Notes: a model not told the origin generated them from the sequence alone. A stretch of DNA of 64,000 bases from an uncultured Chloroflexia bacterium (GCA_963776355.1 CAVZLU010000008.1:962225-1026224), one strand, 5' to 3'; counted from the first letter of the stretch, positions 1 through 64,000 are shown. Made by a program: numbers and translations.

Positions 1-398
1 CGCGCCGGGGCCTTCCCGTCCGCCTCGTGGATGGCGCACCGCTCTGCCCGCTCATCGCCGGCATGGACGTGGCAGCCGCGGTCGTCGCCGCGCTGGAGCA
101 GCCGTGGACGATCGGCAGACGACTGGTGATCGGCGGGCCGGAAGCGATCGCGTGGGAGGACCTCGTCGAGCGCTGGTCGCGTCGCATCGGGCGCCCCATC
201 GAGGTCTGCCGCCTGTCGCCGGAGGAGGCGCAGGCTCGAGGGGACCACCTGGCGCTCCTGCTGGAGCACGCTGATGTGCCGCATGTCGAGGAGCTCGAGA
301 ACGCGCGGCGACTCGGGATCGCCCTGGTGTCCGTGGACGCGTTCCTCGCGGCGCAGCCGGAGCTGAAGGTGGCAGCGTCGCCCGCGGGGACCTTGTGA
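1..398 (+). CDS. NmrA/SDR-like NAD(P)-binding protein, C-terminal part (5' end outside window)
   Basis: The frame is open from the window edge (codons from nt 3) to TGA 396-398. The sequence ...RLVDGAPLCPLIAGMDVAAAVVAALEQPW..RLVIGGPEAIAWEDLV resembles the C-terminal half of NmrA/atypical SDR proteins. The GTG at 27 is probably internal. Confidence 0.5.
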   Translation, partial: RRGLPVRLVDGAPLCPLIAGMDVAAAVVAALEQPWTIGRRLVIGGPEAIAWEDLVERWSRRIGRPIEVCRLSPEEAQARGDHLALLLEHADVPHVEELENARRLGIALVSVDAFLAAQPELKVAASPAGTL

Positions 399-421
399 GC
401 CGCCGCGGCCGGCGGGATCCG

Positions 422-690
422 CTACGGCGAGCTCGGGAGCGATTGGTCGTACCAGCGCAGACACGCAGCGCGCGCATCGTGTTCCAGCGGCTGGGCTGAC
501 CATCGCCGTCGATCGTGAATGGACGGCGCCGGCGTGGTGTGTTCCAGCAGCCACGTGCCATCCGGTCGCCGCTTCGAGCGGACCACGCCGATCGCCTCGT
601 CCAGCGAGGGTCGGGCCGATCGCGCGAGCCCGCCGATCCATCGGTCGACTGCTGGTGCGCCAGCAGATCCTGCCAACCGGGGCTTGCGTG
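422..690 (-). pseudogene. Decayed 3' remnant of a prenyltransferase/terpene-cyclase-repeat-like gene
   Basis: Recognisable peptide pieces hop between two minus frames: LLAHQQSTDG | WIGGLARSARPSLDEAIGVVRSKRRPDGTWLLEHTTPAP | FTIDGDGQPSRWNTMRALRV | LRWYDQSLPSSP*. There are QxxDG(G)W-like repeats. The upstream part would collide with the GH18 signal peptide at 780. Confidence 0.4.
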
Positions 691-779
691 CGGGCGGTAA
701 GGTGGCCTCGTGCCCACGGCCGGCTTGCCGGCCACGTCGGCCCTGTCGGGATGAGCCCCATCCGGCGGTCGACCGATCG

Positions 780-2294
780 ATGAGGCCACCCGTGCGCCAA
801 AGATCCCGGTTTCGTCCGGCCGCCCTTCGGCTCGTCGTCGTCGTGCCGGCCCTCCTCGCCTGCTTCCTCACCTTCGATGCGACGAGGCCGACCGACGCTC
901 GAGCCGCCGATCCCGGCATCCACGCGCTCGCCCATCGGCGCCCGGCGCCGTCGCACGAGGTATACGGCTACCTGCCGTACTGGCAGCTCGACGCAGGAAC
1001 GGAACGACGACTCGCCTTCAACCGGCTGTCCTCGATCGCCTTCTTCGCCGTCCCCATCGGTCCTGATGGCGCCCTCGATCGGGGCGCGATCGGGTATCGG
1101 GCGTACGTCAGCCAGGCCGCACGAGCGGTCACGAATGCCGCCCATGCCCGGGGCGTCCGCGTCGTCCCGACCTTTCAGCTCTTCGACGGCTCGAAGCTGC
1201 GCTCGCTCCTTGACCATCGCGCGGCCCAGGCGCGCTTCATCCAGCAGGCCCTGGCCCTGATGGGCCGCCGGGCAGCGGATGGCGCGAACCTCGACGTGGA
1301 GCCAGTGCCGGCCTCCCTGGCAGCGGAGTTCACGGCCTTCGTGGGGCGGTTCAGCCGCCAGATGCACCGCCGGTTCCCGGGCTCACAGCTCGCCGTCGCG
1401 ACTCCGGCGATCGTCTCGGACCGGCTGCTCAAGGGTCTCGAGCCGGTTGTGGACCGCTTCTTCGTGATGACGTACGACTACCACTGGCAAGGATCGCGGC
1501 TTCCCGGAGCGGTCGCGCCGTTGAGCGACGGGCCCCACAACGTCGGGAAGACGATCCGCAACTACCTGCGCCTGGTGCCACGGCGGAAACTCATCCTGGG
1601 CGTGCCCTTCTACGGCTATTCGTGGCCGGTGGTCCAGGCCGGCGGGACCTGGCGCGTGCGCTCGAACCCTGCGCGCTGGGGCGGCGTTCGGGCCGTCACG
1701 TACGCGTCGGCGCTCGACTGGCTGACCCGACACCCCTCGGTCAAGGTCCATCACGACGCGGCGACGGGATCGTGGTTCCGGTACCAGGACCGGGCGAAGA
1801 AGACCGTGCGCCAGGTGCACTTCGAGGACGCCGCGTCGGCAGCGGCGAAGTTCAACTTCGCCATCGCCAACGGTCTCGCCGGTGTCGGGATCTGGTCGAT
1901 GGGGAACGATGCCGGCTACGGCGGCATGGCCCAGGCGATCCAGCGGACCTTCGTCCATCCGATCCGCCGGATCACCGCCAGGACGACGGTCCGTCCGGTG
2001 CGCCTCGACCGAGGTGCGGTCCGGCTCGACGCGTCCATCGTCCTTGGGGACCGGGGGTCACGCGCCGAACGCGGAACCCTCACGTGGCGGGTCGCTGACC
2101 CGCGGGGTCGGACGATCGCGTCGGGGCATGGCGTGGAAGCCCTGTACCCGGGCGACACGATCCGCGCGCGGATCGCGGTGACGCTCGGGCGCGCATCGGC
2201 GCTGAGGGCGGGAACGTACCTCCTGATCGTTCGCTTCACCGTCGGGTCGTGGACGCCCGTGGCCTCGACGGTTCGATTCCGCCAACCGTACTGA
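780..2294 (+). CDS. Secreted glycoside hydrolase family 18 (chitinase/YaaH-like)
   Basis: GH18 motifs are YGYLPYWQ, DGANLDVEP (DxxDxDxE-type), FFVMTYDYHW and GVPFYGYSW. The ATG at 780 gives a basic-hydrophobic signal peptide, MRPPVRQRSRFRPAALRLVVVVPALLACFL. The track ORF start at 519 is probably a GC-driven extension. Confidence 0.85.
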   Translation: MRPPVRQRSRFRPAALRLVVVVPALLACFLTFDATRPTDARAADPGIHALAHRRPAPSHEVYGYLPYWQLDAGTERRLAFNRLSSIAFFAVPIGPDGALDRGAIGYRAYVSQAARAVTNAAHARGVRVVPTFQLFDGSKLRSLLDHRAAQARFIQQALALMGRRAADGANLDVEPVPASLAAEFTAFVGRFSRQMHRRFPGSQLAVATPAIVSDRLLKGLEPVVDRFFVMTYDYHWQGSRLPGAVAPLSDGPHNVGKTIRNYLRLVPRRKLILGVPFYGYSWPVVQAGGTWRVRSNPARWGGVRAVTYASALDWLTRHPSVKVHHDAATGSWFRYQDRAKKTVRQVHFEDAASAAAKFNFAIANGLAGVGIWSMGNDAGYGGMAQAIQRTFVHPIRRITARTTVRPVRLDRGAVRLDASIVLGDRGSRAERGTLTWRVADPRGRTIASGHGVEALYPGDTIRARIAVTLGRASALRAGTYLLIVRFTVGSWTPVASTVRFRQPY

Positions 2295-2375
2295 GCGCAC
2301 CGCCGCGCGGCTGGCCTGGGTTGTTCGCCCGTCGTACGCGACCGGCGCGCGGGGTGGCGGCACCGGCCGATTGCT

Positions 2376-4430
2376 CTACCCGGATCGCAACGCCATCTCC
2401 AGGAAGGCGAGCACGTCCGCCCGCTCATCGATCAGCTTGCCGACCGGCTTGCCGACGCCGTGGCCGGCGTCGGTGTCGACCCGGATGACGATCGGCGCCT
2501 CGCCCGCCTGCGCCGCCTGGAGCGCCGCGGCGAACTTGAGGGAGTGCCCCGGCACGACGCGGTCGTCGTGGTCGCCGGTGGTCACGAGCGTCGCCGGGTA
2601 GGCGACGCCGGGACGCACGTTGTGGAGCGGCGAGTAGGCGAGGAGCGTGCGGAACTGCTCCGGGTCGTCGGCCGAGCCGTAGTCGGCCGTCCAGCCCCAG
2701 CCGATCGTGAAGCGGTGGAAGCGGAGCATGTCCATCACCCCGACCTCGGCCACCGCGGCGCCGACGAGCTCCGGGTGCTGGGTGATGGTTGCACCCACCA
2801 GCAGGCCACCATTCGAGCGTCCGCTGATCCCGATCCGCGAGGGCCGCGTCCACCCCGATGCCGCCAGCCACCGGGCGCAGGCGGCGAAGTCGTCGAAGAC
2901 GTTCTGCTTGTTGGCCAGCCGCCCGGCGTCGTGCCAGGCCCTGCCGTACTCCCCTCCCCCGCGCAGCGCCGCGACGGCGAGCAGGCCGCCCCGCTCCATC
3001 CACGCGAGCCACTCCGGCTTGAACATCGGGCCGATCGGGACCTGGAAGCCGCCATATCCGTAGAGGAGCGTGGGCACGTCGCCGCTGCGGGCGACATCGC
3101 GGCGGTGCGCCAGGAAGAGCGGTACCGGCGTCCCGTCGCCGGACGTGACGAACACCTGCTCGCTCACGAAGTCGTCGGGATTCCAGGCGAAGGCCGGCGG
3201 TCCCACCGGGCGAACGGCTCCGTCCGCCATCGTCACGGCAAGCAGCGACGGCGGGGCGGAGAAGGTCATGAAGGTGACGAACAGCTCGTCATCGCGGACC
3301 CGTCCGGCCATGTCGACGATCGTGCCGATCCCGGGCAGGGCCACGTCGACCACGTGGCGCCCGTCGAGCTCGAAGATGGCCAGCCGGTGGTGGGCGTGAT
3401 GGAGGTACACGGCCGCAAGACGGCTCCCGACGAGGCGCACGCGCTCGAGCGCATCCGCGCCCTCCGGGATGATCTCGCGCGGGTGGTCGGGGTCGGAGAG
3501 GTCGACGGCGACGACGCGGCCGAGCGGGGCGTCGCGGTCGGTCAGCAGGTAGAGGGTCTCCCCGACGGTGGCGATGTGGGCGTAGTGGGCGTCGGCCGCG
3601 TCGAGGAGCGGGCGCACGATGGCCGCCTCGACGCCGGCCGCGAGGTCCGCGACGTAGATCCGGTCCTCCGGGTCGCTGCCCCGCCAGACGCCGAGCACCA
3701 GCAGCCGGCCGTCGTCGGAGACCTCGGGCTCGTAGCCCCATTCGGGCTCGTGCGGCGTCGCGAAGACGAGGTGGTCGTCCGCCGCGTCGGTGCCGAGCCG
3801 GTGGTAGCGCAGCTCCATGTCGCGGTTGGGCGTGTCGTCGGCCGCGCCGCCCGGTGGCTGGGGGTAGCGGCAGTAGAAGAAGCCGGCGTCGTCATGCGTC
3901 CACGCCGCCGACGAGAACTTGCTCCAGGCGATCCGGTCGGGCAGGTCCTGGCCGGTCGCGACGCGCCGCACACCCCAGGTGCGCCAGTCGGAGCCCGCGT
4001 CGCTCGTGGCGCAGGCGACGAGCTCGCCGCTCTCGGCGACCGCTACCGCCGCGAGGGCCGTGGTGCCCTGCTCGCCCAGCCGGTTCGGGTCGAGGAGCAC
4101 CGCGCCCGCCGCCACGGGCCCATCGGCCGTCCAGAGGACGTCCTGGTCCTGGAGGCCCGTGTTCCGGAGCTGGAACCAGCGGTCGCCGCGCCGCCACGGA
4201 GCGCCCGCGCGCGGGAAGTCCCACAGCTCCGCGAGACGCTCGCGGATCGCGCGCCGAGCAGGGACCTCGCCGAGGACGGCCTCGCTCAGCGCGTTCTGGG
4301 CCGCGATCCACGCGCGCGTCGCCGGCGCGTCGCCGTCCTCCAGCGGGCGGTACGGATCGGCGATGGGCGTGCCGTGGTAGTCGTCGACCTGGTCGGCGAT
4401 TGGGGGCGGAGGGTACGTCAGCCCGGGCAT
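2376..4430 (-). CDS. Prolyl oligopeptidase (S9A serine peptidase)
   Basis: The N-terminus has DDYHGTPIADPYRPLED. There is a beta-propeller region and a catalytic domain with GRSNGGLL (GxSxGG). ATG 4430 (MPGLTYPPPP) is the likely start rather than 4754. Confidence 0.9.
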   Translation of the reverse strand: MPGLTYPPPPIADQVDDYHGTPIADPYRPLEDGDAPATRAWIAAQNALSEAVLGEVPARRAIRERLAELWDFPRAGAPWRRGDRWFQLRNTGLQDQDVLWTADGPVAAGAVLLDPNRLGEQGTTALAAVAVAESGELVACATSDAGSDWRTWGVRRVATGQDLPDRIAWSKFSSAAWTHDDAGFFYCRYPQPPGGAADDTPNRDMELRYHRLGTDAADDHLVFATPHEPEWGYEPEVSDDGRLLVLGVWRGSDPEDRIYVADLAAGVEAAIVRPLLDAADAHYAHIATVGETLYLLTDRDAPLGRVVAVDLSDPDHPREIIPEGADALERVRLVGSRLAAVYLHHAHHRLAIFELDGRHVVDVALPGIGTIVDMAGRVRDDELFVTFMTFSAPPSLLAVTMADGAVRPVGPPAFAWNPDDFVSEQVFVTSGDGTPVPLFLAHRRDVARSGDVPTLLYGYGGFQVPIGPMFKPEWLAWMERGGLLAVAALRGGGEYGRAWHDAGRLANKQNVFDDFAACARWLAASGWTRPSRIGISGRSNGGLLVGATITQHPELVGAAVAEVGVMDMLRFHRFTIGWGWTADYGSADDPEQFRTLLAYSPLHNVRPGVAYPATLVTTGDHDDRVVPGHSLKFAAALQAAQAGEAPIVIRVDTDAGHGVGKPVGKLIDERADVLAFLEMALRSG

Positions 4431-4506
4431 CAACCCAATCCTACGGTGCCACCACGCCGGCGGGTGCCCGCCGGACAGCGCCGCGCGATCATGGCAGGAT
4501 GCCCGG

Positions 4507-4914
4507 GTGGCGACCTTCCCGGCGACCGACACCGCGCTTACGCACATCCTCGTCGTCCGCGATCCCACCCGCTCGCGCGCCTGGTACGTCGATGTCCTCG
4601 GCGCGTCCGTCTTTCGGGAGTACGGGGCATCGGTCGTCCTGAGCTTCGCCGGCGCCTGGCTCCTCCTCGTGACCGGCGGCCCGCCCACCGACGACAAGCC
4701 CGGGGTCACGCTCGCCCCGCCCGACGATCCCGGCCGTCGGGACAGCCTGTTCACGATCCGCGTCGCTGACTGCCGGGCGGCGTACGAGATCCTGGTCGCT
4801 CGCGGCGCGTCGTTCCTGACGCCGCCGGTGACACATACGTCCGAGACCCGCTGCTTCTTCCGCGACCCGGACGGCCACCTCTTCGAGATCAGCGAGTACC
4901 GGCCGGACGCCTGA
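4507..4914 (+). CDS. VOC/glyoxalase-bleomycin resistance family protein
   Basis: 135 aa with a GTG start. The C-terminus FFRDPDGHLFEISEY is typical of the VOC fold. Confidence 0.75.
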   Translation: MATFPATDTALTHILVVRDPTRSRAWYVDVLGASVFREYGASVVLSFAGAWLLLVTGGPPTDDKPGVTLAPPDDPGRRDSLFTIRVADCRAAYEILVARGASFLTPPVTHTSETRCFFRDPDGHLFEISEYRPDA

Positions 4915-5005
4915 CGGCGCGGATCGGCGCCTCGACCGAGCCTGGGGCGGCGGCTCGACCCGGTCTCGTCGGCGCCGCCCGCCCGGTCCGGCTTCGTTCG
5001 ACCCG

Positions 5006-5518
5006 TCAGAGGCGCCGAGCGCGGATGCGACGCCGACGCAGGGCCTCTCGGTCGCTCTCCCGCGGCACGACGCTGATCGACCCGTCCTGCTCGAGCACCA
5101 CGAGCCGCGCGTCCTCGACCCGCTCGAGCCCGTGCTCTCGCAGCGCGGCCGCGAGGTCATCCTGGTCGAGGTCCTCGGCCCGTACCGCGCCGTCGAGCCA
5201 GCTGCCGTCGCGAGCGAGCACGGTCGGCTCGGGTTCGAGCAGGCGCCGCACCCACGGCACGCGTTCCCGGGCCATGGCCGTGAGCCAGTTCAGGGCGAAG
5301 ATCGTGGCCAGGATGACGATGCCGCCCGCGGCCGAGGTGTCGGTCCCCGTCATGGCCGGCTGGAGGGCATTGGCCGCCAGGAGCAGCAGGGCGAGATCGA
5401 AGATGGTGAACTGGCCCAGCTCCCGCTTGCCGAAGACCCGGAGGATCGCGATGAAGACCAGGTACACCACCGCCGTCCGGGCGACCAGCTCCAAGGGGTG
5501 GACTCCGAAGACAAACAC
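5006..5518 (-). CDS. DUF421/YetF-like membrane protein
   Basis: LVFIAILRVFGKRELGQFTIFDLALLLLAANALQPAM followed by a soluble C-terminal domain. The start is uncertain: GTG 5518 is preferred, and the track start 5677 adds an Arg-rich extension. Confidence 0.65.
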   Translation of the reverse strand: MFVFGVHPLELVARTAVVYLVFIAILRVFGKRELGQFTIFDLALLLLAANALQPAMTGTDTSAAGGIVILATIFALNWLTAMARERVPWVRRLLEPEPTVLARDGSWLDGAVRAEDLDQDDLAAALREHGLERVEDARLVVLEQDGSISVVPRESDREALRRRRIRARRL

Positions 5519-5688
5519 GGCTGGTGTCCTCCGCTGATCGCCTGGTCGGGCACGAAGTCGGGACCGCGACAACGCTACCGCCGCCGGGAGCGCTCCGCGG
5601 GCCGCAACCGGTTGTCGCCAGCGCCGTTCGCGAAACCGGATCAAGATGCCCGTCGTAGGGACGTCTGTCCGCAGCATGGGGGTGACGC

Positions 5689-7608
5689 ATGGCAGGACTG
5701 TCCGCGGCGCGCATGACGCCGGGTCGATCCCTGGCCCGCCTGGCGGCGATCGGCGCCGTCGTCGGGCTTCTCGCCGGCTCAGTGGGGACCGTGGCGGCGG
5801 CCGCGCCGGCCAGGTCGCTCGGCCACCAGTCGACCGCGAAGATCACGCGGATCGGCACCGCCCACCTTGGCCGCAGCAGTGGCGCCACGGCGCCCACGGT
5901 CGACCAGACGCAGCCCGACCCGGAAGAGGCCCAGGCCGCGCTCGACAAGCAGATCCCGAACTCCATCAACGCCGCCCGCGTGCCCTCGGCGCACGTGCCG
6001 CGGCCGGCCGCGCTGCCGGTGATGGACGCGACCGGCGGTCACGGCTTCGACGGCCTCAATCACTTCCTCCAGCGCACGGCAGGCACTGGCGCGTTCACGA
6101 ACACCCAGTTCTCCCTGGAGCCGCCCGACCAGGCGTTGTGCGTCGGCGCCGGCTTCGTCGTCGAGAGCGTGAACACCGCCATCCGCGTACGAGATGCGGC
6201 CGGTACCAGCCTCTCCGCGGTGACCCCGCTGAACGCGTTCTTCGGCCTCAAGCCGGAGTTCGTCCGCCCCAGCGGGCCGTTCGGCGAGTTCACCTCGGAT
6301 CCCAAGTGCTTCTTCGACCCCGACACGGGCCGCTTCTTCGTCTCGCTTCTCGAGATCGACACCGACCCGGTCACGGGTGACTTCGGCAACAGGTCCGAGA
6401 CGCTGCTCGCGGTCTCGCAGACATCGGACCCCACCGGCGCCTGGTACCTCTTCTCGATCGACACGACCGATGACGGGACGAACGGCACGCCGTCGAATCC
6501 GGGCTGCCCCTGCTTCGGCGACCAGCCCCTGATCGGCGCCGACGCCACCGGCTTCTACATCAGCAACAACGAGTTCCCGATCCATGTCGCCGGGTTCAAC
6601 GGCACGCAGCTCTACGCGATGAGCAAGGCCGCGCTGGCCGCGGGGACGCTGCCGACGGTCGTCCACATCGGCAACCTGACCCAGGCCGAGGGCCCGGACT
6701 ACTCGATGCAGCCGACGACGACGCCGCCAGGTGGCGCGCACGCGACGGCGAACGGCGGGACCGAGTACTTCCTGTCGGCGCTCGACTTCAACGGCACGCT
6801 CGACAACCGGATCTCGCTCTGGGCCCTCAGCAACACGAGCAGCCTGGCGTCGGCCACGCCGTCCGTCGCGCTGAGCCAGACCATCGTCGGCACCGAGGTC
6901 TACGGCCAGCCGCCGGCGATGCAGCAGCGCAAGGGGTCGGCGCCACTCGACGAGGTCCTGCAGGGCAGCCTCGGCGTCAGGCTCGGCCTGGTCGCGAAGC
7001 CCGCGACCGAGCACTTCAACGTCCTGAACAGCAACGACGACCGCATGAACCAGACCGTGTTCGCCGGGGGCAAGGTCTGGGGCGCCGTGAACACCGTCGT
7101 GAAGGGACCCAACGGGGTGGCCCGGACCGGGATCGCCTGGTTCATCGTGACCCCGTCGGGGAGCGGCACATCGCTCTCCGGGACGATCGCCAACCAGGGC
7201 TACATCAACGTGGGCAACAACAACGTGGTGTTCCCCGCGATCGCCGCCAACGCGGCGGGCAAGGGCATCGTCAGCTTCACCCTCGTGGGCCGGGACTTCT
7301 TCCCGGGCGTCGCGTACGTCCGGGTCGACGCGGCCCATTCGCCGGCGGCCGTGAGCGTCGCCCGCTTCGGCTCCGGGGCGGCCGACGGCTTCACCGGCGA
7401 GGTGAGCCAGGACCCGGGCGACCGCGGCGTCGAGCGCTGGGGTGATTACGGCGCCGCCGTGGCCGCTGCCGATGGTTCGATCTGGTTCGCCAACGAGTCG
7501 ATCAACCAGTCCTGCACCGTCAACCAGTTCCTCGCCGACACCTCGTGCGGCGGGACCCGGACCATCCTTGCCAACTGGGGCACGTTCATCGGACAGGTGA
7601 CCCCGTAG
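5689..7608 (+). CDS. Hypothetical secreted protein (639 aa)
   Basis: ATG preceded by GGGGGTG. It has a signal peptide ...LAAIGAVVGLLAGSVGTVAAAAPA and coding-like GC3. I recognise no domain. Confidence 0.7.
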   Translation: MAGLSAARMTPGRSLARLAAIGAVVGLLAGSVGTVAAAAPARSLGHQSTAKITRIGTAHLGRSSGATAPTVDQTQPDPEEAQAALDKQIPNSINAARVPSAHVPRPAALPVMDATGGHGFDGLNHFLQRTAGTGAFTNTQFSLEPPDQALCVGAGFVVESVNTAIRVRDAAGTSLSAVTPLNAFFGLKPEFVRPSGPFGEFTSDPKCFFDPDTGRFFVSLLEIDTDPVTGDFGNRSETLLAVSQTSDPTGAWYLFSIDTTDDGTNGTPSNPGCPCFGDQPLIGADATGFYISNNEFPIHVAGFNGTQLYAMSKAALAAGTLPTVVHIGNLTQAEGPDYSMQPTTTPPGGAHATANGGTEYFLSALDFNGTLDNRISLWALSNTSSLASATPSVALSQTIVGTEVYGQPPAMQQRKGSAPLDEVLQGSLGVRLGLVAKPATEHFNVLNSNDDRMNQTVFAGGKVWGAVNTVVKGPNGVARTGIAWFIVTPSGSGTSLSGTIANQGYINVGNNNVVFPAIAANAAGKGIVSFTLVGRDFFPGVAYVRVDAAHSPAAVSVARFGSGAADGFTGEVSQDPGDRGVERWGDYGAAVAAADGSIWFANESINQSCTVNQFLADTSCGGTRTILANWGTFIGQVTP

Positions 7609-7650
7609 CCGCGGGGCCGGCACGACCGGCCTCCCTGCCCGCCTCGAACG

Positions 7651-7680
7651 GAGAGCCGGCCCCCAGCGGGGCCGGCTCTC
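7651..7680 (+). terminator. Perfect 13-bp GC hairpin (GAGAGCCGGCCCC-cagc-GGGGCCGGCTCTC), no U-tract
   Basis: Read directly. It lies 43 nt after TAG 7606-7608, between convergent genes. Confidence 0.5.
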
Positions 7681-7805
7681 GCGCGTCGACCGGCGCGCGG
7701 CCCCGGCCGCCGGCACTCGCCCCAGACCGCTGCGCGCAGCCCTCAAGGCGCTCGAGCTGCGCCCGGACGTAGGCCGGCGTCGACCAGCGCCTGTGCCCCG
7801 CAACG

Positions 7806-8196
7806 TCAGAAGTCGCGGCGCCCGACGAACGTGGCCTCGACGCCCGGACGGGTGAGCTGGTAGATGGCCAGCCGGTGGCCGCCGGGAGCCGCTGAAGGAG
7901 TGGACCGGGCCCTGGGGGATCTCGAGCGTCCGGCCGCGGGTCCAGCCGCGGCCCTCGAGATCGGACGTCGCCGCATCGAGGTCGTGGACCCGGTAGACGA
8001 GGATCGGTCGATCGCCCTCGAGGTGGTCGGCAAGCAGGATCCGCGGCGGATCGACCGTCAGCTCCACCATCGCCACTCTCGTGTTCATCGCCTCGATCGC
8101 GAAGATCAGCCGGCCCCCGAGGACCTCCGTGAAGTAGCGAGAGTCGGCCGCGACATCGCGACTGGGCATGTAGATGTAGTCGAGATGCTCCAGCAT
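7806..8196 (-). pseudogene. VOC/glyoxalase family gene with an apparent +1 frameshift near 7885-7895
   Basis: MLEHLDYIYMPSRDVAADSRYFTEVLGG...EIPQGPVHSFS continues in another frame as APGGHRLAIYQLTRPGVEATFVGRRDF*. The span is 391 nt (3n+1). The RBS is GAAGGGGG. Confidence 0.6.
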
Positions 8197-8442
8197 GCGC
8201 GCCCCCTTCGACCTCGGATCATCGCCATTTTCCCGCACCTGGAGGGACGGCGCCCCCGGGGCTGTGGCGCCCGCGGCGGCGGCGATCCGTAACATCGCCG
8301 GCCCCGACGGCGCGATCCCCACGGCTCGGTATCCTGACCGGCAACCGCGCCGTGCCGCACGTCGCCGGCAAGGCCGCCTCCCTGGTGCACCTGCCGGTCG
8401 CGTTCCCGCGGGAGGACGACGCGAGAGTCGGAGGGTGCCTGG

Positions 8443-9426
8443 GTGACGCGACGGGGCCTCGTCCTGTTCGGGCTGATGTCGATCATCTGGGGAATCCCGT
8501 ATCTCTTCATCCGGGTCGCGGTGGCCGAGATCACGCCGGCCACGCTCGTGTTCGTCCGCACGGCGATCGCCGCGGCCATCCTGGTCCCGATCGCGCTCCT
8601 GCGCGTCGACCTCCGTCCCGTGCTGCGGCGCTGGCGCTGGGTCGTTGCCTTCGCCGCCGTCGAGATCGCCATCCCGTGGGTGTTCCTGGGATCCGCCGAG
8701 CAGCAGATCTCGAGCTCGCTCGCCGGCCTGCTGATCGCGGGCGTCCCGCTGGTCGGGGCCGCGATCGCGATTGCGAGCGGGGGAACCGATCGCCTCGGAC
8801 GGACGGGGCTGCTCGGACTGCTCATCGGGCTCGCCGGGGTCGCTGCGATCGTCGGCGGCGACTTCCAGGCGTCCGACACCATCGCGCTCCTCCAGGTCGG
8901 CGTCGTGGTCGTCGGGTATGCCCTCGGGCCCGCCATCCTGTCGCGCCGCCTGGACGGGCTGCCGTCGATCGGGGTCATGGGCCTGTCCCTTGCGCTGTGC
9001 GCCATCCTGTATGCCCCGGTCGCGGCCGCCCAGTGGCCGGCGGCGATGCCCTCGGCGAACGTGCTCGCCTCCGTCGCGATCCTCGCCGTCGTCTGTACCG
9101 CGGCCGCGTTCATCCTGTTCGCCGCCCTCGTGGCGGCGATCGGCCCGGTCCGCTCCACCGTGATCACGTATGTCAACCCGGCGGTCGCGGCCGTGCTCGG
9201 CGTGGCCGTCCTGGGTGAGACGTTCACGGCGGCGATGGGGATCGGGTTTGCCCTCGTGATCCTCGGCTCGACGCTCGCGACTCGACCGGCGCGCGCGGGG
9301 GCCAGCGGCACGTCCCGGTCGGCACGGTCGGGGTCATCGGTTGGCGTCGGCGCGCCGTCCCGCCGGGGATCCGCGGCGACGGGCAGGACGATCGCCCCGA
9401 TCGCGGATGCGGACGACAACGCGTGA
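8443..9426 (+). CDS. EamA/DMT family transporter
   Basis: About 10 TM segments. The N-terminus [20 protein letters not shown] is typical of EamA. GTG start. Confidence 0.8.
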
Positions 9427-9532
9427 TCGCGTCCGGGACGGCTCCCCTGCCGGGCGACGCCCGAGCGGGCGGCCGCGATCGCAGCTGAGGCTCCGCGTCG
9501 CATCGCCAGCCCATCCGTGGCAGGATCGGTGG

Positions 9533-9985
9533 ATGCCATTGAGCGGCGACTACGCACCCGGGACTTCCGCCTGGGCCCGCAAGCAGGCCGAGCTCTATGA
9601 GGCCACGGGCGGCGCAGAGGGTGGCGACCTGCGGGGGCGTCCGATCATCGTCCTGACCTCGGTCGGCGCGAAGACGGGCAGGCTGCGCAAGACGGCGCTG
9701 ATGCGGGTCGAGCACGCCGGCGTCTACGCGGTCGTGGCGTCGAAGGGCGGCGCCCCGAAGCACCCGGTCTGGTACCACAACCTGGTGGCCAACCCGATCG
9801 TCGAGCTCCAGGACGGCCCATCGAGGCGCGACTACCGGGCCCGCGAGGTCACCGGCACCGAGAAGTCGACGTGGTGGGCGAGGGCGGTGGCCACGTGGCC
9901 GGACTACGCCCGGTACCAGGCGAAGACCACGCGGGAGATCCCCGTCTTCGTCCTCGAGCCGATCGAGGCCGCGACGCCCACCTGA
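9533..9985 (+). CDS. Deazaflavin (F420)-dependent nitroreductase-family oxidoreductase (DUF385)
   Basis: [66 protein letters not shown]. The ATG at 9533 is preferred over the track start 9341. Confidence 0.8.
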
Positions 9986-10087
9986 CGCGAGGCTCGACGC
10001 GGGCGTTCCCGCGCGGCGCTGAGCCGGCCAGCGGGCTGCCCGGGCGGCCGATGTCGAACCCCGCCGACGCCCGGCCGACTGTCGTCC

Positions 10088-10522
10088 TCAGGAACCGGCG
10101 CCCGCGTCGCCGGCCTCGCGAACCGTCGGGCTCTGCTGGACGGCCCAGCTGTTGCCGTCGGGGTCGTCGAAGAAGAGGAAGGAGTTCCAGTCTCCGCCCG
10201 GCCCATCGACGAAGCCGGTCCCGTCGTGGTGCTGGACGGCGGATACGGGCACGCCGCGCGAAAGCAGATCGGCCCGCGCGGCCACGATGTCGGCCACCGA
10301 GAGCTGCAAGCCCTTCAACGAGCCGGGCTCCATGTGGGCGAGCCCCGTGCCGATGGTGACCGAGCACCCCGAGCCCTGGGGTGTCAGCTGGACGACCCGG
10401 AAGCTCTCGCTGGGCGCCATGTCCACGTCGACGTGGAAGCCGACCTGCTCGCTGTAGAAGCGCTTGGCCCGGTCGACGTCGCTCACGGGGACGACCACGA
10501 CCTCGAGCTTGTACTCCATCAT
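10088..10522 (-). CDS. VOC/glyoxalase family protein
   Basis: MMEYKLEVVVVPVSDVDRAKRFY...FFDDPDGNSW. The RBS is GGAGGGGG. ATGA overlap with the upstream gene. Confidence 0.8.
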   Translation of the reverse strand: MMEYKLEVVVVPVSDVDRAKRFYSEQVGFHVDVDMAPSESFRVVQLTPQGSGCSVTIGTGLAHMEPGSLKGLQLSVADIVAARADLLSRGVPVSAVQHHDGTGFVDGPGGDWNSFLFFDDPDGNSWAVQQSPTVREAGDAGAGS

Positions 10523-11016
10523 CGCCCCCTCCCCGACTCGACCGGCGCGAGCCGCTCGATGAGCTCGTCCAGGCGCTCGTAGCCCTCGTTGACGCCGCTC
10601 TCCATGCCGGCCGCGACCATCGCGTCCCGGGCCTCGACGGACTGGTGGACCGATCGTCCTCGGACGAGCGTCCGTCCGCCGCGGTCCTCGAACGTGATCG
10701 AGTCGAGGGCGACGTGGCCGGGTGCACCCTCGTACTCGAAGGTCTGCACGATCCCGTCCACCGACGGCGCACCGTGGAACACGCCGTGGAAGCCGTGCTC
10801 GGCGCCGCCCGGCTCGCGCTGGACATAGCGCCACGTGCCGCCGTCGCGCACCTCGAAGCGGTCGATCTCCGTCGTCAGACGACGTGGCCCGAGCCACTGC
10901 ACGAGCAGCTCGGGGTCCGTATGGGCGCGATACACCAGCTCCCGCGGGGCGTTGAACTCGCGGGCGAAGTCGATGATCGGCACGCCCGGATCGGCGGTGA
11001 TGGTGGTGGTGGTCAT
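10519..11016 (-). CDS. SRPBCC/AHSA1 (Aha1-like) domain protein
   Basis: 165 aa: ...REFNAPRELVYRAHTDPELLVQWLGP...GVFHG...MESGVNEGYERLDELI. This is the usual partner of ArsR-type regulators. Confidence 0.75.
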   Translation of the reverse strand: MTTTTITADPGVPIIDFAREFNAPRELVYRAHTDPELLVQWLGPRRLTTEIDRFEVRDGGTWRYVQREPGGAEHGFHGVFHGAPSVDGIVQTFEYEGAPGHVALDSITFEDRGGRTLVRGRSVHQSVEARDAMVAAGMESGVNEGYERLDELIERLAPVESGRGR

Positions 11017-11051
11017 CGCGTGGTCCCCCTTTTCCGACCGCCCGGCGGCGA

Positions 11052-11387
11052 TCATTCCTGGTGATCGCCCTGCAGCGCCGCGAGCAGGGCGTCGAGACGC
11101 TCGTGACTCTCGTCCCAGAACGCCTGGTAGCGCGCCAGCCAGGTGGTCGCGTCGCGGAGCGGCTCGGCCTCCAGGTGGCTGAGGCGGGTCGTCGCCCGCC
11201 GGCTGCGAGAGATCAGCCCTGCCCGCTCGAGCACCTTCAGGTGGCGAGAGATGGCGGGCTGCGATACGGAGAACGGGGCGGACAGCTCCGCGACCGTCAG
11301 GTCGCCGCCGGCCAGGCGGGCCAGGATGGCCCGTCGGGTGGGATCGGCGAGGGCGCCAAAGACGGCGTTCAAGGGCTCGGTCGTCAT
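11052..11387 (-). CDS. ArsR/SmtB family transcriptional regulator
   Basis: FGALADPTRRAILARLAGGDLTVAELSAPFSVSQPAISRHLKVLERAGLI (winged HTH). Confidence 0.9.
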   Translation of the reverse strand: MTTEPLNAVFGALADPTRRAILARLAGGDLTVAELSAPFSVSQPAISRHLKVLERAGLISRSRRATTRLSHLEAEPLRDATTWLARYQAFWDESHERLDALLAALQGDHQE

Positions 11388-11388
11388 T

Positions 11389-11406
11389 CATAACCAATCT
11401 GTTATG
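11389..11406. promoter_or_regulatory. Inverted repeat CATAAC-n6-GTTATG abutting the ArsR start codon (candidate operator)
   Basis: Read directly. It begins 2 nt upstream of the ArsR ATG (11385-11387 on the minus strand). Confidence 0.35.
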
Positions 11407-11653
11407 GAGTGGCGTCGGTATTGAACAACGCGGGCCGTTGCCTGTCAACCCCCGACATCCGGCGCCTCGCCGGGGGGCGCATCCGGCCCGCCTACCGCGT
11501 CCGGCGCCGGCCGTCGGCCCGCCGGGAGGTGACGGAGAATCGCGATGTCGCGGCCCCACCTGGTCGACAGAACGAAGGCAGAACAGGACGAATGCCTAAC
11601 AAAGAATGGGTCATTCGTCGCTTCCACCATGGAACGGAAGGTTCCAGGATAGA

Positions 11654-11854
11654 ATGCGCGCAGGAATGCCGGACACGTGTCCGCCTGCCCCTCGCCTTGT
11701 GGTTCGCGCTCACCTCCTGGGGTCCACGCTCGTGATGCTCGTCGTGCTGGTCGCGGTCGTCGCCGTCGTCGTCGTCGCCGCGCTCCGCCAGGACTCCGAC
11801 GCGATGCTCGATCGCGTCGATCCGCAGCTCTGGCCGTACCTCCACCACCACTGA
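11654..11854 (+). CDS. Hypothetical small single-TM protein (about 66 aa)
   Basis: AGGA-n4-ATG. MRAGMPDTCPPAPRLVVRAHLLGSTLVMLVVLVAVVAVVVVAALRQDSDAMLDRVDPQLWPYLHHH. GC3 is high from about 11666 onward. The start is uncertain. Confidence 0.3.
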   Translation: MRAGMPDTCPPAPRLVVRAHLLGSTLVMLVVLVAVVAVVVVAALRQDSDAMLDRVDPQLWPYLHHH

Positions 11855-11938
11855 TCGAAACCGCGTTCGCGCGGCTCACGCTCGCGGTCGACCATCGTCG
11901 GCCGCGGGGTTCTCGACGTTGACGTGCCCCTGGACCGC

Positions 11939-12651
11939 TCAGCGGAGGGTGGCGAGGAAGCGGAACACGGGAATCGCGGTCGCGTAGCCGTCGGCAAGCA
12001 GGTCGGGCAGGTCGGCCGAGCAGACCTCGGCGTCCGACAGGTGCCGCCCGAAGACGACGTCCTTCCAGCGGAACATGTCCGCCAGGGGATGATCCTGGGG
12101 ATAGCCCGGCGGGATCCGCTTGAGCGATCGTGGGTACGCACGCCGCCGAACCAGGCGACGAACGCCGGCTCCTCGATCGCCGCCTGGACGCGGTCCGGTG
12201 ACTCGACGATCGCCCGCCGCAGGGCATCCAGGCGCGGCTTCTCGGCCATCCACATCCCCCCGCCGGCGTACATCTCGCCCGGCTGGAAGTTGAAGTAGCC
12301 GCCATTGCCATGGGCGCCGGCGTCGGCCGCCTCGCCGGCCCCGCCGGTCGCCTCCACCCAGGGGAAGGTCGCGCCAAGGTGCGTCTTGTAGGGCGACTTG
12401 TCCTTGCTGAACCGCGTGTCACGGTAGATCCGGAACGGCGAGCGCGCGGGGTCGGCCTGGAGCGGGATGCCCCTGGCCGCGAACCGCTCGGCGAGGGCCG
12501 TGCACAAGGCCGCGAGCGGCTCCTTGAGCAGCCGCTCGTACTCGCCCTTGCGCGGCGCGAACCAGGCACGGTCGTTGTTCCGCGCCAGGTCGGCCAGGAA
12601 CTGGATCGCCGCCGGCGTGAAGCCGGCAAACGATGGAGCCTCAACGGCCAT
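11939..12651 (-). pseudogene. DUF2461 (TIGR02453) family gene with an apparent -1 frameshift near 12130-12145
   Basis: MAVEAPSFAGFTPAAIQFLADLARNNDRAWF...YRDTRFSKDKSPYKTH...AFVAWFGG switches frame to AYPRSLKRIPPGYPQDHPLADMFRWKDVVF...FLATLR*. The span is 713 nt (3n+2). Confidence 0.6.
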
Positions 12652-12739
12652 CGTGCACCTCCGGCTGGGGCCTTGAACCGCCCGCCGCCACCCCGCCTTC
12701 GCGTTCGACGGTGCGAGCGATGGGCGCCAGCGTACCCTC

Positions 12740-13981
12740 TTGCTCCCGACGTGGTCCGCGCACGGACGCCCGTGCCGCGGAGCCCGCGGTACGACAGTGG
12801 GTCGACCGCCGGCCCGAGCCGCTACCATCGCCCAGGTGACACCGCCGCGAACGCCGCGACCGGACGCCCCGCTGCTGGGCCGGCGATCTCTCAATCGGGC
12901 GCTGCTGGCTCGCCAGCTGCTCCTGCGCCGGGCCAGCATGCCCGCCGAGGCGGCGATCGAGCACCTCGTCGGCATGCAGGCCCAGCAGCCGCTCGACCCG
13001 TACACGGCGCTCTGGTCGCGGCTCGAGGACTTCCGGGCGCAGGAGCTGGCCGACCTGCTCCTCGAGCGGCGGGCCGTCCGCGCCGTCGCGATGATGCGGA
13101 CGACGATCCACCTCATGACGGCGCGCGACTGGCTGGCGCTGCGGCCCGTGCTGCAGGACGTGCAGGCGCGCGGCTTCCGGACGGGTAGCCCGTTCGGGCG
13201 GAACCTCGCCGGCCTCGACCTCGACGACGTGGTCGCCGCGGGTCGCGCCCTGCTCGACGAGAAGCCGCGGTCGGTCGCCGTCCTCGGGCGGCTGCTGCAG
13301 GAGCGCTGGCCCGAACGCGACCCGGCGTCGCTGGCCCAGGCCGTGCGCTACCTGCTGCCGCTCGTCCAGGTCCCACCCCGCGGCGTCTGGGGCAGGGGCG
13401 GGCTGCCCCTGCTCGCGACCGGAGAGGCCTGGCTCGGGCGCCCGATCGGCGCCGAGACGGCGCCCGACGGGATGATCGTCCGCTACCTTGCCGCCTTCGG
13501 CCCGGCCAGCGTCATGGACATCCAGGCGTGGTGCTGGCTCACCCGCCTCGGTCCGATCGTCGAGCGCCTGCGTCCGGGCCTCCGGACCTTCCGCGACGAG
13601 GACGGCCGCGAGCTGTTCGATGTCCCCGACGCGCCTCGGCCCGATCCGGACACGCCCGCGCCGCCACGGTTCCTGCCGACGTACGACAACATCGTCCTCT
13701 CGCACAGGGACCGGCGACGCATCCTCGGCGACACGTCGACGTGGATCGTGGAGGGCGGCCAGTTCGACCGGATCTTCGCCCGCGGCTCGGTCCTCGTCGA
13801 CGGCTTCGTCGGGGCGGGCTGGCGCGTCGAGCGCCATGCCGGTCGGGCCTCGCTCCTCATCATGCCCGCCCGACCGCTGGCACCCGCGGACCGGGAGGCG
13901 GTCGAGGCGGAGGGCGAGCGACTGCTCGCGTTCCTCGCGAGCGAGGCCGGCGACCGCGACGTCAGGTTCGTGCCGCGCTGA
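12740..13981 (+). CDS. Winged-helix AlkZ-like (HTH_42) putative DNA glycosylase
   Basis: LNRALLARQLLL...IEHLVGMQAQQPLDPYTALWSRL...RAVAMMRTTIHLMTARDW. A more likely start is GTG 12836. Confidence 0.7.
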   Translation: MLPTWSAHGRPCRGARGTTVGRPPARAATIAQVTPPRTPRPDAPLLGRRSLNRALLARQLLLRRASMPAEAAIEHLVGMQAQQPLDPYTALWSRLEDFRAQELADLLLERRAVRAVAMMRTTIHLMTARDWLALRPVLQDVQARGFRTGSPFGRNLAGLDLDDVVAAGRALLDEKPRSVAVLGRLLQERWPERDPASLAQAVRYLLPLVQVPPRGVWGRGGLPLLATGEAWLGRPIGAETAPDGMIVRYLAAFGPASVMDIQAWCWLTRLGPIVERLRPGLRTFRDEDGRELFDVPDAPRPDPDTPAPPRFLPTYDNIVLSHRDRRRILGDTSTWIVEGGQFDRIFARGSVLVDGFVGAGWRVERHAGRASLLIMPARPLAPADREAVEAEGERLLAFLASEAGDRDVRFVPR

Positions 13982-14029
13982 CGCCCGGGCGTGGGCCACC
14001 GTCCACGCCCGGGGAAGGCGGCGCCGTGC

Positions 14030-14224
14030 CTACGCCCCCACCGGTCCGGCCAGCGCCCGGCGGAGCGCCGTCGAGATCTGTCGCCGGCGTGACGGCTGCG
14101 CGGGCACTTCGAGCGCCCGGCCGGCCTCCGGCGGCACTCGCAGGGCGCGCCGGTCGTCATCGGCTTCCTCGTGACGGCGGGTCATCCGGTCCGCCGTGAG
14201 CAGGTACAGCGTGAACGGTTGCAT
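14030..14224 (-). CDS. Hypothetical small protein (64 aa)
   Basis: GGGGG-n5-ATG with high GC3. MQPFTLYLLTADRMTRRHEE... No recognisable family. Confidence 0.25.
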   Translation of the reverse strand: MQPFTLYLLTADRMTRRHEEADDDRRALRVPPEAGRALEVPAQPSRRRQISTALRRALAGPVGA

Positions 14225-14400
14225 CGTGGCCCCCTGTCGGTGCTGACCGGCCGCGGGCGCGGCCAGGGGGCCAGTTTCGGATCGGGCCCGCGGTTCCGAC
14301 ATCGGGCAGGGCCTTATCGGGAGGTCGTTTCCGGCCTTATTCGGCACCGCTGCCGGCGATCGCCCGCGTGGCGCAACCCGTCGTCAGGCATCATCCGTCC

Positions 14401-16242
14401 ATGCCCGACCCGGCCGAAGCCGATCGCCGCCCGCCGTCCGACGAGGGCCCGGCGCCGGAACCCGCCGCGATCCCGGCGGGGCCGGCCCCGCTGGAGCCAA
14501 ACGCGTCGCCCTCCGCTGTCGACGCCCCCCTGTGGGCGCGAATCCGGCCGCTGATCGCCCTCCACGTCCCCATCACGGTCTGGCTGCCGGCCTACCCGCG
14601 CGAGTGGCTGCGGCCCGATCTCCTCGGTGCGCTTACCTCCTGGGGGGTGATGGTCCCGGTGGCCATGGCGTACGCCGCCCTCGCCGGCGTCTCGCCGGAG
14701 TTCGGCCTGATCACGGCATTCGCGGCGATGGCCGCCTATGCGGTGTTCGGCACGAGTCGCCACCTGAAGGTCACGACGAGCTCCACGATGGCGATCATGT
14801 CGGCCTCGGTCGTCGCCGGCTTCGCGGCCACGAGCGCGAGCGAGTACCTGGCCCTGAGCGCTGCCCTTGCCCTCGTGGTCGGCGTCATCCTCGTGGCGGC
14901 CGGAGTGGCCCGCCTCGGGTTCATCGGCGACTTCCTCGCGAAGTCGGTCATCACCGGGTTCATCTTCGGGCTCGCCATCACGATCATCATCGGGCAGCTG
15001 CCGAAGCTCCTCGGCGTACCTGCAGGTTCCGGGGGGACGATCCCCCAGCTGGCCGCCCTCGTCGAAAACATCCCCGAGACGGACCCCTGGACCCTCGCCG
15101 TCGGCGCGTCCGCGCTGGCGCTCATCCTGCTGCTGCGGGCGATCGCGCCGCGCGTTCCCGGCCCGCTCGTGGCCCTCGGGCTGGGCATCCTCGCAACCAC
15201 CGCATTCGACCTCACCGCCCACGGCGTATCCGTGGTCGGCGAGGTGGCCACGGGAGTGCCGCTGCCGGGCATCCCCCGGATCTCGCTGCTCGACATTCCC
15301 TACCTGGCCGCCGGGGCGGCCGGCATCGTCTTCCTCGCGGTCGGCGAATCGCTCGGGGCGGCCCGCGCCTTCGCGATGCGCCACGCGTACGAGATCGACG
15401 CCGACCAGGAGCTGATCGGCCTCGGGGCGGCGAACCTCTCCGCCGGCCTGTTCGGTGGCTTCACGGTCGACGCCAGCCTCTCCCAGTCGGCCACGGCCGA
15501 GGTGGCGGGGGTCAAGTCGCAGCTCGCCTCGCTGCTAACGGCCGGGCTCATCCTGGCGACCGTGGTGTTCCTCGCACCAATCTTCAAGAACCTCCCCAAT
15601 GCGGTCCTCGGGGCGATCGTCATCGCCTCTGTGCTGGGGCTCATGGATGTCTCCGAGCTGCGTCGCTACGCGGCCTCGCGGCGGACCGACCTGTTCCTCG
15701 CGCTCGTCGCCCTCGTCGGCGTGATCACGACGACCGTCCTTGTCGGGCTCGGGATCGCCGTCCTGCTCTCGCTGAGCATGCTGCTGTATCGGGCGAGCCG
15801 GCCGTACGTGGCCGTTCTCGGCAAGGTCGGCGACTCGCACGCCACGTACGGCGACCTGGAGCGCCACCCGGACGCGACGTCGATCCCCGGCCTCCTGATG
15901 CTCCGGATCGATGCGCCGCTCTACTTCTTCAATGCGAACGTCGCTCGCACCACGGTCCTGGCCGCGGTCGCTCGGGCCGATCCCCGGCCGGCCGCGGTCC
16001 TGCTCGACATCGGGGCCACGGCTGACTTCGACGTCACCACCGCGGACGCGGTCCGCCAGCTCCTCGGTGACCTCCACGACCAGTCGGTGGACGTCCTGCT
16101 GGCCCAGGTGAAGGGCCCGGTGCGCGACCGCATGCGTCGCAGCGGACTGATGGAGGCCGCCGGCGAGGAACGGGTGTACCTGTCGGTCGCCGCGGCGGTC
16201 GAGGACTTCCGACGGCGGACCCCGGGAGCGACCCTCGGGTGA
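14401..16242 (+). CDS. SulP family anion transporter with C-terminal STAS domain
   Basis: VMVPVAMAYAALAGVSPEFGLITAFAAMAAYAVFGTSRHL followed by many TM segments. The STAS-like tail is ...LLMLRIDAPLYFFNANV...DVLLAQVKGPVRDRM. ATG 14401 is preferred; the track GTG is at 14368. Confidence 0.85.
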   Translation: MPDPAEADRRPPSDEGPAPEPAAIPAGPAPLEPNASPSAVDAPLWARIRPLIALHVPITVWLPAYPREWLRPDLLGALTSWGVMVPVAMAYAALAGVSPEFGLITAFAAMAAYAVFGTSRHLKVTTSSTMAIMSASVVAGFAATSASEYLALSAALALVVGVILVAAGVARLGFIGDFLAKSVITGFIFGLAITIIIGQLPKLLGVPAGSGGTIPQLAALVENIPETDPWTLAVGASALALILLLRAIAPRVPGPLVALGLGILATTAFDLTAHGVSVVGEVATGVPLPGIPRISLLDIPYLAAGAAGIVFLAVGESLGAARAFAMRHAYEIDADQELIGLGAANLSAGLFGGFTVDASLSQSATAEVAGVKSQLASLLTAGLILATVVFLAPIFKNLPNAVLGAIVIASVLGLMDVSELRRYAASRRTDLFLALVALVGVITTTVLVGLGIAVLLSLSMLLYRASRPYVAVLGKVGDSHATYGDLERHPDATSIPGLLMLRIDAPLYFFNANVARTTVLAAVARADPRPAAVLLDIGATADFDVTTADAVRQLLGDLHDQSVDVLLAQVKGPVRDRMRRSGLMEAAGEERVYLSVAAAVEDFRRRTPGATLG

Positions 16243-16436
16243 TTCCGGGCTGAGCCTCGAACGTACACCCGACCCTCACCCCGGGCGCCGCGGTGCCGTC
16301 CCCCGGGCCACGGCGGGCGGCAATGCCGGGTCGACACCCGATGTTCGGCTCGCGCCGGAACTCATACGATCGAAGTGCACTTATCGCCCGGCCGGGCGAC
16401 ATCGGTCGGAAACGCCGGGCGGCCACGGGGGGAGTC

Positions 16437-16904
16437 ATGACACCTGCACATCGCCTCGCACTGATTGGAGTTGCGGCCTGCGTCGCCATCGCAGGCTGCG
16501 CGCCCGCGGCCGCTGCGCCGGCCGCGTCGACATCTGCCGCGTCGAAGACCGGAGGGGTCGCCACCATCAAGGTCGCCGAGCAAGAGTTCAAGATCGAGCC
16601 CGACGCGACCACGGCCGCGGCGGGGTCCACCACCTTCGAGGTGAAGAACACGGGGACGATCACGCACGAGTTCGTGGTGCTGCGGACGGACGCCTCGCCC
16701 GCCTCGTTCAAGAAGGACGACGACGGGACGGTGGCCGAGGACAGCGGCGGCAGCGTGTCGGTCGACGAGATCGAGGACATCGCGGCCGGATCGACGGAAT
16801 CCCTGACGGTCAGCCTCGCGCCGGGCAACTACCTCCTGATGTGCAACCTGCCCGGGCACTTCCTGGGCGGCATGGCCACCAAGCTCACCATCACCGGAGG
16901 CTGA
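16437..16904 (+). CDS. Cupredoxin (plastocyanin/azurin-like) type-1 copper lipoprotein
   Basis: RBS GGGGGAG. The lipobox is VAIAGC. Candidate copper ligands are in ITHEF ... MCNLPGHFLGGM (H, C-x4-H-x4-M). Confidence 0.75.
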   Translation: MTPAHRLALIGVAACVAIAGCAPAAAAPAASTSAASKTGGVATIKVAEQEFKIEPDATTAAAGSTTFEVKNTGTITHEFVVLRTDASPASFKKDDDGTVAEDSGGSVSVDEIEDIAAGSTESLTVSLAPGNYLLMCNLPGHFLGGMATKLTITGG

Positions 16905-16941
16905 CGACCGCGGATCGCGGCGCCAGCAGGGGGGCCCGCCA

Positions 16942-16978
16942 GGCGACGGGCCGTCGGCGCGGCCGGCGGCCCGTCGCC
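16942..16978. terminator. Long GC hairpin between convergent genes (GGCGACGGGCCG...CGGCCCGTCGCC)
   Basis: The 12-bp perfect arms at 16942-16953 and 16967-16978 are extendable inward. The hairpin lies between stops 16904 (+) and 17012 (-). Confidence 0.45.
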
Positions 16979-17011
16979 CTTCGTGCCGCACCGCCGCGCG
17001 GGCCGCCGCCG

Positions 17012-18589
17012 TCAGGAGCCTCGTCGCCCCCGCAGGCGGGCGACGAGGCGCTCGGCGACCACGTAGCTGCGCCCGCCACCCATCACGAGGACCACGTCGC
17101 CCGCCTCGACCTGCCCGGCCAGCCAGTCGGCCGTCGCCTCGACGCTCCCCGGCGCCACCGCCGGGACGTTCGCAACACGTGTCACCGCGTCCGCCAGGGC
17201 CTGCGCCGACGTGATCGTCGTGTCCGGATCGCGCCCGGCATGGACGTCGGCCACGACCGCGCGGTCGGCCGTTCCCAGGACGGCCGCGAACTCCCCGAGC
17301 ATCGCCGCCGTCCGGTGATACGTGAGCGGCTCGTAGACGCCCCACAGGCGACGGCCGGGATACCGGTCGCGGACGGCCGCGAACGTGGCCGCGATCGCGG
17401 TGGGATGGTGTCCATAGTCGTCGAGGACGACGACGCCGCCGACGTCACCCTTGAGCTCCAGGCGGCGACCCACGCCCGGGAACGTCGCCAGGCCCGCGAC
17501 GATCGAGTCGGGAGCCGCTCCAGCGGCCAACGCCACGCCCGCCGCGATGAGGGCGTTCTCCGCGTTGTGCCGGCCGGCGAGCGCGAGCACGGTCCGGCGC
17601 GGACCGGCCGGATCGAGGCCGTCGATCTCCAGGCTCCCCTGCCCTGCCATCCATCGCCAGCGCGCGACCAGGGGCACGGCCGCGCCGGCGCCGGTCCGCA
17701 GCGCCGCGAGCCGGACCGCCGTCCCCGCCGGGTCGGCGTCCTCGCCGACCACCTCCGCCGCGACGAGGCGTCCCGGCCAGTCACGGAGGCCGTCGAGGAC
17801 CTCGCCCACGCCCGGGTCGCCGGCGTTCGCCACCACGACGGTCGGAACCGAGCCCACCGTCGAACCCCGGATCCAGGACGTGAACGCGGCGACGACGGCG
17901 GCCCGATCCGCGAACACGTCCGGGTGGTCCCAATCCGCATTGAGGAGGCCGATGATGCGCGGGTCGTACGGGTCGAAGTTGCCGGCGTACTCGTCGGCTT
18001 CCACCACGAACTGGGGACCTCCGCCGACGCGGACCGTCGACGGACGGCGCGTTCCCGTGAGCTCCGCCGGCAACAGGGCGCCCACGAAGGCCGAGGGATC
18101 GAGGCCCGCGGCCACGAGGAGGTGAACCACCCATCCGGTCGTCGTGGACTTACCGTGCGTGCCGGCTATCCCAATGAGTGACTGGCCGCGGGTTGCCGCA
18201 CTGTCGGCGATCAGCTGCTGCAGGCTTGAGACGGGTACCCCGTTGAGCCGGGCGGCCGCGAGCTCGGGATGGCCGGGCGCGATCGCCGTCAGGGCCTTGC
18301 TCACGGCGAGGCGATCAGCGAGCACCCGGTCCGCGGCCGCCACGTGGGTCGGGGCGTGCTCCCACGAGAGGGGAATGCCGGCGTCGGCCAGCGGTTGCGT
18401 GTACTGGGACGGTCCGCCTGCATCACACCCGGAGACGGCCGCTCCGACGAGATGCGCGTGGAGCGCGGCTGCCGCCCCGGCGGCGCCGGCGGCGCCGACG
18501 ACGTGGATGCGCTCGCCGGGTCGCAGCGCCCGGGCGGGACGAACCGGCTCGAGGCCGGCGCCGATCTCGGACGCCGGCCGTCGGGTCAC
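17012..18589 (-). CDS. Mur ligase family protein (MurC/Mpl-like)
   Basis: IHVVGAAGAG...VSGCD, GIAGTHGKSTTTGW (P-loop), VVEADEYAGNF, NADWDHPDVF, DDYGHHPTAI. GTG start in a GTGA overlap with the upstream frame. Confidence 0.8.
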   Translation of the reverse strand: MTRRPASEIGAGLEPVRPARALRPGERIHVVGAAGAAGAAAALHAHLVGAAVSGCDAGGPSQYTQPLADAGIPLSWEHAPTHVAAADRVLADRLAVSKALTAIAPGHPELAAARLNGVPVSSLQQLIADSAATRGQSLIGIAGTHGKSTTTGWVVHLLVAAGLDPSAFVGALLPAELTGTRRPSTVRVGGGPQFVVEADEYAGNFDPYDPRIIGLLNADWDHPDVFADRAAVVAAFTSWIRGSTVGSVPTVVVANAGDPGVGEVLDGLRDWPGRLVAAEVVGEDADPAGTAVRLAALRTGAGAAVPLVARWRWMAGQGSLEIDGLDPAGPRRTVLALAGRHNAENALIAAGVALAAGAAPDSIVAGLATFPGVGRRLELKGDVGGVVVLDDYGHHPTAIAATFAAVRDRYPGRRLWGVYEPLTYHRTAAMLGEFAAVLGTADRAVVADVHAGRDPDTTITSAQALADAVTRVANVPAVAPGSVEATADWLAGQVEAGDVVLVMGGGRSYVVAERLVARLRGRRGS

Positions 18590-18925
18590 GCCTCCGACGG
18601 GTCCTCGCCGGGCGTCCCCGCCTCCATCGACTCGAGGACGGGGACGACGCTCGGCGCGTCGCGACCCGGCTCGGGCGGCGGGCTCCCCGCAGCGTCGGGG
18701 CGGCCCGCAGCAGGCGGGCCACTGGCAGTCGTCCTCGGCCGCCAGGCCATCGCCGGCGTCCGCGGCAATCGGGCCATCGGCCTCGACCGCGACCGCCGCC
18801 GGCCATGGGCGTCGGCGACGGCGTGCGCCAGCGTCGGCGTCGGGAGGTCGTCAGCGGCAGGCCCCGCGTCGTAGACCGCCTGCGCCTCGGCCGCGAGGAC
18901 TTCCGAGGCATCCGGCAGGGCGCCG
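18586..18925 (-). CDS. Hypothetical acidic protein, start and frame unresolved
   Basis: The frame ending at TGA 18586-18588 is open through the whole gap but has no ATG/GTG/TTG before 18777. Coding-like stretches are GALPDASEVLAAEAQAVYDAGPAADDLP... and ...SVVPVLESMEAGTPGEDPSEA*. The middle reads better in another frame. Confidence 0.3.
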
Positions 18926-18968
18926 TCAACCGTCCCACTCGAGCGGTTCGGCCACGTACGGTTCGGAC

Positions 18969-20786
18969 TCAGGCGGCACCTCGGTCGGTGGCTGAGCGGT
19001 GGGTCCGGGATCGAGAACGTCGGCGAGGTTCGTGGAGCCGGGCCCTGGCAGCGACCGCCTCGCCCCCGTCATCCGCGGCCACCGGGGTGCCCGCGATCTG
19101 TCCCGGTCGCTCGTCCTCGATGCGATCGACGCTGACCCAGCGCGGATCGACGACGAGGTGGAGGACGGTCGGCCGGCGGGCCGCGAGGGCGGCGCGCAGC
19201 GCCGGCTCGAATGCCTCGTCATCCTCGACCCGGAACCCGGCGGCCCCGAACCCGGCGGCGACCTCGGCCCAGTCCACGGGACCGAGCTCGGTGGCGACGG
19301 GCGGCAGGCCCCGGCGCGCCTGGTGGTCGAGGATGGTGCCATAGCGGGCGTTGTCGAAGACGAGCACGAGCGGGCGGGCTCCTTCCCGGACGGCGGTCTC
19401 GAGCTCGGCGCCGGTCATGCCCATCCCGCCATCCCCGACGAGGGCGACGACCGGGCGACCGGGCGACGCGAGCGAGGCCGCGATCGCGGCCGGGAGGCCA
19501 TAGCCCATGGCTCCGGCAGTCGTGCCAAGGTACGTTCCCGGGCGGCGCAGCCACAGGCCGCGGGCCGCCCAGCCGCCGAAATGGCCGGCGTCCGTCGTGA
19601 TGATGGCGTCGGGCGGCAGGATCCGCTCCAGGGTCGCGACCACGCGCCCGGGGTGGACGCCGGGGCCTTCCCACGGCGCCGAGTCGACGATCCGCGCCGC
19701 CTCGTAGGCCGCCCGATCGGCCGCGTTGGCAGCCCGGCGACGTTCGAGGGAGGCCATCGCAAGGACGCCGCCGCCGAGCACGCGGCGGGCCTCGCGGACG
19801 AAGGTTCGCGCGTCGACGGCCAATGCGATCGTCGGGGCGCCCGGGGCGGCGTGGCCCCCCTGGGGCTCGATGTCAACGTGGGCCCATCGGGCACCGCTCG
19901 CCGGCACCGACCAGCCGTGGGATGCCACCTCGTTGAGGCGGCAGCCGAGAACGAGGACGGCATCGGCCTCGAGCAGGCGCGGGTGCACCGTCGAGGCCGC
20001 GAAGTAGCCGCTCATCCCGAGGTAGAGGGCGTTGTCGTTGGGAAAGACGTCCGGGCGCCGCCAGGCGGCCACCACCGGAACCTCGGCGAGCTCGGCGAAT
20101 CGGACCAGGTCGGCGGTGGCCCGCGAGCGCAGGACGCCGGCTCCGGCCAGGATCACGGGCCGCTCCGCGTCGAGCAGCAGGTGCAGGATCCTCCGGGTCG
20201 TGGCGGGATCCGGCTCGGGAGCCCGCGAGGGGCCGAGGACGGTGGCCGTGGCCACGCGCCCCGGATCGACCGGGGCGACCTCGTCGAGCAGGTCCTCCGG
20301 AAGGCTGAGCAGGACCGGGCCGGGGCGGCCGGTGGTCGCCCGACGGAGGGCCTCGTCGAGCACGCCCGGCAGGGCCGCCACGTCGCGCACCTCGCGAGCC
20401 CAGCGACACAGGCCACCGAGGGTCGCGACGAGGTCGACCTCCTGGAACGCCTCGCGTCCGCGCGACGCCCGCTCGACCTGGCCGACGAGGGCGACCAGGG
20501 GGACCGAATCAGCATGGGCGGCGTGCAGCGCGATGGCCAGGTTGGCAGCGCCGACGGCCCGCGTGACCAGCACCGCTGCCGGCCGCCCGGTGAGGGCGCC
20601 GTGGGCGACGGCCATGAACCCGGCGCCCCCTTCATGGCGGGCGGCCACGACGCGGATGCCGGCCGCGGCCATCCCGTCGAGAAGGGGCAGGAAGCTCTCG
20701 CCCGGGACGGTGTAGGCGATGCGGATGCCGGCCGCGGCAAGGATGTCCGCCACGAAGCGGCCGGCGGTGCCCTCCGATCCGGTCAT
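18969..20786 (-). CDS. Thiamine-pyrophosphate enzyme, acetolactate synthase large-subunit-like
   Basis: RFVADILAAAGIRIAYTVPGESFLPLLD...ARHEGGAGFMA...VALVGDGGMGMTGAELET (TPP motif). The last ~50 aa are Arg-rich and may be off-frame. Confidence 0.8.
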   Translation of the reverse strand: MTGSEGTAGRFVADILAAAGIRIAYTVPGESFLPLLDGMAAAGIRVVAARHEGGAGFMAVAHGALTGRPAAVLVTRAVGAANLAIALHAAHADSVPLVALVGQVERASRGREAFQEVDLVATLGGLCRWAREVRDVAALPGVLDEALRRATTGRPGPVLLSLPEDLLDEVAPVDPGRVATATVLGPSRAPEPDPATTRRILHLLLDAERPVILAGAGVLRSRATADLVRFAELAEVPVVAAWRRPDVFPNDNALYLGMSGYFAASTVHPRLLEADAVLVLGCRLNEVASHGWSVPASGARWAHVDIEPQGGHAAPGAPTIALAVDARTFVREARRVLGGGVLAMASLERRRAANAADRAAYEAARIVDSAPWEGPGVHPGRVVATLERILPPDAIITTDAGHFGGWAARGLWLRRPGTYLGTTAGAMGYGLPAAIAASLASPGRPVVALVGDGGMGMTGAELETAVREGARPLVLVFDNARYGTILDHQARRGLPPVATELGPVDWAEVAAGFGAAGFRVEDDEAFEPALRAALAARRPTVLHLVVDPRWVSVDRIEDERPGQIAGTPVAADDGGEAVAARARLHEPRRRSRSRTHRSATDRGAA

Positions 20787-20891
20787 CTACTTGGCCACGC
20801 CGGCCGGCAGCGAGGTCACCATCAACCCGACGACGACAAGGATCACCACGAGCACGAGGACGAGCCGCAGGATCGGCGATCGCGAGAGCAC
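20787..20891 (-). CDS. Candidate 34-aa single-TM micropeptide
   Basis: GGGAAGGGGAG-tgac-GTG. MLSRSPILRLVLVLVVILVVVGLMVTSLPAGVAK. Its TAG directly abuts the ATG of the TPP enzyme. It is below the ORF-track size cutoff. Confidence 0.35.
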   Translation of the reverse strand: MLSRSPILRLVLVLVVILVVVGLMVTSLPAGVAK

Positions 20892-20905
20892 GTCACTCCC
20901 CTTCC

Positions 20906-21397
20906 CTACCGGTAGTTCGTGAACTGGAGCGGCACGGCCTCGTCGAGCTCGCGCAGCCGCGCGATCACCTTCTGCAGGTCGTCCTTGCTCTTCGCCGAGA
21001 CGCGGACCGCGTCGCCCTGCACCTGGCTCTTCGCCTTCGGGAACTCGTCCCGGATCATCCGGGTGATCTTCCGCGCGAGCTCGTCGGGGAGGCCGCGGCG
21101 CAGGTCGACCCGCTGGCGCACGGTCATGCCGCCGGCGGGCTCGATCGGCCCCCAGTCGAAGATCTTCAGGGACAGGCTGCGGCGAATCGCCTTCGACTCG
21201 ACGAGGTCACGGATCGCCTTCGCCCGCAGCTCGCTGTCGGTGTGGATCGTCAGCGCGTCCTTCTCCTGCGTGATGTCGGCGAGGGCGCCCTTGAAGTCGA
21301 AGCGCGTGACGATCTCCCGACGAGCCTGGTCGAGGGCGTTCCGCAGCTCCTGGGCGTCGAATTCCGAGACCACGTCGAACGAGAACTCCCCTGCCAT
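20906..21397 (-). CDS. yajQ: YajQ family (UPF0234) nucleotide/c-di-GMP-binding protein
   Basis: MAGEFSFDVVSEFDAQELRNALDQARREIVTRFDFKG...LQFTNYR. The RBS is GGAGGAG. The start is ATG 21397. Confidence 0.85.
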   Translation of the reverse strand: MAGEFSFDVVSEFDAQELRNALDQARREIVTRFDFKGALADITQEKDALTIHTDSELRAKAIRDLVESKAIRRSLSLKIFDWGPIEPAGGMTVRQRVDLRRGLPDELARKITRMIRDEFPKAKSQVQGDAVRVSAKSKDDLQKVIARLRELDEAVPLQFTNYR

Positions 21398-21442
21398 CGG
21401 CTCCTCCGTGCGGGCCGCGCGCGGCCGTCTGGGCTCCGCCCA

Positions 21443-21448
21443 AGTATG
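21443..21448 (-). promoter_or_regulatory. -10-like CATACT upstream of yajQ
   Basis: Minus strand gcgcCATACTtgggcggag, 46 nt upstream of the start. It is a weaker member of the recurrent GC-TAnACT family. Confidence 0.25.
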
Positions 21449-21480
21449 GCGCCCGGCGCGCCTCGCCGTCGCCCGGAGGC

Positions 21481-21987
21481 TCAACCCGGGGCGGACCCGC
21501 CGCCGATCACCCGCTCGAGGAGCAGCAGCAGGGCCGCTCGGGCGCTCGATGCCTTGTTGTCCTCGCGGTCCCCGGACCAGGTGAACCGTCGAACCTGGCC
21601 TCCGGCCGCGTCGGCGACGGCGACGTACGTGAGGCCGATCGGCTTGCCGGCGGTGGCGCCTCCGGGACCGGCGATCCCGGTCACCGCGACGCCGACGTCG
21701 GCGCTCAGGAGGGTCCGGGCTCCCTCGGCCATCGCCAGCGCGACCTGGGCGCTGACGGCGCCGTGGGCGGTCAGGACGGCCGCCGGGACGCCGAGCATCG
21801 ACCGCTTGGCCTCGTCCTCGTAGGCAATGAAGCCGCCGGCCAGGTAGCCGGAGGAGCCCGGCACGTCGGTCAGCGCATCTCCGACGCGACCGCCCGTGCA
21901 GGACTCGGCGAGGGCGACGCGCAGCCCGGCCGCGAGGCAGGCGGCCTGCACCTCTGCGGCGAGCTGGGCGAGATCCGGGGCGGCCAC
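21481..21987 (-). CDS. CinA-family C-terminal domain protein (PncC-like NMN amidohydrolase)
   Basis: LAESCTGGRVGDALTDVPGSSGYLAGGFIAY...AVSAQVALAMAEGAR...VGVAVTGIAGPGG. Confidence 0.85.
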   Translation of the reverse strand: MAAPDLAQLAAEVQAACLAAGLRVALAESCTGGRVGDALTDVPGSSGYLAGGFIAYEDEAKRSMLGVPAAVLTAHGAVSAQVALAMAEGARTLLSADVGVAVTGIAGPGGATAGKPIGLTYVAVADAAGGQVRRFTWSGDREDNKASSARAALLLLLERVIGGGSAPG

Positions 21988-21997
21988 GGGGAGCCCG

Positions 21998-23359
21998 TCA
22001 GTTGGAGGCCTTGGGCGCCTTGCCGGGCTCGATGCGGAAGGTGCCGGGGTTGGCCGCCGTGCCGAGGGCCCCGTACGAGGTGCCGTTGACGGTCACGTAC
22101 GTCGTTGACACCTTGCCGGTCCGGATCTCGATCAGCTTGGTTCCCTGGAACGTGAGCGTCTTGCCGGCCGTGAACACCTTGCCGCCGGCGCCCGTCTGGG
22201 GGGAGACCACGCCGTCGATCCAGACCTTGAGCCAGGTTCGCTGGTTCTTGATGTCGATGACGACCGTGAGGCCCTGGTAGGCGACCGTCACGTTGCGAGT
22301 CAGGGTCGTGCTCTTGCCCTGGTCGCCGAGCGCGGCCACGGTGATCGTCCAGCGACCCGCGGTGAGATCGACGGCCGTCGAGAACGAGCCGTCTTCGGCC
22401 ATCTTTACGTTGGCCGATGGGATCGCGGCCGGGGTCGCTGCCGCCACCGCGCCCTGCCCGGGCGCCGGCCCGACGTACGCCGCCGAGACGGAGACCGAGG
22501 TCGCGTCGGTGGCCGTGCCCGCGACCGGGATCGCGCCGTTCTCGACACTGAGCCCCTCCTCGGGCGACGTCAGGACGAGGGTGGGCGCCGCGACCTGGGC
22601 GAACGGCACCGTGATGACGATCTGGACGGGAGCCACGGCGCCCTTGCCGGTGCTGGTGTCGATCGCCGTGACGTCGAATCGGTTATCGCCCCGCCGAAGA
22701 TCCACGACGGTCCGCCATACGCCGTCCCCGCCGGCGAGGACCCGGCTGTCCTCGCGCCCCGGGGCCTTGATCGTGACCTCGCCGTTGGCGATCGTGGTGC
22801 CGCGCAGGGTATAGGACGTGGTCTCCTCGGCGACCACCGTCACGGCGGCCGCCGGGTCGGTCACGGCGAGCGGTGGCGGCTCGGAGAAGCGGAGGAGCTG
22901 GAAGCCGATGTAGGCGATGATGCCGAGGGCCCCCAGGGACACCAGTGCAGCGACGATGATCCCTGGTCCGAGGACCAGGCCGCGCCGCGGGGCGTCGATC
23001 GGCCGCGGCACCACGATCGAGGGCTCGACCGGGACCTCTCCGCGCTCGCGGCCCCACGCCGCCAGCACCTCGTCGGCGTCGAGCCCCAGGTAGATCGCGT
23101 AGTTGCGGAGGAACCCCCGCGCGTAGACGCCCGGCGGGAGCTCCTCCCAGGCCCCGCGCTCCATCGCCGCGAGGTATGGGCGGCGGATCTTCGTCTCGCG
23201 CTCGGCTCGCAGGAGGTCGACGCCCTTCGCCTCCCGCGCGGCGACCAGGCGGTCGGCCAGCCGCTCACCGGGCGCGGCCGGGCGCGGTTCCTGTCCGCGG
23301 CTGCCGTCGCCCCCGCGGGCCGAGGATCCCAGCGGTCGGGCGTGCTCCCGAGTCGTCAA
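21998..23359 (-). CDS. RodZ-like HTH/DUF4115 membrane protein
   Basis: The HTH region is ...TKIRRPYLAAMERGAWEELPPGVYARGFLRNYAIYLGLD. It has one TM, Ig-like middle repeats and a DUF4115-like C-terminus. TTG start in a TTGA overlap with ftsK. Confidence 0.7.
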   Translation of the reverse strand: MTTREHARPLGSSARGGDGSRGQEPRPAAPGERLADRLVAAREAKGVDLLRAERETKIRRPYLAAMERGAWEELPPGVYARGFLRNYAIYLGLDADEVLAAWGRERGEVPVEPSIVVPRPIDAPRRGLVLGPGIIVAALVSLGALGIIAYIGFQLLRFSEPPPLAVTDPAAAVTVVAEETTSYTLRGTTIANGEVTIKAPGREDSRVLAGGDGVWRTVVDLRRGDNRFDVTAIDTSTGKGAVAPVQIVITVPFAQVAAPTLVLTSPEEGLSVENGAIPVAGTATDATSVSVSAAYVGPAPGQGAVAAATPAAIPSANVKMAEDGSFSTAVDLTAGRWTITVAALGDQGKSTTLTRNVTVAYQGLTVVIDIKNQRTWLKVWIDGVVSPQTGAGGKVFTAGKTLTFQGTKLIEIRTGKVSTTYVTVNGTSYGALGTAANPGTFRIEPGKAPKASN

Positions 23360-25698
23360 TCGTCGTCCCCGTGCTCGTCTGCCCTGGCGCGTCCGGCCCC
23401 GCCGTCACGGCGAAGCACCTGGCGCGCGTTCGAGCCGTCGAAGGCCCCGATATAGCCGCGCGCCTCGAGCTGGTCGATGATCCGGGCGGCGCGCGCATAG
23501 CCGATCTTCAGGCGCCGCTGGAGGAGCGACGCCGAGGCGCGATCGTACTCCTGGATCACGCCGACGGCATCCGGCAGGAGCCGGTCGGCATCGTCGTCGG
23601 CCAGGTCGTCGGCGGATCCCGTCGAATTCCTCGTCATCCTCGATGATCGCCAGGTCGTAGTGCGGCTCCGCCTCCGCCCGCCAGTGCGACGTGACCCCGC
23701 GGACCTCCTTGTCCGAGACGAAGACGCCCTGGAGGCGGATGGGCCGCGGCAGGTCGGACGGCTGGAAGAGCATGTCGCCGCGGCCGATGAGGTCCTCCGC
23801 GCCGGGTGCGTCGAGGATGGTGCGCGAGTCGATCTGGGAGGCCATCGCGAACGCGATCCGGCTCGGGAAGTTGGCCTTGATGAGGCCGGTCACGACGTTG
23901 ACCGACGGCCGCTGGGTGGCCAGGACCAGGTGGATGCCGGTGGCCCGGGCCTTCTGGGCGAGGCGGACGATGGGGTCCTCCACGGTCCGGCCGTCGCGCA
24001 TCATCAGGTCCGCCAGCTCGTCGACGACGATCACGAGGTACGGCAGCCGGTCGGCCGGGTCGACCCGCGTCTCGTTGTAGGCCGTGATGTTGCGGGCGGA
24101 GGCGCCGGCGAAGCGGCGGTAGCGGGTCTCCATCTCGGCCACCGCCCACTTGAGGGCGGCCCGGGCGCGGTCGGCCTCGGTGATCACCGGCACCAGCAGG
24201 TGCGGCACGCCGTTGTAGTCGGCGAGCTCGACGCGCTTGGGATCGACGAGGATCAGGCGCACCTCGTCCGGCGTCGCCCGCATGAGCAGGCTCGCGATCA
24301 GGGCGTTGACCATGACGCTCTTGCCGGAGCCGGTCGCGCCGGCGATGAGGAGGTGCGGCATCCGGGCGAGGTCGGCGGCCCGGGCGTGACCGGCGACGTC
24401 GCGTCCCAGGGCGAAGGCGATCCGCGACGGGATCGCGGCCACCTCCGGGTCCTCGAGGATCCGCCGGATGGCGACCACGTTGAAGTCCATGTTGGGGATC
24501 TCGATCCCGACGACCGACTTCCCGGGGATCGGGGCCTCGATCCGGATCGTGCGGGCCGCGAGGGCCATCGCCAGGTCGTCGGCGAGGCCCTCGATGCGGC
24601 TCACCTTGACCGAGGGGTCGGGCTCGACCTCGTACTGGGTGACCACGGGGCCCGCGTTCCAGCGCACGACCCGGCTGGGAAGGTTGAAGCTCGCCAGCTT
24701 GCCCACGATGATGGCCGCGTTCCGCTCGTGGTCCATGCCCCGGCCGGCCTCCCGGGCCGCGACGTCCTCGAGGAGCGTCATCGGCGGCAGGCGGTACTCG
24801 CGCGGCGCGGGCGGCTCCGGCCCATCGGCCGCCTCCATGACGCCGGCCGGGTCGGCGGGCGACGCGGCGCGGACCGGCTCGTGCTCGGGGCCGTCCACGG
24901 CCGGCGGGGCCGCGACCGCGGCCACGCCGCCGCCGCGGCCATCCCTCCCGAGAAGACCGACGAGACCTGGGCCGGGGCGGGCAACGGGGTCGGGATGTCG
25001 GGCCGAGCGACCGCGTCCCGGGCGCCCCGACCGTTGCGGACGGAGGCGGCGTCGTCGGCCGCAACGGCCCTGGGGCCGCGGCCGGCGGCCTGGGGCGGGC
25101 CGGCCGGCGAGTCGGAGGGCGGCGGCACGAGGGCCGCCCCGATCTCGCGGGCGCCGCGGCCCACGGGCGCAAGGAGCTCGCGTACCGGGCGGTCGAGGGC
25201 GATGACGGCCCCGACGACCAGGACCCCGAGGAGGACGACGAACGCGCCCGGGACGCTGACGAGGCGCACCATCGGGTCGGCGACCAGGGTGCCCAGCCGC
25301 CCGCCGCTGCGGTCCTCCAGAAGGCCCGCGGCGACGAAGACGGAGAGGATGCCCAGCAGGGCGACGTAGGCGAGCGTGGCTCCCACGACCGTTCGTCCCC
25401 AGCCGGCGCGCGGCCCGCGGGCCCGCTCGACGTAGACGCCGAGTCCGATGAGCAGGAACGGCAGCAGCCAGCGGCCGGAGCCGAACCAGGGCGCGATGAC
25501 GTGCACGATCCAGTCCGTGAGGGCGCCCTTCCCGGGCAGCGTCAGGCCCACGAGGATGACCGCCCCAAGGACGAGGAAGATCACCGCGACGATCGAGCGC
25601 GTGACGTCGGGGTTGAGGCGAGGGATGGACCGCGCCGGGCTGGCCCGGCGCGTGGCGCGGCGCGGCCGGGGCGCCGGCGTCTTGCGTCGCGTCGCCAC
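23356..25698 (-). CDS. ftsK: DNA translocase FtsK, read through two apparent frameshifts (about 24925 and about 23615)
   Basis: The N-terminal 4-TM domain (frame of 25698), the motor domain (LLIAGATGSGKSV, VIVVDELADLMM, LVLATQRPS) in a second frame, and the gamma winged helix (ASASLLQRRLKIGYARAARIIDQLE) are all present. The gamma domain is back in the first frame. Confidence 0.85.
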
Positions 25699-27393
25699 CT
25701 AGACCTCCACCACCACCGGGAAGACCATCGGCCGGCGTTTCGTCTGCTCGTAGAGGTAGCGGGAGACGCCGTCCTTGATCTGGCTCTTCAGGAGGGCGAC
25801 CTCGCTGATGTGGCTGCCGGGATTCTCGATCGCCGCGACGACGCGGGCCACCGCCTCGGCCATGATCGGGTCGTTCTCGTTGAGGTGGACGAAGCCGCGC
25901 GTGACGATCTCCGGCCGTCCCACGATCGTGCCCGTCTGCTTGTCGACCGTGACGACGACCATGAACATGCCGTCGTTGGCGAGCGCCCGGCGGTCGCGGA
26001 GGACGATCTCGCCCACGTCGCCCACGGAGAGGCCGTCGACGTAGACGTAGCCGGCGGTTACCGGCTGGGCGCGACGGGCGGACCCGTCGGCGAAGAACTC
26101 GATGGGCTGCCCGTTCTCGATGATGAGGACGTTGTCCGGCGCCACGCCGGTCTCCATCGCCAGGCGACCGTGCTGCACCTGCATCCGGAACTCGCCGTGC
26201 ATCGGGATGAAGTAGCGCGGCCGGGTCAGGACGAGCATGAGCTTGAGCTCCTCCTGGCTGGCGTGGCCCGAGACATGGGCCCGCTTGATGGCGTGGTAGA
26301 AGACGTTCGCCCCCGCCTTGAAGAGGTTGTCGATCGTCCGCGACACGTACTCCTCGTTGCCGGGAATCGGGCTGGCCGAGACGATGACGGTGTCACCCGC
26401 CTGGATCTCCACGAACCGGTGGTCGCGGTTGGCCATCCGGGCGAGGCCGGCCATCGGCTCGCCCTGGGCGCCGGTCGTGGCGATCACAAGGCGCTTCGGC
26501 GGTTGCGCGCCGATCTGGTCCTTGGAGATGATCCGGCCGGTGTCGTAGGTCAGGTACCCGAGCTCGGTGGCGATCCGGAAGTTCTGCTCCATCGACCGCC
26601 CCACGACCGCGACCTTGCGGTCGAAGGTCGCGGCGGCGTCGAGGACCTGCTGGATGCGGGCGATGTTGCTGGCGAAGGTGGCCACGATCACGCGCCCCTC
26701 GAGGGGCTCCATGATCTCGCGGAAGGCCTCGCCCACCGTTCGCTCGGACGGCGTGTAGCCCGGGTTCTCGGCCCGCGTCGAGTCGGACAGCAGGCAGATG
26801 ACGCCCTCGGCGCCGAGCCTCGCCAGGGTCGCGAAGTCGGACGGCTTGCCGTCGACGGGCGTGTGGTCGAACTTGAAGTCCCCGGTGTGGACCACGACGC
26901 CCACCGGGGTGCGGATGGCCACGCCCATGGCGTCCGGGATCGAGTGGCCGATCCGGAAGGGGATGACGGTGAAGGGGCCGATGCTGAGCTCGTCGCCCGG
27001 GTCGAGCGGCAGCAGGGGGTTGTTGTGGAGCTTGTGCTCCTTCACCTTCGTGCCCAGCAGGCCGCGGGCCAGCGTCGAGGCATAGACGGGGACGCCGGGG
27101 AACTCGGGGAGCACGTAGGGCAGGCCGCCGACATGGTCCTCGTGGGCATGGGTGATGACGAACGCCTTCACCATCTCGCGGCGCGAGCGGAGATAGGCGA
27201 CGTCGGGAATCACGAGGTCGATGCCGAACATCTCCTCGTCGGGGAACATGAGCCCGCAGTCGACGACGATGATCGCGTCGTCGTACTCGAAGACGTACAT
27301 GTTCTTGCCGATCTCCCCCACCCCGCCCAGGGGGATGACGCGGAGCGGCAGGCCGAGGTCGGCCGGCTTCTGGACGGAGCCCTCGACGGTCAT
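25699..27393 (-). CDS. rnj: Ribonuclease J
   Basis: RVIPLGGVGEIGKNMYVFEYDD, ITHAHEDHVGGLPY (metallo-beta-lactamase/beta-CASP), 564 aa. Confidence 0.95.
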   Translation of the reverse strand: MTVEGSVQKPADLGLPLRVIPLGGVGEIGKNMYVFEYDDAIIVVDCGLMFPDEEMFGIDLVIPDVAYLRSRREMVKAFVITHAHEDHVGGLPYVLPEFPGVPVYASTLARGLLGTKVKEHKLHNNPLLPLDPGDELSIGPFTVIPFRIGHSIPDAMGVAIRTPVGVVVHTGDFKFDHTPVDGKPSDFATLARLGAEGVICLLSDSTRAENPGYTPSERTVGEAFREIMEPLEGRVIVATFASNIARIQQVLDAAATFDRKVAVVGRSMEQNFRIATELGYLTYDTGRIISKDQIGAQPPKRLVIATTGAQGEPMAGLARMANRDHRFVEIQAGDTVIVSASPIPGNEEYVSRTIDNLFKAGANVFYHAIKRAHVSGHASQEELKLMLVLTRPRYFIPMHGEFRMQVQHGRLAMETGVAPDNVLIIENGQPIEFFADGSARRAQPVTAGYVYVDGLSVGDVGEIVLRDRRALANDGMFMVVVTVDKQTGTIVGRPEIVTRGFVHLNENDPIMAEAVARVVAAIENPGSHISEVALLKSQIKDGVSRYLYEQTKRRPMVFPVVVEV

Positions 27394-27397
27394 GGAG

Positions 27398-28150
27398 TCA
27401 CCGGAAGAGCGTCAGCTGGTCGGAAGCCGGTGGATCCGGCTCGGAGGTGGCGGGCGACGGGGCGGGGGGTTCCGGGACAGGGGGGGCGGCGGCCGGCGAG
27501 GCACCCGCCGCCGGGGCGAGCTCCGGGCCGGTGGGTGTCGCCCCGCCCGGGCCTGCCCGCCGGGCGCGGGCGTCGTCGAGGGCAGCCGGGACGACCGCCA
27601 TGTCGGCGTAGCTCGCCTGCTCGATGGCCGGCGTGCGGAGCGCTGCCGCAGGATGGTAGAGGGCGAGCACGAGCGCGGCCCGGGCGCCGGTGGAGGGGTC
27701 CGCCGGACGAACCGTCCCGTGAGCCCGGCTGATCGTCGTGCCCGGCATGAAGCGGGCCATCGAGTGGCGTCCGAGGGTGACGACGAGCGCCGGGTCCAGG
27801 GCCTCGAGCTGGCGCTGGAGGAACGGCAGGCAGGCGGCCATCTCATCGGGCTCCGGATCCCGGTTGTCGGGCGGGCGGCACTTGACGATGTTCGTGATGA
27901 AGGTGTCCTCCCGCCGCCAGCCGATCGACGCCAGCAGCTGGACGAGCAGGTCGCCCGCCCGGCCGACGAAGGGCCGGCCCTGGCGGTCCTCGTTCACGCC
28001 GGGGCCCTCGCCCACGAAGACCACCTCCGTGCTCGGGTGCCCCTCGCCCGGGACGGCGTTCGTGCGGCCCTCGTGGAGCCGGCAGCGCGTGCAGGCCCGG
28101 ACCTCCGCCGCGATCGCCTCGAGCGCCGCGCGGCGTTCGGCCTCGGTCAC
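27398..28150 (-). CDS. udg: Family 4 uracil-DNA glycosylase with Pro/Ala-rich tail
   Basis: ACTRCRLHEGRTNAVPGEGHP..VVFVGEGPG..GRPFVGRAG..FITNIVKCRPP..LYHPAAALR. GTG start in a GTGA overlap with asd. The C-terminus is ...SDQLTLFR. Confidence 0.85.
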   Translation of the reverse strand: MTEAERRAALEAIAAEVRACTRCRLHEGRTNAVPGEGHPSTEVVFVGEGPGVNEDRQGRPFVGRAGDLLVQLLASIGWRREDTFITNIVKCRPPDNRDPEPDEMAACLPFLQRQLEALDPALVVTLGRHSMARFMPGTTISRAHGTVRPADPSTGARAALVLALYHPAAALRTPAIEQASYADMAVVPAALDDARARRAGPGGATPTGPELAPAAGASPAAAPPVPEPPAPSPATSEPDPPASDQLTLFR

Positions 28151-29220
28151 GCGGGTGGGGCCTCCATCACCCGCCGCGACGCGGCCCGGACCCAGCCACG
28201 CTCGACGAGCACCTCGGCGAGCTCGATCGCGTTCGAGGCCGCCCCCTTGCGGATATTGTCGGACACCACCCAGAAGGCGAGGCCGCGGCCTCCGGGGATG
28301 GAGGGATCGCTGCGCACGCGGCCGACGAAGATCTCGTCGCTGCCGGCCGCCGCCGTGGCCAGCGGGTAGAGGTGGACGGACGGGTCGTCCCGAACCTCCA
28401 CGCCGGGCACCGCGGCGAACAGCGCGCGGGCCCTGTCGGCCGTGATCGGCTCGCGCGTCTCCACGTGGACCGCCTCGGAGTGGCTCATGAAGACGGGGAT
28501 GCGGACGGCCGTGCAGGAGACGCGCAGCTCCGGGAGGTGGAGGATCTTGCGCGACTCCGTGACGACCTTCCACTCCTCCTTCGTGTAGCCGTTCTCCAGG
28601 AAGACGTCGATCTCCGGGAGGGCGTTGAAGGCGATCGGGTGGGGGTAGACGCGGGGCTCCTTGGGAACACCCGCGACGTGGGCCCGGATCTGCGCCTCGA
28701 GCTCGGCGATCGCCCGCCGGCCGGTCCCCGACACGGCCTGGTAGGTGTCGACGACGATGCGCTCGAGGCCCACGGCGTCGCGAATGGCCATGAGCGGCGG
28801 CACGAGCTGCATCGTGCTGCAGTTGGGGTTGGCGATGATTCCCTGGTGCGCCTCGAGGTCGGCGGGATTGACCTGGCTGACAACGAGGGGGATGTCCGGC
28901 TCCATGCGCCAGGCGCTCGAGTTGTCGATCACCGTGCACCCGCGGGCTGCCGCGTGGGGCGCGAGCTCGCGGGAGACGCTGGCACCGGCCGAGAAGAGGG
29001 CGATGTCGACGCCCTCGAACGCCTGGGGGGTGGCTTCGTGCACCTCGACCTGGCGCCCGTCGAAGGGGAGGGTCATCCCCGCCGATCGAGCCGAGGCCAG
29101 CAGGTGGATCTCCCCGATCGGGAAGTCCCGCTCGAGGAGGACAGTGGCCATCATGCGGCCGACGACGCCGGTGGCACCGACGACGGCAACGGAAAGGGGG
29201 CGGGAATGGTGTCCGGACAT
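28147..29220 (-). CDS. asd: Aspartate-semialdehyde dehydrogenase
   Basis: VAVVGATGVVG...IIANPNCSTMQLV...YQAVSGTG. The start is ATG 29220. Confidence 0.95.
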   Translation of the reverse strand: MSGHHSRPLSVAVVGATGVVGRMMATVLLERDFPIGEIHLLASARSAGMTLPFDGRQVEVHEATPQAFEGVDIALFSAGASVSRELAPHAAARGCTVIDNSSAWRMEPDIPLVVSQVNPADLEAHQGIIANPNCSTMQLVPPLMAIRDAVGLERIVVDTYQAVSGTGRRAIAELEAQIRAHVAGVPKEPRVYPHPIAFNALPEIDVFLENGYTKEEWKVVTESRKILHLPELRVSCTAVRIPVFMSHSEAVHVETREPITADRARALFAAVPGVEVRDDPSVHLYPLATAAAGSDEIFVGRVRSDPSIPGGRGLAFWVVSDNIRKGAASNAIELAEVLVERGWVRAASRRVMEAPPA

Positions 29221-29263
29221 GGCTCCGCTTTCAGGGCGCGAGAAGACCGACGGGCACCGCCCG

Positions 29264-29269
29264 AGTATA
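29264..29269 (-). promoter_or_regulatory. -10-like TATACT (ctgcTATACTcgggcgg) upstream of asd
   Basis: It lies 44 nt upstream of the asd ATG and has a TGn extended -10. It is a member of the recurrent motif family. Confidence 0.4.
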
Positions 29270-29272
29270 GCA

Positions 29273-29298
29273 GCGCCCCCGGGAGTTCCCGGGGGCGC
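29273..29298 (-). terminator. GC hairpin after pnp (GCGCCCCCGGGA..TCCCGGGGGCGC)
   Basis: 12-nt perfect inverted arms with a 2-nt centre. It starts 47 nt after the pnp stop and sits immediately upstream of the asd -10-like box. Confidence 0.5.
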
Positions 29299-29344
29299 CG
29301 TCCTGCCGATGGCCGGGGCCGGGTCGCCGCCCAGCCCCTCAGCC

Positions 29345-31924
29345 CTATCCCCGGGCGAGGTGCCGCTGCATCGCGGCCTTGCGGGAGAGGTTGACGCGAC
29401 CCTGGCGATCGACCTCGGTGACGACGACCATGACCTCGTCGCCGACGGAGACGACGTCCTCGACGGAGGGTACGTGGTAGTCGGCAAGCTCGCCGATCCG
29501 GACGAGGCCTTCCTTGCCCGGGAGGATCTCGACGAAGGCGCCGAAGGTCATGAGACGGGTGACGGTGCCGAGATAGAGGGCGCCGATCTCGACCTCGCGG
29601 GTGAGGCTCTCGATCCACAGGATCGCCTTGCGGGCGTTCTCGCCCTGGACGGCGGCGATCTCGACGGTGCCGTCGTCCTCGACGTTGATCTCGGTGCCGG
29701 TCTCCTCCTGGATCTTGCGGATCATCGAGCCGCCCTTGCCGATGATGTCGCGGATCTTCTCCGGGTTGATCTTGATCTTCGTGATCCGGGGCGCGAAGTC
29801 GCTCATCGTCTCGCGGGCGGACGGCAGGACCTCGGTCATCTTGTCGAGGATCGTGATGCGGGCGGCATAGGCCTTCGCCAGCCCCTCGCGGATGATGGCC
29901 TCGTTGATGCCCTTGACCTTGATGTCCATCTGGAGGGCGGTGATCCCCTCGCGGGTCCCGGTGACCTTGAAGTCCATGTCGCCGAAGGCATCCTCCTTGC
30001 CGAGGATGTCGGTGAGGACCGTGAAGGTCCCGTCGGGCTCCGACATGAGGCCCATCGCGGCGCCCGCGACCGGGGCCAGGATCGGCACGCCGGCATCCAT
30101 GAGGGCGAGCGTGGAGCCGCAGGTCGAGGCCATCGACGTCGAGCCGTTGGAGGTCACGCACTCCGACACGAGCCGGATGACGTAGGGGAAGTCGTCCTTC
30201 GACGGGAGCACGGGGATGAGGGCCCGCTCGGCGAGATGGCCGTGGCCGATCTCGCGCCGGCCGGGTCCGCGCATCATCTTGTTCTCGCCCGTGCTGTACG
30301 GCGGCATGTTGTAGTGATGGAGGTAGCGCTTCTCGAGCTCCGGGCTGATCGTGTCGATGCGCTGCACGTCCGACGACGGGCCGAGCGTGGCCACGGTCAG
30401 GGCCTGGGTCTCGCCGCGGGTGAAGAGGCCCGAGCCGTGGGCGCGCGGCACGAGGCCGACCTCCACGGTGATCGGCCGGATCTCGTCGACCCGGCGGCCG
30501 TCCATCCGGATCCCCTCGGAGAGGGTGAGCTTGCGGGCGGTCTTCTTGTGGACGAGACCGAAGAGCGCCTTGCTGACGCGGGCCGCCCGGCGGGCCCCAT
30601 CCAGCTTCGCCTTCGCCTCGTCCTTCGACGAGCGCTGGGCGCGGATCGAGTCGGCGATGCCCTCCGCGAGGGTGTCGAGGCGAGCCGGCAGGTCAGCGGC
30701 GATGGCGACGAGCAGCTGGGCCGTGGCCTCGGCGTCCGGCAGGGCTCGGTGGGCCTGCCCGAGCTCGATGCCGAAGAAGCGGGACAGCTCGCCGAGGGTG
30801 TAGCTGGGGAGGTCCGGATACCCGTCCCGGGCGAGGGTGAGGGTGTCGAGATAGCGGCCCTTCTCGATCCGCGTCCCGTCGCCGAGGGCGGCCTCGAGGA
30901 AGGCGATGTCGAAGCCCACGGAGTGGCCGACGATCGTGGCCTCGCCGACGAAGTCGAGCGCGCTGCGGGCCGCGGCGGCCGGGCTCGGGGCGCCCTTGAC
31001 CTCCTTGTCGGTGATGCCGTGCATCTGGTTGCCGAAGATGGGCCGCCCGGGATTGACGAACGTCGACCAGCGATCGGTGACCTTGCCCTTCCGGACCCTC
31101 ACCGCCGCGATCTCGACGAGGTCGGCCATCTCGGGGTTCGTCCCCGTGGTCTCGACATCCACGATCACGAACTCGGCCCCGGCCCGGGCGCGAGCCGCGA
31201 AGTCGAGGACCGATTCGGTACCCGGGTCCAGGAACGGCAGGCGCTTGGCCTTGCCGACGGCGTCCTGGAGCTCGAGCTGGAGCAGGATGAGCGGCTCGAG
31301 GGCGCGGTGGGCGAACAGGATCGCCTCGGCCATCACGTCCTCGGGCAGGATCTTCGCCCCGGCCTCGACCATCATGATGGCGTCGCGGGTGCCGGACACG
31401 ATGAGGTCGAGCTCGCTCTCCTCGAGCTGCGGGATCGTGGGATTGATGACGAACTCGCCGTCGATCCGCCCCAGCCGCACGGCCGCGATCGGTCCCTGGA
31501 ACGGGATCTCGCTGATGGTGAGGGCCGCCGAGGCCGCGATCGTGCCCAGGACGTCGGGGTTGTTCTCCTGGTCGGTGGAGAGGACCGTGATGACGCACTG
31601 GACGTCGTCCTTGTACCCCTCGGGAAAGAGCGGGCGGATCGGGCGGTCCGTCAGGCGCGCGGCGAGGATGGCCGCCTCCGACGGGCGCGACTCGCGCTTG
31701 ATGAAGCCGCCCGGGATCTTGCCGGCGGCGTACATCCGCTCCTCGAAGTCGATCGTGAGGGGAAAGAAGTCGAGGCCGGGCCGCGGCTCGGACCGGTTCG
31801 CGGTGCCCAGCACGACCGTGTCGCCGTAGCGCACGGTCACCGAGCCACCCGCCAGGCGGGCGAGCCTGCCGGTCTCGATGGTCAGCGTGCGACCACCGAA
31901 CTCGACGGAGAGAGAATGAGACAC
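29345..31924 (-). CDS. pnp: Polynucleotide phosphorylase with an inserted DEDDh (DnaQ/RNase T-like) exonuclease domain
   Basis: One uninterrupted 859-aa ORF with a GTG start and RBS AAGGAG. It contains PH1 (FFPLTIDFEERMYAAGKIPGGF), an exonuclease insert at aa ~250-412, PH2 (RMDGRRVDEIRPI...SNGSTSMASTCG), KH (GKGGSMIRKIQE) and S1 (GTVTRLMTFGAFVEILPGKEGLV). Confidence 0.9.
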   Translation of the reverse strand: MSHSLSVEFGGRTLTIETGRLARLAGGSVTVRYGDTVVLGTANRSEPRPGLDFFPLTIDFEERMYAAGKIPGGFIKRESRPSEAAILAARLTDRPIRPLFPEGYKDDVQCVITVLSTDQENNPDVLGTIAASAALTISEIPFQGPIAAVRLGRIDGEFVINPTIPQLEESELDLIVSGTRDAIMMVEAGAKILPEDVMAEAILFAHRALEPLILLQLELQDAVGKAKRLPFLDPGTESVLDFAARARAGAEFVIVDVETTGTNPEMADLVEIAAVRVRKGKVTDRWSTFVNPGRPIFGNQMHGITDKEVKGAPSPAAAARSALDFVGEATIVGHSVGFDIAFLEAALGDGTRIEKGRYLDTLTLARDGYPDLPSYTLGELSRFFGIELGQAHRALPDAEATAQLLVAIAADLPARLDTLAEGIADSIRAQRSSKDEAKAKLDGARRAARVSKALFGLVHKKTARKLTLSEGIRMDGRRVDEIRPITVEVGLVPRAHGSGLFTRGETQALTVATLGPSSDVQRIDTISPELEKRYLHHYNMPPYSTGENKMMRGPGRREIGHGHLAERALIPVLPSKDDFPYVIRLVSECVTSNGSTSMASTCGSTLALMDAGVPILAPVAGAAMGLMSEPDGTFTVLTDILGKEDAFGDMDFKVTGTREGITALQMDIKVKGINEAIIREGLAKAYAARITILDKMTEVLPSARETMSDFAPRITKIKINPEKIRDIIGKGGSMIRKIQEETGTEINVEDDGTVEIAAVQGENARKAILWIESLTREVEIGALYLGTVTRLMTFGAFVEILPGKEGLVRIGELADYHVPSVEDVVSVGDEVMVVVTEVDRQGRVNLSRKAAMQRHLARG

Positions 31925-31997
31925 GAGCTACTCCTTGCCCGTGCCGGCGCGGGACCGAGGGCCGAGCGCGGGTGACGCCCGGGCCGAGATGCGCGAA

Positions 31998-32021
31998 GAC
32001 CCGGGGCGCCTGCCCCGGGTC
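31998..32021 (-). promoter_or_regulatory. 10-bp GC hairpin in the rpsO-pnp intergenic leader
   Basis: Minus strand GACCCGGGGC-aggc-GCCCCGGGTC, starting 14 nt after the rpsO stop and ending about 73 nt before the pnp GTG. Confidence 0.5.
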
Positions 32022-32034
32022 CCCGATGCGGGTG

Positions 32035-32304
32035 CTAGCGCCGCAGGCCCAGGCGGGCGATGACGGCCCGATACCTGGGGGCGTCCTTCTTCACGAGGTA
32101 CGCGAGAAGGCGCCGGCGCTGGCCGACCAGCTTGAGGAGGCCGCGGCGGGAGTGGTTGTCCTTGGGGAACTGCTTCAGGTGCCCCGTGAGGTCCTTGATC
32201 CGTTCCGTGAGGAGCGCGATCTGGACTTCCGGGGAGCCGGTGTCACCGGGCTTGACGCCGTACTCGGCGACGATCCGGTCCTTGGTTTCCCGCACGAGCG
32301 GCAC
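32035..32304 (-). CDS. rpsO: 30S ribosomal protein S15
   Basis: ...[50 protein letters not shown]...GLRR. GTG 32304 (GGAGGA-n4) gives the canonical 89 aa. The track start is 32319. Confidence 0.95.
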
Positions 32305-32353
32305 TCGGTCCTCCGACACGATTGACTTGTACTACCGTTTCTTCAACCCGCGG

Positions 32354-32359
32354 AGAGTA
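32354..32359 (-). promoter_or_regulatory. -10-like TACTCT (cctgcTACTCTccgcgg) upstream of rpsO
   Basis: It lies 50 nt upstream of the start and has the same flanks (TGc ... CCGC) as the rpsB, rplS and rpmF boxes. Confidence 0.35.
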
Positions 32360-32497
32360 GCAGGGCCGCTGCGCGCGCGCAAACGCACGGCCACGCGGTC
32401 GGTCGCCCTCGCCCGATCGCCTGGCCGGCGGACCAGCCGCTCGCCGGCGTGGGCCGCCGCCACCTCCCGGCCCCGGCCGCGCCGCTAGCATGGGCCG

Positions 32498-33256
32498 ATG
32501 ACGACCGACGAGCCGCCTCCCCCACCGCGCGTGCTGGCCGTCATCCCGGCCCACGACGAGGGGCCGCGGATCGCGGCCGTGGTCGCGGGGGCGGCGGTCC
32601 ACCTGCCCGTGCTCGTGGTGGACGACGGGTCGGCGGACGCGACGGCCGCCGTCGCCCGCGGGGCGGGCGCTGACGTCCTCGAGCAGCGCCCGAACGCGGG
32701 CAAGGGCGCCGCCCTGCGGGTTGGGTTCCGGTGGGCCCTGGATCGTGGCTACGAGGGGGCGCTCACGCTCGACGGCGACGGCCAGCATGACCCCGCCGAG
32801 ATCCCCGCGTTCCTGGCGGCCTTCGCCGGCGGCACGCCGGGCGACCCCGGCCGGCCCGTCGCCCCCGCCGCCGGCCGCCGTCCCGACCTGGTCGTCGGGC
32901 GGCGCGACTTCGCCCGCATGCCGGCGGCCCGCCGGCTCGCGAACACGCTCGGGGGCCAGGCGTTCTCCTGGGCCGTGGGGTCGTCCGTGCCCGACAACCA
33001 GTCGGGCTACCGACTGGTCGGTCGGCGCCTCATGGAGACGGCCCTCGGCAGTGACGAGCCGGGGTTCGAGTTCGAGGTCGAGATGCTCGCGACCTGCATT
33101 GCCCGTGGCTGGCCGGTCGCGTGGGTCCCGATCCGCACGATCTACGCCGGCGAACCCAGCCACATCCGGCCCGCGGCCCATGTGCGCCACTTCCTGCGGG
33201 CCGTGGCCGCGGCCCGGCGGACCGTCCGGGCGACCAAGGTCGACCGGGCTCCCTGA
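32498..33256 (+). CDS. Family 2 glycosyltransferase (polyprenol-phosphate sugar transferase-like)
   Basis: VLAVIPAHDEGPRI...LVVDDGSADAT...NAGKGAALRVG...TLDGDGQHDP. It is the only plus-strand gene between 17 kb and 64 kb. Confidence 0.85.
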   Translation: MTTDEPPPPPRVLAVIPAHDEGPRIAAVVAGAAVHLPVLVVDDGSADATAAVARGAGADVLEQRPNAGKGAALRVGFRWALDRGYEGALTLDGDGQHDPAEIPAFLAAFAGGTPGDPGRPVAPAAGRRPDLVVGRRDFARMPAARRLANTLGGQAFSWAVGSSVPDNQSGYRLVGRRLMETALGSDEPGFEFEVEMLATCIARGWPVAWVPIRTIYAGEPSHIRPAAHVRHFLRAVAAARRTVRATKVDRAP

Positions 33257-33259
33257 TCC

Positions 33260-34069
33260 TCAGCCCTGGAACGCCACCCGCAGCCGATCGTGGCGGAGGC
33301 CGGCGGGCCGGGCGCGGACGGCCACCGTGCCGGAGCCGTCGACGATCGCGACCGCCCGTCGCGCCGGGCCGCGGCGCACGCTCGGCCCCCACGCGGCCGA
33401 CGTGCTGGCGGTGTAGGTGCCCGCCGGGGGCAGGGCGACCGGAAGCGGGAATCCCAGGAGCACCTCGCGACCCGCCCCGGCGCGCTCGATCACGGTGCCC
33501 GTGACCGCCACCGGGCGACCCAGCAGCGCACGCGCGCCGGCCAGGTCGCCGGCCGCGATCGCCGTCCGGATCTCCGTGCTGCGGACCGGCCGGCCGTCCA
33601 TGTCGAAGGGGGGCACGACGACCACCTCGTACCCCAGCTCGGCGCCGAGCCGGGCCAGCGTCTCGGGCGTGCCGCGGCGCTCGTGGCCGAACGCGGCGTC
33701 GGGCGTCATGAGGAATCCGGCCAGCCGGGTCCGCGCCCGGAGACGCGCCACGAACGCGTCGTAGGGCGTTCGCCGGAGGGCCTCGTCGAAGTGCTCGACG
33801 ATCGTCACCTCCACCCCGTCGCGTTCGAGCCGCGCCAGGCGCTCATCGGGGTCGCACAGCAGCGGCGGAGCCGCACCGGCGAGGATCTGGTCGGGGTGGT
33901 GGTCGAAGGTCAGGACCGTCGGACGAGCGCCCAGCCGGCGCGCGGCGCGCCGCAGCTCGCGCAGGAGGTAGAGGTGCCCGCGATGGAGGCCGTCGAACAC
34001 GCCCACCGCGACCAGGATCGGCCCGTCCGACGGTCGCAGCGACTCGATGCCGGGCAGCGCGTCACGCAT
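33260..34069 (-). CDS. ribF: FAD synthetase (RibF) with a short, divergent riboflavin-kinase-like C-terminus
   Basis: VAVGVFDGLHRGHLYLL...VLTFDHHP (FMN adenylyltransferase module). In the C-terminal ~85 aa, LLGFPLPV stands where GFPTAN is expected. Confidence 0.75.
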   Translation of the reverse strand: MRDALPGIESLRPSDGPILVAVGVFDGLHRGHLYLLRELRRAARRLGARPTVLTFDHHPDQILAGAAPPLLCDPDERLARLERDGVEVTIVEHFDEALRRTPYDAFVARLRARTRLAGFLMTPDAAFGHERRGTPETLARLGAELGYEVVVVPPFDMDGRPVRSTEIRTAIAAGDLAGARALLGRPVAVTGTVIERAGAGREVLLGFPLPVALPPAGTYTASTSAAWGPSVRRGPARRAVAIVDGSGTVAVRARPAGLRHDRLRVAFQG

Positions 34070-35015
34070 CCGCGGCCTCGCGATCGAGGAGCACCTTGTC
34101 GGTCACGAGTCGTCCGCCCGGGGCGACCCGCGCGATCGCGGCCAGCCCGCCTCCGGGCGTCCGCAGGCGAACCGCGGTCCCCACCGCGGTCCCGGACCCC
34201 GCCGGGCCGAGGCGATCAACGTGCCCGATCCACCCGCCGTGGGCCACGGCGCGCAGCTCCGCCGGCGCGAGGTCGACGGCCGGCAGGTCGTCGAGGCCGG
34301 CCTCCACGGGAAGCAGCAGGTCGCCCAGGCGCTCCCCGGCCGCCGCCGCCCGCAGCTCGTCGAGCGGATGGGCGTCGGCGAGGCTGAACGGACCCGAGGC
34401 TGTCCGCCGCAGCGCCCCCAGGTAGGCGGCGCTGCCGACGGCGAGGCCGAGGTCGCGGGCCAGGGCCCGCACGTAGGTGCCGGCCGAGCAGGACACGTCC
34501 ACGACCGCGGTCGGATGCTCCGCGTCGGCATCATCCCAGGCGGCAATGGCGAGCGCGTGGAACGTGACCGCCCGCGGCTTGAGCTCGGGCATCTCGCCGC
34601 GGCGGGCGAGGGCGTAGGCACGCCGGCCACCGACCTTGCGGGCCGAGAAGGCCGGCGGCCGCTGCTCCTGCGAGCCGACGAAGCCCGCCAGGGCAGCCTC
34701 GACCGCCGCCCGGGTGGGCGCCGCGGCGGCCGCGGGCGTCAGCTCGCCCTCGAGGTCGTCCGTCGTCGACCCGGCCCCGAAGACGACGGTCGCGCGATAC
34801 GCCTTGCGGGCGCCGAGGTGGAACTCGACCACCCGCGTCCCGAGGCCGAGATAGAGCGGCAGGACGCCGGAGGCGAAGGGGTCGAGGGTGCCGCCGTGCC
34901 CGATCCTGCGGGTCCCGGCGAGACGACGGACGAGGGCGACGACGTCGTGCGATGTCGGGCCGATCGGCTTGTCGACCACGAGGATGCCGTCGACCCGGGC
35001 TCGCTCCGCGCTCAC
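34062..35015 (-). CDS. truB: tRNA pseudouridine(55) synthase TruB
   Basis: GILVVDKPIGPTSHDVV...IGHGGTLDPFASGVLPL. GTG start in a GTGA overlap with nrnA, and an 8-nt overlap with ribF. Confidence 0.9.
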   Translation of the reverse strand: MSAERARVDGILVVDKPIGPTSHDVVALVRRLAGTRRIGHGGTLDPFASGVLPLYLGLGTRVVEFHLGARKAYRATVVFGAGSTTDDLEGELTPAAAAAPTRAAVEAALAGFVGSQEQRPPAFSARKVGGRRAYALARRGEMPELKPRAVTFHALAIAAWDDADAEHPTAVVDVSCSAGTYVRALARDLGLAVGSAAYLGALRRTASGPFSLADAHPLDELRAAAAGERLGDLLLPVEAGLDDLPAVDLAPAELRAVAHGGWIGHVDRLGPAGSGTAVGTAVRLRTPGGGLAAIARVAPGGRLVTDKVLLDREAADA

Positions 35016-36037
35016 CGGGCCACGGCCCGGGCCATGCGCTCGGCCACGGGGAGGACCGCCGCCTTTGCCTCGGCGAGCGACAGTGGCAGCGAGGCACCCG
35101 CCGCGCGCGCATGGCCGCCGCCGCCCCACGTGCCGCACAGGAGGGTGGCGTCCACGCCGCCCGGCTTCGTGCGGACGGACAGGCGCGTCTCGGCCCCCTT
35201 CTCCTTCAGGATGAGCGCGACCTCGGCCGTCTCGGCCTGGGAGAGCAGGTCGATGATCCCCTCGGAGTGCTCGGAGAGGGCGCCCGTGGCCGCGAGGTCG
35301 GCGAGCTCGATCGTGGACGCCACGACGAGCCCGTCGGCGAGGCGCTCGAGACGCGCGAGGACCCGCCCGAAGAGGGCGAGCTGGGCGTCGGGCTTGGTGC
35401 GGTAGAGCCGCCGGCTGATGTCCGAGAGGGGCGCGCCGGCTTCGACGAGCGCGGCCGCGACCCGCAGCGTCCGCGGCGTGGCGTTGGGATGGGCGAAGGT
35501 GGCGGTGTCCATCACGATCCCCGCCATCAGGGCGGTCGCGAGCCCCCCGGCCCGGGCCGCCAGGGGGATCCCGAGGCGCTCCGCGAGCAGGGCGACCATC
35601 TCGCAGGTGGCCGCGGCGGCCGGGTCGATCCAGGCCAGGTCGCCCGCCCCGCGGGTGCTGGCGTGGTGGTCGATCGTGAGGAGCGGGACGCGCGCGAACA
35701 GGTCCGCGTTCCGTTCGGGAATCGCGCCGGCGCGGGCGAGGTCGCCGCAGTCGCACAGCACGACGAGGTCGTAGGCAACGCCCGGCTCCGGATCCGTGCG
35801 CACGGCGTCGATTCCGGGGAGGAACGCGTAGATGGCGGGCACCGGATCGCTGGCGGCCACCGTGGCCCGTCCGCCGCCGGCCTCGACGAGCATCGCGATC
35901 GCGAGCGCGGCCCCGAGCGCGTCGGCATCCGGATTCTCGTGGCCGATGGCGAGGACCGCCCTCGCCGTTCGCAACCGCTCGACGACGGCCTCGGGGACGG
36001 CAGCCGCGAGCGCGGCGAGGCCGGACCCGGCCGTCAC
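35012..36037 (-). CDS. nrnA: DHH/DHHA1 phosphoesterase (NrnA-like nanoRNase/pAp phosphatase)
   Basis: IGHENPDADALGAALA..., DHH (TIDHHAS), GGGHARAAG. Confidence 0.85.
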   Translation of the reverse strand: MTAGSGLAALAAAVPEAVVERLRTARAVLAIGHENPDADALGAALAIAMLVEAGGGRATVAASDPVPAIYAFLPGIDAVRTDPEPGVAYDLVVLCDCGDLARAGAIPERNADLFARVPLLTIDHHASTRGAGDLAWIDPAAAATCEMVALLAERLGIPLAARAGGLATALMAGIVMDTATFAHPNATPRTLRVAAALVEAGAPLSDISRRLYRTKPDAQLALFGRVLARLERLADGLVVASTIELADLAATGALSEHSEGIIDLLSQAETAEVALILKEKGAETRLSVRTKPGGVDATLLCGTWGGGGHARAAGASLPLSLAEAKAAVLPVAERMARAVAR

Positions 36038-36591
36038 CGCTCCCCCCGCCGTGAACCCGGGCGCATTCCGTGGGATCGCGGGCGGCTCGCCCGGCGAGGC
36101 CGCGGGGAGGCGTCCGCCCCGGTCGCCTCCGCGGGGGCGTCCGGATCGGCGGTGGGCTCCGCGGCGTCGCCCTCCCGTCCGAGTCGCGGTACCGGCGTCG
36201 GCAGGGATTCGCCACGCGGCGCGTCCGCGAGGGCCTCTCCCTCGGCGTCCCGGCCCTGCTCGAGCTCCTCGAGGATCCGCATGACCCGGGTGCCACGTTC
36301 GGCGGAGTCGTCGAGGGCAACGTGCAGGGCCGGAATGCGCCGCAGCCGGAGGCGGACGCCGAGCTCGTGGCGCACGTAGCCCATCGCCCGCTCGAGCGCC
36401 GCCAGGGTCGCCGCCCGCTCCCGGGCCCCGCCGATGACGCTCACCCAGACCCGCGCGTGGCGCAGGTCCGGCGTCGTCTCGACGTCGGTCACGGTCGCGA
36501 ACCCGATGTGCGGATCCTGGACCTCCTTGGCCAGGATCCGCCCGATCTCCTGCCGCAGGAGCTCGTCGACGCGGTCGATCCGCTGGCTCAT
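36034..36591 (-). CDS. rbfA: Ribosome-binding factor A with a long disordered C-terminal tail
   Basis: RIDRVDELLRQEIGRIL...DPHIGFATVTDVETTPDLRHARVWVSV. Confidence 0.9.
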   Translation of the reverse strand: MSQRIDRVDELLRQEIGRILAKEVQDPHIGFATVTDVETTPDLRHARVWVSVIGGARERAATLAALERAMGYVRHELGVRLRLRRIPALHVALDDSAERGTRVMRILEELEQGRDAEGEALADAPRGESLPTPVPRLGREGDAAEPTADPDAPAEATGADASPRPRRASRPRSHGMRPGSRRGER

Positions 36592-36601
36592 CGCCGGCCG
36601 A

Positions 36602-38500
36602 TCAGCAAATCACGACGCGGCTCACCGCCTGCTGCGTGAACGCCTCGATGACGTCGCCCTCCACGAGGTCGTGGAAGCCGGCGAGGCCGATCCCGCACTC
36701 GTAGCCCTGGGCGACCTCGCGGACGTCGTCGCGGAACCGGCGCAGCGAGTCGATGCGGTCCGTGCTGATGACCTTCCCGCTCCGGTAGACCCGGGCGCCG
36801 GCGTTGCGGACCATCCGGCCGTCGGTGACGAAGGAGCCGGCGATGACCGTGCTCTTGCCCACGCGGAAGATCTGGCGGACTTCGGCGCGGCCCTCGACGA
36901 CTTCCACGATCTCCGGCTCGAGCATGCCCTTGAGGGCCGCCTCGATGTCATCCGTGAGCTTGTAGATGATGTCGTAGAGGCGAACGTCGACCTTCTCCGC
37001 CTCGGCCGTCCGGCGCGCCTGCGGGTCGAGCTTCGTGCTGAAGCCCACGACGATCGCGTTCGAGGCCGACGCGAGCAGGATGTCCGTGTCGGTGATGTCG
37101 CCGGTGCCCTCGTGGAGGATGCTGATCCGCACCTCCTCGGACTGGATCTGGCCGAGCGCGTGCGTGATCGCCCCCAGGGAGCCCGAGACGTCGGCCTTGA
37201 GGATGATCCTGAGCTCCTTGGCCTGGCCCTCCTTGAACTGCTCGAAGAGGTCCTCCAGGGTGGCCTTCTGGCTGGTGCCCGCCGCCGACGAGGCCGCCGT
37301 CCGCGCGCTCTCGACGAGCGTCCGGGCCATCTTCTCGTCGGGCACGACGCGCAGGATGTCGCCGGCCTCGGGCACCTCGGCGAGGCCGAGGACGACCGCG
37401 GCCGAGGAGGGGCCGGCTTTCTGGATCCGCTTGCCGCCGGCGCTCTCGAGGGCGCGCACCTTGCCGTAGGTCTTGCCGACCACGACGACGTTCCCGATGC
37501 GGAGCGTCCCGGCCTGGACGACGACCGTGGCCACGGCGCCGCGGCCCTTGTCCATCTCGGCCTCGATGATCGTGCCGACGGCTGCCCGCTTCGGGTTGGC
37601 CTTCAGCTCCTGCAGGTCGGCGACGAGCAGGATCATCTCGAGGAGGTCCTCGAGTCCCAGGCGCGCCTTCGCCGACACCTCGACGAGGGGCACGTCCCCG
37701 CCGTACTCCTCGATGACCACGTTGGCCTCGGTCAGCTCGGTCTTCACCCGGTCCGGGTTGGCGTCCGGCTTGTCGATCTTGTTGAGGGCGATGATGATCG
37801 GCACCCTGGCCGCGCGGGCGTGGCTGATCGCCTCGAGGGTCTGGGGCATCACGCCGTCGTCGGCGGCCACCACGATGACCGCGATGTCGGTGACGCGGGC
37901 CCCCCGGGCGCGCATGGCGGTGAAGGCCTCGTGGCCCGGCGTGTCGAGGAAGACGACCTTCTTGCCGTCCTTCGTGACCTCGGAGGCGCCGATGTGCTGG
38001 GTGATGCCCCCCCGCTCGCCGGACGCGACCGTCGTGCTCCGGATGGCGTCGAGGAGGCTCGTCTTGCCATGGTCGACATGGCCCATGACGGTGACGATCG
38101 GGGGGCGCGGCAGCAGCAGCGCCGGATCGTCCTCGCCGAGGAGCGTCGGGTCCTTGGTGGCCGGGGCGGCGACCTCGATCCCCTCCTCCGCGGCCTCGGC
38201 CGCGGTCTCCTCGGGCTCGGCGACCTCGTACCCGAGCTCGGTGGCGACGAGGGAGGCGGTGTCGCGATCGATGAGCTGGTTGATGGTGGCGAAGATGCCG
38301 CTCTTGATCAGCTCGCGGATGACGTCCGCGGGGTTGACCTCGAGGAGCTCGGAGAGCTCCTTCACGGTGATCGTCGGCGGCAGCGTCACGGCGCTGCGCT
38401 CGCGCGGCTCGGCGACCGAGGCCGGCGTGAAGCCACCCTCGCGCCGCGGTGGCTTGCGGGGACCGCGGCGTCCGCGGGTCCCGCTCCTGCTCCTGGCCAT
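36602..38500 (-). CDS. infB: Translation initiation factor IF-2 (short N-terminus)
   Basis: [29 protein letters not shown]. 632 aa. Confidence 0.95.
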
Positions 38501-38820
38501 CAGGACCCTCCTTCGTGGTCGGTGATGAAGTCATCGGTGGTCGTCCCGGGGACCGCCAACGGGCCGAAGAGCCCGGGCGGGATCGGGACCCCGAGAGCCC
38601 GTCGCAGGGCTCCCTTCGTGATCGCACGCTGTTGGCACGCCGGGTCGGCGCAGACGTAGGCGCCGCGCCCCGGTGCCTTGCCGGACGGATCGAGCGCGAT
38701 CGTCCCAGCCGGCTCCCGGACGACCCGGACGAGCTCCCGCTTCTGCCGGGGCGTTCGGCAGGCGACGCAGGTCCGGGTCGGGTACCGCCGCGCGGGCGGT
38801 CCTCCCGTCGCGCCCCGGGC
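38500..38820 (-). CDS. ylxR: YlxR/DUF448-like protein, start codon not identifiable
   Basis: [61 protein letters not shown]. The stop overlaps the infB ATG (TGATG). The frame is open from 38892 but has no ATG/GTG/TTG/CTG before RTC. Confidence 0.6.
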
Positions 38821-39926
38821 TACGACGCCACCTCCTTCGGGGCGTCGGCCTCGGTTGCCCCGAGGACGACCGCGGCCGGGGCCGGGGCGGGCTCATGCCC
38901 CTGGACGTCGCTCCGGATGTTGATGCGCCACCCGGTCAGCTTCGCCGCCAGGCTGGCATTCTGGCCCCCGCGGCCGATCGCGAGCGAGAGCATCTTCTCG
39001 GGGACCGTGACGTTGGCGACGCGGTTCTCCTCGTCGATCACGACGCCGTCCACCTGGGCGGGCGACAGGGCCTTGGCCACGAAGATGGCCGGGTCCTCGT
39101 GCCATTCGATGACGTCGATCTTCTCGCCCGCGAGCTCGGCCACGACGGCCTGCACGCGGGCCCCTCGCTGGCCGACGGTCGCCCCGACCGGGTCGAGGCC
39201 CTCCTGCCGGGAGGCAACGGCGACCTTGCTGCGGCTGCCCGGGTCACGGGAGATGGCCTTGATCTCCACGGTGCCGGCGTGGATCTCCGGGACCTCGAGC
39301 TCGAACAGGCGCCGCAGAAAGCCCTTGTGGGTCCGGCTGACCAGGACCTGGGGCCCCTTGGGCGTGCGCCGCACCTCGAGGACGAACGCCTTGACGTTCT
39401 GGCCGATCCGGTAGTGCTCGACCGGGGACTGCTCGGTGGTGGCGAGGATGGCCTCGGCCTTGCCCAGGTCCAGGATGATGGCCCGGGGCTCGACGCGGTT
39501 CACGGTGCCGGTGATGAGCTCGCCCTCGCGGCTCGCGAACTGGTCGAAGACGACATCGCGCTCGGCCTCCCGCAACCGCTGCAGGACGACCTGCTTCGCG
39601 GTCTGGGCGCCGATGCGCCCGAAGGCGTCCTGGCCCAGCTGCTCGGTGACGACGACGTCGCCCGGCGCGGCGTCCTCCTTGTAGGCGCGACCCGCCTCGA
39701 CGGAGAGCTGGGTCAGCTCGTCCTCGACCTGCTCCACGACGAGGCGCTCGCGGGTCACCATCATCTCGCCGCGCTCGGGGTCGATCCTGACCCGGACGTC
39801 CTCGTTTCCGGGGATCCGGCGGTAGGCCGACTCGATGGCGTCTTCGATCGTCCGGATGAGGTGCTCGCGGGGGACGCCCTTCTCGGCGTTCAGCTGGAGG
39901 AGGGCGCCGACGAAGTCCCGGCTCAT
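38820..39926 (-). CDS. nusA: Transcription termination/antitermination factor NusA
   Basis: It has an N-terminal domain, an S1 domain (GELITGTVNRVEPRAIILDLG) and KH1/KH2 (GQRGARVQAV...; AIGRGGQNASLAAKLTGW). The RBS is GGAGGT. Confidence 0.95.
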   Translation of the reverse strand: MSRDFVGALLQLNAEKGVPREHLIRTIEDAIESAYRRIPGNEDVRVRIDPERGEMMVTRERLVVEQVEDELTQLSVEAGRAYKEDAAPGDVVVTEQLGQDAFGRIGAQTAKQVVLQRLREAERDVVFDQFASREGELITGTVNRVEPRAIILDLGKAEAILATTEQSPVEHYRIGQNVKAFVLEVRRTPKGPQVLVSRTHKGFLRRLFELEVPEIHAGTVEIKAISRDPGSRSKVAVASRQEGLDPVGATVGQRGARVQAVVAELAGEKIDVIEWHEDPAIFVAKALSPAQVDGVVIDEENRVANVTVPEKMLSLAIGRGGQNASLAAKLTGWRINIRSDVQGHEPAPAPAAVVLGATEADAPKEVAS

Positions 39927-39983
39927 GCGCGCACCTCCATGTTCGCTGTTGTCGGGTCCGGTGCCCGCCGCGCCCGCCGGACC

Positions 39984-40011
39984 GAAAGAAAAACGTGGCG
40001 GTCAGCCACGT
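39984..40011 (-). terminator. Hairpin ACGTGGC-tgacc-GCCACGT followed by TTTTCTTTC in the nusA leader
   Basis: Read directly on the minus strand. It lies between the -10-like box (40040-40045) and the nusA ATG (39926). It is one of very few T-tracts in the window. Confidence 0.45.
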
Positions 40012-40039
40012 CATGGAGCGGCGCGGTCGTGTTGGCGAG

Positions 40040-40045
40040 AGTATA
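40040..40045 (-). promoter_or_regulatory. -10-like TATACT (gcgcTATACTctcgcc) upstream of nusA
   Basis: It lies 114 nt upstream of the nusA ATG, in a 242-bp gap after ispG. Confidence 0.4.
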
Positions 40046-40168
40046 GCGCGCGACGCTGTTCGCGGTTCAGGGGTCCACCCGTCCGGGCAGATCGCGGCTT
40101 CGGCCGCCGGCCTCGAGGAGCCCGATCGGGCAGCTCCGCGCCACTTCGCGGGCCGACGTCGATCGCCG

Positions 40169-41431
40169 TCAGGCGGCAGGGCCCGCGCCGACGCCGCTCG
40201 CCCGGGCGGGAAAGTGCTCGACCACGTAGTCCTCCAGCAGCGCCAGGAACCGCTCCACGATGTCGTCGCCGCGGAAGGTGGCGTGCAGCTTCCCGTCGAC
40301 GAAGACCGGCGCGACCGGGTCCTCGAACGTGCCCGGCAGGCTGATCCCGATGTCGGCGTGCTTGCTCTCGCCGGGCCCGTTCACCACGCAGCCCATCACC
40401 GCCACCCGGAGCTCCTCAACGCCGGGATGGATCTCGCGCCACTCGGGCATCCGGTCCTTGAGGTGCTGCTGGATGTCGCGGGCCATCACCTGGAAGAACG
40501 TCGACGTCGTGCGCCCGCACCCGGGACAGGCCGATACCTGGGGCATGAACGATCGCAGGCCCAGCGACTGGAGCACCTGCTGGGCCACCTCGACCTCGAG
40601 CTCCCGGCCCGCGCCGGGTTCCGGCGTAAGCGATACCCGGATCGTGTCCCCGATCCCCTCGCTGAGCAGGATCGCCAGCCCGGCCGTGGAGGCCACGATG
40701 CCCTTCATCGCCATCCCGGCCTCGGTGAGCCCAAGGTGGAGGGGATAGTCGCAGCGCGCGGCGAGCAGGCGGTAGACGTCGACGAGGTCGCGCACGCCCG
40801 ACACCTTGGCGCTGACGATGATCCGGTCGTGGGCCAGCCCGGTCTCCTCCGCCAGCTCGGCCGAGCGGAGCGCCGACTGGATCATGGCCTCGATCATCAC
40901 GTCGCGCGCGTCTCGCGGCGACGGGAGGCCGGCATTCTCCTCCATCAGGTCGGTCAGGAGCTGCTGGTCGAGAGATCCCCAGTTGACGCCGATGCGCACG
41001 GGCTTGTCACGCTCCACCGCCACCCGGACGATCGTCTGGAAGTTGGCGTCGTGGTGCTTCGTCCCGACGTTGCCCGGGTTGATGCGGTACTTGGCGAGGG
41101 CCGCCGCCGCCTCGGGGAAGTCCACGAGCAGCTTGTGGCCGTTGTAGTGGAAGTCGCCCACGATCGGGGTCTCGAAGCCGAGATCGCGGACCTTGCGCAC
41201 GACGTCGGGCACGGCCGCGGCGGCCGCCTCGTTGTTCACGGTCACCCGAACGAGCTGCGAGCCCGCCTGGGCCAGCCGGACCACCTGGAGCGCCGTCGCG
41301 TCGGCGTCAGCGGTGTCCGTGTTCGTCATCGATTGCACGACGACGGGGTGGGCGCTCCCGACGAGCACGCCCCCCACGTCGACCGAGCTTGTGGAGCGAC
41401 GGTGTGGCCGCAGGGCGGCGGCCGTCGTCAC
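40169..41431 (-). CDS. ispG: 4-hydroxy-3-methylbut-2-enyl diphosphate synthase IspG
   Basis: [15 protein letters not shown]..., [27 protein letters not shown] start in a GTGA overlap with rseP. Confidence 0.9.
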
Positions 41432-42579
41432 GGCGTCCCGCCGCCGAGGCGGGCGATGTCGAAGTAGGTGATCCAGATGAGGAAGCCGAAGAGGAAGACG
41501 AAGCCCACGAGATAGGTCAGGCGCTCCACCGAGACGGCGGTGGCGGACGATGGGCCGCTCACCCGCACCCCGGCGGCCCGCAGTGCCCGCCCGCCGGCGA
41601 CGACGAGCGACTTGAGGACGAGGACCAGCATCCGCCCGCCATCGAGGGGTGGGAAGGGGAGGATGTTCACGAGGGCCAGGTTGGCCGAGAGGAGGCCGGC
41701 CAGGTAGAGCGTGAAGATCGGGCCGAGCTGCCAGAAGACGTCGCCGACCTGGACGGCGATGCCGACGGGGCCGGATACGGGCGGCGCCTGCCCGGGATTC
41801 GAGACGATCGAGGCCAGCAGGTCGGCAAGGCCGTTCAGGATCAGGGTGAACGCGGCCACGGTCCAGGCGGCGCCGGCGGCGAGCGCTGCCGCGAGATCCC
41901 GGCCACGGTACTCGCCGGTGAAGGCCAGCTGCGCCCCGCGGATGCCCAGGGCCCCCTTGTCGACCGCCACCTCGGGCGGGCGCAGGGTCACCTGCACGTC
42001 GCGAACGCTCCCGTCGGTGCCCTTCACGGTCAGAGTCACGGTCTCGCCGGCCTTGGCGCGGAGTCCCTCGACGGCCGCCCGGCCCGCATTCGGGCTGGGG
42101 AAGAGGTCGAACGTGGCCCCGTCGATGGCGAGGATCGTCTCGCCGGCCTTGAGGCCGGAGGCCTCCGCCGGCGACCCCGCCTGGACCTCGGCGAACGTGA
42201 GCCCGCCCTGCGGCGTGGCCAGCCAGGCGATGCCGAAGAAGATCGCGAACGCGAGCAGGAGGTTCATGCCCACGCCGGCGATCAGGACGACCAGCTTCTT
42301 CCACAGGCCCTGGACCGAGAACGAGCGCGGGTCCTCGGAGTCGCCATCCTCGCCCTCGAGGCGGACGAAGCCGCCGATCGGCAGCCAGTTGAGGGTGTAC
42401 AGGGTCTCGCCCCGCGAACGGAGCACCCTCGCCCGCGGCGGGAAGCCGATTCCGAACTCCAGCACGCGGATGCGGAAGGCGCGGGCCATGACGAAGTGCC
42501 CCAGCTCGTGGATCACCACGAGCCCGCCGAGGATCAGGATGAAGAGGGCGATCGTGATCGCGCCCTGCAGGATGGCCAT
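41428..42579 (-). CDS. rseP: M50 site-2 protease (RseP/Rip1-like) with PDZ domain
   Basis: HELGHFVMA (HExxH), a PDZ-like middle region, and [11 protein letters not shown]. Confidence 0.9.
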
Positions 42580-42587
42580 GCTCTCCT

Positions 42588-43836
42588 CTACGTTGTCGCA
42601 CCCGGGCCGGTTCCCCGCCCGGTCCCCGGCCGGGGCCCCGCGAACGCGTCGCGGACCTCGCGGTCGAGCGCCACGAGCTCCTCGACGGCCGGCGCCTGGT
42701 CCGCGCCCAACCCGTAGCGTGCCACGGCTTGCTCGAGGAGGTGCGGGATGCCGGGGAAGTCGAGCGTCCCGGCGAGGAAGCGCGCCACCGCGATCTCGTC
42801 GGCGCTGATGAGGGCGGTCGTGGCCCGGGAGCCGATGGCGCCCGCCTCGCGGGCGATCCGGAGGGCCGGGAAGCGGCCCTCGTCGGGGGCCCGGAAGTCG
42901 AGGCGCCCGGCCGCCACCAGGTCGACGGGCACGGCGGGGGACGGCCGGCGGCGCGGGTGGGTGATCGCATACTGGATCGGCAGGCGCATGTCCGGGGTCC
43001 CCAGCTGGGCCTTGAGCGATCCGTCGCGGAAGAGGACCGCCGAATGGACGACCGACTGGGGGTGGATCACGACGTCGATCCGCTCGAACGGCATGCCGTA
43101 CAGCCAGTGGGCCTCGATGATCTCCAGGCCCTTGTTGGCGAGCGTCGCCGAGTCGATCGTGATCTTGGCCCCCATCGTCCACGTCGGGTGGCGCAGCGCC
43201 TGCTCCCGGGTGATCCCGGGGAAGGCCTCCGTGGGGGTGTCGAGGAACGGCCCGCCCGAGGCCGTGAGCACCAGGCGCCCGACGTCCTCCATGGCCTCTC
43301 CGACGAGGCATTGCCAGATCGCGGAGTGCTCGGAGTCGATCGGTCGCAGCCAGCCGAGCGGGGTCGCCAGGGGGTGGTCCGGCCCGTCCCGGGGCGCGCT
43401 CGGCCGCCCGGGCCCGCGCCTCGGCCATGACGAGGTGGCCGCCGGCGACGAGCGTCTCCTTGTTGGCCGTGGCCACGACCTTGCCCGCCGCCAGGGCGGC
43501 GAGGACCGGGCGCAGGCTGACCATTCCCCCGGTGCCGACGATCACGAGGTCGACGTCGGCGCGGGTCGCGAGCGCTTCCAGCGCGCCGGGACCACGAACC
43601 TGGGTGCAGCCCGCGGGGAGGTCGAGCGGGACGTCGGTGCCGACGGCCGCCGCGGCGGCGCCGAAGCGGCGAGCCTGCTCCTCGAGCAGGCGGGACCGGC
43701 TGCCCGTGGCGAGGGCCACGACGCGCCATTCGGGAGCAAGGGAGGCGAGGACGCCGGCGGCCTGGGTGCCGATGGAGCCGCCTGAGCCGAGCAGGGCGAC
43801 CCCGACGGGTGGGCCGACGACCCCGCCGTCAGCCAT
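42588..43836 (-). CDS. dxr: 1-deoxy-D-xylulose 5-phosphate reductoisomerase, apparent +1 frameshift near 43375-43395
   Basis: The N-terminal frame reads [15 protein letters not shown]...[19 protein letters not shown]. The C-terminal frame reads ...[15 protein letters not shown]...LTASGGPF...[23 protein letters not shown]. The span is 1249 nt (3n+1). Confidence 0.85.
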
Positions 43837-44701
43837 GGACGAGGGCCACCCAGGCCGCCAGCACCGGGGCCGCGAAGAGGATCGAGTCGACCCGGTCGAG
43901 GATCCCCCCGTGGCCCGGGATGAGCGCCCCCGAGTCCTTGGCGCCGGCCGCGCGCTTGAGGAGCGACTCGGCGAGGTCGCCCGCCTGGGCGACCGCCCCG
44001 AGGAGCGGGCCGAGGACCAGTGCCTCCAGCGGTGAGCTCCCGCTGATCGCGAGCACGACGGCGACGCCGATCGTGGCCACGACGAGCCCGCCGATGACGC
44101 CCTCGAGCGTCTTCTTCGGGGAGATCCAGGGCAGGAAGGGCCGCCGCCCGATCGCCCGGCCCACGAGATAGGCGCCGGTGTCGAAGCTCCAGACGCCGGC
44201 CAGCAGGACCAGGACCCAGCGGCGCTCGGGCCAGAAGGCGCCGTCGAGCGGCGCGGTCCACTCGGTCGTGAGCACCGCCACCGTCCCCAGGAGGGCGACG
44301 TAGGAGGCGCCGAAGACGGTCGCGGACCAGGCGGCGAACCCGTCGCCCGGGTCGCGCCGGGCGAACGCGATCATCGCCAGGGCCACGGCCACCACGCCGA
44401 GGAGGGCGAGTCCGCTGACTGCTGCCACGCGGGCGGCGAGGTCGACCGCGGCCGACGGCTCGCCGAGGAGCTTGCTGCCGAGGATCGCCGGGATGGCCGC
44501 GGCGGCCACCAGCACGCCGGCGCCCCCGGTGACGCCGTTGCGGATGACGGGCCGGCCGGCGGCCGGGAGGAGGCGCTCGGCCTCGCGGGCGGCCAGAACC
44601 GCCAGGGCGAAGACGAGGATCCCGACCCCCACCCCGCCCGCGGCGATCGCGAGCACGACGACCGGGACCATGACCAGGACGCTGAGCGTCCGCGCGCGCA
44701 T
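43829..44701 (-). CDS. cdsA: Phosphatidate cytidylyltransferase
   Basis: FDTGAYLVGRAIGRRP..SPKKTLEG...GDLAESLLKRAAGAKDSG..IPGHGGILDRVDS. Confidence 0.9.
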   Translation of the reverse strand: MRARTLSVLVMVPVVVLAIAAGGVGVGILVFALAVLAAREAERLLPAAGRPVIRNGVTGGAGVLVAAAAIPAILGSKLLGEPSAAVDLAARVAAVSGLALLGVVAVALAMIAFARRDPGDGFAAWSATVFGASYVALLGTVAVLTTEWTAPLDGAFWPERRWVLVLLAGVWSFDTGAYLVGRAIGRRPFLPWISPKKTLEGVIGGLVVATIGVAVVLAISGSSPLEALVLGPLLGAVAQAGDLAESLLKRAAGAKDSGALIPGHGGILDRVDSILFAAPVLAAWVALVHG

Positions 44702-44872
44702 GGCAGTCGCGTCAGGTGCCGAAGCGGCGGGAGCGCCCCGCGAACGCGATCAGTCGAGCGGCTGTCTCGTCAGCCCCGGGCGGGAGCGGCGGGAGACCGG
44801 GCTCGGCGATGGCGGCCGCCGCGTGGGCCGCGGGCGGCGCGTCCGTTGGGCGAGCAAGGGGGCCGGCGGCCA

Positions 44873-45430
44873 CTAGACCTCCAGCACCTCGCGCTCCTTG
44901 GCGCCCCCGACCTGGTCCACGTCGGCCACGTGCCGGTCCGTGACCTTCTGGAGCTGCTCCAGCTCGCGGTGCGCGTCGTCGCTCCCGATCACGCCGTCGC
45001 GCTCCTCGTGCTTGATCGCCTCGGCGGCGTCACGGCGCAGGTTGCGGATCTCGACCTTGGCCTCCTCCATGCGCCGGTGGACCACCTTGACGAGCTCTCG
45101 CCGCCGCTCCTCGGTGAGGGGCGGGATGTTGAGGCGGACCACGGTGCCGTCGACGTTCGGGACCAGGCCGATGTCGCTCTTGAGGATGGCCTTCTCGATG
45201 GCCCCGAGGACGCCGCGGTCCCACGGCTGGATGACGATCAGGTGAGGCTCGGGGACGCTGATCCCGGCGAGCTGGTTGAGGGCCGTGGGGGTCCCGTAGT
45301 ACTCGACGTGGATCCGCTCCACGAGGGCCGTCGAGGCCCTTCCCGTCCGGACGCCCTGGAGGTCGCGCCCCAGGACCTCGACGGCGCGGGCCATCTTCGG
45401 CTCGACGGTCGCGATCACCTGGCTGGTCAT
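44873..45430 (-). CDS. frr: Ribosome recycling factor
   Basis: 185 aa: ...[46 protein letters not shown]. Confidence 0.95.
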
Positions 45431-46190
45431 GGGACAGAACCTCCGGAGATGCGGGTCCCGACCTGCTCCCCCATCGCCGCGCGGCGAACGTTGTCCGCCC
45501 GGTTCAGGTCGAATACGACGATGGGAAGGTCATTCTCCATGCACAGCGACACCGCCGTCGCGTCGAGCACGGCGAGGCGCTCGGCCAGGACGTCGGCGTA
45601 GGTCAGCTCGGTGTAGCGCCGGGCATCGGGATGGGTCAGGGGGTCGGCATCGTAGACGCCGTCGACCTTCGTGGCCTTGAGGAGGACCGAGGCCCCGATC
45701 TCCACGGCACGCAGCGCCGCCGCTGTATCCGTCGTGAAGTACGGGTTGCCGGTGCCGGCCACGAAGATCGTGACCCGGCCCTTCTCCAGGTGCCGGATCG
45801 CCCGACGGCGGATGTACGGCTCCGCCACCTCGTTCATGGCGATGGCGGTCATGACCCGGGTCGGCACGCCGACGCGCTCGAGCGCGTCCTGGAGGGCGAG
45901 CCCGTTCATGACGGTCGCGAGCATTCCCATGTAGTCACCGGTCGCGCGGTCCATCCCCCGGGCCGCCGCCGCCAGCCCGCGGAAGATGTTGCCGCCGCCG
46001 ACGACCAGGCCCACCTGGACGCCGGCTCGCTGGGCGGCCGCGACCTGGGTCGCGATGAACGCGCAGAACGCGGGATCCACGCCGTAGGCCCGGTCGCCGA
46101 GCAGCGCCTCACCCGAGATCTTGAGGACGACCCGCGCCCCGGACGGCGCCGCCTGGCCACCCCCCGAACGCGTCGTGTCGCCGGGCTGGC

Positions 46191-46194
<4 letters not shown>
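45427..46194 (-). CDS. pyrH: UMP kinase
   Basis: [10 protein letters not shown]..., [20 protein letters not shown]. Confidence 0.95.
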
Positions 46195-46790
<596 letters not shown>

Positions 46791-46878
46791 CGGTGGATGC
46801 GTCTCCTGTCTTCCGCCCGGCCGGACCGGGGGTTCGGGTGCGGCCGGCGCTGGCGGCCGCACGAAGAGGGTCGGCTCG

Positions 46879-47745
46879 TCAGGCCTCGACGTCGATGACC
46901 GGTGGCTCGGGCAGGAGCACCTCGTCGGCGTCGGGCTCGAATGTCAGGGCCCCGCCGGCCGCGAGCTGGGCGACGAGATCGTCGGCCGAGGCGATGTCCT
47001 CTGCCTCGAAGGCGCTGATCATCTCCGGCTCCGGCTCGGGCTCGCGCTCCGTGCGAGAGGCGCGCTCGCGCCCGCCTTCGATGGCAGCATCGGCGACCAG
47101 CTGGCACAGGAGGCGGATCGCCCGGATGGCGTCGTCGTTGGCCGGGATGATGTAGTCGATCTCGTCTGGATCGACGTTCGTGTCGCCCGTGCCCACGATC
47201 GGGATCTCGAGCTTGCGGGCCTCGGTGACGCTGATCCGCTCGCGGGCCGGGTCGACGATGAAGACGATGCCCGGCAGGCGCTTCATCTTGCGGATGCCAC
47301 CGAGCGTAAGGCGGAGCTTACGAAGCTCCTCCATGTAGCGGGCGGCCTCCTTCTTGGGCATCCGCTCGAAATCGCCGTTGATCAGGCGCGCGTCGAGCTG
47401 CTCGAGGAGGCCGAGGCGCTTCTTGATGGTCACGAAGTTCGTGAGCATGCCGCCGAGCCAGCGCTGGTTCACGTAGGGCTGGCCGGCGCGATCCGCCTCC
47501 TGGGCGACGGGCTCCTGGGCCTGCTTCTTCGTCCCCACGAAGAGGACGGCCTCGCCGCGGGCGGTCGTCTCGCGGACGGCATCGAGGGCGACGTCGAGCC
47601 GCTGCACGGTCTGGGCCAGGTCGATGATGTGGATCCCGTTGCGCTCGGCGAAGATGAACGGGCGCATCTTGGGATTCCAGCGGCGCGTCTGGTGGCCGAA
47701 GTGGACGCCGGCCTCGAGCAGCTGCCGCATGGAGACGGTGGGCAC
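46879..47745 (-). CDS. rpsB: 30S ribosomal protein S2 (acidic C-terminal extension)
   Basis: AGGAGG-n7-GTG at 47745. [24 protein letters not shown]. Confidence 0.95.
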
Positions 47746-47913
47746 GCGTGGTCCTCCTGTTCGGTTCCATCCTCCGCGGGCCCCGACCCGGACCGGGCTC
47801 GAGCACTCCGGCTCGACCCCGGCACCGCCCGGGTTCGGTGGCGGCACCGCGTGTGGGCTCGCCGCCGCGGTCGCGGCGGCGGTGGCTGGCGGAACGGCCC
47901 GACAGCCCGGCGG

Positions 47914-47919
47914 AGTCTA
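47914..47919 (-). promoter_or_regulatory. -10-like TAGACT (ctgtgcTAGACTccgcc) upstream of rpsB
   Basis: The 13-mer GCTAGACTCCGCC is identical to the one upstream of rpmF. It overlaps the yraN stop and lies 169 nt upstream of the rpsB start. Confidence 0.4.
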
Positions 47920-48384
47920 GCACAGGGGTCGGCCGCGTCCCTCGTCCCCGATGCCCCGATGGTGGCGCAGCCGGACGCGGTCCCCCGTCCCGGGCTCGAC
48001 GGCGACCATGTCCAGGCGCAGGGGCAACCGGGGAAGGTCGGGTCCGGCGGGCAGGCGCCCGGCCGCCACGAGGCGAACCGCCGCCATGCGGAGCCGGGCC
48101 AGCTTCCGCCAGTCGAGGGTCTCTTCGGGAAGCCCGAAGCCCCGCGACCGCCGCCAGCGGACCTCGACCACGACCAGACCGGACGGGGGCCCGGGATCGA
48201 CCGCCACGATGTCCAGCTCGGCCCGGCCGACCCGGACCTGGCGCCCGAGGATGCTCCAGCCGGCGGCCTCCAGGGCCCTCGCGACGGCCTCCTCGCCCTC
48301 GTCTCCGGCCTGCTGGGCAGGCGTCCGGACCGTCACGGTGGGAGCTCCGGAGTCCATCGCCGAACGATAGGCGCCCCGGCTCAT
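47917..48384 (-). CDS. yraN: YraN family (UPF0102) endonuclease-like protein
   Basis: GEEAVARALEAAGWSILGRQVRVGRAELDIVAVD...LVVVEVRWRR. The start is uncertain. Confidence 0.7.
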   Translation of the reverse strand: MSRGAYRSAMDSGAPTVTVRTPAQQAGDEGEEAVARALEAAGWSILGRQVRVGRAELDIVAVDPGPPSGLVVVEVRWRRSRGFGLPEETLDWRKLARLRMAAVRLVAAGRLPAGPDLPRLPLRLDMVAVEPGTGDRVRLRHHRGIGDEGRGRPLC

Positions 48385-48437
48385 CGCGGGCTTCGCCGCG
48401 GTTCATCGCCGGCTTCGCCACGGCTTCATCGCGAACG
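48381..48437. repeat. About 22-nt tandem repeat x2.5 spanning the yraN start
   Basis: TCATCGCgGGCTTCGCCgCGGt / TCATCGCcGGCTTCGCCaCGGct / TCATCGCgaacg. Each unit carries an ATG on the minus strand. Confidence 0.5.
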
Positions 48438-48509
48438 TACGCTGGCTCGACCGCCGTCTCGTCGCGGCCTATCCCTGCGGCGTCCCACCGCCCGGGTGGG
48501 CACACCTGG

Positions 48510-49271
48510 CTACGACGAGCTCACGCGACTTCCGGCGACGGCAAGGTCCTGCTCCCACGCCCCCAGGAGGTCGTCGACCTCCGGCGAGGTGGCACCCACG
48601 GTTCCGGTCACGGTCGGCTCCAGGTCGAGGCCAAGCTGCTCGACGCCCTCGATCGCCCGCCTCGTGGTGATGAAGGACCGCCGATGGAAGGGCGTCACTC
48701 CAAGGGTCGCCATGGCCGCGCGATGCTCCGCCGTGGCATAGCCGGCGTTCCGTTCCCAGCCGTAGCCGGGATGGCGGACCGCGAGGCGGGCCATGAGGCG
48801 ATCGCGGACGACCTTGGCCACGATCGACGCGCAGGCGATCGAATAGACCTTCGCATCACCGTCGATGATCGCCTCGTACGGTCCCACGTCGGCCTCGAAG
48901 CCGACGATCCGGAGGCCGTCGACGAGGACGTGGTCGTGGCCGCCGAGGCGAGCCAGCGCCCGGCGCATCGCCAGGTGCGTGGCGTGATAGATGTTGAGGC
49001 GATCGATCTCCGTGACCGAGGCCGCACCGATCCCTACCGCGAGCGCCCGCCGGCGGACCACCGGCGCAAGGGCCTCGCGCTGCGCCGGCGACAGCAGCTT
49101 CGAATCTCGCACGCCGGGAATTCGACGGGCATTCGGGCGCACGATCACGGCCGCCGCCACGACCGGGCCGCAGGCCGGCGCGACGCCGACCTCGTCCACG
49201 CCGGCCACGCGGGTCGCGCCCGCGCTCCACAGGGCGCGTTCGCGGCGGAGCGTCGGGACGGGCGAGGCCAT
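48510..49271 (-). CDS. rnhB: Ribonuclease HII
   Basis: GVDEVG...GPVVAAAV..., DSKLLS, ASIVAKVVRD, GYGW..NAGY. Confidence 0.9.
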   Translation of the reverse strand: MASPVPTLRRERALWSAGATRVAGVDEVGVAPACGPVVAAAVIVRPNARRIPGVRDSKLLSPAQREALAPVVRRRALAVGIGAASVTEIDRLNIYHATHLAMRRALARLGGHDHVLVDGLRIVGFEADVGPYEAIIDGDAKVYSIACASIVAKVVRDRLMARLAVRHPGYGWERNAGYATAEHRAAMATLGVTPFHRRSFITTRRAIEGVEQLGLDLEPTVTGTVGATSPEVDDLLGAWEQDLAVAGSRVSSS

Positions 49272-49362
49272 CGCGGCAAGGGTAGCCGGAATCAGCGCGG
49301 CCCCGCCGGGTGGCGGGGCCGAGTCGCGAGGGGCGGGGCGGCGGCGATCTGCCGAGGGCGCG

Positions 49363-49710
49363 CTAGCTCGTGCGGCGCTCGCGCAGGGTGGCGGCCTTGC
49401 CGACCCGCTTGCGGAGGAAGTAGAGCTTGGCCCGCCGGGCGACGCCGTGGCGCACGACCTCGATCCTCTCGATCCGCGGGCTGTTGACCTTGAAGGTTCG
49501 CTCGACGCCGACGCCAGAGGCGATCCGACGAACGGTGACCGAGCGCGTGATCCCGCCGCCGGTCAGGCGCAGGATCGTTCCCTCGAACACCTGGACGCGC
49601 TCCCGGTTGCCCTCCACGACCTTCGCGGCGACCTTCACCGTGTCGCCGGGCGCGAGCTCCGGGATGTCGGTTCGAAGCTGGTCCTTGACGATCTCGTCGA
49701 GCACGTTCAC
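49363..49710 (-). CDS. rplS: 50S ribosomal protein L19
   Basis: [32 protein letters not shown]...[12 protein letters not shown] start. Confidence 0.95.
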
Positions 49711-49803
49711 GGCTGTCCCCTGGATTCGGTGGGAGCGGCCGGGTCGTTCCGCGTGCCGCGTCGAGGGCGTGGAGCAGGGTCGCGGGGGCGCGACCGGCGG
49801 CGG

Positions 49804-49809
49804 AGTATA
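49804..49809 (-). promoter_or_regulatory. -10-like TATACT (gcgtgcTATACTccgccgcc) upstream of rplS
   Basis: It lies 94 nt upstream of the rplS start, just after the trmD stop, and has the same flanks as the rpsB and rpmF boxes. Confidence 0.4.
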
Positions 49810-49827
49810 GCACGCCCGGGACCGGGC

Positions 49828-50613
49828 TCAGGCGGGCGGCTGTGACGGCGCGATCGCCTCCGGGTCCTCATCGCCACCGCCCTCGGCCTCGAGGTCGCTG
49901 CGGACCTCCGCGAGCAGCCGTTGCTCCTCGGCGGTCCACGTCCTCCGGTCGAGCAGGTCGGGTCGTCGCGAAGCCGTCCGCCGCACCGATTCACGGAGGC
50001 GCCAGCGCCGCACGGCCTCGTGGTCGCCGGAGGTGAGGACCTCGGGGACGCCGGCCCCGGCAAAGACCGCCGGCCGGGTGTACTGCGGATACTCGAGGAG
50101 CCCGCGGGCGAAGGATTCGTCCTCGAGAGACGCCTCCTCGATCGCACCGGGCAGCAGGCGCAGGACCGCGTCCACGACCACGAGCGCGGCCAGCTCGCCA
50201 CCGCTGAGGACATAGTCGCCGACCGAGAGCTCGAGGTCGACCATGCCCCGGATCCGCTCGTCGACGCCCTCGTAGCGCGGGCACAGCAGGACCAGGTGGG
50301 GACGCCGGGCGAGGTCCTCCGCGCGACCCTGGCGGAACGGCTCGCCAGCCGGGTCGAGGAGGATCACCGTGGAGTCGGGCCGGCGGAGCGTGGCCAGCGC
50401 GCCGGCCACCGGCTCCGGACGGAGGACCATGCCCGCGCCGCCGCCGTAGGGCGCGTCGTCGACGCTGCGATGGCGACCAAGGCCCCACGTGCGCAGGTCG
50501 TGCACGAGGACGGTGGCCAGGCCCCGCGCCTGGATGCGGCCCGGGATGCTGGCGGCGAGGGGCGCGGCCATCATCTCGGGGAAGAGCGTGACGAGGTCGA
50601 TCTCGAGGCCCAC
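49828..50613 (-). CDS. trmD: tRNA (guanine37-N1)-methyltransferase TrmD
   Basis: IDLVTLFPEMM..., DDAPYGGGAGMVL, LLCPRYEGVDERI, SVGDYVLSGGELAA. Confidence 0.95.
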   Translation of the reverse strand: MGLEIDLVTLFPEMMAAPLAASIPGRIQARGLATVLVHDLRTWGLGRHRSVDDAPYGGGAGMVLRPEPVAGALATLRRPDSTVILLDPAGEPFRQGRAEDLARRPHLVLLCPRYEGVDERIRGMVDLELSVGDYVLSGGELAALVVVDAVLRLLPGAIEEASLEDESFARGLLEYPQYTRPAVFAGAGVPEVLTSGDHEAVRRWRLRESVRRTASRRPDLLDRRTWTAEEQRLLAEVRSDLEAEGGGDEDPEAIAPSQPPA

Positions 50614-50616
50614 GGG

Positions 50617-51354
50617 TCAGGCCTCGGGGGCGGCCGGGCCGTCGGCTTGAGGTGCCCCGCTCGACGCGTTCCCGGGCGCATCCGCGGAAGGTGGCAACGA
50701 CGGCGGCGGCGGATCCGCCGGCTGGTCGGCGGCGGGCTTCGGCGTCATCGGCACGGCGGGCCGTCGCCGAGTCGCCCGCCGCGGTCGGGGCGGGCGCGGG
50801 GCCGCCGCCGGCCGGAGGCTGGCCGGCCCGGGCAGGTCCAGGGCCTCCGGATCGACGACGATCTCGCCGCGCCGCGGCGCCAGGATCCGGACAAAGGGGC
50901 GGGTGATCGGCAGGTCGAAGTCGCCGCGCGGGCCCCCGACGACCTCGAGCACGTCGGCGCCGCCGGTCCGGTAGACGTCGCGCACGGTGCCGAGCTCCGC
51001 TCCCTCGGGGTCGCGAACCGCGACCCCGATCATCTCGTGCCAGTAGTAGGCGCCCCGCGGGAGGGTATCGCCGGGCCCCGACTCCACCTCGAGGTAGGTC
51101 CCTCGAAACGCCTCGCCAGCCTGGCGCGTGCGGACCTCGTGGAAGCGCAGGACCCAGCCGGGATGGGCCGGCCGCGCCTCGGCAATCGTGAGCGGGTTCG
51201 TCGACTCCTCCGGGAAGAGGCGCGCACCGACGACGAAGCGATCGGCAGGCCGATCCGTGAGGACCTCGACCCGCATCGCGCCGTTGATGCCGTGGAGACC
51301 CCGGACGAGCCCGACGACGAGCCGTCCTCCCGGGGCGCCCTCCGGGTCGATCAG
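50617..51354 (-). CDS. rimM: 16S rRNA processing protein RimM, probable CTG start in a CTGA overlap
   Basis: The conserved N-terminus GRLVVGLVRGLHGINGAMRVEVLTDRP lies upstream of the only canonical start (ATG 51276). In-frame CTG 51354-51352 overlaps the TGA of the KH gene. Confidence 0.7.
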   Translation of the reverse strand: MIDPEGAPGGRLVVGLVRGLHGINGAMRVEVLTDRPADRFVVGARLFPEESTNPLTIAEARPAHPGWVLRFHEVRTRQAGEAFRGTYLEVESGPGDTLPRGAYYWHEMIGVAVRDPEGAELGTVRDVYRTGGADVLEVVGGPRGDFDLPITRPFVRILAPRRGEIVVDPEALDLPGPASLRPAAAPRPPRPRRATRRRPAVPMTPKPAADQPADPPPPSLPPSADAPGNASSGAPQADGPAAPEA

Positions 51355-51584
51355 ACGATCTCCAGCTGGAACTGCTCCCCATCGCGGGCGGAGACCACCT
51401 TGAGGAGCGTCCGCAGGGCCTTGGCGACGCTGCCGTTGCGGCCGATCACCTTGCCCATGTCGTCCTCGGCGACCCGCAGCTCGATGACGGTCGCGCCGGC
51501 CTCGCGGCTGACGGTGACCTCCACCTGCTCGGGATGATCGACGAGCGACTTGGCGACGTATTCGACGAGCTGCGGGGCGGCCAT
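51351..51584 (-). CDS. KH-domain RNA-binding protein (UPF0109, KhpA/YlqC-like)
   Basis: 77 aa: ...VAEDDMGKVIGRNGSVAKALRTLLK. Confidence 0.9.
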   Translation of the reverse strand: MAAPQLVEYVAKSLVDHPEQVEVTVSREAGATVIELRVAEDDMGKVIGRNGSVAKALRTLLKVVSARDGEQFQLEIV

Positions 51585-51595
51585 GGGGCCTCCTC

Positions 51596-51850
51596 CTACT
51601 TCGCGGCCGGCAGGACGCCGGCGGCCCGGAGCAGCCGCGCGACCGTCTCGGTCGGCAGCGCGCCCTTGGCGATCCAGGCCTTCGTCTTCTCGACGTCGAC
51701 CTTGAACTCGACGGGCTCGGTCCGCGGGTTGTAATGCCCGAGGATCTCGATGGCGCGGCCGTCGCGGGGCTTGCGGCTGTCGGCCACGACGACGCGGTAG
51801 GTCGGCTGCTTCGTCGCGCCGACGCGGGTGAGGCGGATGCGGGCTGCCAT
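51596..51850 (-). CDS. rpsP: 30S ribosomal protein S16
   Basis: [42 protein letters not shown]. The RBS is AGGAGG. Confidence 0.95.
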
Positions 51851-51876
51851 CTGGGTGTGAGGTCCTCCTGCTGGAG

Positions 51877-53611
51877 CTACTTCGTGAAGGTGATCACGCT
51901 GCGGGACTCGTTCGTCGCCGCGGGGGCCTTGACGACCGAGGCAAAGGCCTCGAAGGGGACGAGGAAGGGCTTGACCTCGGTCTCGTAGCGCGACCGCTCG
52001 GCTGCCGGGATCATCGACTCGACCGCTGTCCGGAGGGCGCTGATATCGACGAAGACGTCGCTGACGCCGTCGCCCCCGGCCGCGGAGATCGCCGTCTTGT
52101 AGGCCTCGGTCGTGGCCAGCGACGAGCTGGCGACGACCCCTGCGGTCGCCTTGACCCACTCGACGGTTCCGACCAGGAAGACGCCGTTCTGCACGGTCAC
52201 GCCGATCTCGGGGACCGCCATCCCGGCTCCCTGGGAGGGGAGCGTCACGACGAGCATCGTGCCGTTGCCCAGCGGCTCCTCGCGGGAGCTGATGCCGGCT
52301 CCGCCACCGGCAAGCACGAGCAGCCCCTGCAGCTGCTGCAGCGTTCGCTGGGCTGCCGTCTCATCGGTGACCATCGCGGCGAGGCCGCCTCCGAAGGTCC
52401 CGCCGTTGAGCTCGACGGAGATCGCCGCGTCGCCGGCCCAGCCGGCCAGCGCCTCCACGCCGCCGATGGCGGCGAGGGCCTGCTCGACCTGCGTGATCAC
52501 GGCGGCCGTCGACGGGTCGCAGGCAAGCTGCTTCTTCAGGGCATCGAACCCGGACACGAGGCGGGGCCCCAGGTCACGGACCTCGATCGCCGCCAACGTG
52601 GTCGCCGGCAGGTGCGAGGCGATCGCGCTGCTGCTGTTCTTGACCGCCGACGAGGATTCGCCCGACGCGGGGCTCGTCGCGGTGAAGACGAGGGCGCTGT
52701 CCTCGGCCCGGGCGGAGCCGGCCGCCCAGTCGGGCACGAGGCCGACCACGTCGTCGAGGCAGGCCGCCGGCAGGCTGCCGGTCTGGCCCTTGGCGGCCGC
52801 GAGCGAAGCGTCGACGAAGGCCTTCACGTCGACATAGCCGAAGCCGAAGTAGGTGTCGGGCTGGGACTTCCGCGCCGCCGCGAAGGACGCGGACCCGGGG
52901 ACCGGGCTGGAGCCCCCCGTGTCGAGCGCGGCCTTGACGGCCAGCTCGGGCCCGACGATGAGCACGTTGTTGCGCACGGTGAAGGCCAGCGTGCCCTTCA
53001 GCGGCCCGGACACGATCGTGATCTGGCCCCCGGCGTAGGGCTCGCTCGTCTGCGTGCCGCCGAGCTGCTTCGAAACCCACGCCGTGGCCGCCGCCGCGTC
53101 CTTCACGGCCACCAGCAGCACGGCGCCGTCGTCGGGGACCTTTCCGAGGCCCGCCCCGGCGCCACCGGCGGCCCCGAGCGTCGGGGTGACCGCCTGGTCG
53201 AATGCCGCGGCCGTCACCGCAAGGCCGAGGTCGCCCCCCAGCCAGGGCTTGATGTCGGCGGTCCAGCTGACGCCGGAGCCCTCGAGCATCCTCTGCAGCG
53301 CCTCGTCGATCTTGGCGTCGAGGTTCGACTGGTCGGCGAAGCCCGGAAACGTTCGCCAGCAGGTTGCCGACCTTGGCCCGCTGGTCGCCCGGCAGGTCGG
53401 CCCGGATCTCGAGGTAGGCGACGGTGTCCTTGGGCAGCCAGCCCTGGATGGCCGAGGAGCTGCCGCCGGCCGCCAGGATCGCCGCCGCGACCGACAGGAC
53501 TCCGACCATGACCGCGACGGCCAGCAGGGCGATGCCCCAGCGGGCGAGGCCTCGCGGCCGGGCACCCGCCGTGACGGGCGCCACGGGAGTCCCACCGGCC
53601 CCCGGCGTCAC
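51877..53611 (-). CDS. DUF3352-like membrane-anchored exported protein, apparent +1 frameshift near 53345-53355
   Basis: The TM anchor frame reads [22 protein letters not shown]...[12 protein letters not shown]. It continues in another frame as [24 protein letters not shown].... The span is 3n+1. The start may really be ATG 53705 (GAGGGAGG-n7) via a further shift in a G6 run near 53652-53657. Confidence 0.6.
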
Positions 53612-53724
53612 CTCGATGGTCGTTTCCGGGGGCGTGCCGGGCCCGCCCGGCGGGGGGCCTTCCGGGCGTGGTGGGCGGCCCGGAGATCGGCTCGATCTCG
53701 GCCATGTTGGTGCCTCCCTCGACC

Positions 53725-55044
<1,320 letters not shown>

Positions 55045-55133
55045 GGTGTGGGAGGACTCCAGTGAACCGGGGCCGGCGGAGCGAGGCTCCGTTCCGGGTG
55101 GTGCGCGAGTTCTGGCGACACCGGGGCGCGCCC

Positions 55134-55139
55134 AGTCTA
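55134..55139 (-). promoter_or_regulatory. -10-like TAGACT (atgcgcTAGACTgggcgcg) upstream of ffh
   Basis: It lies 90 nt upstream of the ffh ATG, in a 231-bp gap after ftsY. Confidence 0.35.
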
Positions 55140-55275
55140 GCGCATCGACGCGCGGCCTCCCGGGTACGGTGGTCCTCGCCGGCGGCGACGATCGCCCGGT
55201 GCCTGTCGGCTGGCAGCCACGCCGCCGGACCGCCCCCGGCCCCGTGGTCCCGCGGCCTGCGGCCGGCTCGCCCGG

Positions 55276-56445
55276 CTAGGCGAACAGGGCGGCGACGAAG
55301 GCGTCGGGGTCGAAGGGCAGGAGGTCCCCCACCTTCTCCCCCACCCCGACGAAGCGGACGGGGACGCCGAGGGCGTGCTCGATGGCGAAGACGATGCCGC
55401 CCTTGGCCGTCGAGTCGAGCTTCGTGAGCACGATCCCGGTGAGACCGGTCGCCTCGTGGAACGCCCGCGCCTGGGCGAGGCCGTTCTGCCCGGTCGTGGC
55501 GTCGAGGACGAAGAGGACCTCGGGGCGCGCGCCCGGCAGGCGGCGGTCGATGACCCGCCGCATCTTGGCCAGCTCGTCCATCAGGTTGGACTTCGTATGC
55601 AGCCGGCCCGCCGTGTCGGCGATGAGCAGGTCGACGCCGCGGGCGATGGCGGCGTCGAGGGCGTCATAGACGACCGCCGCCGGGTCGGCGCCGGGGGCGT
55701 GGGCGACCACCGGGGCCGCGGCCCGCTCGCCCCACAGGCGGAGCTGGTCGATCGCGGCCGCACGGAACGTGTCCCCGGCCGCGAGGAGCACGCTCCGGCC
55801 CGCCATCCGCTCCCGGGCGGCGATCTTGCCGATCGTCGTGGTCTTCCCGGTCCCATTGACGCCGACGACGAGGATGACGGCCGGCTGGCCCGGCACTGCC
55901 GGCTCGAACCCCCAGCCAGGCTCGCGTGCCGCGAGGAGGGCGGCAAGCTCCGCCCGGACCGCGCCTGCCGGGCCGCCCGGGTCGCGGCGTGCCCGGGCGC
56001 GCTCGACGACCTCGATGGCGAGCGCGGCGCCGACGTCCCCGGCAATGAGCGTTTCCTCGACCTCCTCCCACGTCGCCTCGTCGGCCTCCCCAATACCGAG
56101 GATCCCGCGAAGGCGGGCCATGAAGCCGCCCCGGCTGCGCGCCACGCCGGCCACCAGGTCGCCGTCGACGATCGGCTCCGGGCCTGCCCCGGGTTCCGGC
56201 TCTGCCGCGGGCGGCGTCTCGGCGGCGGGCGGCGTCTCGACGGCGTCAGCCGGCTCGCCGGCGCCGTCGCGCGAGCCGGGCTCGGCCGCGATCCCCGCCG
56301 GCGCCGGGTCCGTCCCTGCCGCGTCCGCTGCGGCGAGCTCGGCCTCGAGCTGGGCCTCGATCTCGGCATCCGAGACGACCTCGTCGGGCGCGGCCTCGAC
56401 CGCGACCGGCTCCTCTTCCTGCTTCGGCTTGCGGCGCCAGAACAT
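55276..56445 (-). CDS. ftsY: SRP receptor FtsY (acidic N-terminal domain)
   Basis: VILVVGVNGTGKTTTIGKIA, DTAGRLH, TKLDSTAKGG. Confidence 0.95.
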   Translation of the reverse strand: MFWRRKPKQEEEPVAVEAAPDEVVSDAEIEAQLEAELAAADAAGTDPAPAGIAAEPGSRDGAGEPADAVETPPAAETPPAAEPEPGAGPEPIVDGDLVAGVARSRGGFMARLRGILGIGEADEATWEEVEETLIAGDVGAALAIEVVERARARRDPGGPAGAVRAELAALLAAREPGWGFEPAVPGQPAVILVVGVNGTGKTTTIGKIAARERMAGRSVLLAAGDTFRAAAIDQLRLWGERAAAPVVAHAPGADPAAVVYDALDAAIARGVDLLIADTAGRLHTKSNLMDELAKMRRVIDRRLPGARPEVLFVLDATTGQNGLAQARAFHEATGLTGIVLTKLDSTAKGGIVFAIEHALGVPVRFVGVGEKVGDLLPFDPDAFVAALFA

Positions 56446-56478
56446 GCGTTCCTCGTCTCCTTGCGGCGGCCGCGTCGG

Positions 56479-59400
56479 TCAGGCCGGCGGCCCGATCGGG
56501 GCCGCCTGCGCCGATCCATGCCCGGCCTTCCCGCGGGCCCGATCGGCGACGGAGCGCGCCTCCTCGATCCTGAGGCTCACGACCCGGCTTACCGCGTCCT
56601 CGCCGACGGTCACCCCGAACAGCGCGTCCGCCGCCTCGATCGTGCCCCGATTGTGGGTGATCACGATGAACTGGGTCGTCTCGGCCAGTCCCCGCAGGGC
56701 ATCCACGAAGCGGCCCACGTTCGCCTCGTCGAGGGCCGCGTCGACCTCGTCCAGCACGCAGAAGGGAACGGGTCGAACCTCGAGCATCGCGAACAGGAGG
56801 GCCACGGCGGTGAGCGCCCGCTCGCCGCCGGACAGCATCGCCAGCGCCTGCGCCTTCTTGCCCGGCGGCCGGGCGACGATCTCGACGCCGGTCTGGGCGA
56901 GATCGGCCGGGTCGGTCAGGCTCAGGCGGGCGAATCCGCCACCGAACAGCTGCTGGAAGCGACGGTCGAACGCGGTCTCGAGGGCCGCGAACGTGGTCCG
57001 GAACTGGCGGGCGATGAGCCCGTCGAGCTCGCCGATCATGCCCCGCGTCTTCTCGATCGCGCCCTCGAGGTCCGCGCGCTGGGACTGCAGGCCGTCGACG
57101 CGGGATCGCAGCTCCGCGTGCTCCTGGGCCGCGAACGGGTTCGCCGCCCCGAGCTCGTGAAACCTCCTCCGCAGGGTGGTCAGCCGGCCGGGGCCGATCG
57201 GGCTCGACCGTCACGGGGCCGGTCGCCCAGCGAGCGCCGGCCTCCGCCAGGGCCGCCGCAAGGGCGGCTCCCTCGTCATCGTCGGCCTCCGCCTCGGGCC
57301 CTCCGCCCAGGGCCCGCAGGCCCACGACCCCGAGTCCAGCGAACTCCACCAGCGCCTGCTCGCGCACGGCCTCGAGGGAAAGCCGAGCCTCGAGCTCGCG
57401 CACCTCGGCGACCCGGTGCAGGTCTTCCGCGCGCCGCAGGGCGTCGCGAGCGGCGGTCACCTCGACCTCGGCGGCGCGCAGCCGATCGCGGCCGATGGCG
57501 TCGGCCGCGCGCACCGCGTCGAGCGCCTCGCGGGCCATTCGCTCCCGGGCTGTCGCCTCCGCATGGGCCAGGTCGTGCGCCCCGCGCGACGCGTCGATCT
57601 CGGCTTCCCGCCGCGCCAGGAGCGCCGACTCGGCATCGATTCGGCGCATTCGCTCCTCGGCGATCTGGGCGGCAGCCTCCGCGCGCGCTCGCCGACCCTC
57701 CGCCGCGCGCCGCCCCGCATCCTGCACCGCGCGCGCGGCGGCCAGCGTCTCGCGCCGGCCCGACAGCTCGGCCGCCCGGGCTTCCCATGTCGCGAGGGCT
57801 CCCGCGCCGTCCCCGGCGCCCGCCCCGTCCATCGTCGCCGGCGGGGCCGGCTCCCCGTCGGCGACGGCGAGGCGCTCGGCCAGCGGGTCGCGCTCGGCCT
57901 CCAGCGAGGAGACGCGGGCGAGACCCCACGCGTGCTCACGCGCCGCCTGCTCCGCGGCGCGTCCGGCCTGGCGCTCGGTCTCGTCGGCGGCTCGGCGGTG
58001 CCCGGTCGCCTCCACCTCCACCATCGCGGACGCGATCGACTCGAGACGTGCCGCCGCGGCCGTCGCCTCGGCGGCTTCGCGGCGTTCGACGAGCCGGCCC
58101 AGCTCGGCCTCGGCGGCGGCGAGGTCGGCCGCGGCCAGATCGAGCTCCGTGCGCCGGTCCAGCGGCGCGTCGGGAACTCCCAGGCTCACGACCCCGTCGG
58201 TCCCGACGAGGCCGCCCTCGCGGGCGACGATCCGCCAGCCGGCCGGGAGCAGGGCCGCGAGCTCCACGGCGTCGGCGAGGGTCGGCGTCCAGGCCCACCG
58301 GGCCAGCAGGCGGCGGGCCGCGCCCGCGGGATCGGACCGGACGGCGTCGGAGAGCAGTCCCCCGCCATGGCGAGCCGCCTGCCCTCGGGCGGACTCGGCC
58401 TCGGCCGCGGTCGGTCCCCGGGCCCCGGCGCCTTCGAAGTCGTCGAGCACGACGAGCCCGCGCTGGCCCGCCAGCCCAGGGAGGGCGGCGCCGGCGACGA
58501 GGTAGCTGCGACCGAGACCGCCGAGCGCGGAGGCGATGATCGTCCGCAGGGCCGGGTCGATCTCGAGGCCGGCAGCCAGGGGCCGCCCCCCCGCGCGGCG
58601 GGCTGCCGGCGCGATCCCCCGTCCTTCATCGGCGGCGATCCGCGCCTCCATCGCCTCGACGCGACCGCGGAGGGTCGCGGCGCGGGCCGCGACGCCGGAG
58701 GCCGCGTCCGCCGCCGCCAGCCGCTCGGCCTCGGCACCGGCCAGGGCAAGCCGGGCCGCCTCGCTCCGCCCGCGCGCGACCTCTTCCTGTCGGCGGACTT
58801 CCTCCACCTCGGCCCGCGCCGCCCGGAGCGCTTCCGCGGCCACCGTCGCGCTCGCTCCGGCGCCGTCCGCCGCGGCCCGCGCGTCGGTGAGGGACTGATC
58901 GGCCACGGCCAGGCGTCGCCGGAGGCGCTCCAGCTCATCGGTCCGGCTGGCGGCGGCGCGGCGCGCGGCCGCATCTGCCTCCGTCCGGCGTGATGTCGCG
59001 GCGCGCAGTGCACCGGCTTCGGCGCGCGCCTCCGCCAGTGAGCGCTCGATCTCGGCGATCTCGCCGTCGAGGGTGCTCTCCGCTGCCGGGATCGGGAGGG
59101 CGAGCTCCCGTCGACGCTCGCCGAGCTCGAGGTCCGCCGCCGCTCGGTCTGCCGCCAGGCGCTCCCGATCGCGGGCGATCGCCGCCGCCTCGGCCGCGCC
59201 CGTGGCAGCCGCGATGTCGAGCGTGGCCCGGGAGGCACGCGCCGTTTCGTAGGCGGCCCGGGCAGCGGCTTCGGCGGTGGCGTGCTCGTCCAGCTGGGTG
59301 GCAGCGGCGATCGATCGGCTCTCCGCCGACCTGAGCGTCTCCAGCGCGGTCGCGGCAGCGCCGCGGGCCGCGCCGAGAGATGTCGCCGCCCGCTCCGCGT

Positions 59401-60127
59401 CCTCGGCCGCGGCTCGCCAGCGAGCGGCGAAGGCCGCCGCCAGCGCGGCGGCCAGCTCCTCGCCGGCTCGAGCCCGCGACGATTGCTGCTCGGCCTGCGC
59501 GGCCAGCCGACGGAGCTGCGGTCGGAGCTCGGCGAGGATGTCCTCGACGCGGGCGAGGTTGGCCGTCGCCTCGTTGAGCTGCTCCTCGGCGCGCCGCCGG
59601 CGGCGCTCGTGGCGGCGGACACCCGCCACCTCCTCGAAGAGGGGTCGCCGCTCTTCCGGTCGCAGGGCCAGGGCCTGGTCGACCATGCCCTGGCCGATGA
59701 AGAGGAAGGCATTGTCCGCGAGATGGGCCGCGTCAAGGAGGTCGACGAGGTCCTTGAGGCGCACGCGTTGGCGATTGACGAAGTAGTCGTTCTCGCCCGA
59801 CCGAAACAGGCGCCGGCCCACCTCGAGGATCGCGTACTCCACGGGGACGAGCCCGTCCGCGTTGTCGAGGACAAGGGCGACGTCAGCCATGCCCAGGGCG
59901 GCGCGTCGCTCCGAGCCCGCGAACACGACGTCCTCGGAGCGGCGTGACCGGAGGGCCCGGCCCTGCTCGCCGAGCGCCCAGCGGAGGGCGTCGGCGAGGT
60001 TGCTCTTGCCCGAGCCGTTGGGCCCGACGACGGCGTTGATCCCGGGCACGAACTCCACGACCGTGCGCTCGGCGAACGACTTGAAGCCCTGCACGCGGAG
60101 AGCCTGGAGCCGGGCGCGGCCGCTCAT
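56479..60127 (-). CDS. smc: Chromosome partition protein SMC, apparent +1 frameshift at 57181-57210
   Basis: The N-terminal head reads FKSFAERTVVEF.PGINAVVGPNGSGKSNLADAL, followed by long coiled coils and a hinge. The C-terminal head (LSGGERALTAVALLFA, FCVLDEVDAALD) is in another frame. The span is 3649 nt (3n+1). Confidence 0.9.
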
Positions 60128-60942
60128 GTCGCGGCCGTCCCCTCGCCCGGCGAGCCCGGTTCGGGTGGAGTGACGGACGTTCGTTCGATCGATGCGTCGG
60201 GACTGGCCGGCTCCAGCGCCAGCGACTCGAGCGCCGAAGCCGCGGCCGCGGTTTCGGCACCGCGCCGCGACCCGCCCGTCCCGGCGCCCACGAGCCGGCC
60301 GCCGACGGACACCTCCACGAGGAAGCGGCGCTGGTGGTCGGGTCCCGTCACCTCCACCAGCCGATAGTCGGGGCGCTCGCCGGAGCGTCGTTGGGTCAGC
60401 TCCTGGAGCCGGCTCTTGGGACTCTTGAGAGTCCCGGGCGCCGCGTCCGCCGCCAGCTCGGGCGCGGCCAGCGCCGCGAGCCAGGCGCGCGCCGCCTCCC
60501 AGCCCTGGTCGAGGAAGATCGCCGCAGCCACCGCCTCCAGGGCGGACGCGAGCAGGATCGGACGGGCCCGGCCCTGGTGCAGCTCCTCACCTTCGCCGAG
60601 CAGAAGGTACGGTCCGAGGTCGAGGCGGCGGGCGAGCCGGGCCAGCCCACTGGTGCTCACGATGGCCGCGCGCCGGGCCGACAGCACGCCCTCGTCGTCG
60701 CCGGGACGGAGGGCATGAAGCGCCGACGAGATGACGAGGCTCACGACCGCGTCGCCCAGGAACTCCAGGCGCTCGTTCTGCCCGGTCGCTCCCTCCGGAT
60801 GCTCGTGCAGCCACGAGCCGTGGACGAGGGCGCGCTCAAGGAGCGATGGGTCGCGGAAGGTGAGCCCGAGTCGCTCGGCAAGCTCGAGCGCGGATCGCGG
60901 CGGTCGGGCCGCCTCCCCCGGCAGTGACCGGGGCGTGGTCAG
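60124..60942 (-). CDS. rnc: Ribonuclease III, probable CTG start in a CTGA overlap with acpP
   Basis: The catalytic signature [11 protein letters not shown] and the N-terminal [26 protein letters not shown] lie upstream of the first canonical start (GTG 60744). The frame is open to CTG 60942-60940, which overlaps the acpP TGA. A dsRBD is present. Confidence 0.75.
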
Positions 60943-61175
60943 GTCGCGTGCTCGTCGATGTAGTCGGCGGCGTCCTGGACGGTCTGGATCTTCTCGGCCT
61001 CTTCGTCCGAGATCTCCATCCCGAACTCCTCCTCGAGGCTCATGATGAGCTCGACGAGGTCGAGCGAGTCAGCGTTCAGATCGTCGACGAAGGAGGCCTC
61101 CGGGTTCACTTCGGCCTCGTCGACGCCGAGCTGCTCGACGACGATCTTCTTCAGCCGCTCGTAGGTGGTCGCCAC
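60939..61175 (-). CDS. acpP: Acyl carrier protein
   Basis: ...[24 protein letters not shown] (DSL phosphopantetheine site). Confidence 0.95.
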
Positions 61176-61196
61176 TGGCCCCTTCCTCCCTGGGTG

Positions 61197-61697
61197 TCAC
61201 TGCTGCGCGTCGGGGACTCCGGTGCTGCGCGGTCCGGGCAGGGCCTCCGGCATCCCGCTCGCGACGTCGCGGGCCACGCGGCCCAGGACCCCGTTGACGA
61301 GACGACGTGCCGGATCACCTCCGTAGACCCGCGCGAGCTCGACCCACTCGGCGATCGCCACCCGGGCCGGCGTCGCGGGCGAGTGTAGCACCTCGCAGAT
61401 GCCCGCACGGAGGAGAACGCGGTCCATCCGGGCCAGCGTCACGACGGGATATTGCGGCGCCGCGGCCTCGATGCGGGCGTCGATCCGATCGCGATTCTCA
61501 ATCGTGGCCAGGACGAGCCGGCGCGCGTGCAGGGCGGTCTCCGGGTCGCCCTCGGTCTCGGCCAGGTGCCGCTCGAGAACCGCCGGCGCCGTGCGCTGGC
61601 CGAACTCGGCCTCGAACAGCGAGGCGAGCACGAGCCGCCGGGCCGCCCGGCGCGCGCGCACCAGGTCGGAGCCGGGCCGGCCCGCGCGCCCGCTCAC
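61197..61697 (-). CDS. nusB: Transcription antitermination factor NusB
   Basis: RARRAARRLVLASLFEAEF...MDRVLLRAGICEVL......AIAEWVELARVYGGDPARRLVNGVLGRV. GTG start in a GTGA overlap. Confidence 0.85.
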   Translation of the reverse strand: MSGRAGRPGSDLVRARRAARRLVLASLFEAEFGQRTAPAVLERHLAETEGDPETALHARRLVLATIENRDRIDARIEAAAPQYPVVTLARMDRVLLRAGICEVLHSPATPARVAIAEWVELARVYGGDPARRLVNGVLGRVARDVASGMPEALPGPRSTGVPDAQQ

Positions 61698-62017
61698 GCG
61701 CCCAGGTCGCCGACGCCGTCGATCCGGACCGTGACTCCGCCCAGCTCCAGCCCCAGGAGGCGCTCGATCGCGGCGGCCACCGCCACCTGCACATCCGCGG
61801 CCAGGTCCGCCAGCGGCTGCCCCGGCCGCGCCACCAGGACGACCCGGGCATCCACGGCACCATCTCGAACCCGCACCGAGACCGGCCGCCGCCTGTTGAC
61901 CCTCCACCAGGGGGATCGGGCCCAGCCGATGCGCTGGACGCCCGGCACCTCCATGGCTGCCAGGCGGACGAGGTCGCGGATGACGGGGCGGCGGACGGCC
62001 AGCGAGTCGCCGTTCAC
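61694..62017 (-). CDS. Asp23/Gls24 family envelope-stress protein
   Basis: VIRDLVRLAAMEVPGV...VRVRDGAVDARVVLVARPGQPLADLAADVQVAVAAAIERLLGLELGGVTVRIDGV. Confidence 0.8.
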   Translation of the reverse strand: MNGDSLAVRRPVIRDLVRLAAMEVPGVQRIGWARSPWWRVNRRRPVSVRVRDGAVDARVVLVARPGQPLADLAADVQVAVAAAIERLLGLELGGVTVRIDGVGDLGA

Positions 62018-63087
62018 GCCTGGGCTTCCTCCGCGCGAGCCGTTCCGGCGAGAGCGGCCACCGGGCGGCGGAACGTCTCACCGATGAGCTCGGGCAGGCC
62101 CGCCCGGGCAGCGGCCGCCCCGACGCGCAGGGCGTGCTTGATCATCCGCCGCCTGGCGCGGCCGTGCGTGATCACGACCGTGCCCCGCACGCCGAGCAGC
62201 GGCGAGCCGCCGAGCACCTCGTAGTCGAACGTGGTGCGGATCCGGCCGATGCCGGGCCGCATGAGGAGGTACGCGAGCTTGCCCCGCAGGCTTCGCCGGA
62301 ACTCGTCGGCCCAGAGGTCGAAGATGAAGGTGGCGAGTCCCTCGAAGAACTTGATCGTGACGTTGCCCAGGACTGCGTCGCACACGACGACGTCGGCCGG
62401 GTGGTGGACGAGATCCTTGCCCTCGACGTTGCCGGTGAAGTTGAGGGAGGACGCATCGAGCAGCTCGGTCGCGCGCTGGATCCGGGCGTCGCCTTTGCCC
62501 TTCTCCTCGCCGATCGAAAGAAGGGCCACGCGCGGGTGCGCCACGCCGAGGGCACGCTCCGCGAACAGCGACCCCATGTGGGCGTACTGGACCAGGTTCT
62601 CCGGCGTCGAATTGGGGTTGGCGCCGATGTCGAGCAGCACGAGCGGGCCCGTGTCGGTCACCATCTGGACGGCGAGCGCCGGCCGGTCGACACCGGCGAC
62701 GCGCCCGAGTCGCAGCACCGCGGCCGCCATTCCGGCCCCGGTATGGCCGGCGGTGACCACGGCATCGGCGCGGCCACGCTTCACGAGCTCGCAGGCGACG
62801 AGGATCGAGGCGTCCTTCTTCTCGCGCAGGGCGAGCGCGGGGTGCTCGTGCATCTCGATGACCTGGGTCGCCGGCTCGATCGTCACGTTCGCGGGCAGTC
62901 GCGCGCCGGCGATGGAGGCGATCCGATCAGGCATCCCGACCAGGATGATCTCGTCATCGGGGGACTCGGAGGCGTAGAGGAGGGCGCCCGAGACGACTTC
63001 GGCCGGGCCGTGGTCCCCGCCCATGGCATCGACGGCGAGGCGGACCCGCCGCGTGCGCTCGATCCCCCGGACCGTCGCCAGGTCCAT
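62014..63087 (-). CDS. plsX: Phosphate acyltransferase PlsX
   Basis: RLAVDAMGGDHGP...VTAGHTGA...GANPNS...LSIGEEKGKG. Confidence 0.95.
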   Translation of the reverse strand: MDLATVRGIERTRRVRLAVDAMGGDHGPAEVVSGALLYASESPDDEIILVGMPDRIASIAGARLPANVTIEPATQVIEMHEHPALALREKKDASILVACELVKRGRADAVVTAGHTGAGMAAAVLRLGRVAGVDRPALAVQMVTDTGPLVLLDIGANPNSTPENLVQYAHMGSLFAERALGVAHPRVALLSIGEEKGKGDARIQRATELLDASSLNFTGNVEGKDLVHHPADVVVCDAVLGNVTIKFFEGLATFIFDLWADEFRRSLRGKLAYLLMRPGIGRIRTTFDYEVLGGSPLLGVRGTVVITHGRARRRMIKHALRVGAAAARAGLPELIGETFRRPVAALAGTARAEEAQA

Positions 63088-63123
63088 CGCAGGCTGTGCC
63101 TCGCGCTCGACGGCGGGCGGCGG

Positions 63124-63324
63124 TCAGGAGGCCGCCTCGCCGCCCTTCTTCTTGAGCTCAACCGCCTGCCGGCCGTCGTAGTAGCCGCAGCTGGGGCAGA
63201 TGTGGTGGGCCCGCTTCATGACGTGGCAGTGGGTGCACTCCACGAGATTCGGCAGGCTGAGCGCGTGGTGCGAGCGCCGGTTGCCCTGCCGGGCGTGCGA
63301 CACCTTCCGCTTCGGGAGGCCCAT
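63124..63324 (-). CDS. rpmF: 50S ribosomal protein L32 (zinc-ribbon form)
   Basis: GLPKRKVSHARQGNRRSHH...CTHC...CPSCG. Confidence 0.95.
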   Translation of the reverse strand: MGLPKRKVSHARQGNRRSHHALSLPNLVECTHCHVMKRAHHICPSCGYYDGRQAVELKKKGGEAAS

Positions 63325-63434
63325 CGGGGTTGCTGCTCCTGTCGTGATGCGGCGGCGCGGGCGCGGGGGCGCGCGGTCGCCGGTTCGTCGGGCGATGGGG
63401 CGCGGCGACGCTGACGCCGTCCGGCCGAAGGCGG

Positions 63435-63440
63435 AGTCTA
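63435..63440 (-). promoter_or_regulatory. -10-like TAGACT (ccggcTAGACTccgcct) upstream of rpmF
   Basis: It lies 111 nt upstream of the rpmF ATG and 14 nt after the yceD stop. Its 13-mer is identical to the rpsB site. Confidence 0.4.
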
Positions 63441-63453
63441 GCCGGTTTCGGCG

Positions 63454-63999
63454 CTACTCGTCGGCCCGGAACTCGAGGAGCGCCGCCAGCCGCGGGTCCA
63501 GCGGCGCCTCGGCGTGTTCGTGGGGACCGTCGTTGAGGTCGGCGCCACACTCCGGACAGAGCCCCGGGCAGTCAGGCCGGCAGACCGGGGCGATCGGCGC
63601 GGCCAGCACGACCGCCTCGCGGGCCAGCGGCTCGAGGTCGAGCTCGTGGTGATCCGACAGTCGAAACACGCCCGGCTCCAGGGAGGCGTCAAGGGGCAGT
63701 CCCGACTGCAGGTCGAGGGAGGGCAGGACCTCCTCCTCGATCGGAGCGTCCATCGGGATCTCGATCGCGGCCAGGCACCGTCCGCACGTGTCGGCGAGGC
63801 TCGTCCGGACGTGGCCGCTCACGAACAGGCCGCGGTTGGTGCGCCCGAGCCGGGCCGACACCGTCAGGGGAGCCGCCTGGACGAGGCCTTCGCCGAGGTC
63901 GAGGAGCACGCCCCCGGCGGCGACCTCGCGATGCGATCCGGGGGTCTCGCCGAGGAGGCCGGCGACGTTGATGACGAGGGCGTCCGCTGGGGACGTCGT
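63454..63999 (-). CDS. yceD: YceD/DUF177 family protein (5' end probably beyond the window)
   Basis: ...INVAGLLGETPGSHREV... continues in frame upstream of the track start 63909. The C-terminus reads CRPDCPGLCPECGADLN. Confidence 0.8.
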   Translation of the reverse strand, partial: TTSPADALVINVAGLLGETPGSHREVAAGGVLLDLGEGLVQAAPLTVSARLGRTNRGLFVSGHVRTSLADTCGRCLAAIEIPMDAPIEEEVLPSLDLQSGLPLDASLEPGVFRLSDHHELDLEPLAREAVVLAAPIAPVCRPDCPGLCPECGADLNDGPHEHAEAPLDPRLAALLEFRADE

Positions 64000-64000
64000 C

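Follow-up and report, generated by a model that had tools for sequence, protein, structure and literature searches.

The pnp gene in the 64-kb window, as the whole stretch of DNA that was analysed is called here, encodes a PNPase into which, as judged from profile, alignment and fold comparisons, a complete DEDDh exonuclease domain has been inserted. Two sets of catalytic residues, those of the phosphorolytic site and those of the DEDDh domain, are conserved on the one polypeptide. The explanation that we prefer for the protein as a whole, with confidence a little above even, is that it would be a bifunctional 3'-5' exonuclease, working both by phosphorolysis and by hydrolysis. The features on which this account is built are given below, with coordinates counted along the window and the strand in parentheses.

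32035-32319 (-): rpsO (ribosomal protein S15), directly upstream of pnp; Ribosomal_S15 is called in relatives
29345-31924 (-): pnp, a single ORF of 859 aa encoding a PNPase with a nested DEDDh domain (TIGR03591, Pfam)
31244-31924 (-): first RNase PH-like core, aa 1-227 (PF01138 at aa 11-141, PF03725 at aa 144-208)
31175-31243 (-): all-alpha helical domain, N-terminal part, aa 228-250 (AF2: one helix predicted, 237-247)
30695-31174 (-): inserted DEDDh (DnaQ-like) 3'-5' exonuclease domain, aa 251-410 (PF00929, PDB, Foldseek, dN/dS)
31151-31159 (-): Exo I, D256-V-E258 (codons translated; D256 and E258 in 222/222 homologues)
30908-30928 (-): Exo II, GHSVGFD with D339 (codons translated; D339 in 221/222 homologues)
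30734-30751 (-): Exo III, H392-RALP-D397 (codons translated; H392 and D397 in 222/222 homologues)
30560-30694 (-): all-alpha helical domain, C-terminal part, aa 411-455 (AF2; NF008805)
29825-30559 (-): second, catalytic RNase PH core, aa 456-700 (PDB alignment)
30128-30148 (-): phosphate site NGSTSMA, aa 593-599 (invariant in 222 homologues)
29966-29995 (-): metal site EDAFGDMDFK, aa 644-653 (counterpart motif aligned in 5yjj)
29378-29782 (-): KH (aa 715-772; PF00013, E 6e-12) and S1 (aa 778-849; PF00575, E 6.5e-18)

PNPase is among the most conserved and most studied of the RNA-decay enzymes, and to our knowledge its five-domain plan has been regarded as fixed in bacteria, organelles and humans alike. 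The present findings indicate that a whole bacterial class, abundant in soils and lakes, has long kept a second, chemically different exonuclease site inside the helical domain of this enzyme. If both sites are active, these proteins would represent a natural experiment in which a single ring couples 3'-5' decay by phosphorolysis with decay by hydrolysis, a division of labour which eukaryotes spread over separate exosome subunits; they would also offer a handle on the poorly understood helical domain and side pore of PNPase, and would be relevant to the debate over what PNPase does at DNA ends. A full-text search of the literature found no description of a PNPase with an inserted DEDDh domain, in agreement with the initial annotation of this DNA, which knew of no characterised PNPase of this architecture, and a 2026 genomics paper on the Limnocylindria mentions neither PNPase nor exonucleases.

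The host PNPase and its locus

The ORF opens with a GTG start codon and contains no internal stops. In NCBIfam searches the PNPase equivalog TIGR03591 scored 930.5 bits against a cut-off of 525, matching in two stretches on either side of the insert, and NF008805 scored 927.8 bits over the whole protein against a cut-off of 471. Pfam models recovered from the 859-aa protein two copies each of RNase_PH (PF01138) and RNase_PH_C (PF03725), together with KH_1, S1 and RNase_T. The initial annotation had described an uninterrupted 859-aa ORF with recognisable PH1, PH2, KH and S1 domains, and both descriptions stand, the reading frame being single from 29345 to 31924 and each of these domains having its Pfam match.

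In alignments with PDB sequences, the first PH core (aa 1-227) corresponds to residues 21-242 of 5yjj; it contains the channel loop GFIKRE (aa 73-78), which is conserved across 222 sequences. In the metal site of the second core, D645, D651 and K653 are invariant in 222 homologues and match the E. coli metal ligands D486, D492 and K494 (PMC2723993, and established knowledge). Foldseek comparisons of the predicted protein with solved PNPases gave TM-scores of 0.70-0.88 (target-normalised), and no insert was present in the best 50 Foldseek chains, which are PNPases of 510-730 residues. The profile matches and aligned motifs indicate that the sequences flanking the insert make up a genuine PNPase whose phosphorolytic site is intact. 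The order of domains (PH1, a helical domain that appears to be retained, PH2, KH, S1) is shared, as are the channel loop, the sites for phosphate and metal and the rpsO-pnp locus, with the canonical bacterial PNPases of E. coli, C. crescentus, S. antibioticus and Staphylococcus, which differ from the Limnocylindria protein in lacking the 160-aa DEDDh domain that is nested here in the helical domain.

The product of pnp is the housekeeping PNPase of the organism, encoded at the rpsO-pnp locus, and rpsO and pnp form a canonical gene pair. A uracil-DNA glycosylase gene is located two genes downstream of pnp, with asd in between. A DHH/DHHA1 gene resembling NrnA is found five genes upstream in the same cluster, its match to NrnA (67 bits) falling far below the cut-off of 350, and RNase J is also encoded near pnp.

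The GC3 of the insert is 0.956, against 0.95-0.97 for the rest of the gene. No repeats were found bracketing the insert, and no Pfam or NCBIfam intein or transposase family matched the protein. The gene-like codon usage and the absence of stops and of intein or mobile-element hallmarks, as originally described, are borne out by the GC3 values, the ORF and the profile searches. An Rfam scan of the 64-kb window returned no matches at gathering thresholds.

The inserted domain and its insertion site

When aa 251-410 are deleted, the remaining protein matches canonical PNPases in length and in colinear alignment, which points to a clean insertion of 160 aa some 20 residues into the helical domain. 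NF008805 aligns residues 405-850 of the query to profile positions 238-682, and in the AF2 model one helix (237-247) is predicted before the insert and three (about 411-470) after it. The Pfam model of the all-alpha domain (PF03726) had no match in the 859-aa protein and matched in a few homologues; the AF2 helices and the insert-deleted alignment nevertheless indicate that the helical domain is present but split, and on the same evidence its replacement by the insert was rejected. The initial annotation had placed an extra block at 30689-31177 (aa 250-412), where the all-alpha linker normally sits. The block itself is upheld, its boundaries being adjusted to 30695-31174 (aa 251-410), and the linker appears to be split by it rather than displaced. 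In the AF2 model the Exo III helix runs on into the helical domain as one long helix (394-429, pLDDT around 90), and this continuous helix is predicted to tie the insert rigidly to the helical domain, in a model built on a shallow input alignment of 69-93% identity.

The RNase_T model PF00929 spans aa 253-405 and the whole of the profile (positions 1-164 of 164; E 1.4e-25, 91.2 bits, cut-off 24), and scored 94.2 bits when run against the insert alone. In alignments, residues D256, E258, D339, H392 and D397 coincide with the exonuclease motifs of PolC, DinG and Pol III epsilon; the H-x4-D arrangement in Exo III is the mark of the DEDDh subclass. A model of the insert segment (pLDDT 86.9) has a predicted RNase H-like alpha/beta fold, which Foldseek matched to the PolC exonuclease with an rmsd of 2.1 Å over 163 columns, to epsilon with TM-scores of 0.80-0.83, and to DinG and RNase T with a probability of 1.00. 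By these comparisons the insert is a complete DEDDh domain whose five catalytic residues all occupy the catalytic positions, and its conservation suggests that it would be hydrolytically active. The Exo I, II and III motifs had been read from the outset, the last as H-x4-D, and the protein had been proposed to be a chimera of a phosphorolytic and a hydrolytic exonuclease. The motifs, with H392 and D397 as the H-x4-D pair, proved correct in a codon check and in alignments, those with PolC, DinG and epsilon placing the acidic residues at catalytic positions, and profile searches assigned the block to PF00929 and its flanks to PNPase profiles. The chimeric reading is likewise supported, with conservation of the active site arguing for hydrolysis.

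The best PDB sequence match of the insert is the PolC exonuclease 9qpc (E 1.6e-24), and the DinG exonuclease matches at E 1.5e-17. Similarity to RNase T (2f96) is weak (E 6e-5, 26 bits), Orn is absent among the PDB matches listed, and neither an RNase T nor an Orn family is among the NCBIfam matches listed. The closest free-standing relative among the matches listed is the DinG N-terminal exonuclease of Neomoorella carbonis (45% identity), and near representatives of the insert carry DinG helicase, BRCT, UVR or FAN1/VRR-NUC domains, or are PolC proteins. Sequence similarity places the insert in the DinG/PolC/epsilon branch, apart from RNase T and Orn.

Several more specific identities were considered for the insert and set aside. 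An RNase T or Orn identity, or that of a "missing nanoRNase", is not supported, given the weak likeness to RNase T and the NrnA-like gene in the cluster; the part of this argument that relies on NrnA is soft, as that match lies so far below its cut-off. With the NrnA-like gene and RNase J nearby, there is no evident gap in RNA decay for the DEDDh domain to fill, and the original suggestion that it finishes short oligonucleotides is weakened both by this NrnA-like gene and by the placement of the insert in the DinG/PolC/epsilon branch. Identity as Pol III epsilon was rejected, since TIGR00573 scored 66.0 and 69.7 bits (cut-off 71.5) and TIGR01406 scored 73 bits (cut-off 222.7). A DinG-type exonuclease-helicase does not fit either: NF005981 scored 127.9 bits (cut-off 789) and covered only aa 251-410, and the helicase domain is absent. 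Databases hold these proteins under automatic names, and JGI gives many of them the dnaQ-type name "DNA polymerase III epsilon subunit family exonuclease", which is misleading, if not wrong, because the domain is embedded in a PNPase.

Conservation and distribution of the architecture

The combined PNPase and DEDDh architecture is shared by over 220 distinct homologues of full length, drawn from independent assemblies. Their ORFs, obtained in independent projects, are 857-865 aa in length and lie on contigs of up to 2 Mb, and PF00929 was found together with PNPase domains in both lists of the best 120 matches. Insert-bearing pnp genes are present at no fewer than 10 GTDB species loci (L001-L010), with rpsO upstream in 10/10. 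The named sources of the homologues are Chloroflexota of the class Limnocylindria, among them soil lineages and freshwater Ca. Limnocylindrus, and the architecture looks to be class-wide in the Limnocylindria. The members of this class are uncultivated bacteria of soil and fresh water.

A query centred on the junction and searched exhaustively against 50% cluster representatives returned, among its best 150 matches, 44 representatives that span the junction, all of which resemble the query; the other 106 are DnaQ-like domains in other contexts. No independent second origin of the architecture was seen among these best 150 cluster-representative matches. Some flank segments show ~50-56% identity, in representatives that are fragmentary or frameshifted. 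Within its lineage the architecture is not rare.

The insert is under purifying selection (dN/dS 0.13-0.30) and has co-diverged with the PNPase core, divergence of the two being correlated (r 0.67, Mantel p ≤ 0.001), with the insert evolving ~2.3 times faster. The DEDDh domain has diverged to 43% identity across the 222 sequences with its catalytic five kept almost without exception, and the Exo II asparagine is changed to serine in 126 of the 222.

Possible functions of the second exonuclease site

Under the bifunctional reading, an ancestor of the class Limnocylindria would have gained a complete DEDDh domain behind the opening helix of the all-alpha linker, in a PNPase that would still form its trimer. 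Structures of PNPases place the helical domain on the other side of the ring from KH and S1, where it lines a side pore to the phosphorolytic site (PMC2723993); from this location the DEDDh domain should occupy the same face, where three Mg-dependent hydrolytic sites would decorate the distal side of the ring. These sites would provide a second, phosphate-independent means of removing 3'-end nucleotides from the RNA pool on which PNPase acts, releasing NMPs alongside the NDPs from the PH2 site. The substrates might be 3' ends or fragments on which phosphorolysis works poorly, or RNA under conditions of phosphate scarcity. The domain would probably act on DNA 3' ends too, because many enzymes of this DEDDh branch accept RNA and ssDNA alike.

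The nearest relatives of the insert are found in DNA-metabolism architectures, an ancestry that favours DNA over RNA and counts against a reading based on RNA. It is conceivable, although we consider it unlikely, that the insert serves PNPase in a secondary role in DNA repair and recombination, trimming 3' ssDNA tails by hydrolysis or removing RNA at R-loops or stalled forks rather than taking part in bulk RNA decay. The DinG N-terminal (45% identity) and PolC exonucleases as nearest homologues, and the UVR, BRCT, helicase or FAN1/VRR-NUC domains of other near representatives, are consistent with such a role, as are the 3'-5' DNase and DNA-repair roles of PNPase in B. subtilis and E. coli (PMC2709576, PMC3241651, PMC5379764). 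The uracil-DNA glycosylase gene downstream of pnp could be taken in the same sense, but asd separates the two and the link is not specific. The host protein, moreover, keeps the KH and S1 domains, channel loop and rpsO linkage typical of an RNA enzyme. DinG-type DEDDh domains have 3'-5' activity on ssDNA and RNA (PMC12525004, PMC12345164, PMC12774634), including pre-rRNA in Listeria (PMC12774634), and because they also cut RNA (PMC12525004, PMC12774634) their ancestry leaves the substrate of the insert unfixed.

It is distinctly improbable, in our estimation, that the DEDDh domain, from a site beside the NDP/phosphate side pore, instead trims or limits the heteropolymeric 3' tails made by PNPase in its reverse reaction, in the manner of a deadenylase or proofreader that would set the balance between tailing and decay. 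Deadenylases do occur among DEDD-family enzymes (established knowledge), the models suggest a rigid connection between the insert and the helical domain, and the latter lines the pore that gives NDPs and phosphate access to the active site (PMC2723993); the proposal is nonetheless entirely inferential, and sequence does not separate tail editing from general hydrolytic decay.

Still less probable is a non-catalytic module, in which the DEDDh fold would serve as a platform for nucleic-acid binding or protein docking, standing in, for instance, for the site of a degradosome partner. The faster evolution of the insert relative to the core (~2.3 times) and the Exo II change from asparagine to serine (126/222) would be compatible with this, but pseudo-nucleases normally lose their catalytic residues, and here the five are invariant or nearly so in 222 sequences despite 43% identity, with dN/dS at 0.13-0.30. 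An artefact or mobile insertion (a chimeric assembly, frameshift-joined genes, an intein or a mobile element) can be dismissed and is regarded as already refuted because of the multiple independent assemblies, for although some metagenome representatives are fragmentary or frameshifted, the same ORF recurs across independent projects in over 220 distinct sequences, free of stops, flanking repeats and intein or transposase matches and with a GC3 equal to that of the host gene.

The bifunctional reading may be extended, tentatively and with some doubt on our part, to a single-chain bacterial counterpart of the exosome principle, in which a phosphorolytic ring with three distal DEDDh sites would hand over 3' ends from one chemistry to the other. 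The 3' ends or limit products would pass through the distal opening of the channel or through the side pore of the helical domain. Phosphorolysis would yield NDPs in a phosphate-dependent and reversible reaction, and hydrolysis would yield NMPs irreversibly and independently of phosphate; if this is true, an abundant oligotrophic lineage could switch its decay chemistry according to phosphate supply or RNA structure. The eukaryotic RNA exosome likewise combines a ring of PH domains with hydrolytic 3'-5' exonuclease activity, a likeness by analogy only, as the arrangement is not homologous. Its ring is inert and is joined by Rrp44 and the DEDD-family Rrp6, whereas here the insert is covalent and would be present three times per ring, and the PH2 sites would still be catalytic; the insert is of the DnaQ-type DEDDh class, and the exosome nucleases have an RNB domain or are of the Rrp6-type DEDDy class. 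In the exosome, Rrp44 is found on the face of the ring opposite the S1/KH cap, which is the face where the helical domain of PNPase lies.

Other DEDDh enzymes offer partial parallels. The closest structural relative, the N-terminal domain of DinG (S. aureus 8zef, B. subtilis, Listeria), has the same D-E-D-H-D set but is attached to a helicase, whereas here the domain is internal to a phosphorolytic RNase that has no helicase. PolC provides a precedent for a nested DEDDh domain, its match covering residues about 430-605 of a 1474-residue chain, in a different host enzyme and process; in the present protein there is no polymerase to proofread, unless the reverse reaction of PNPase is counted as one. 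Cas2-DEDDh (8fy9) shows a member of the same family put to use for 3' trimming in a different machine; its similarity to the insert is weaker (E 3e-10), and it is a terminal fusion that trims DNA prespacers.

A DEDDh exonuclease domain nested in polynucleotide phosphorylase

The pnp gene of the window encodes a protein in which Pfam detects two RNase_PH and two RNase_PH_C matches as well as two domains that bind RNA, KH and S1. The motif codons were translated directly, and the coordinates, motifs and residue numbers of the initial annotation are right throughout.

29345-31924, minus strand: pnp, one uninterrupted ORF of 859 aa with a GTG start
31151-31159, minus strand: DVE, Exo I (D256 and E258)
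30908-30928, minus strand: GHSVGFD, Exo II (D339)
30734-30751, minus strand: HRALPD, Exo III (H392 and D397)
aa 715-772, minus strand: KH_1 (Pfam)
aa 778-849, minus strand: S1 (Pfam)

Between PH1 and PH2, the RNase PH-like cores, PF00929 (RNase_T/DEDDh) matches aa 253-405 over profile positions 1-164 of 164 (E 1.4e-25; 91 bits, cut-off 24), a whole-length match that bears out the earlier assignment of this block to the DEDDh family; profile, motifs and predicted fold all place the insert (aa 251-410) in the DEDDh superfamily. The protein, whose flanks had been read as PNPase, scores well over the NCBIfam equivalog cut-offs of TIGR03591 (930.5 bits, cut-off 525) and NF008805 (927.8 bits, cut-off 471), each alignment consisting of two stretches on either side of the insert. 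Its equivalog score, the order of its domains, its active-site motifs and its synteny all place the protein in the PNPase family. Pfam gives no match here to PF03726, the model of the all-alpha helical domain, although a few homologues have one. A stop-free antisense ORF of 1,076 aa (28745-31975, plus strand) spans the whole of pnp, and several other long ORFs overlap; the antisense ORF is typical of DNA of 73% GC and is no evidence of a gene.

When compared to PDB sequences with phmmer, residues 6-227 of the protein align to residues 21-242 of PNPase 5yjj and residues 456-852 to its residues 314-709, leaving 228 residues between the aligned stretches as against ~71 in 5yjj. Deletion of aa 251-410 makes the region colinear in one stretch with every solved PNPase (239 residues, compared to 242 in 5yjj), with the junction ~20 residues inside the helical domain. 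An AlphaFold2 model built on an 86-sequence alignment (mean pLDDT 78, pTM 0.71; pLDDT 79-95 per 10-residue block over residues 221-500) predicts a helix at 237-247, followed by the beta-alpha DEDDh fold starting at 252; the Exo III helix extends without interruption to give a helix of 36 residues (394-429), after which helices 434-448 and 452-470 lead up to PH2. A second model, of aa 219-480 alone (pLDDT 86.9), has the same order of elements. The colinear alignment after deletion and the modelled helices indicate that the all-alpha domain is split by the insert, with a C-terminal join that is predicted to be rigid; the same evidence speaks against its replacement. The GC3 of the insert (0.956) equals that of the remaining gene, no repeats were found flanking it, and no intein or transposase family in Pfam or NCBIfam matches the protein, in keeping with the initial description of an ORF free of stops, uniform in codon usage and without mobile-element hallmarks.

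Affinities of the inserted domain

The top PDB sequence match of the insert is the PolC exonuclease 9qpc (E 1.6e-24; also 2p1j), and the other best matches are the S. aureus DinG exonuclease 8zef (E 1.5e-17), Cas2-DEDDh, a DnaQ domain of streptococcal origin and Pol III epsilon. The match to RNase T is marginal (E 6e-5), and Orn is absent from the PDB sequence matches listed. The order by predicted fold (Foldseek) resembles that by sequence, with DinG, PolC and epsilon ahead of RNase T, ExoX, ExoI and TREX2; PolC superposes on the modelled insert with an rmsd of 2.1 Å over 163 columns at 36% identity, and epsilon with a TM-score of 0.80-0.83. The best NCBIfam models are the DEDD exonuclease PRK07883, DinG and PolC, all far under their whole-protein cut-offs because the domain alone matches; the epsilon models are also under theirs. 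In the species genomes, the nearest non-PNPase homologue belongs to Neomoorella carbonis, in which the N-terminal domain of a DinG-type protein of 926 aa shows 45% identity. Other near representatives are triple-DEDDh+UVR, DEDDh+BRCT, DinG-like and FAN1/VRR-NUC+DEDDh proteins. Sequence, fold and nearest-homologue matches together point to a donor from the DnaQ/PolC/DinG branch. Identity as Pol III epsilon or as DinG itself was rejected, and identity as RNase T or Orn is not supported, as the defining scores or domains of these were not found. Nesting of a DEDDh domain has a precedent in PolC, whose exonuclease takes up residues ~430-605 of a 1,474-residue chain. Members of this branch do not act on DNA only; B. 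subtilis DinG has been termed an exo(ribo)nuclease (PMC12525004), and Listeria DinG removes unprocessed rRNA (PMC12774634).

Conservation and distribution

A survey of homologues confirmed the same insertion in other PNPases: PF00929 and PNPase domains occur together in all of the best 120 database matches of the full protein (identity 77-100%, length 796-890 aa; sequences from NCBI, ENA and JGI, in part on contigs 0.2-2 Mb long). Among full-length representatives P0123 (864 aa; identity 75% in PH1, 51% in the insert and 80% in PH2) diverges most; it belongs to a clade labelled Candidatus Limnocylindrus by NCBI, and its own best 120 matches all share the architecture. A junction-centred query (aa 190-480), run with HMMER exhaustively against 1.84 billion representatives of 50% clusters, returned 55 clusters at E <= 1e-30; PNPase flank and insert occur together in 44 of the best 150 matches, mostly metagenomic fragments, the remaining 106 being DnaQ-like domains within unrelated proteins. 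At least 10 loci spanning both junctions were found among GTDB species representatives, and all ten listed are from Chloroflexota or Limnocylindrales-type MAGs, three with apparently wrong labels (Patescibacteria, Polarisedimenticolia and Anaerolineaceae). Soils, sediments and lakes are the habitats of Limnocylindria, an uncultivated lineage at class level (PMC13212565). Contigs with a Limnocylindria-type pnp (L005, L008, L002 and that of protein P0032) are filed as "Patescibacteria group bacterium", "Candidatus Polarisedimenticolia bacterium" or "uncultured Anaerolineaceae bacterium", and are probably from mis-binned or mislabelled MAGs. For one species-representative MAG (L009, 4312-4402) tblastn gives a split match to pnp and leaves residues 294-322, inside the DEDDh domain, unaligned; a frameshift, a fault in the assembly or local divergence of the sequence could account for this. 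These proteins carry automatic names, either PNPase (NCBI) or "DNA polymerase III epsilon subunit family exonuclease" (JGI); JGI gives the latter to most of proteins P0002-P0120 and P0289-P0370, a misleading annotation error caused by the inserted domain.

Both catalytic centres of this single polypeptide are conserved. All 222 full-length homologues have D256, E258, H392 and D397, and 221 of them have D339; in the same set the phosphate motif NGSTSMA and the metal-ligand residues of EDAFGDMDFK are invariant, and the channel loop GFIKRE varies only by F/Y at one position. The dN/dS values (Nei-Gojobori, window against four relatives at 86-95% protein identity) are 0.13-0.30 for the insert and 0.05-0.22 for the PH, KH and S1 segments, showing purifying selection. 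The insert diverges ~2.3-fold faster than the PNPase core, and the pairwise divergences of the two are correlated (Pearson 0.67, Mantel p <= 0.001). Catalytic conservation, dN/dS and correlated divergence form the pattern expected of a single old insertion, vertically inherited under purifying selection with its catalytic residues kept.

No solved PNPase carries such an insert, as the best 50 Foldseek matches are PNPase chains of 510-730 residues. A full-text literature search found no description of a PNPase with a nested DEDDh domain, and the architecture is not mentioned in a recent Limnocylindria genomics paper (PMC13212565). Two well-known catalytic modules are joined here in an undescribed, lineage-wide arrangement; both parts are familiar, and a second catalytic domain within the helical domain of PNPase would surprise a specialist in RNA decay.

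Proposed function and genomic context

The helical domain of E. coli PNPase occupies the torus face opposite S1/KH and helps to form a pore that gives access to the active site besides the central channel, probably for NDPs and phosphate rather than for RNA entry (PMC2723993). If the Limnocylindria protein trimerizes like other PNPases, three DEDDh domains would sit on this distal face, each held by a continuous helix. The KH/S1-fed phosphorolytic sites would then work alongside hydrolytic 3'-5' sites that need no phosphate and act on the same pool of RNA, and that can probably cut ssDNA as well. We lean, with some reserve, towards such a bifunctional enzyme, and the chimeric reading of the initial annotation is supported as far as the sequence reaches. 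A role in processing DNA ends or R-loops, to which the ancestry of the DEDDh domain and the known DNA-repair activities of PNPase (PMC2709576, PMC3241651, PMC5379764) lend some weight, is possible but rather unlikely. Trimming, at the side pore, of tails that PNPase has made is improbable, and a non-catalytic platform, against which the invariance of the catalytic residues argues, is slightly more so; an artefact has almost no probability. The bifunctional enzyme finds its nearest functional analogy in the eukaryotic exosome, which combines a PH-like ring with hydrolytic nucleases, and would differ from it by a ring that keeps its catalytic residues and by the covalent insertion of the hydrolytic domain.

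The gene rpsO lies directly upstream of pnp in 10 of the 10 loci listed. Four close relatives share the upstream order infB-rbfA-DHH/DHHA1-truB-ribF-(GT2)-rpsO-pnp and the downstream order asd-UDG-RNase J, with ftsK after RNase J where the locus reaches far enough (L081). This linkage and shared neighbourhood identify the gene as the housekeeping pnp in its canonical locus. Its neighbours in the window include:

25699-27393, minus strand: RNase J (RNase J1 model, 685 bits), after pnp and asd on the same strand
about 27398-28200, minus strand: uracil-DNA glycosylase-family gene, after pnp and asd on the same strand
31925-32034, minus strand: rpsO-pnp intergenic leader, 110 nt
32498-33256, plus strand: glycosyltransferase family 2 (GT2) gene, between ribF and rpsO
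35012-36037, minus strand: DHH/DHHA1 gene, 341 aa, between rbfA (36034-36591) and truB

With RNase J, two major RNA-decay enzymes are encoded within ~6 kb. The DHH/DHHA1 protein, whose gene holds the same position in both relatives with loci reaching there (L081 and L082), has as its best NCBIfam match the bifunctional oligoribonuclease/PAP phosphatase NrnA, full length but at 67 bits against a cut-off of 350, making it a candidate nanoRNase in the pnp cluster. The suggestion that the hydrolytic module finishes short oligonucleotides left by PNPase is possible but weakened, because the insert is neither of the Orn nor of the RNase T type and the window encodes this DHH/DHHA1 protein, with RNase J also nearby.

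A strong fold (-74.6 kcal/mol for 131 nt, z = -2.7) is predicted for the rpsO-pnp leader, which has no Rfam match. A 14-bp GC hairpin without a U-tract is predicted ~10 nt past the rpsO stop codon, and in a third predicted hairpin the loop holds the Shine-Dalgarno GGAG and the stem the GUG start codon; these predicted folds are reminiscent of the E. coli pnp leader, which is processed by RNase III and autoregulated. The GT2 gene breaks the otherwise co-directional infB-to-pnp cluster and is kept in all four close relatives. In L084 an HTH_32 (transposase-like) gene (1167-2471, minus strand) is inserted between the GT2 gene and rpsO, and in L082 two genes without a Pfam match (8833-11137, plus strand) separate pnp from asd. 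Both are local rearrangements in an otherwise stable locus.
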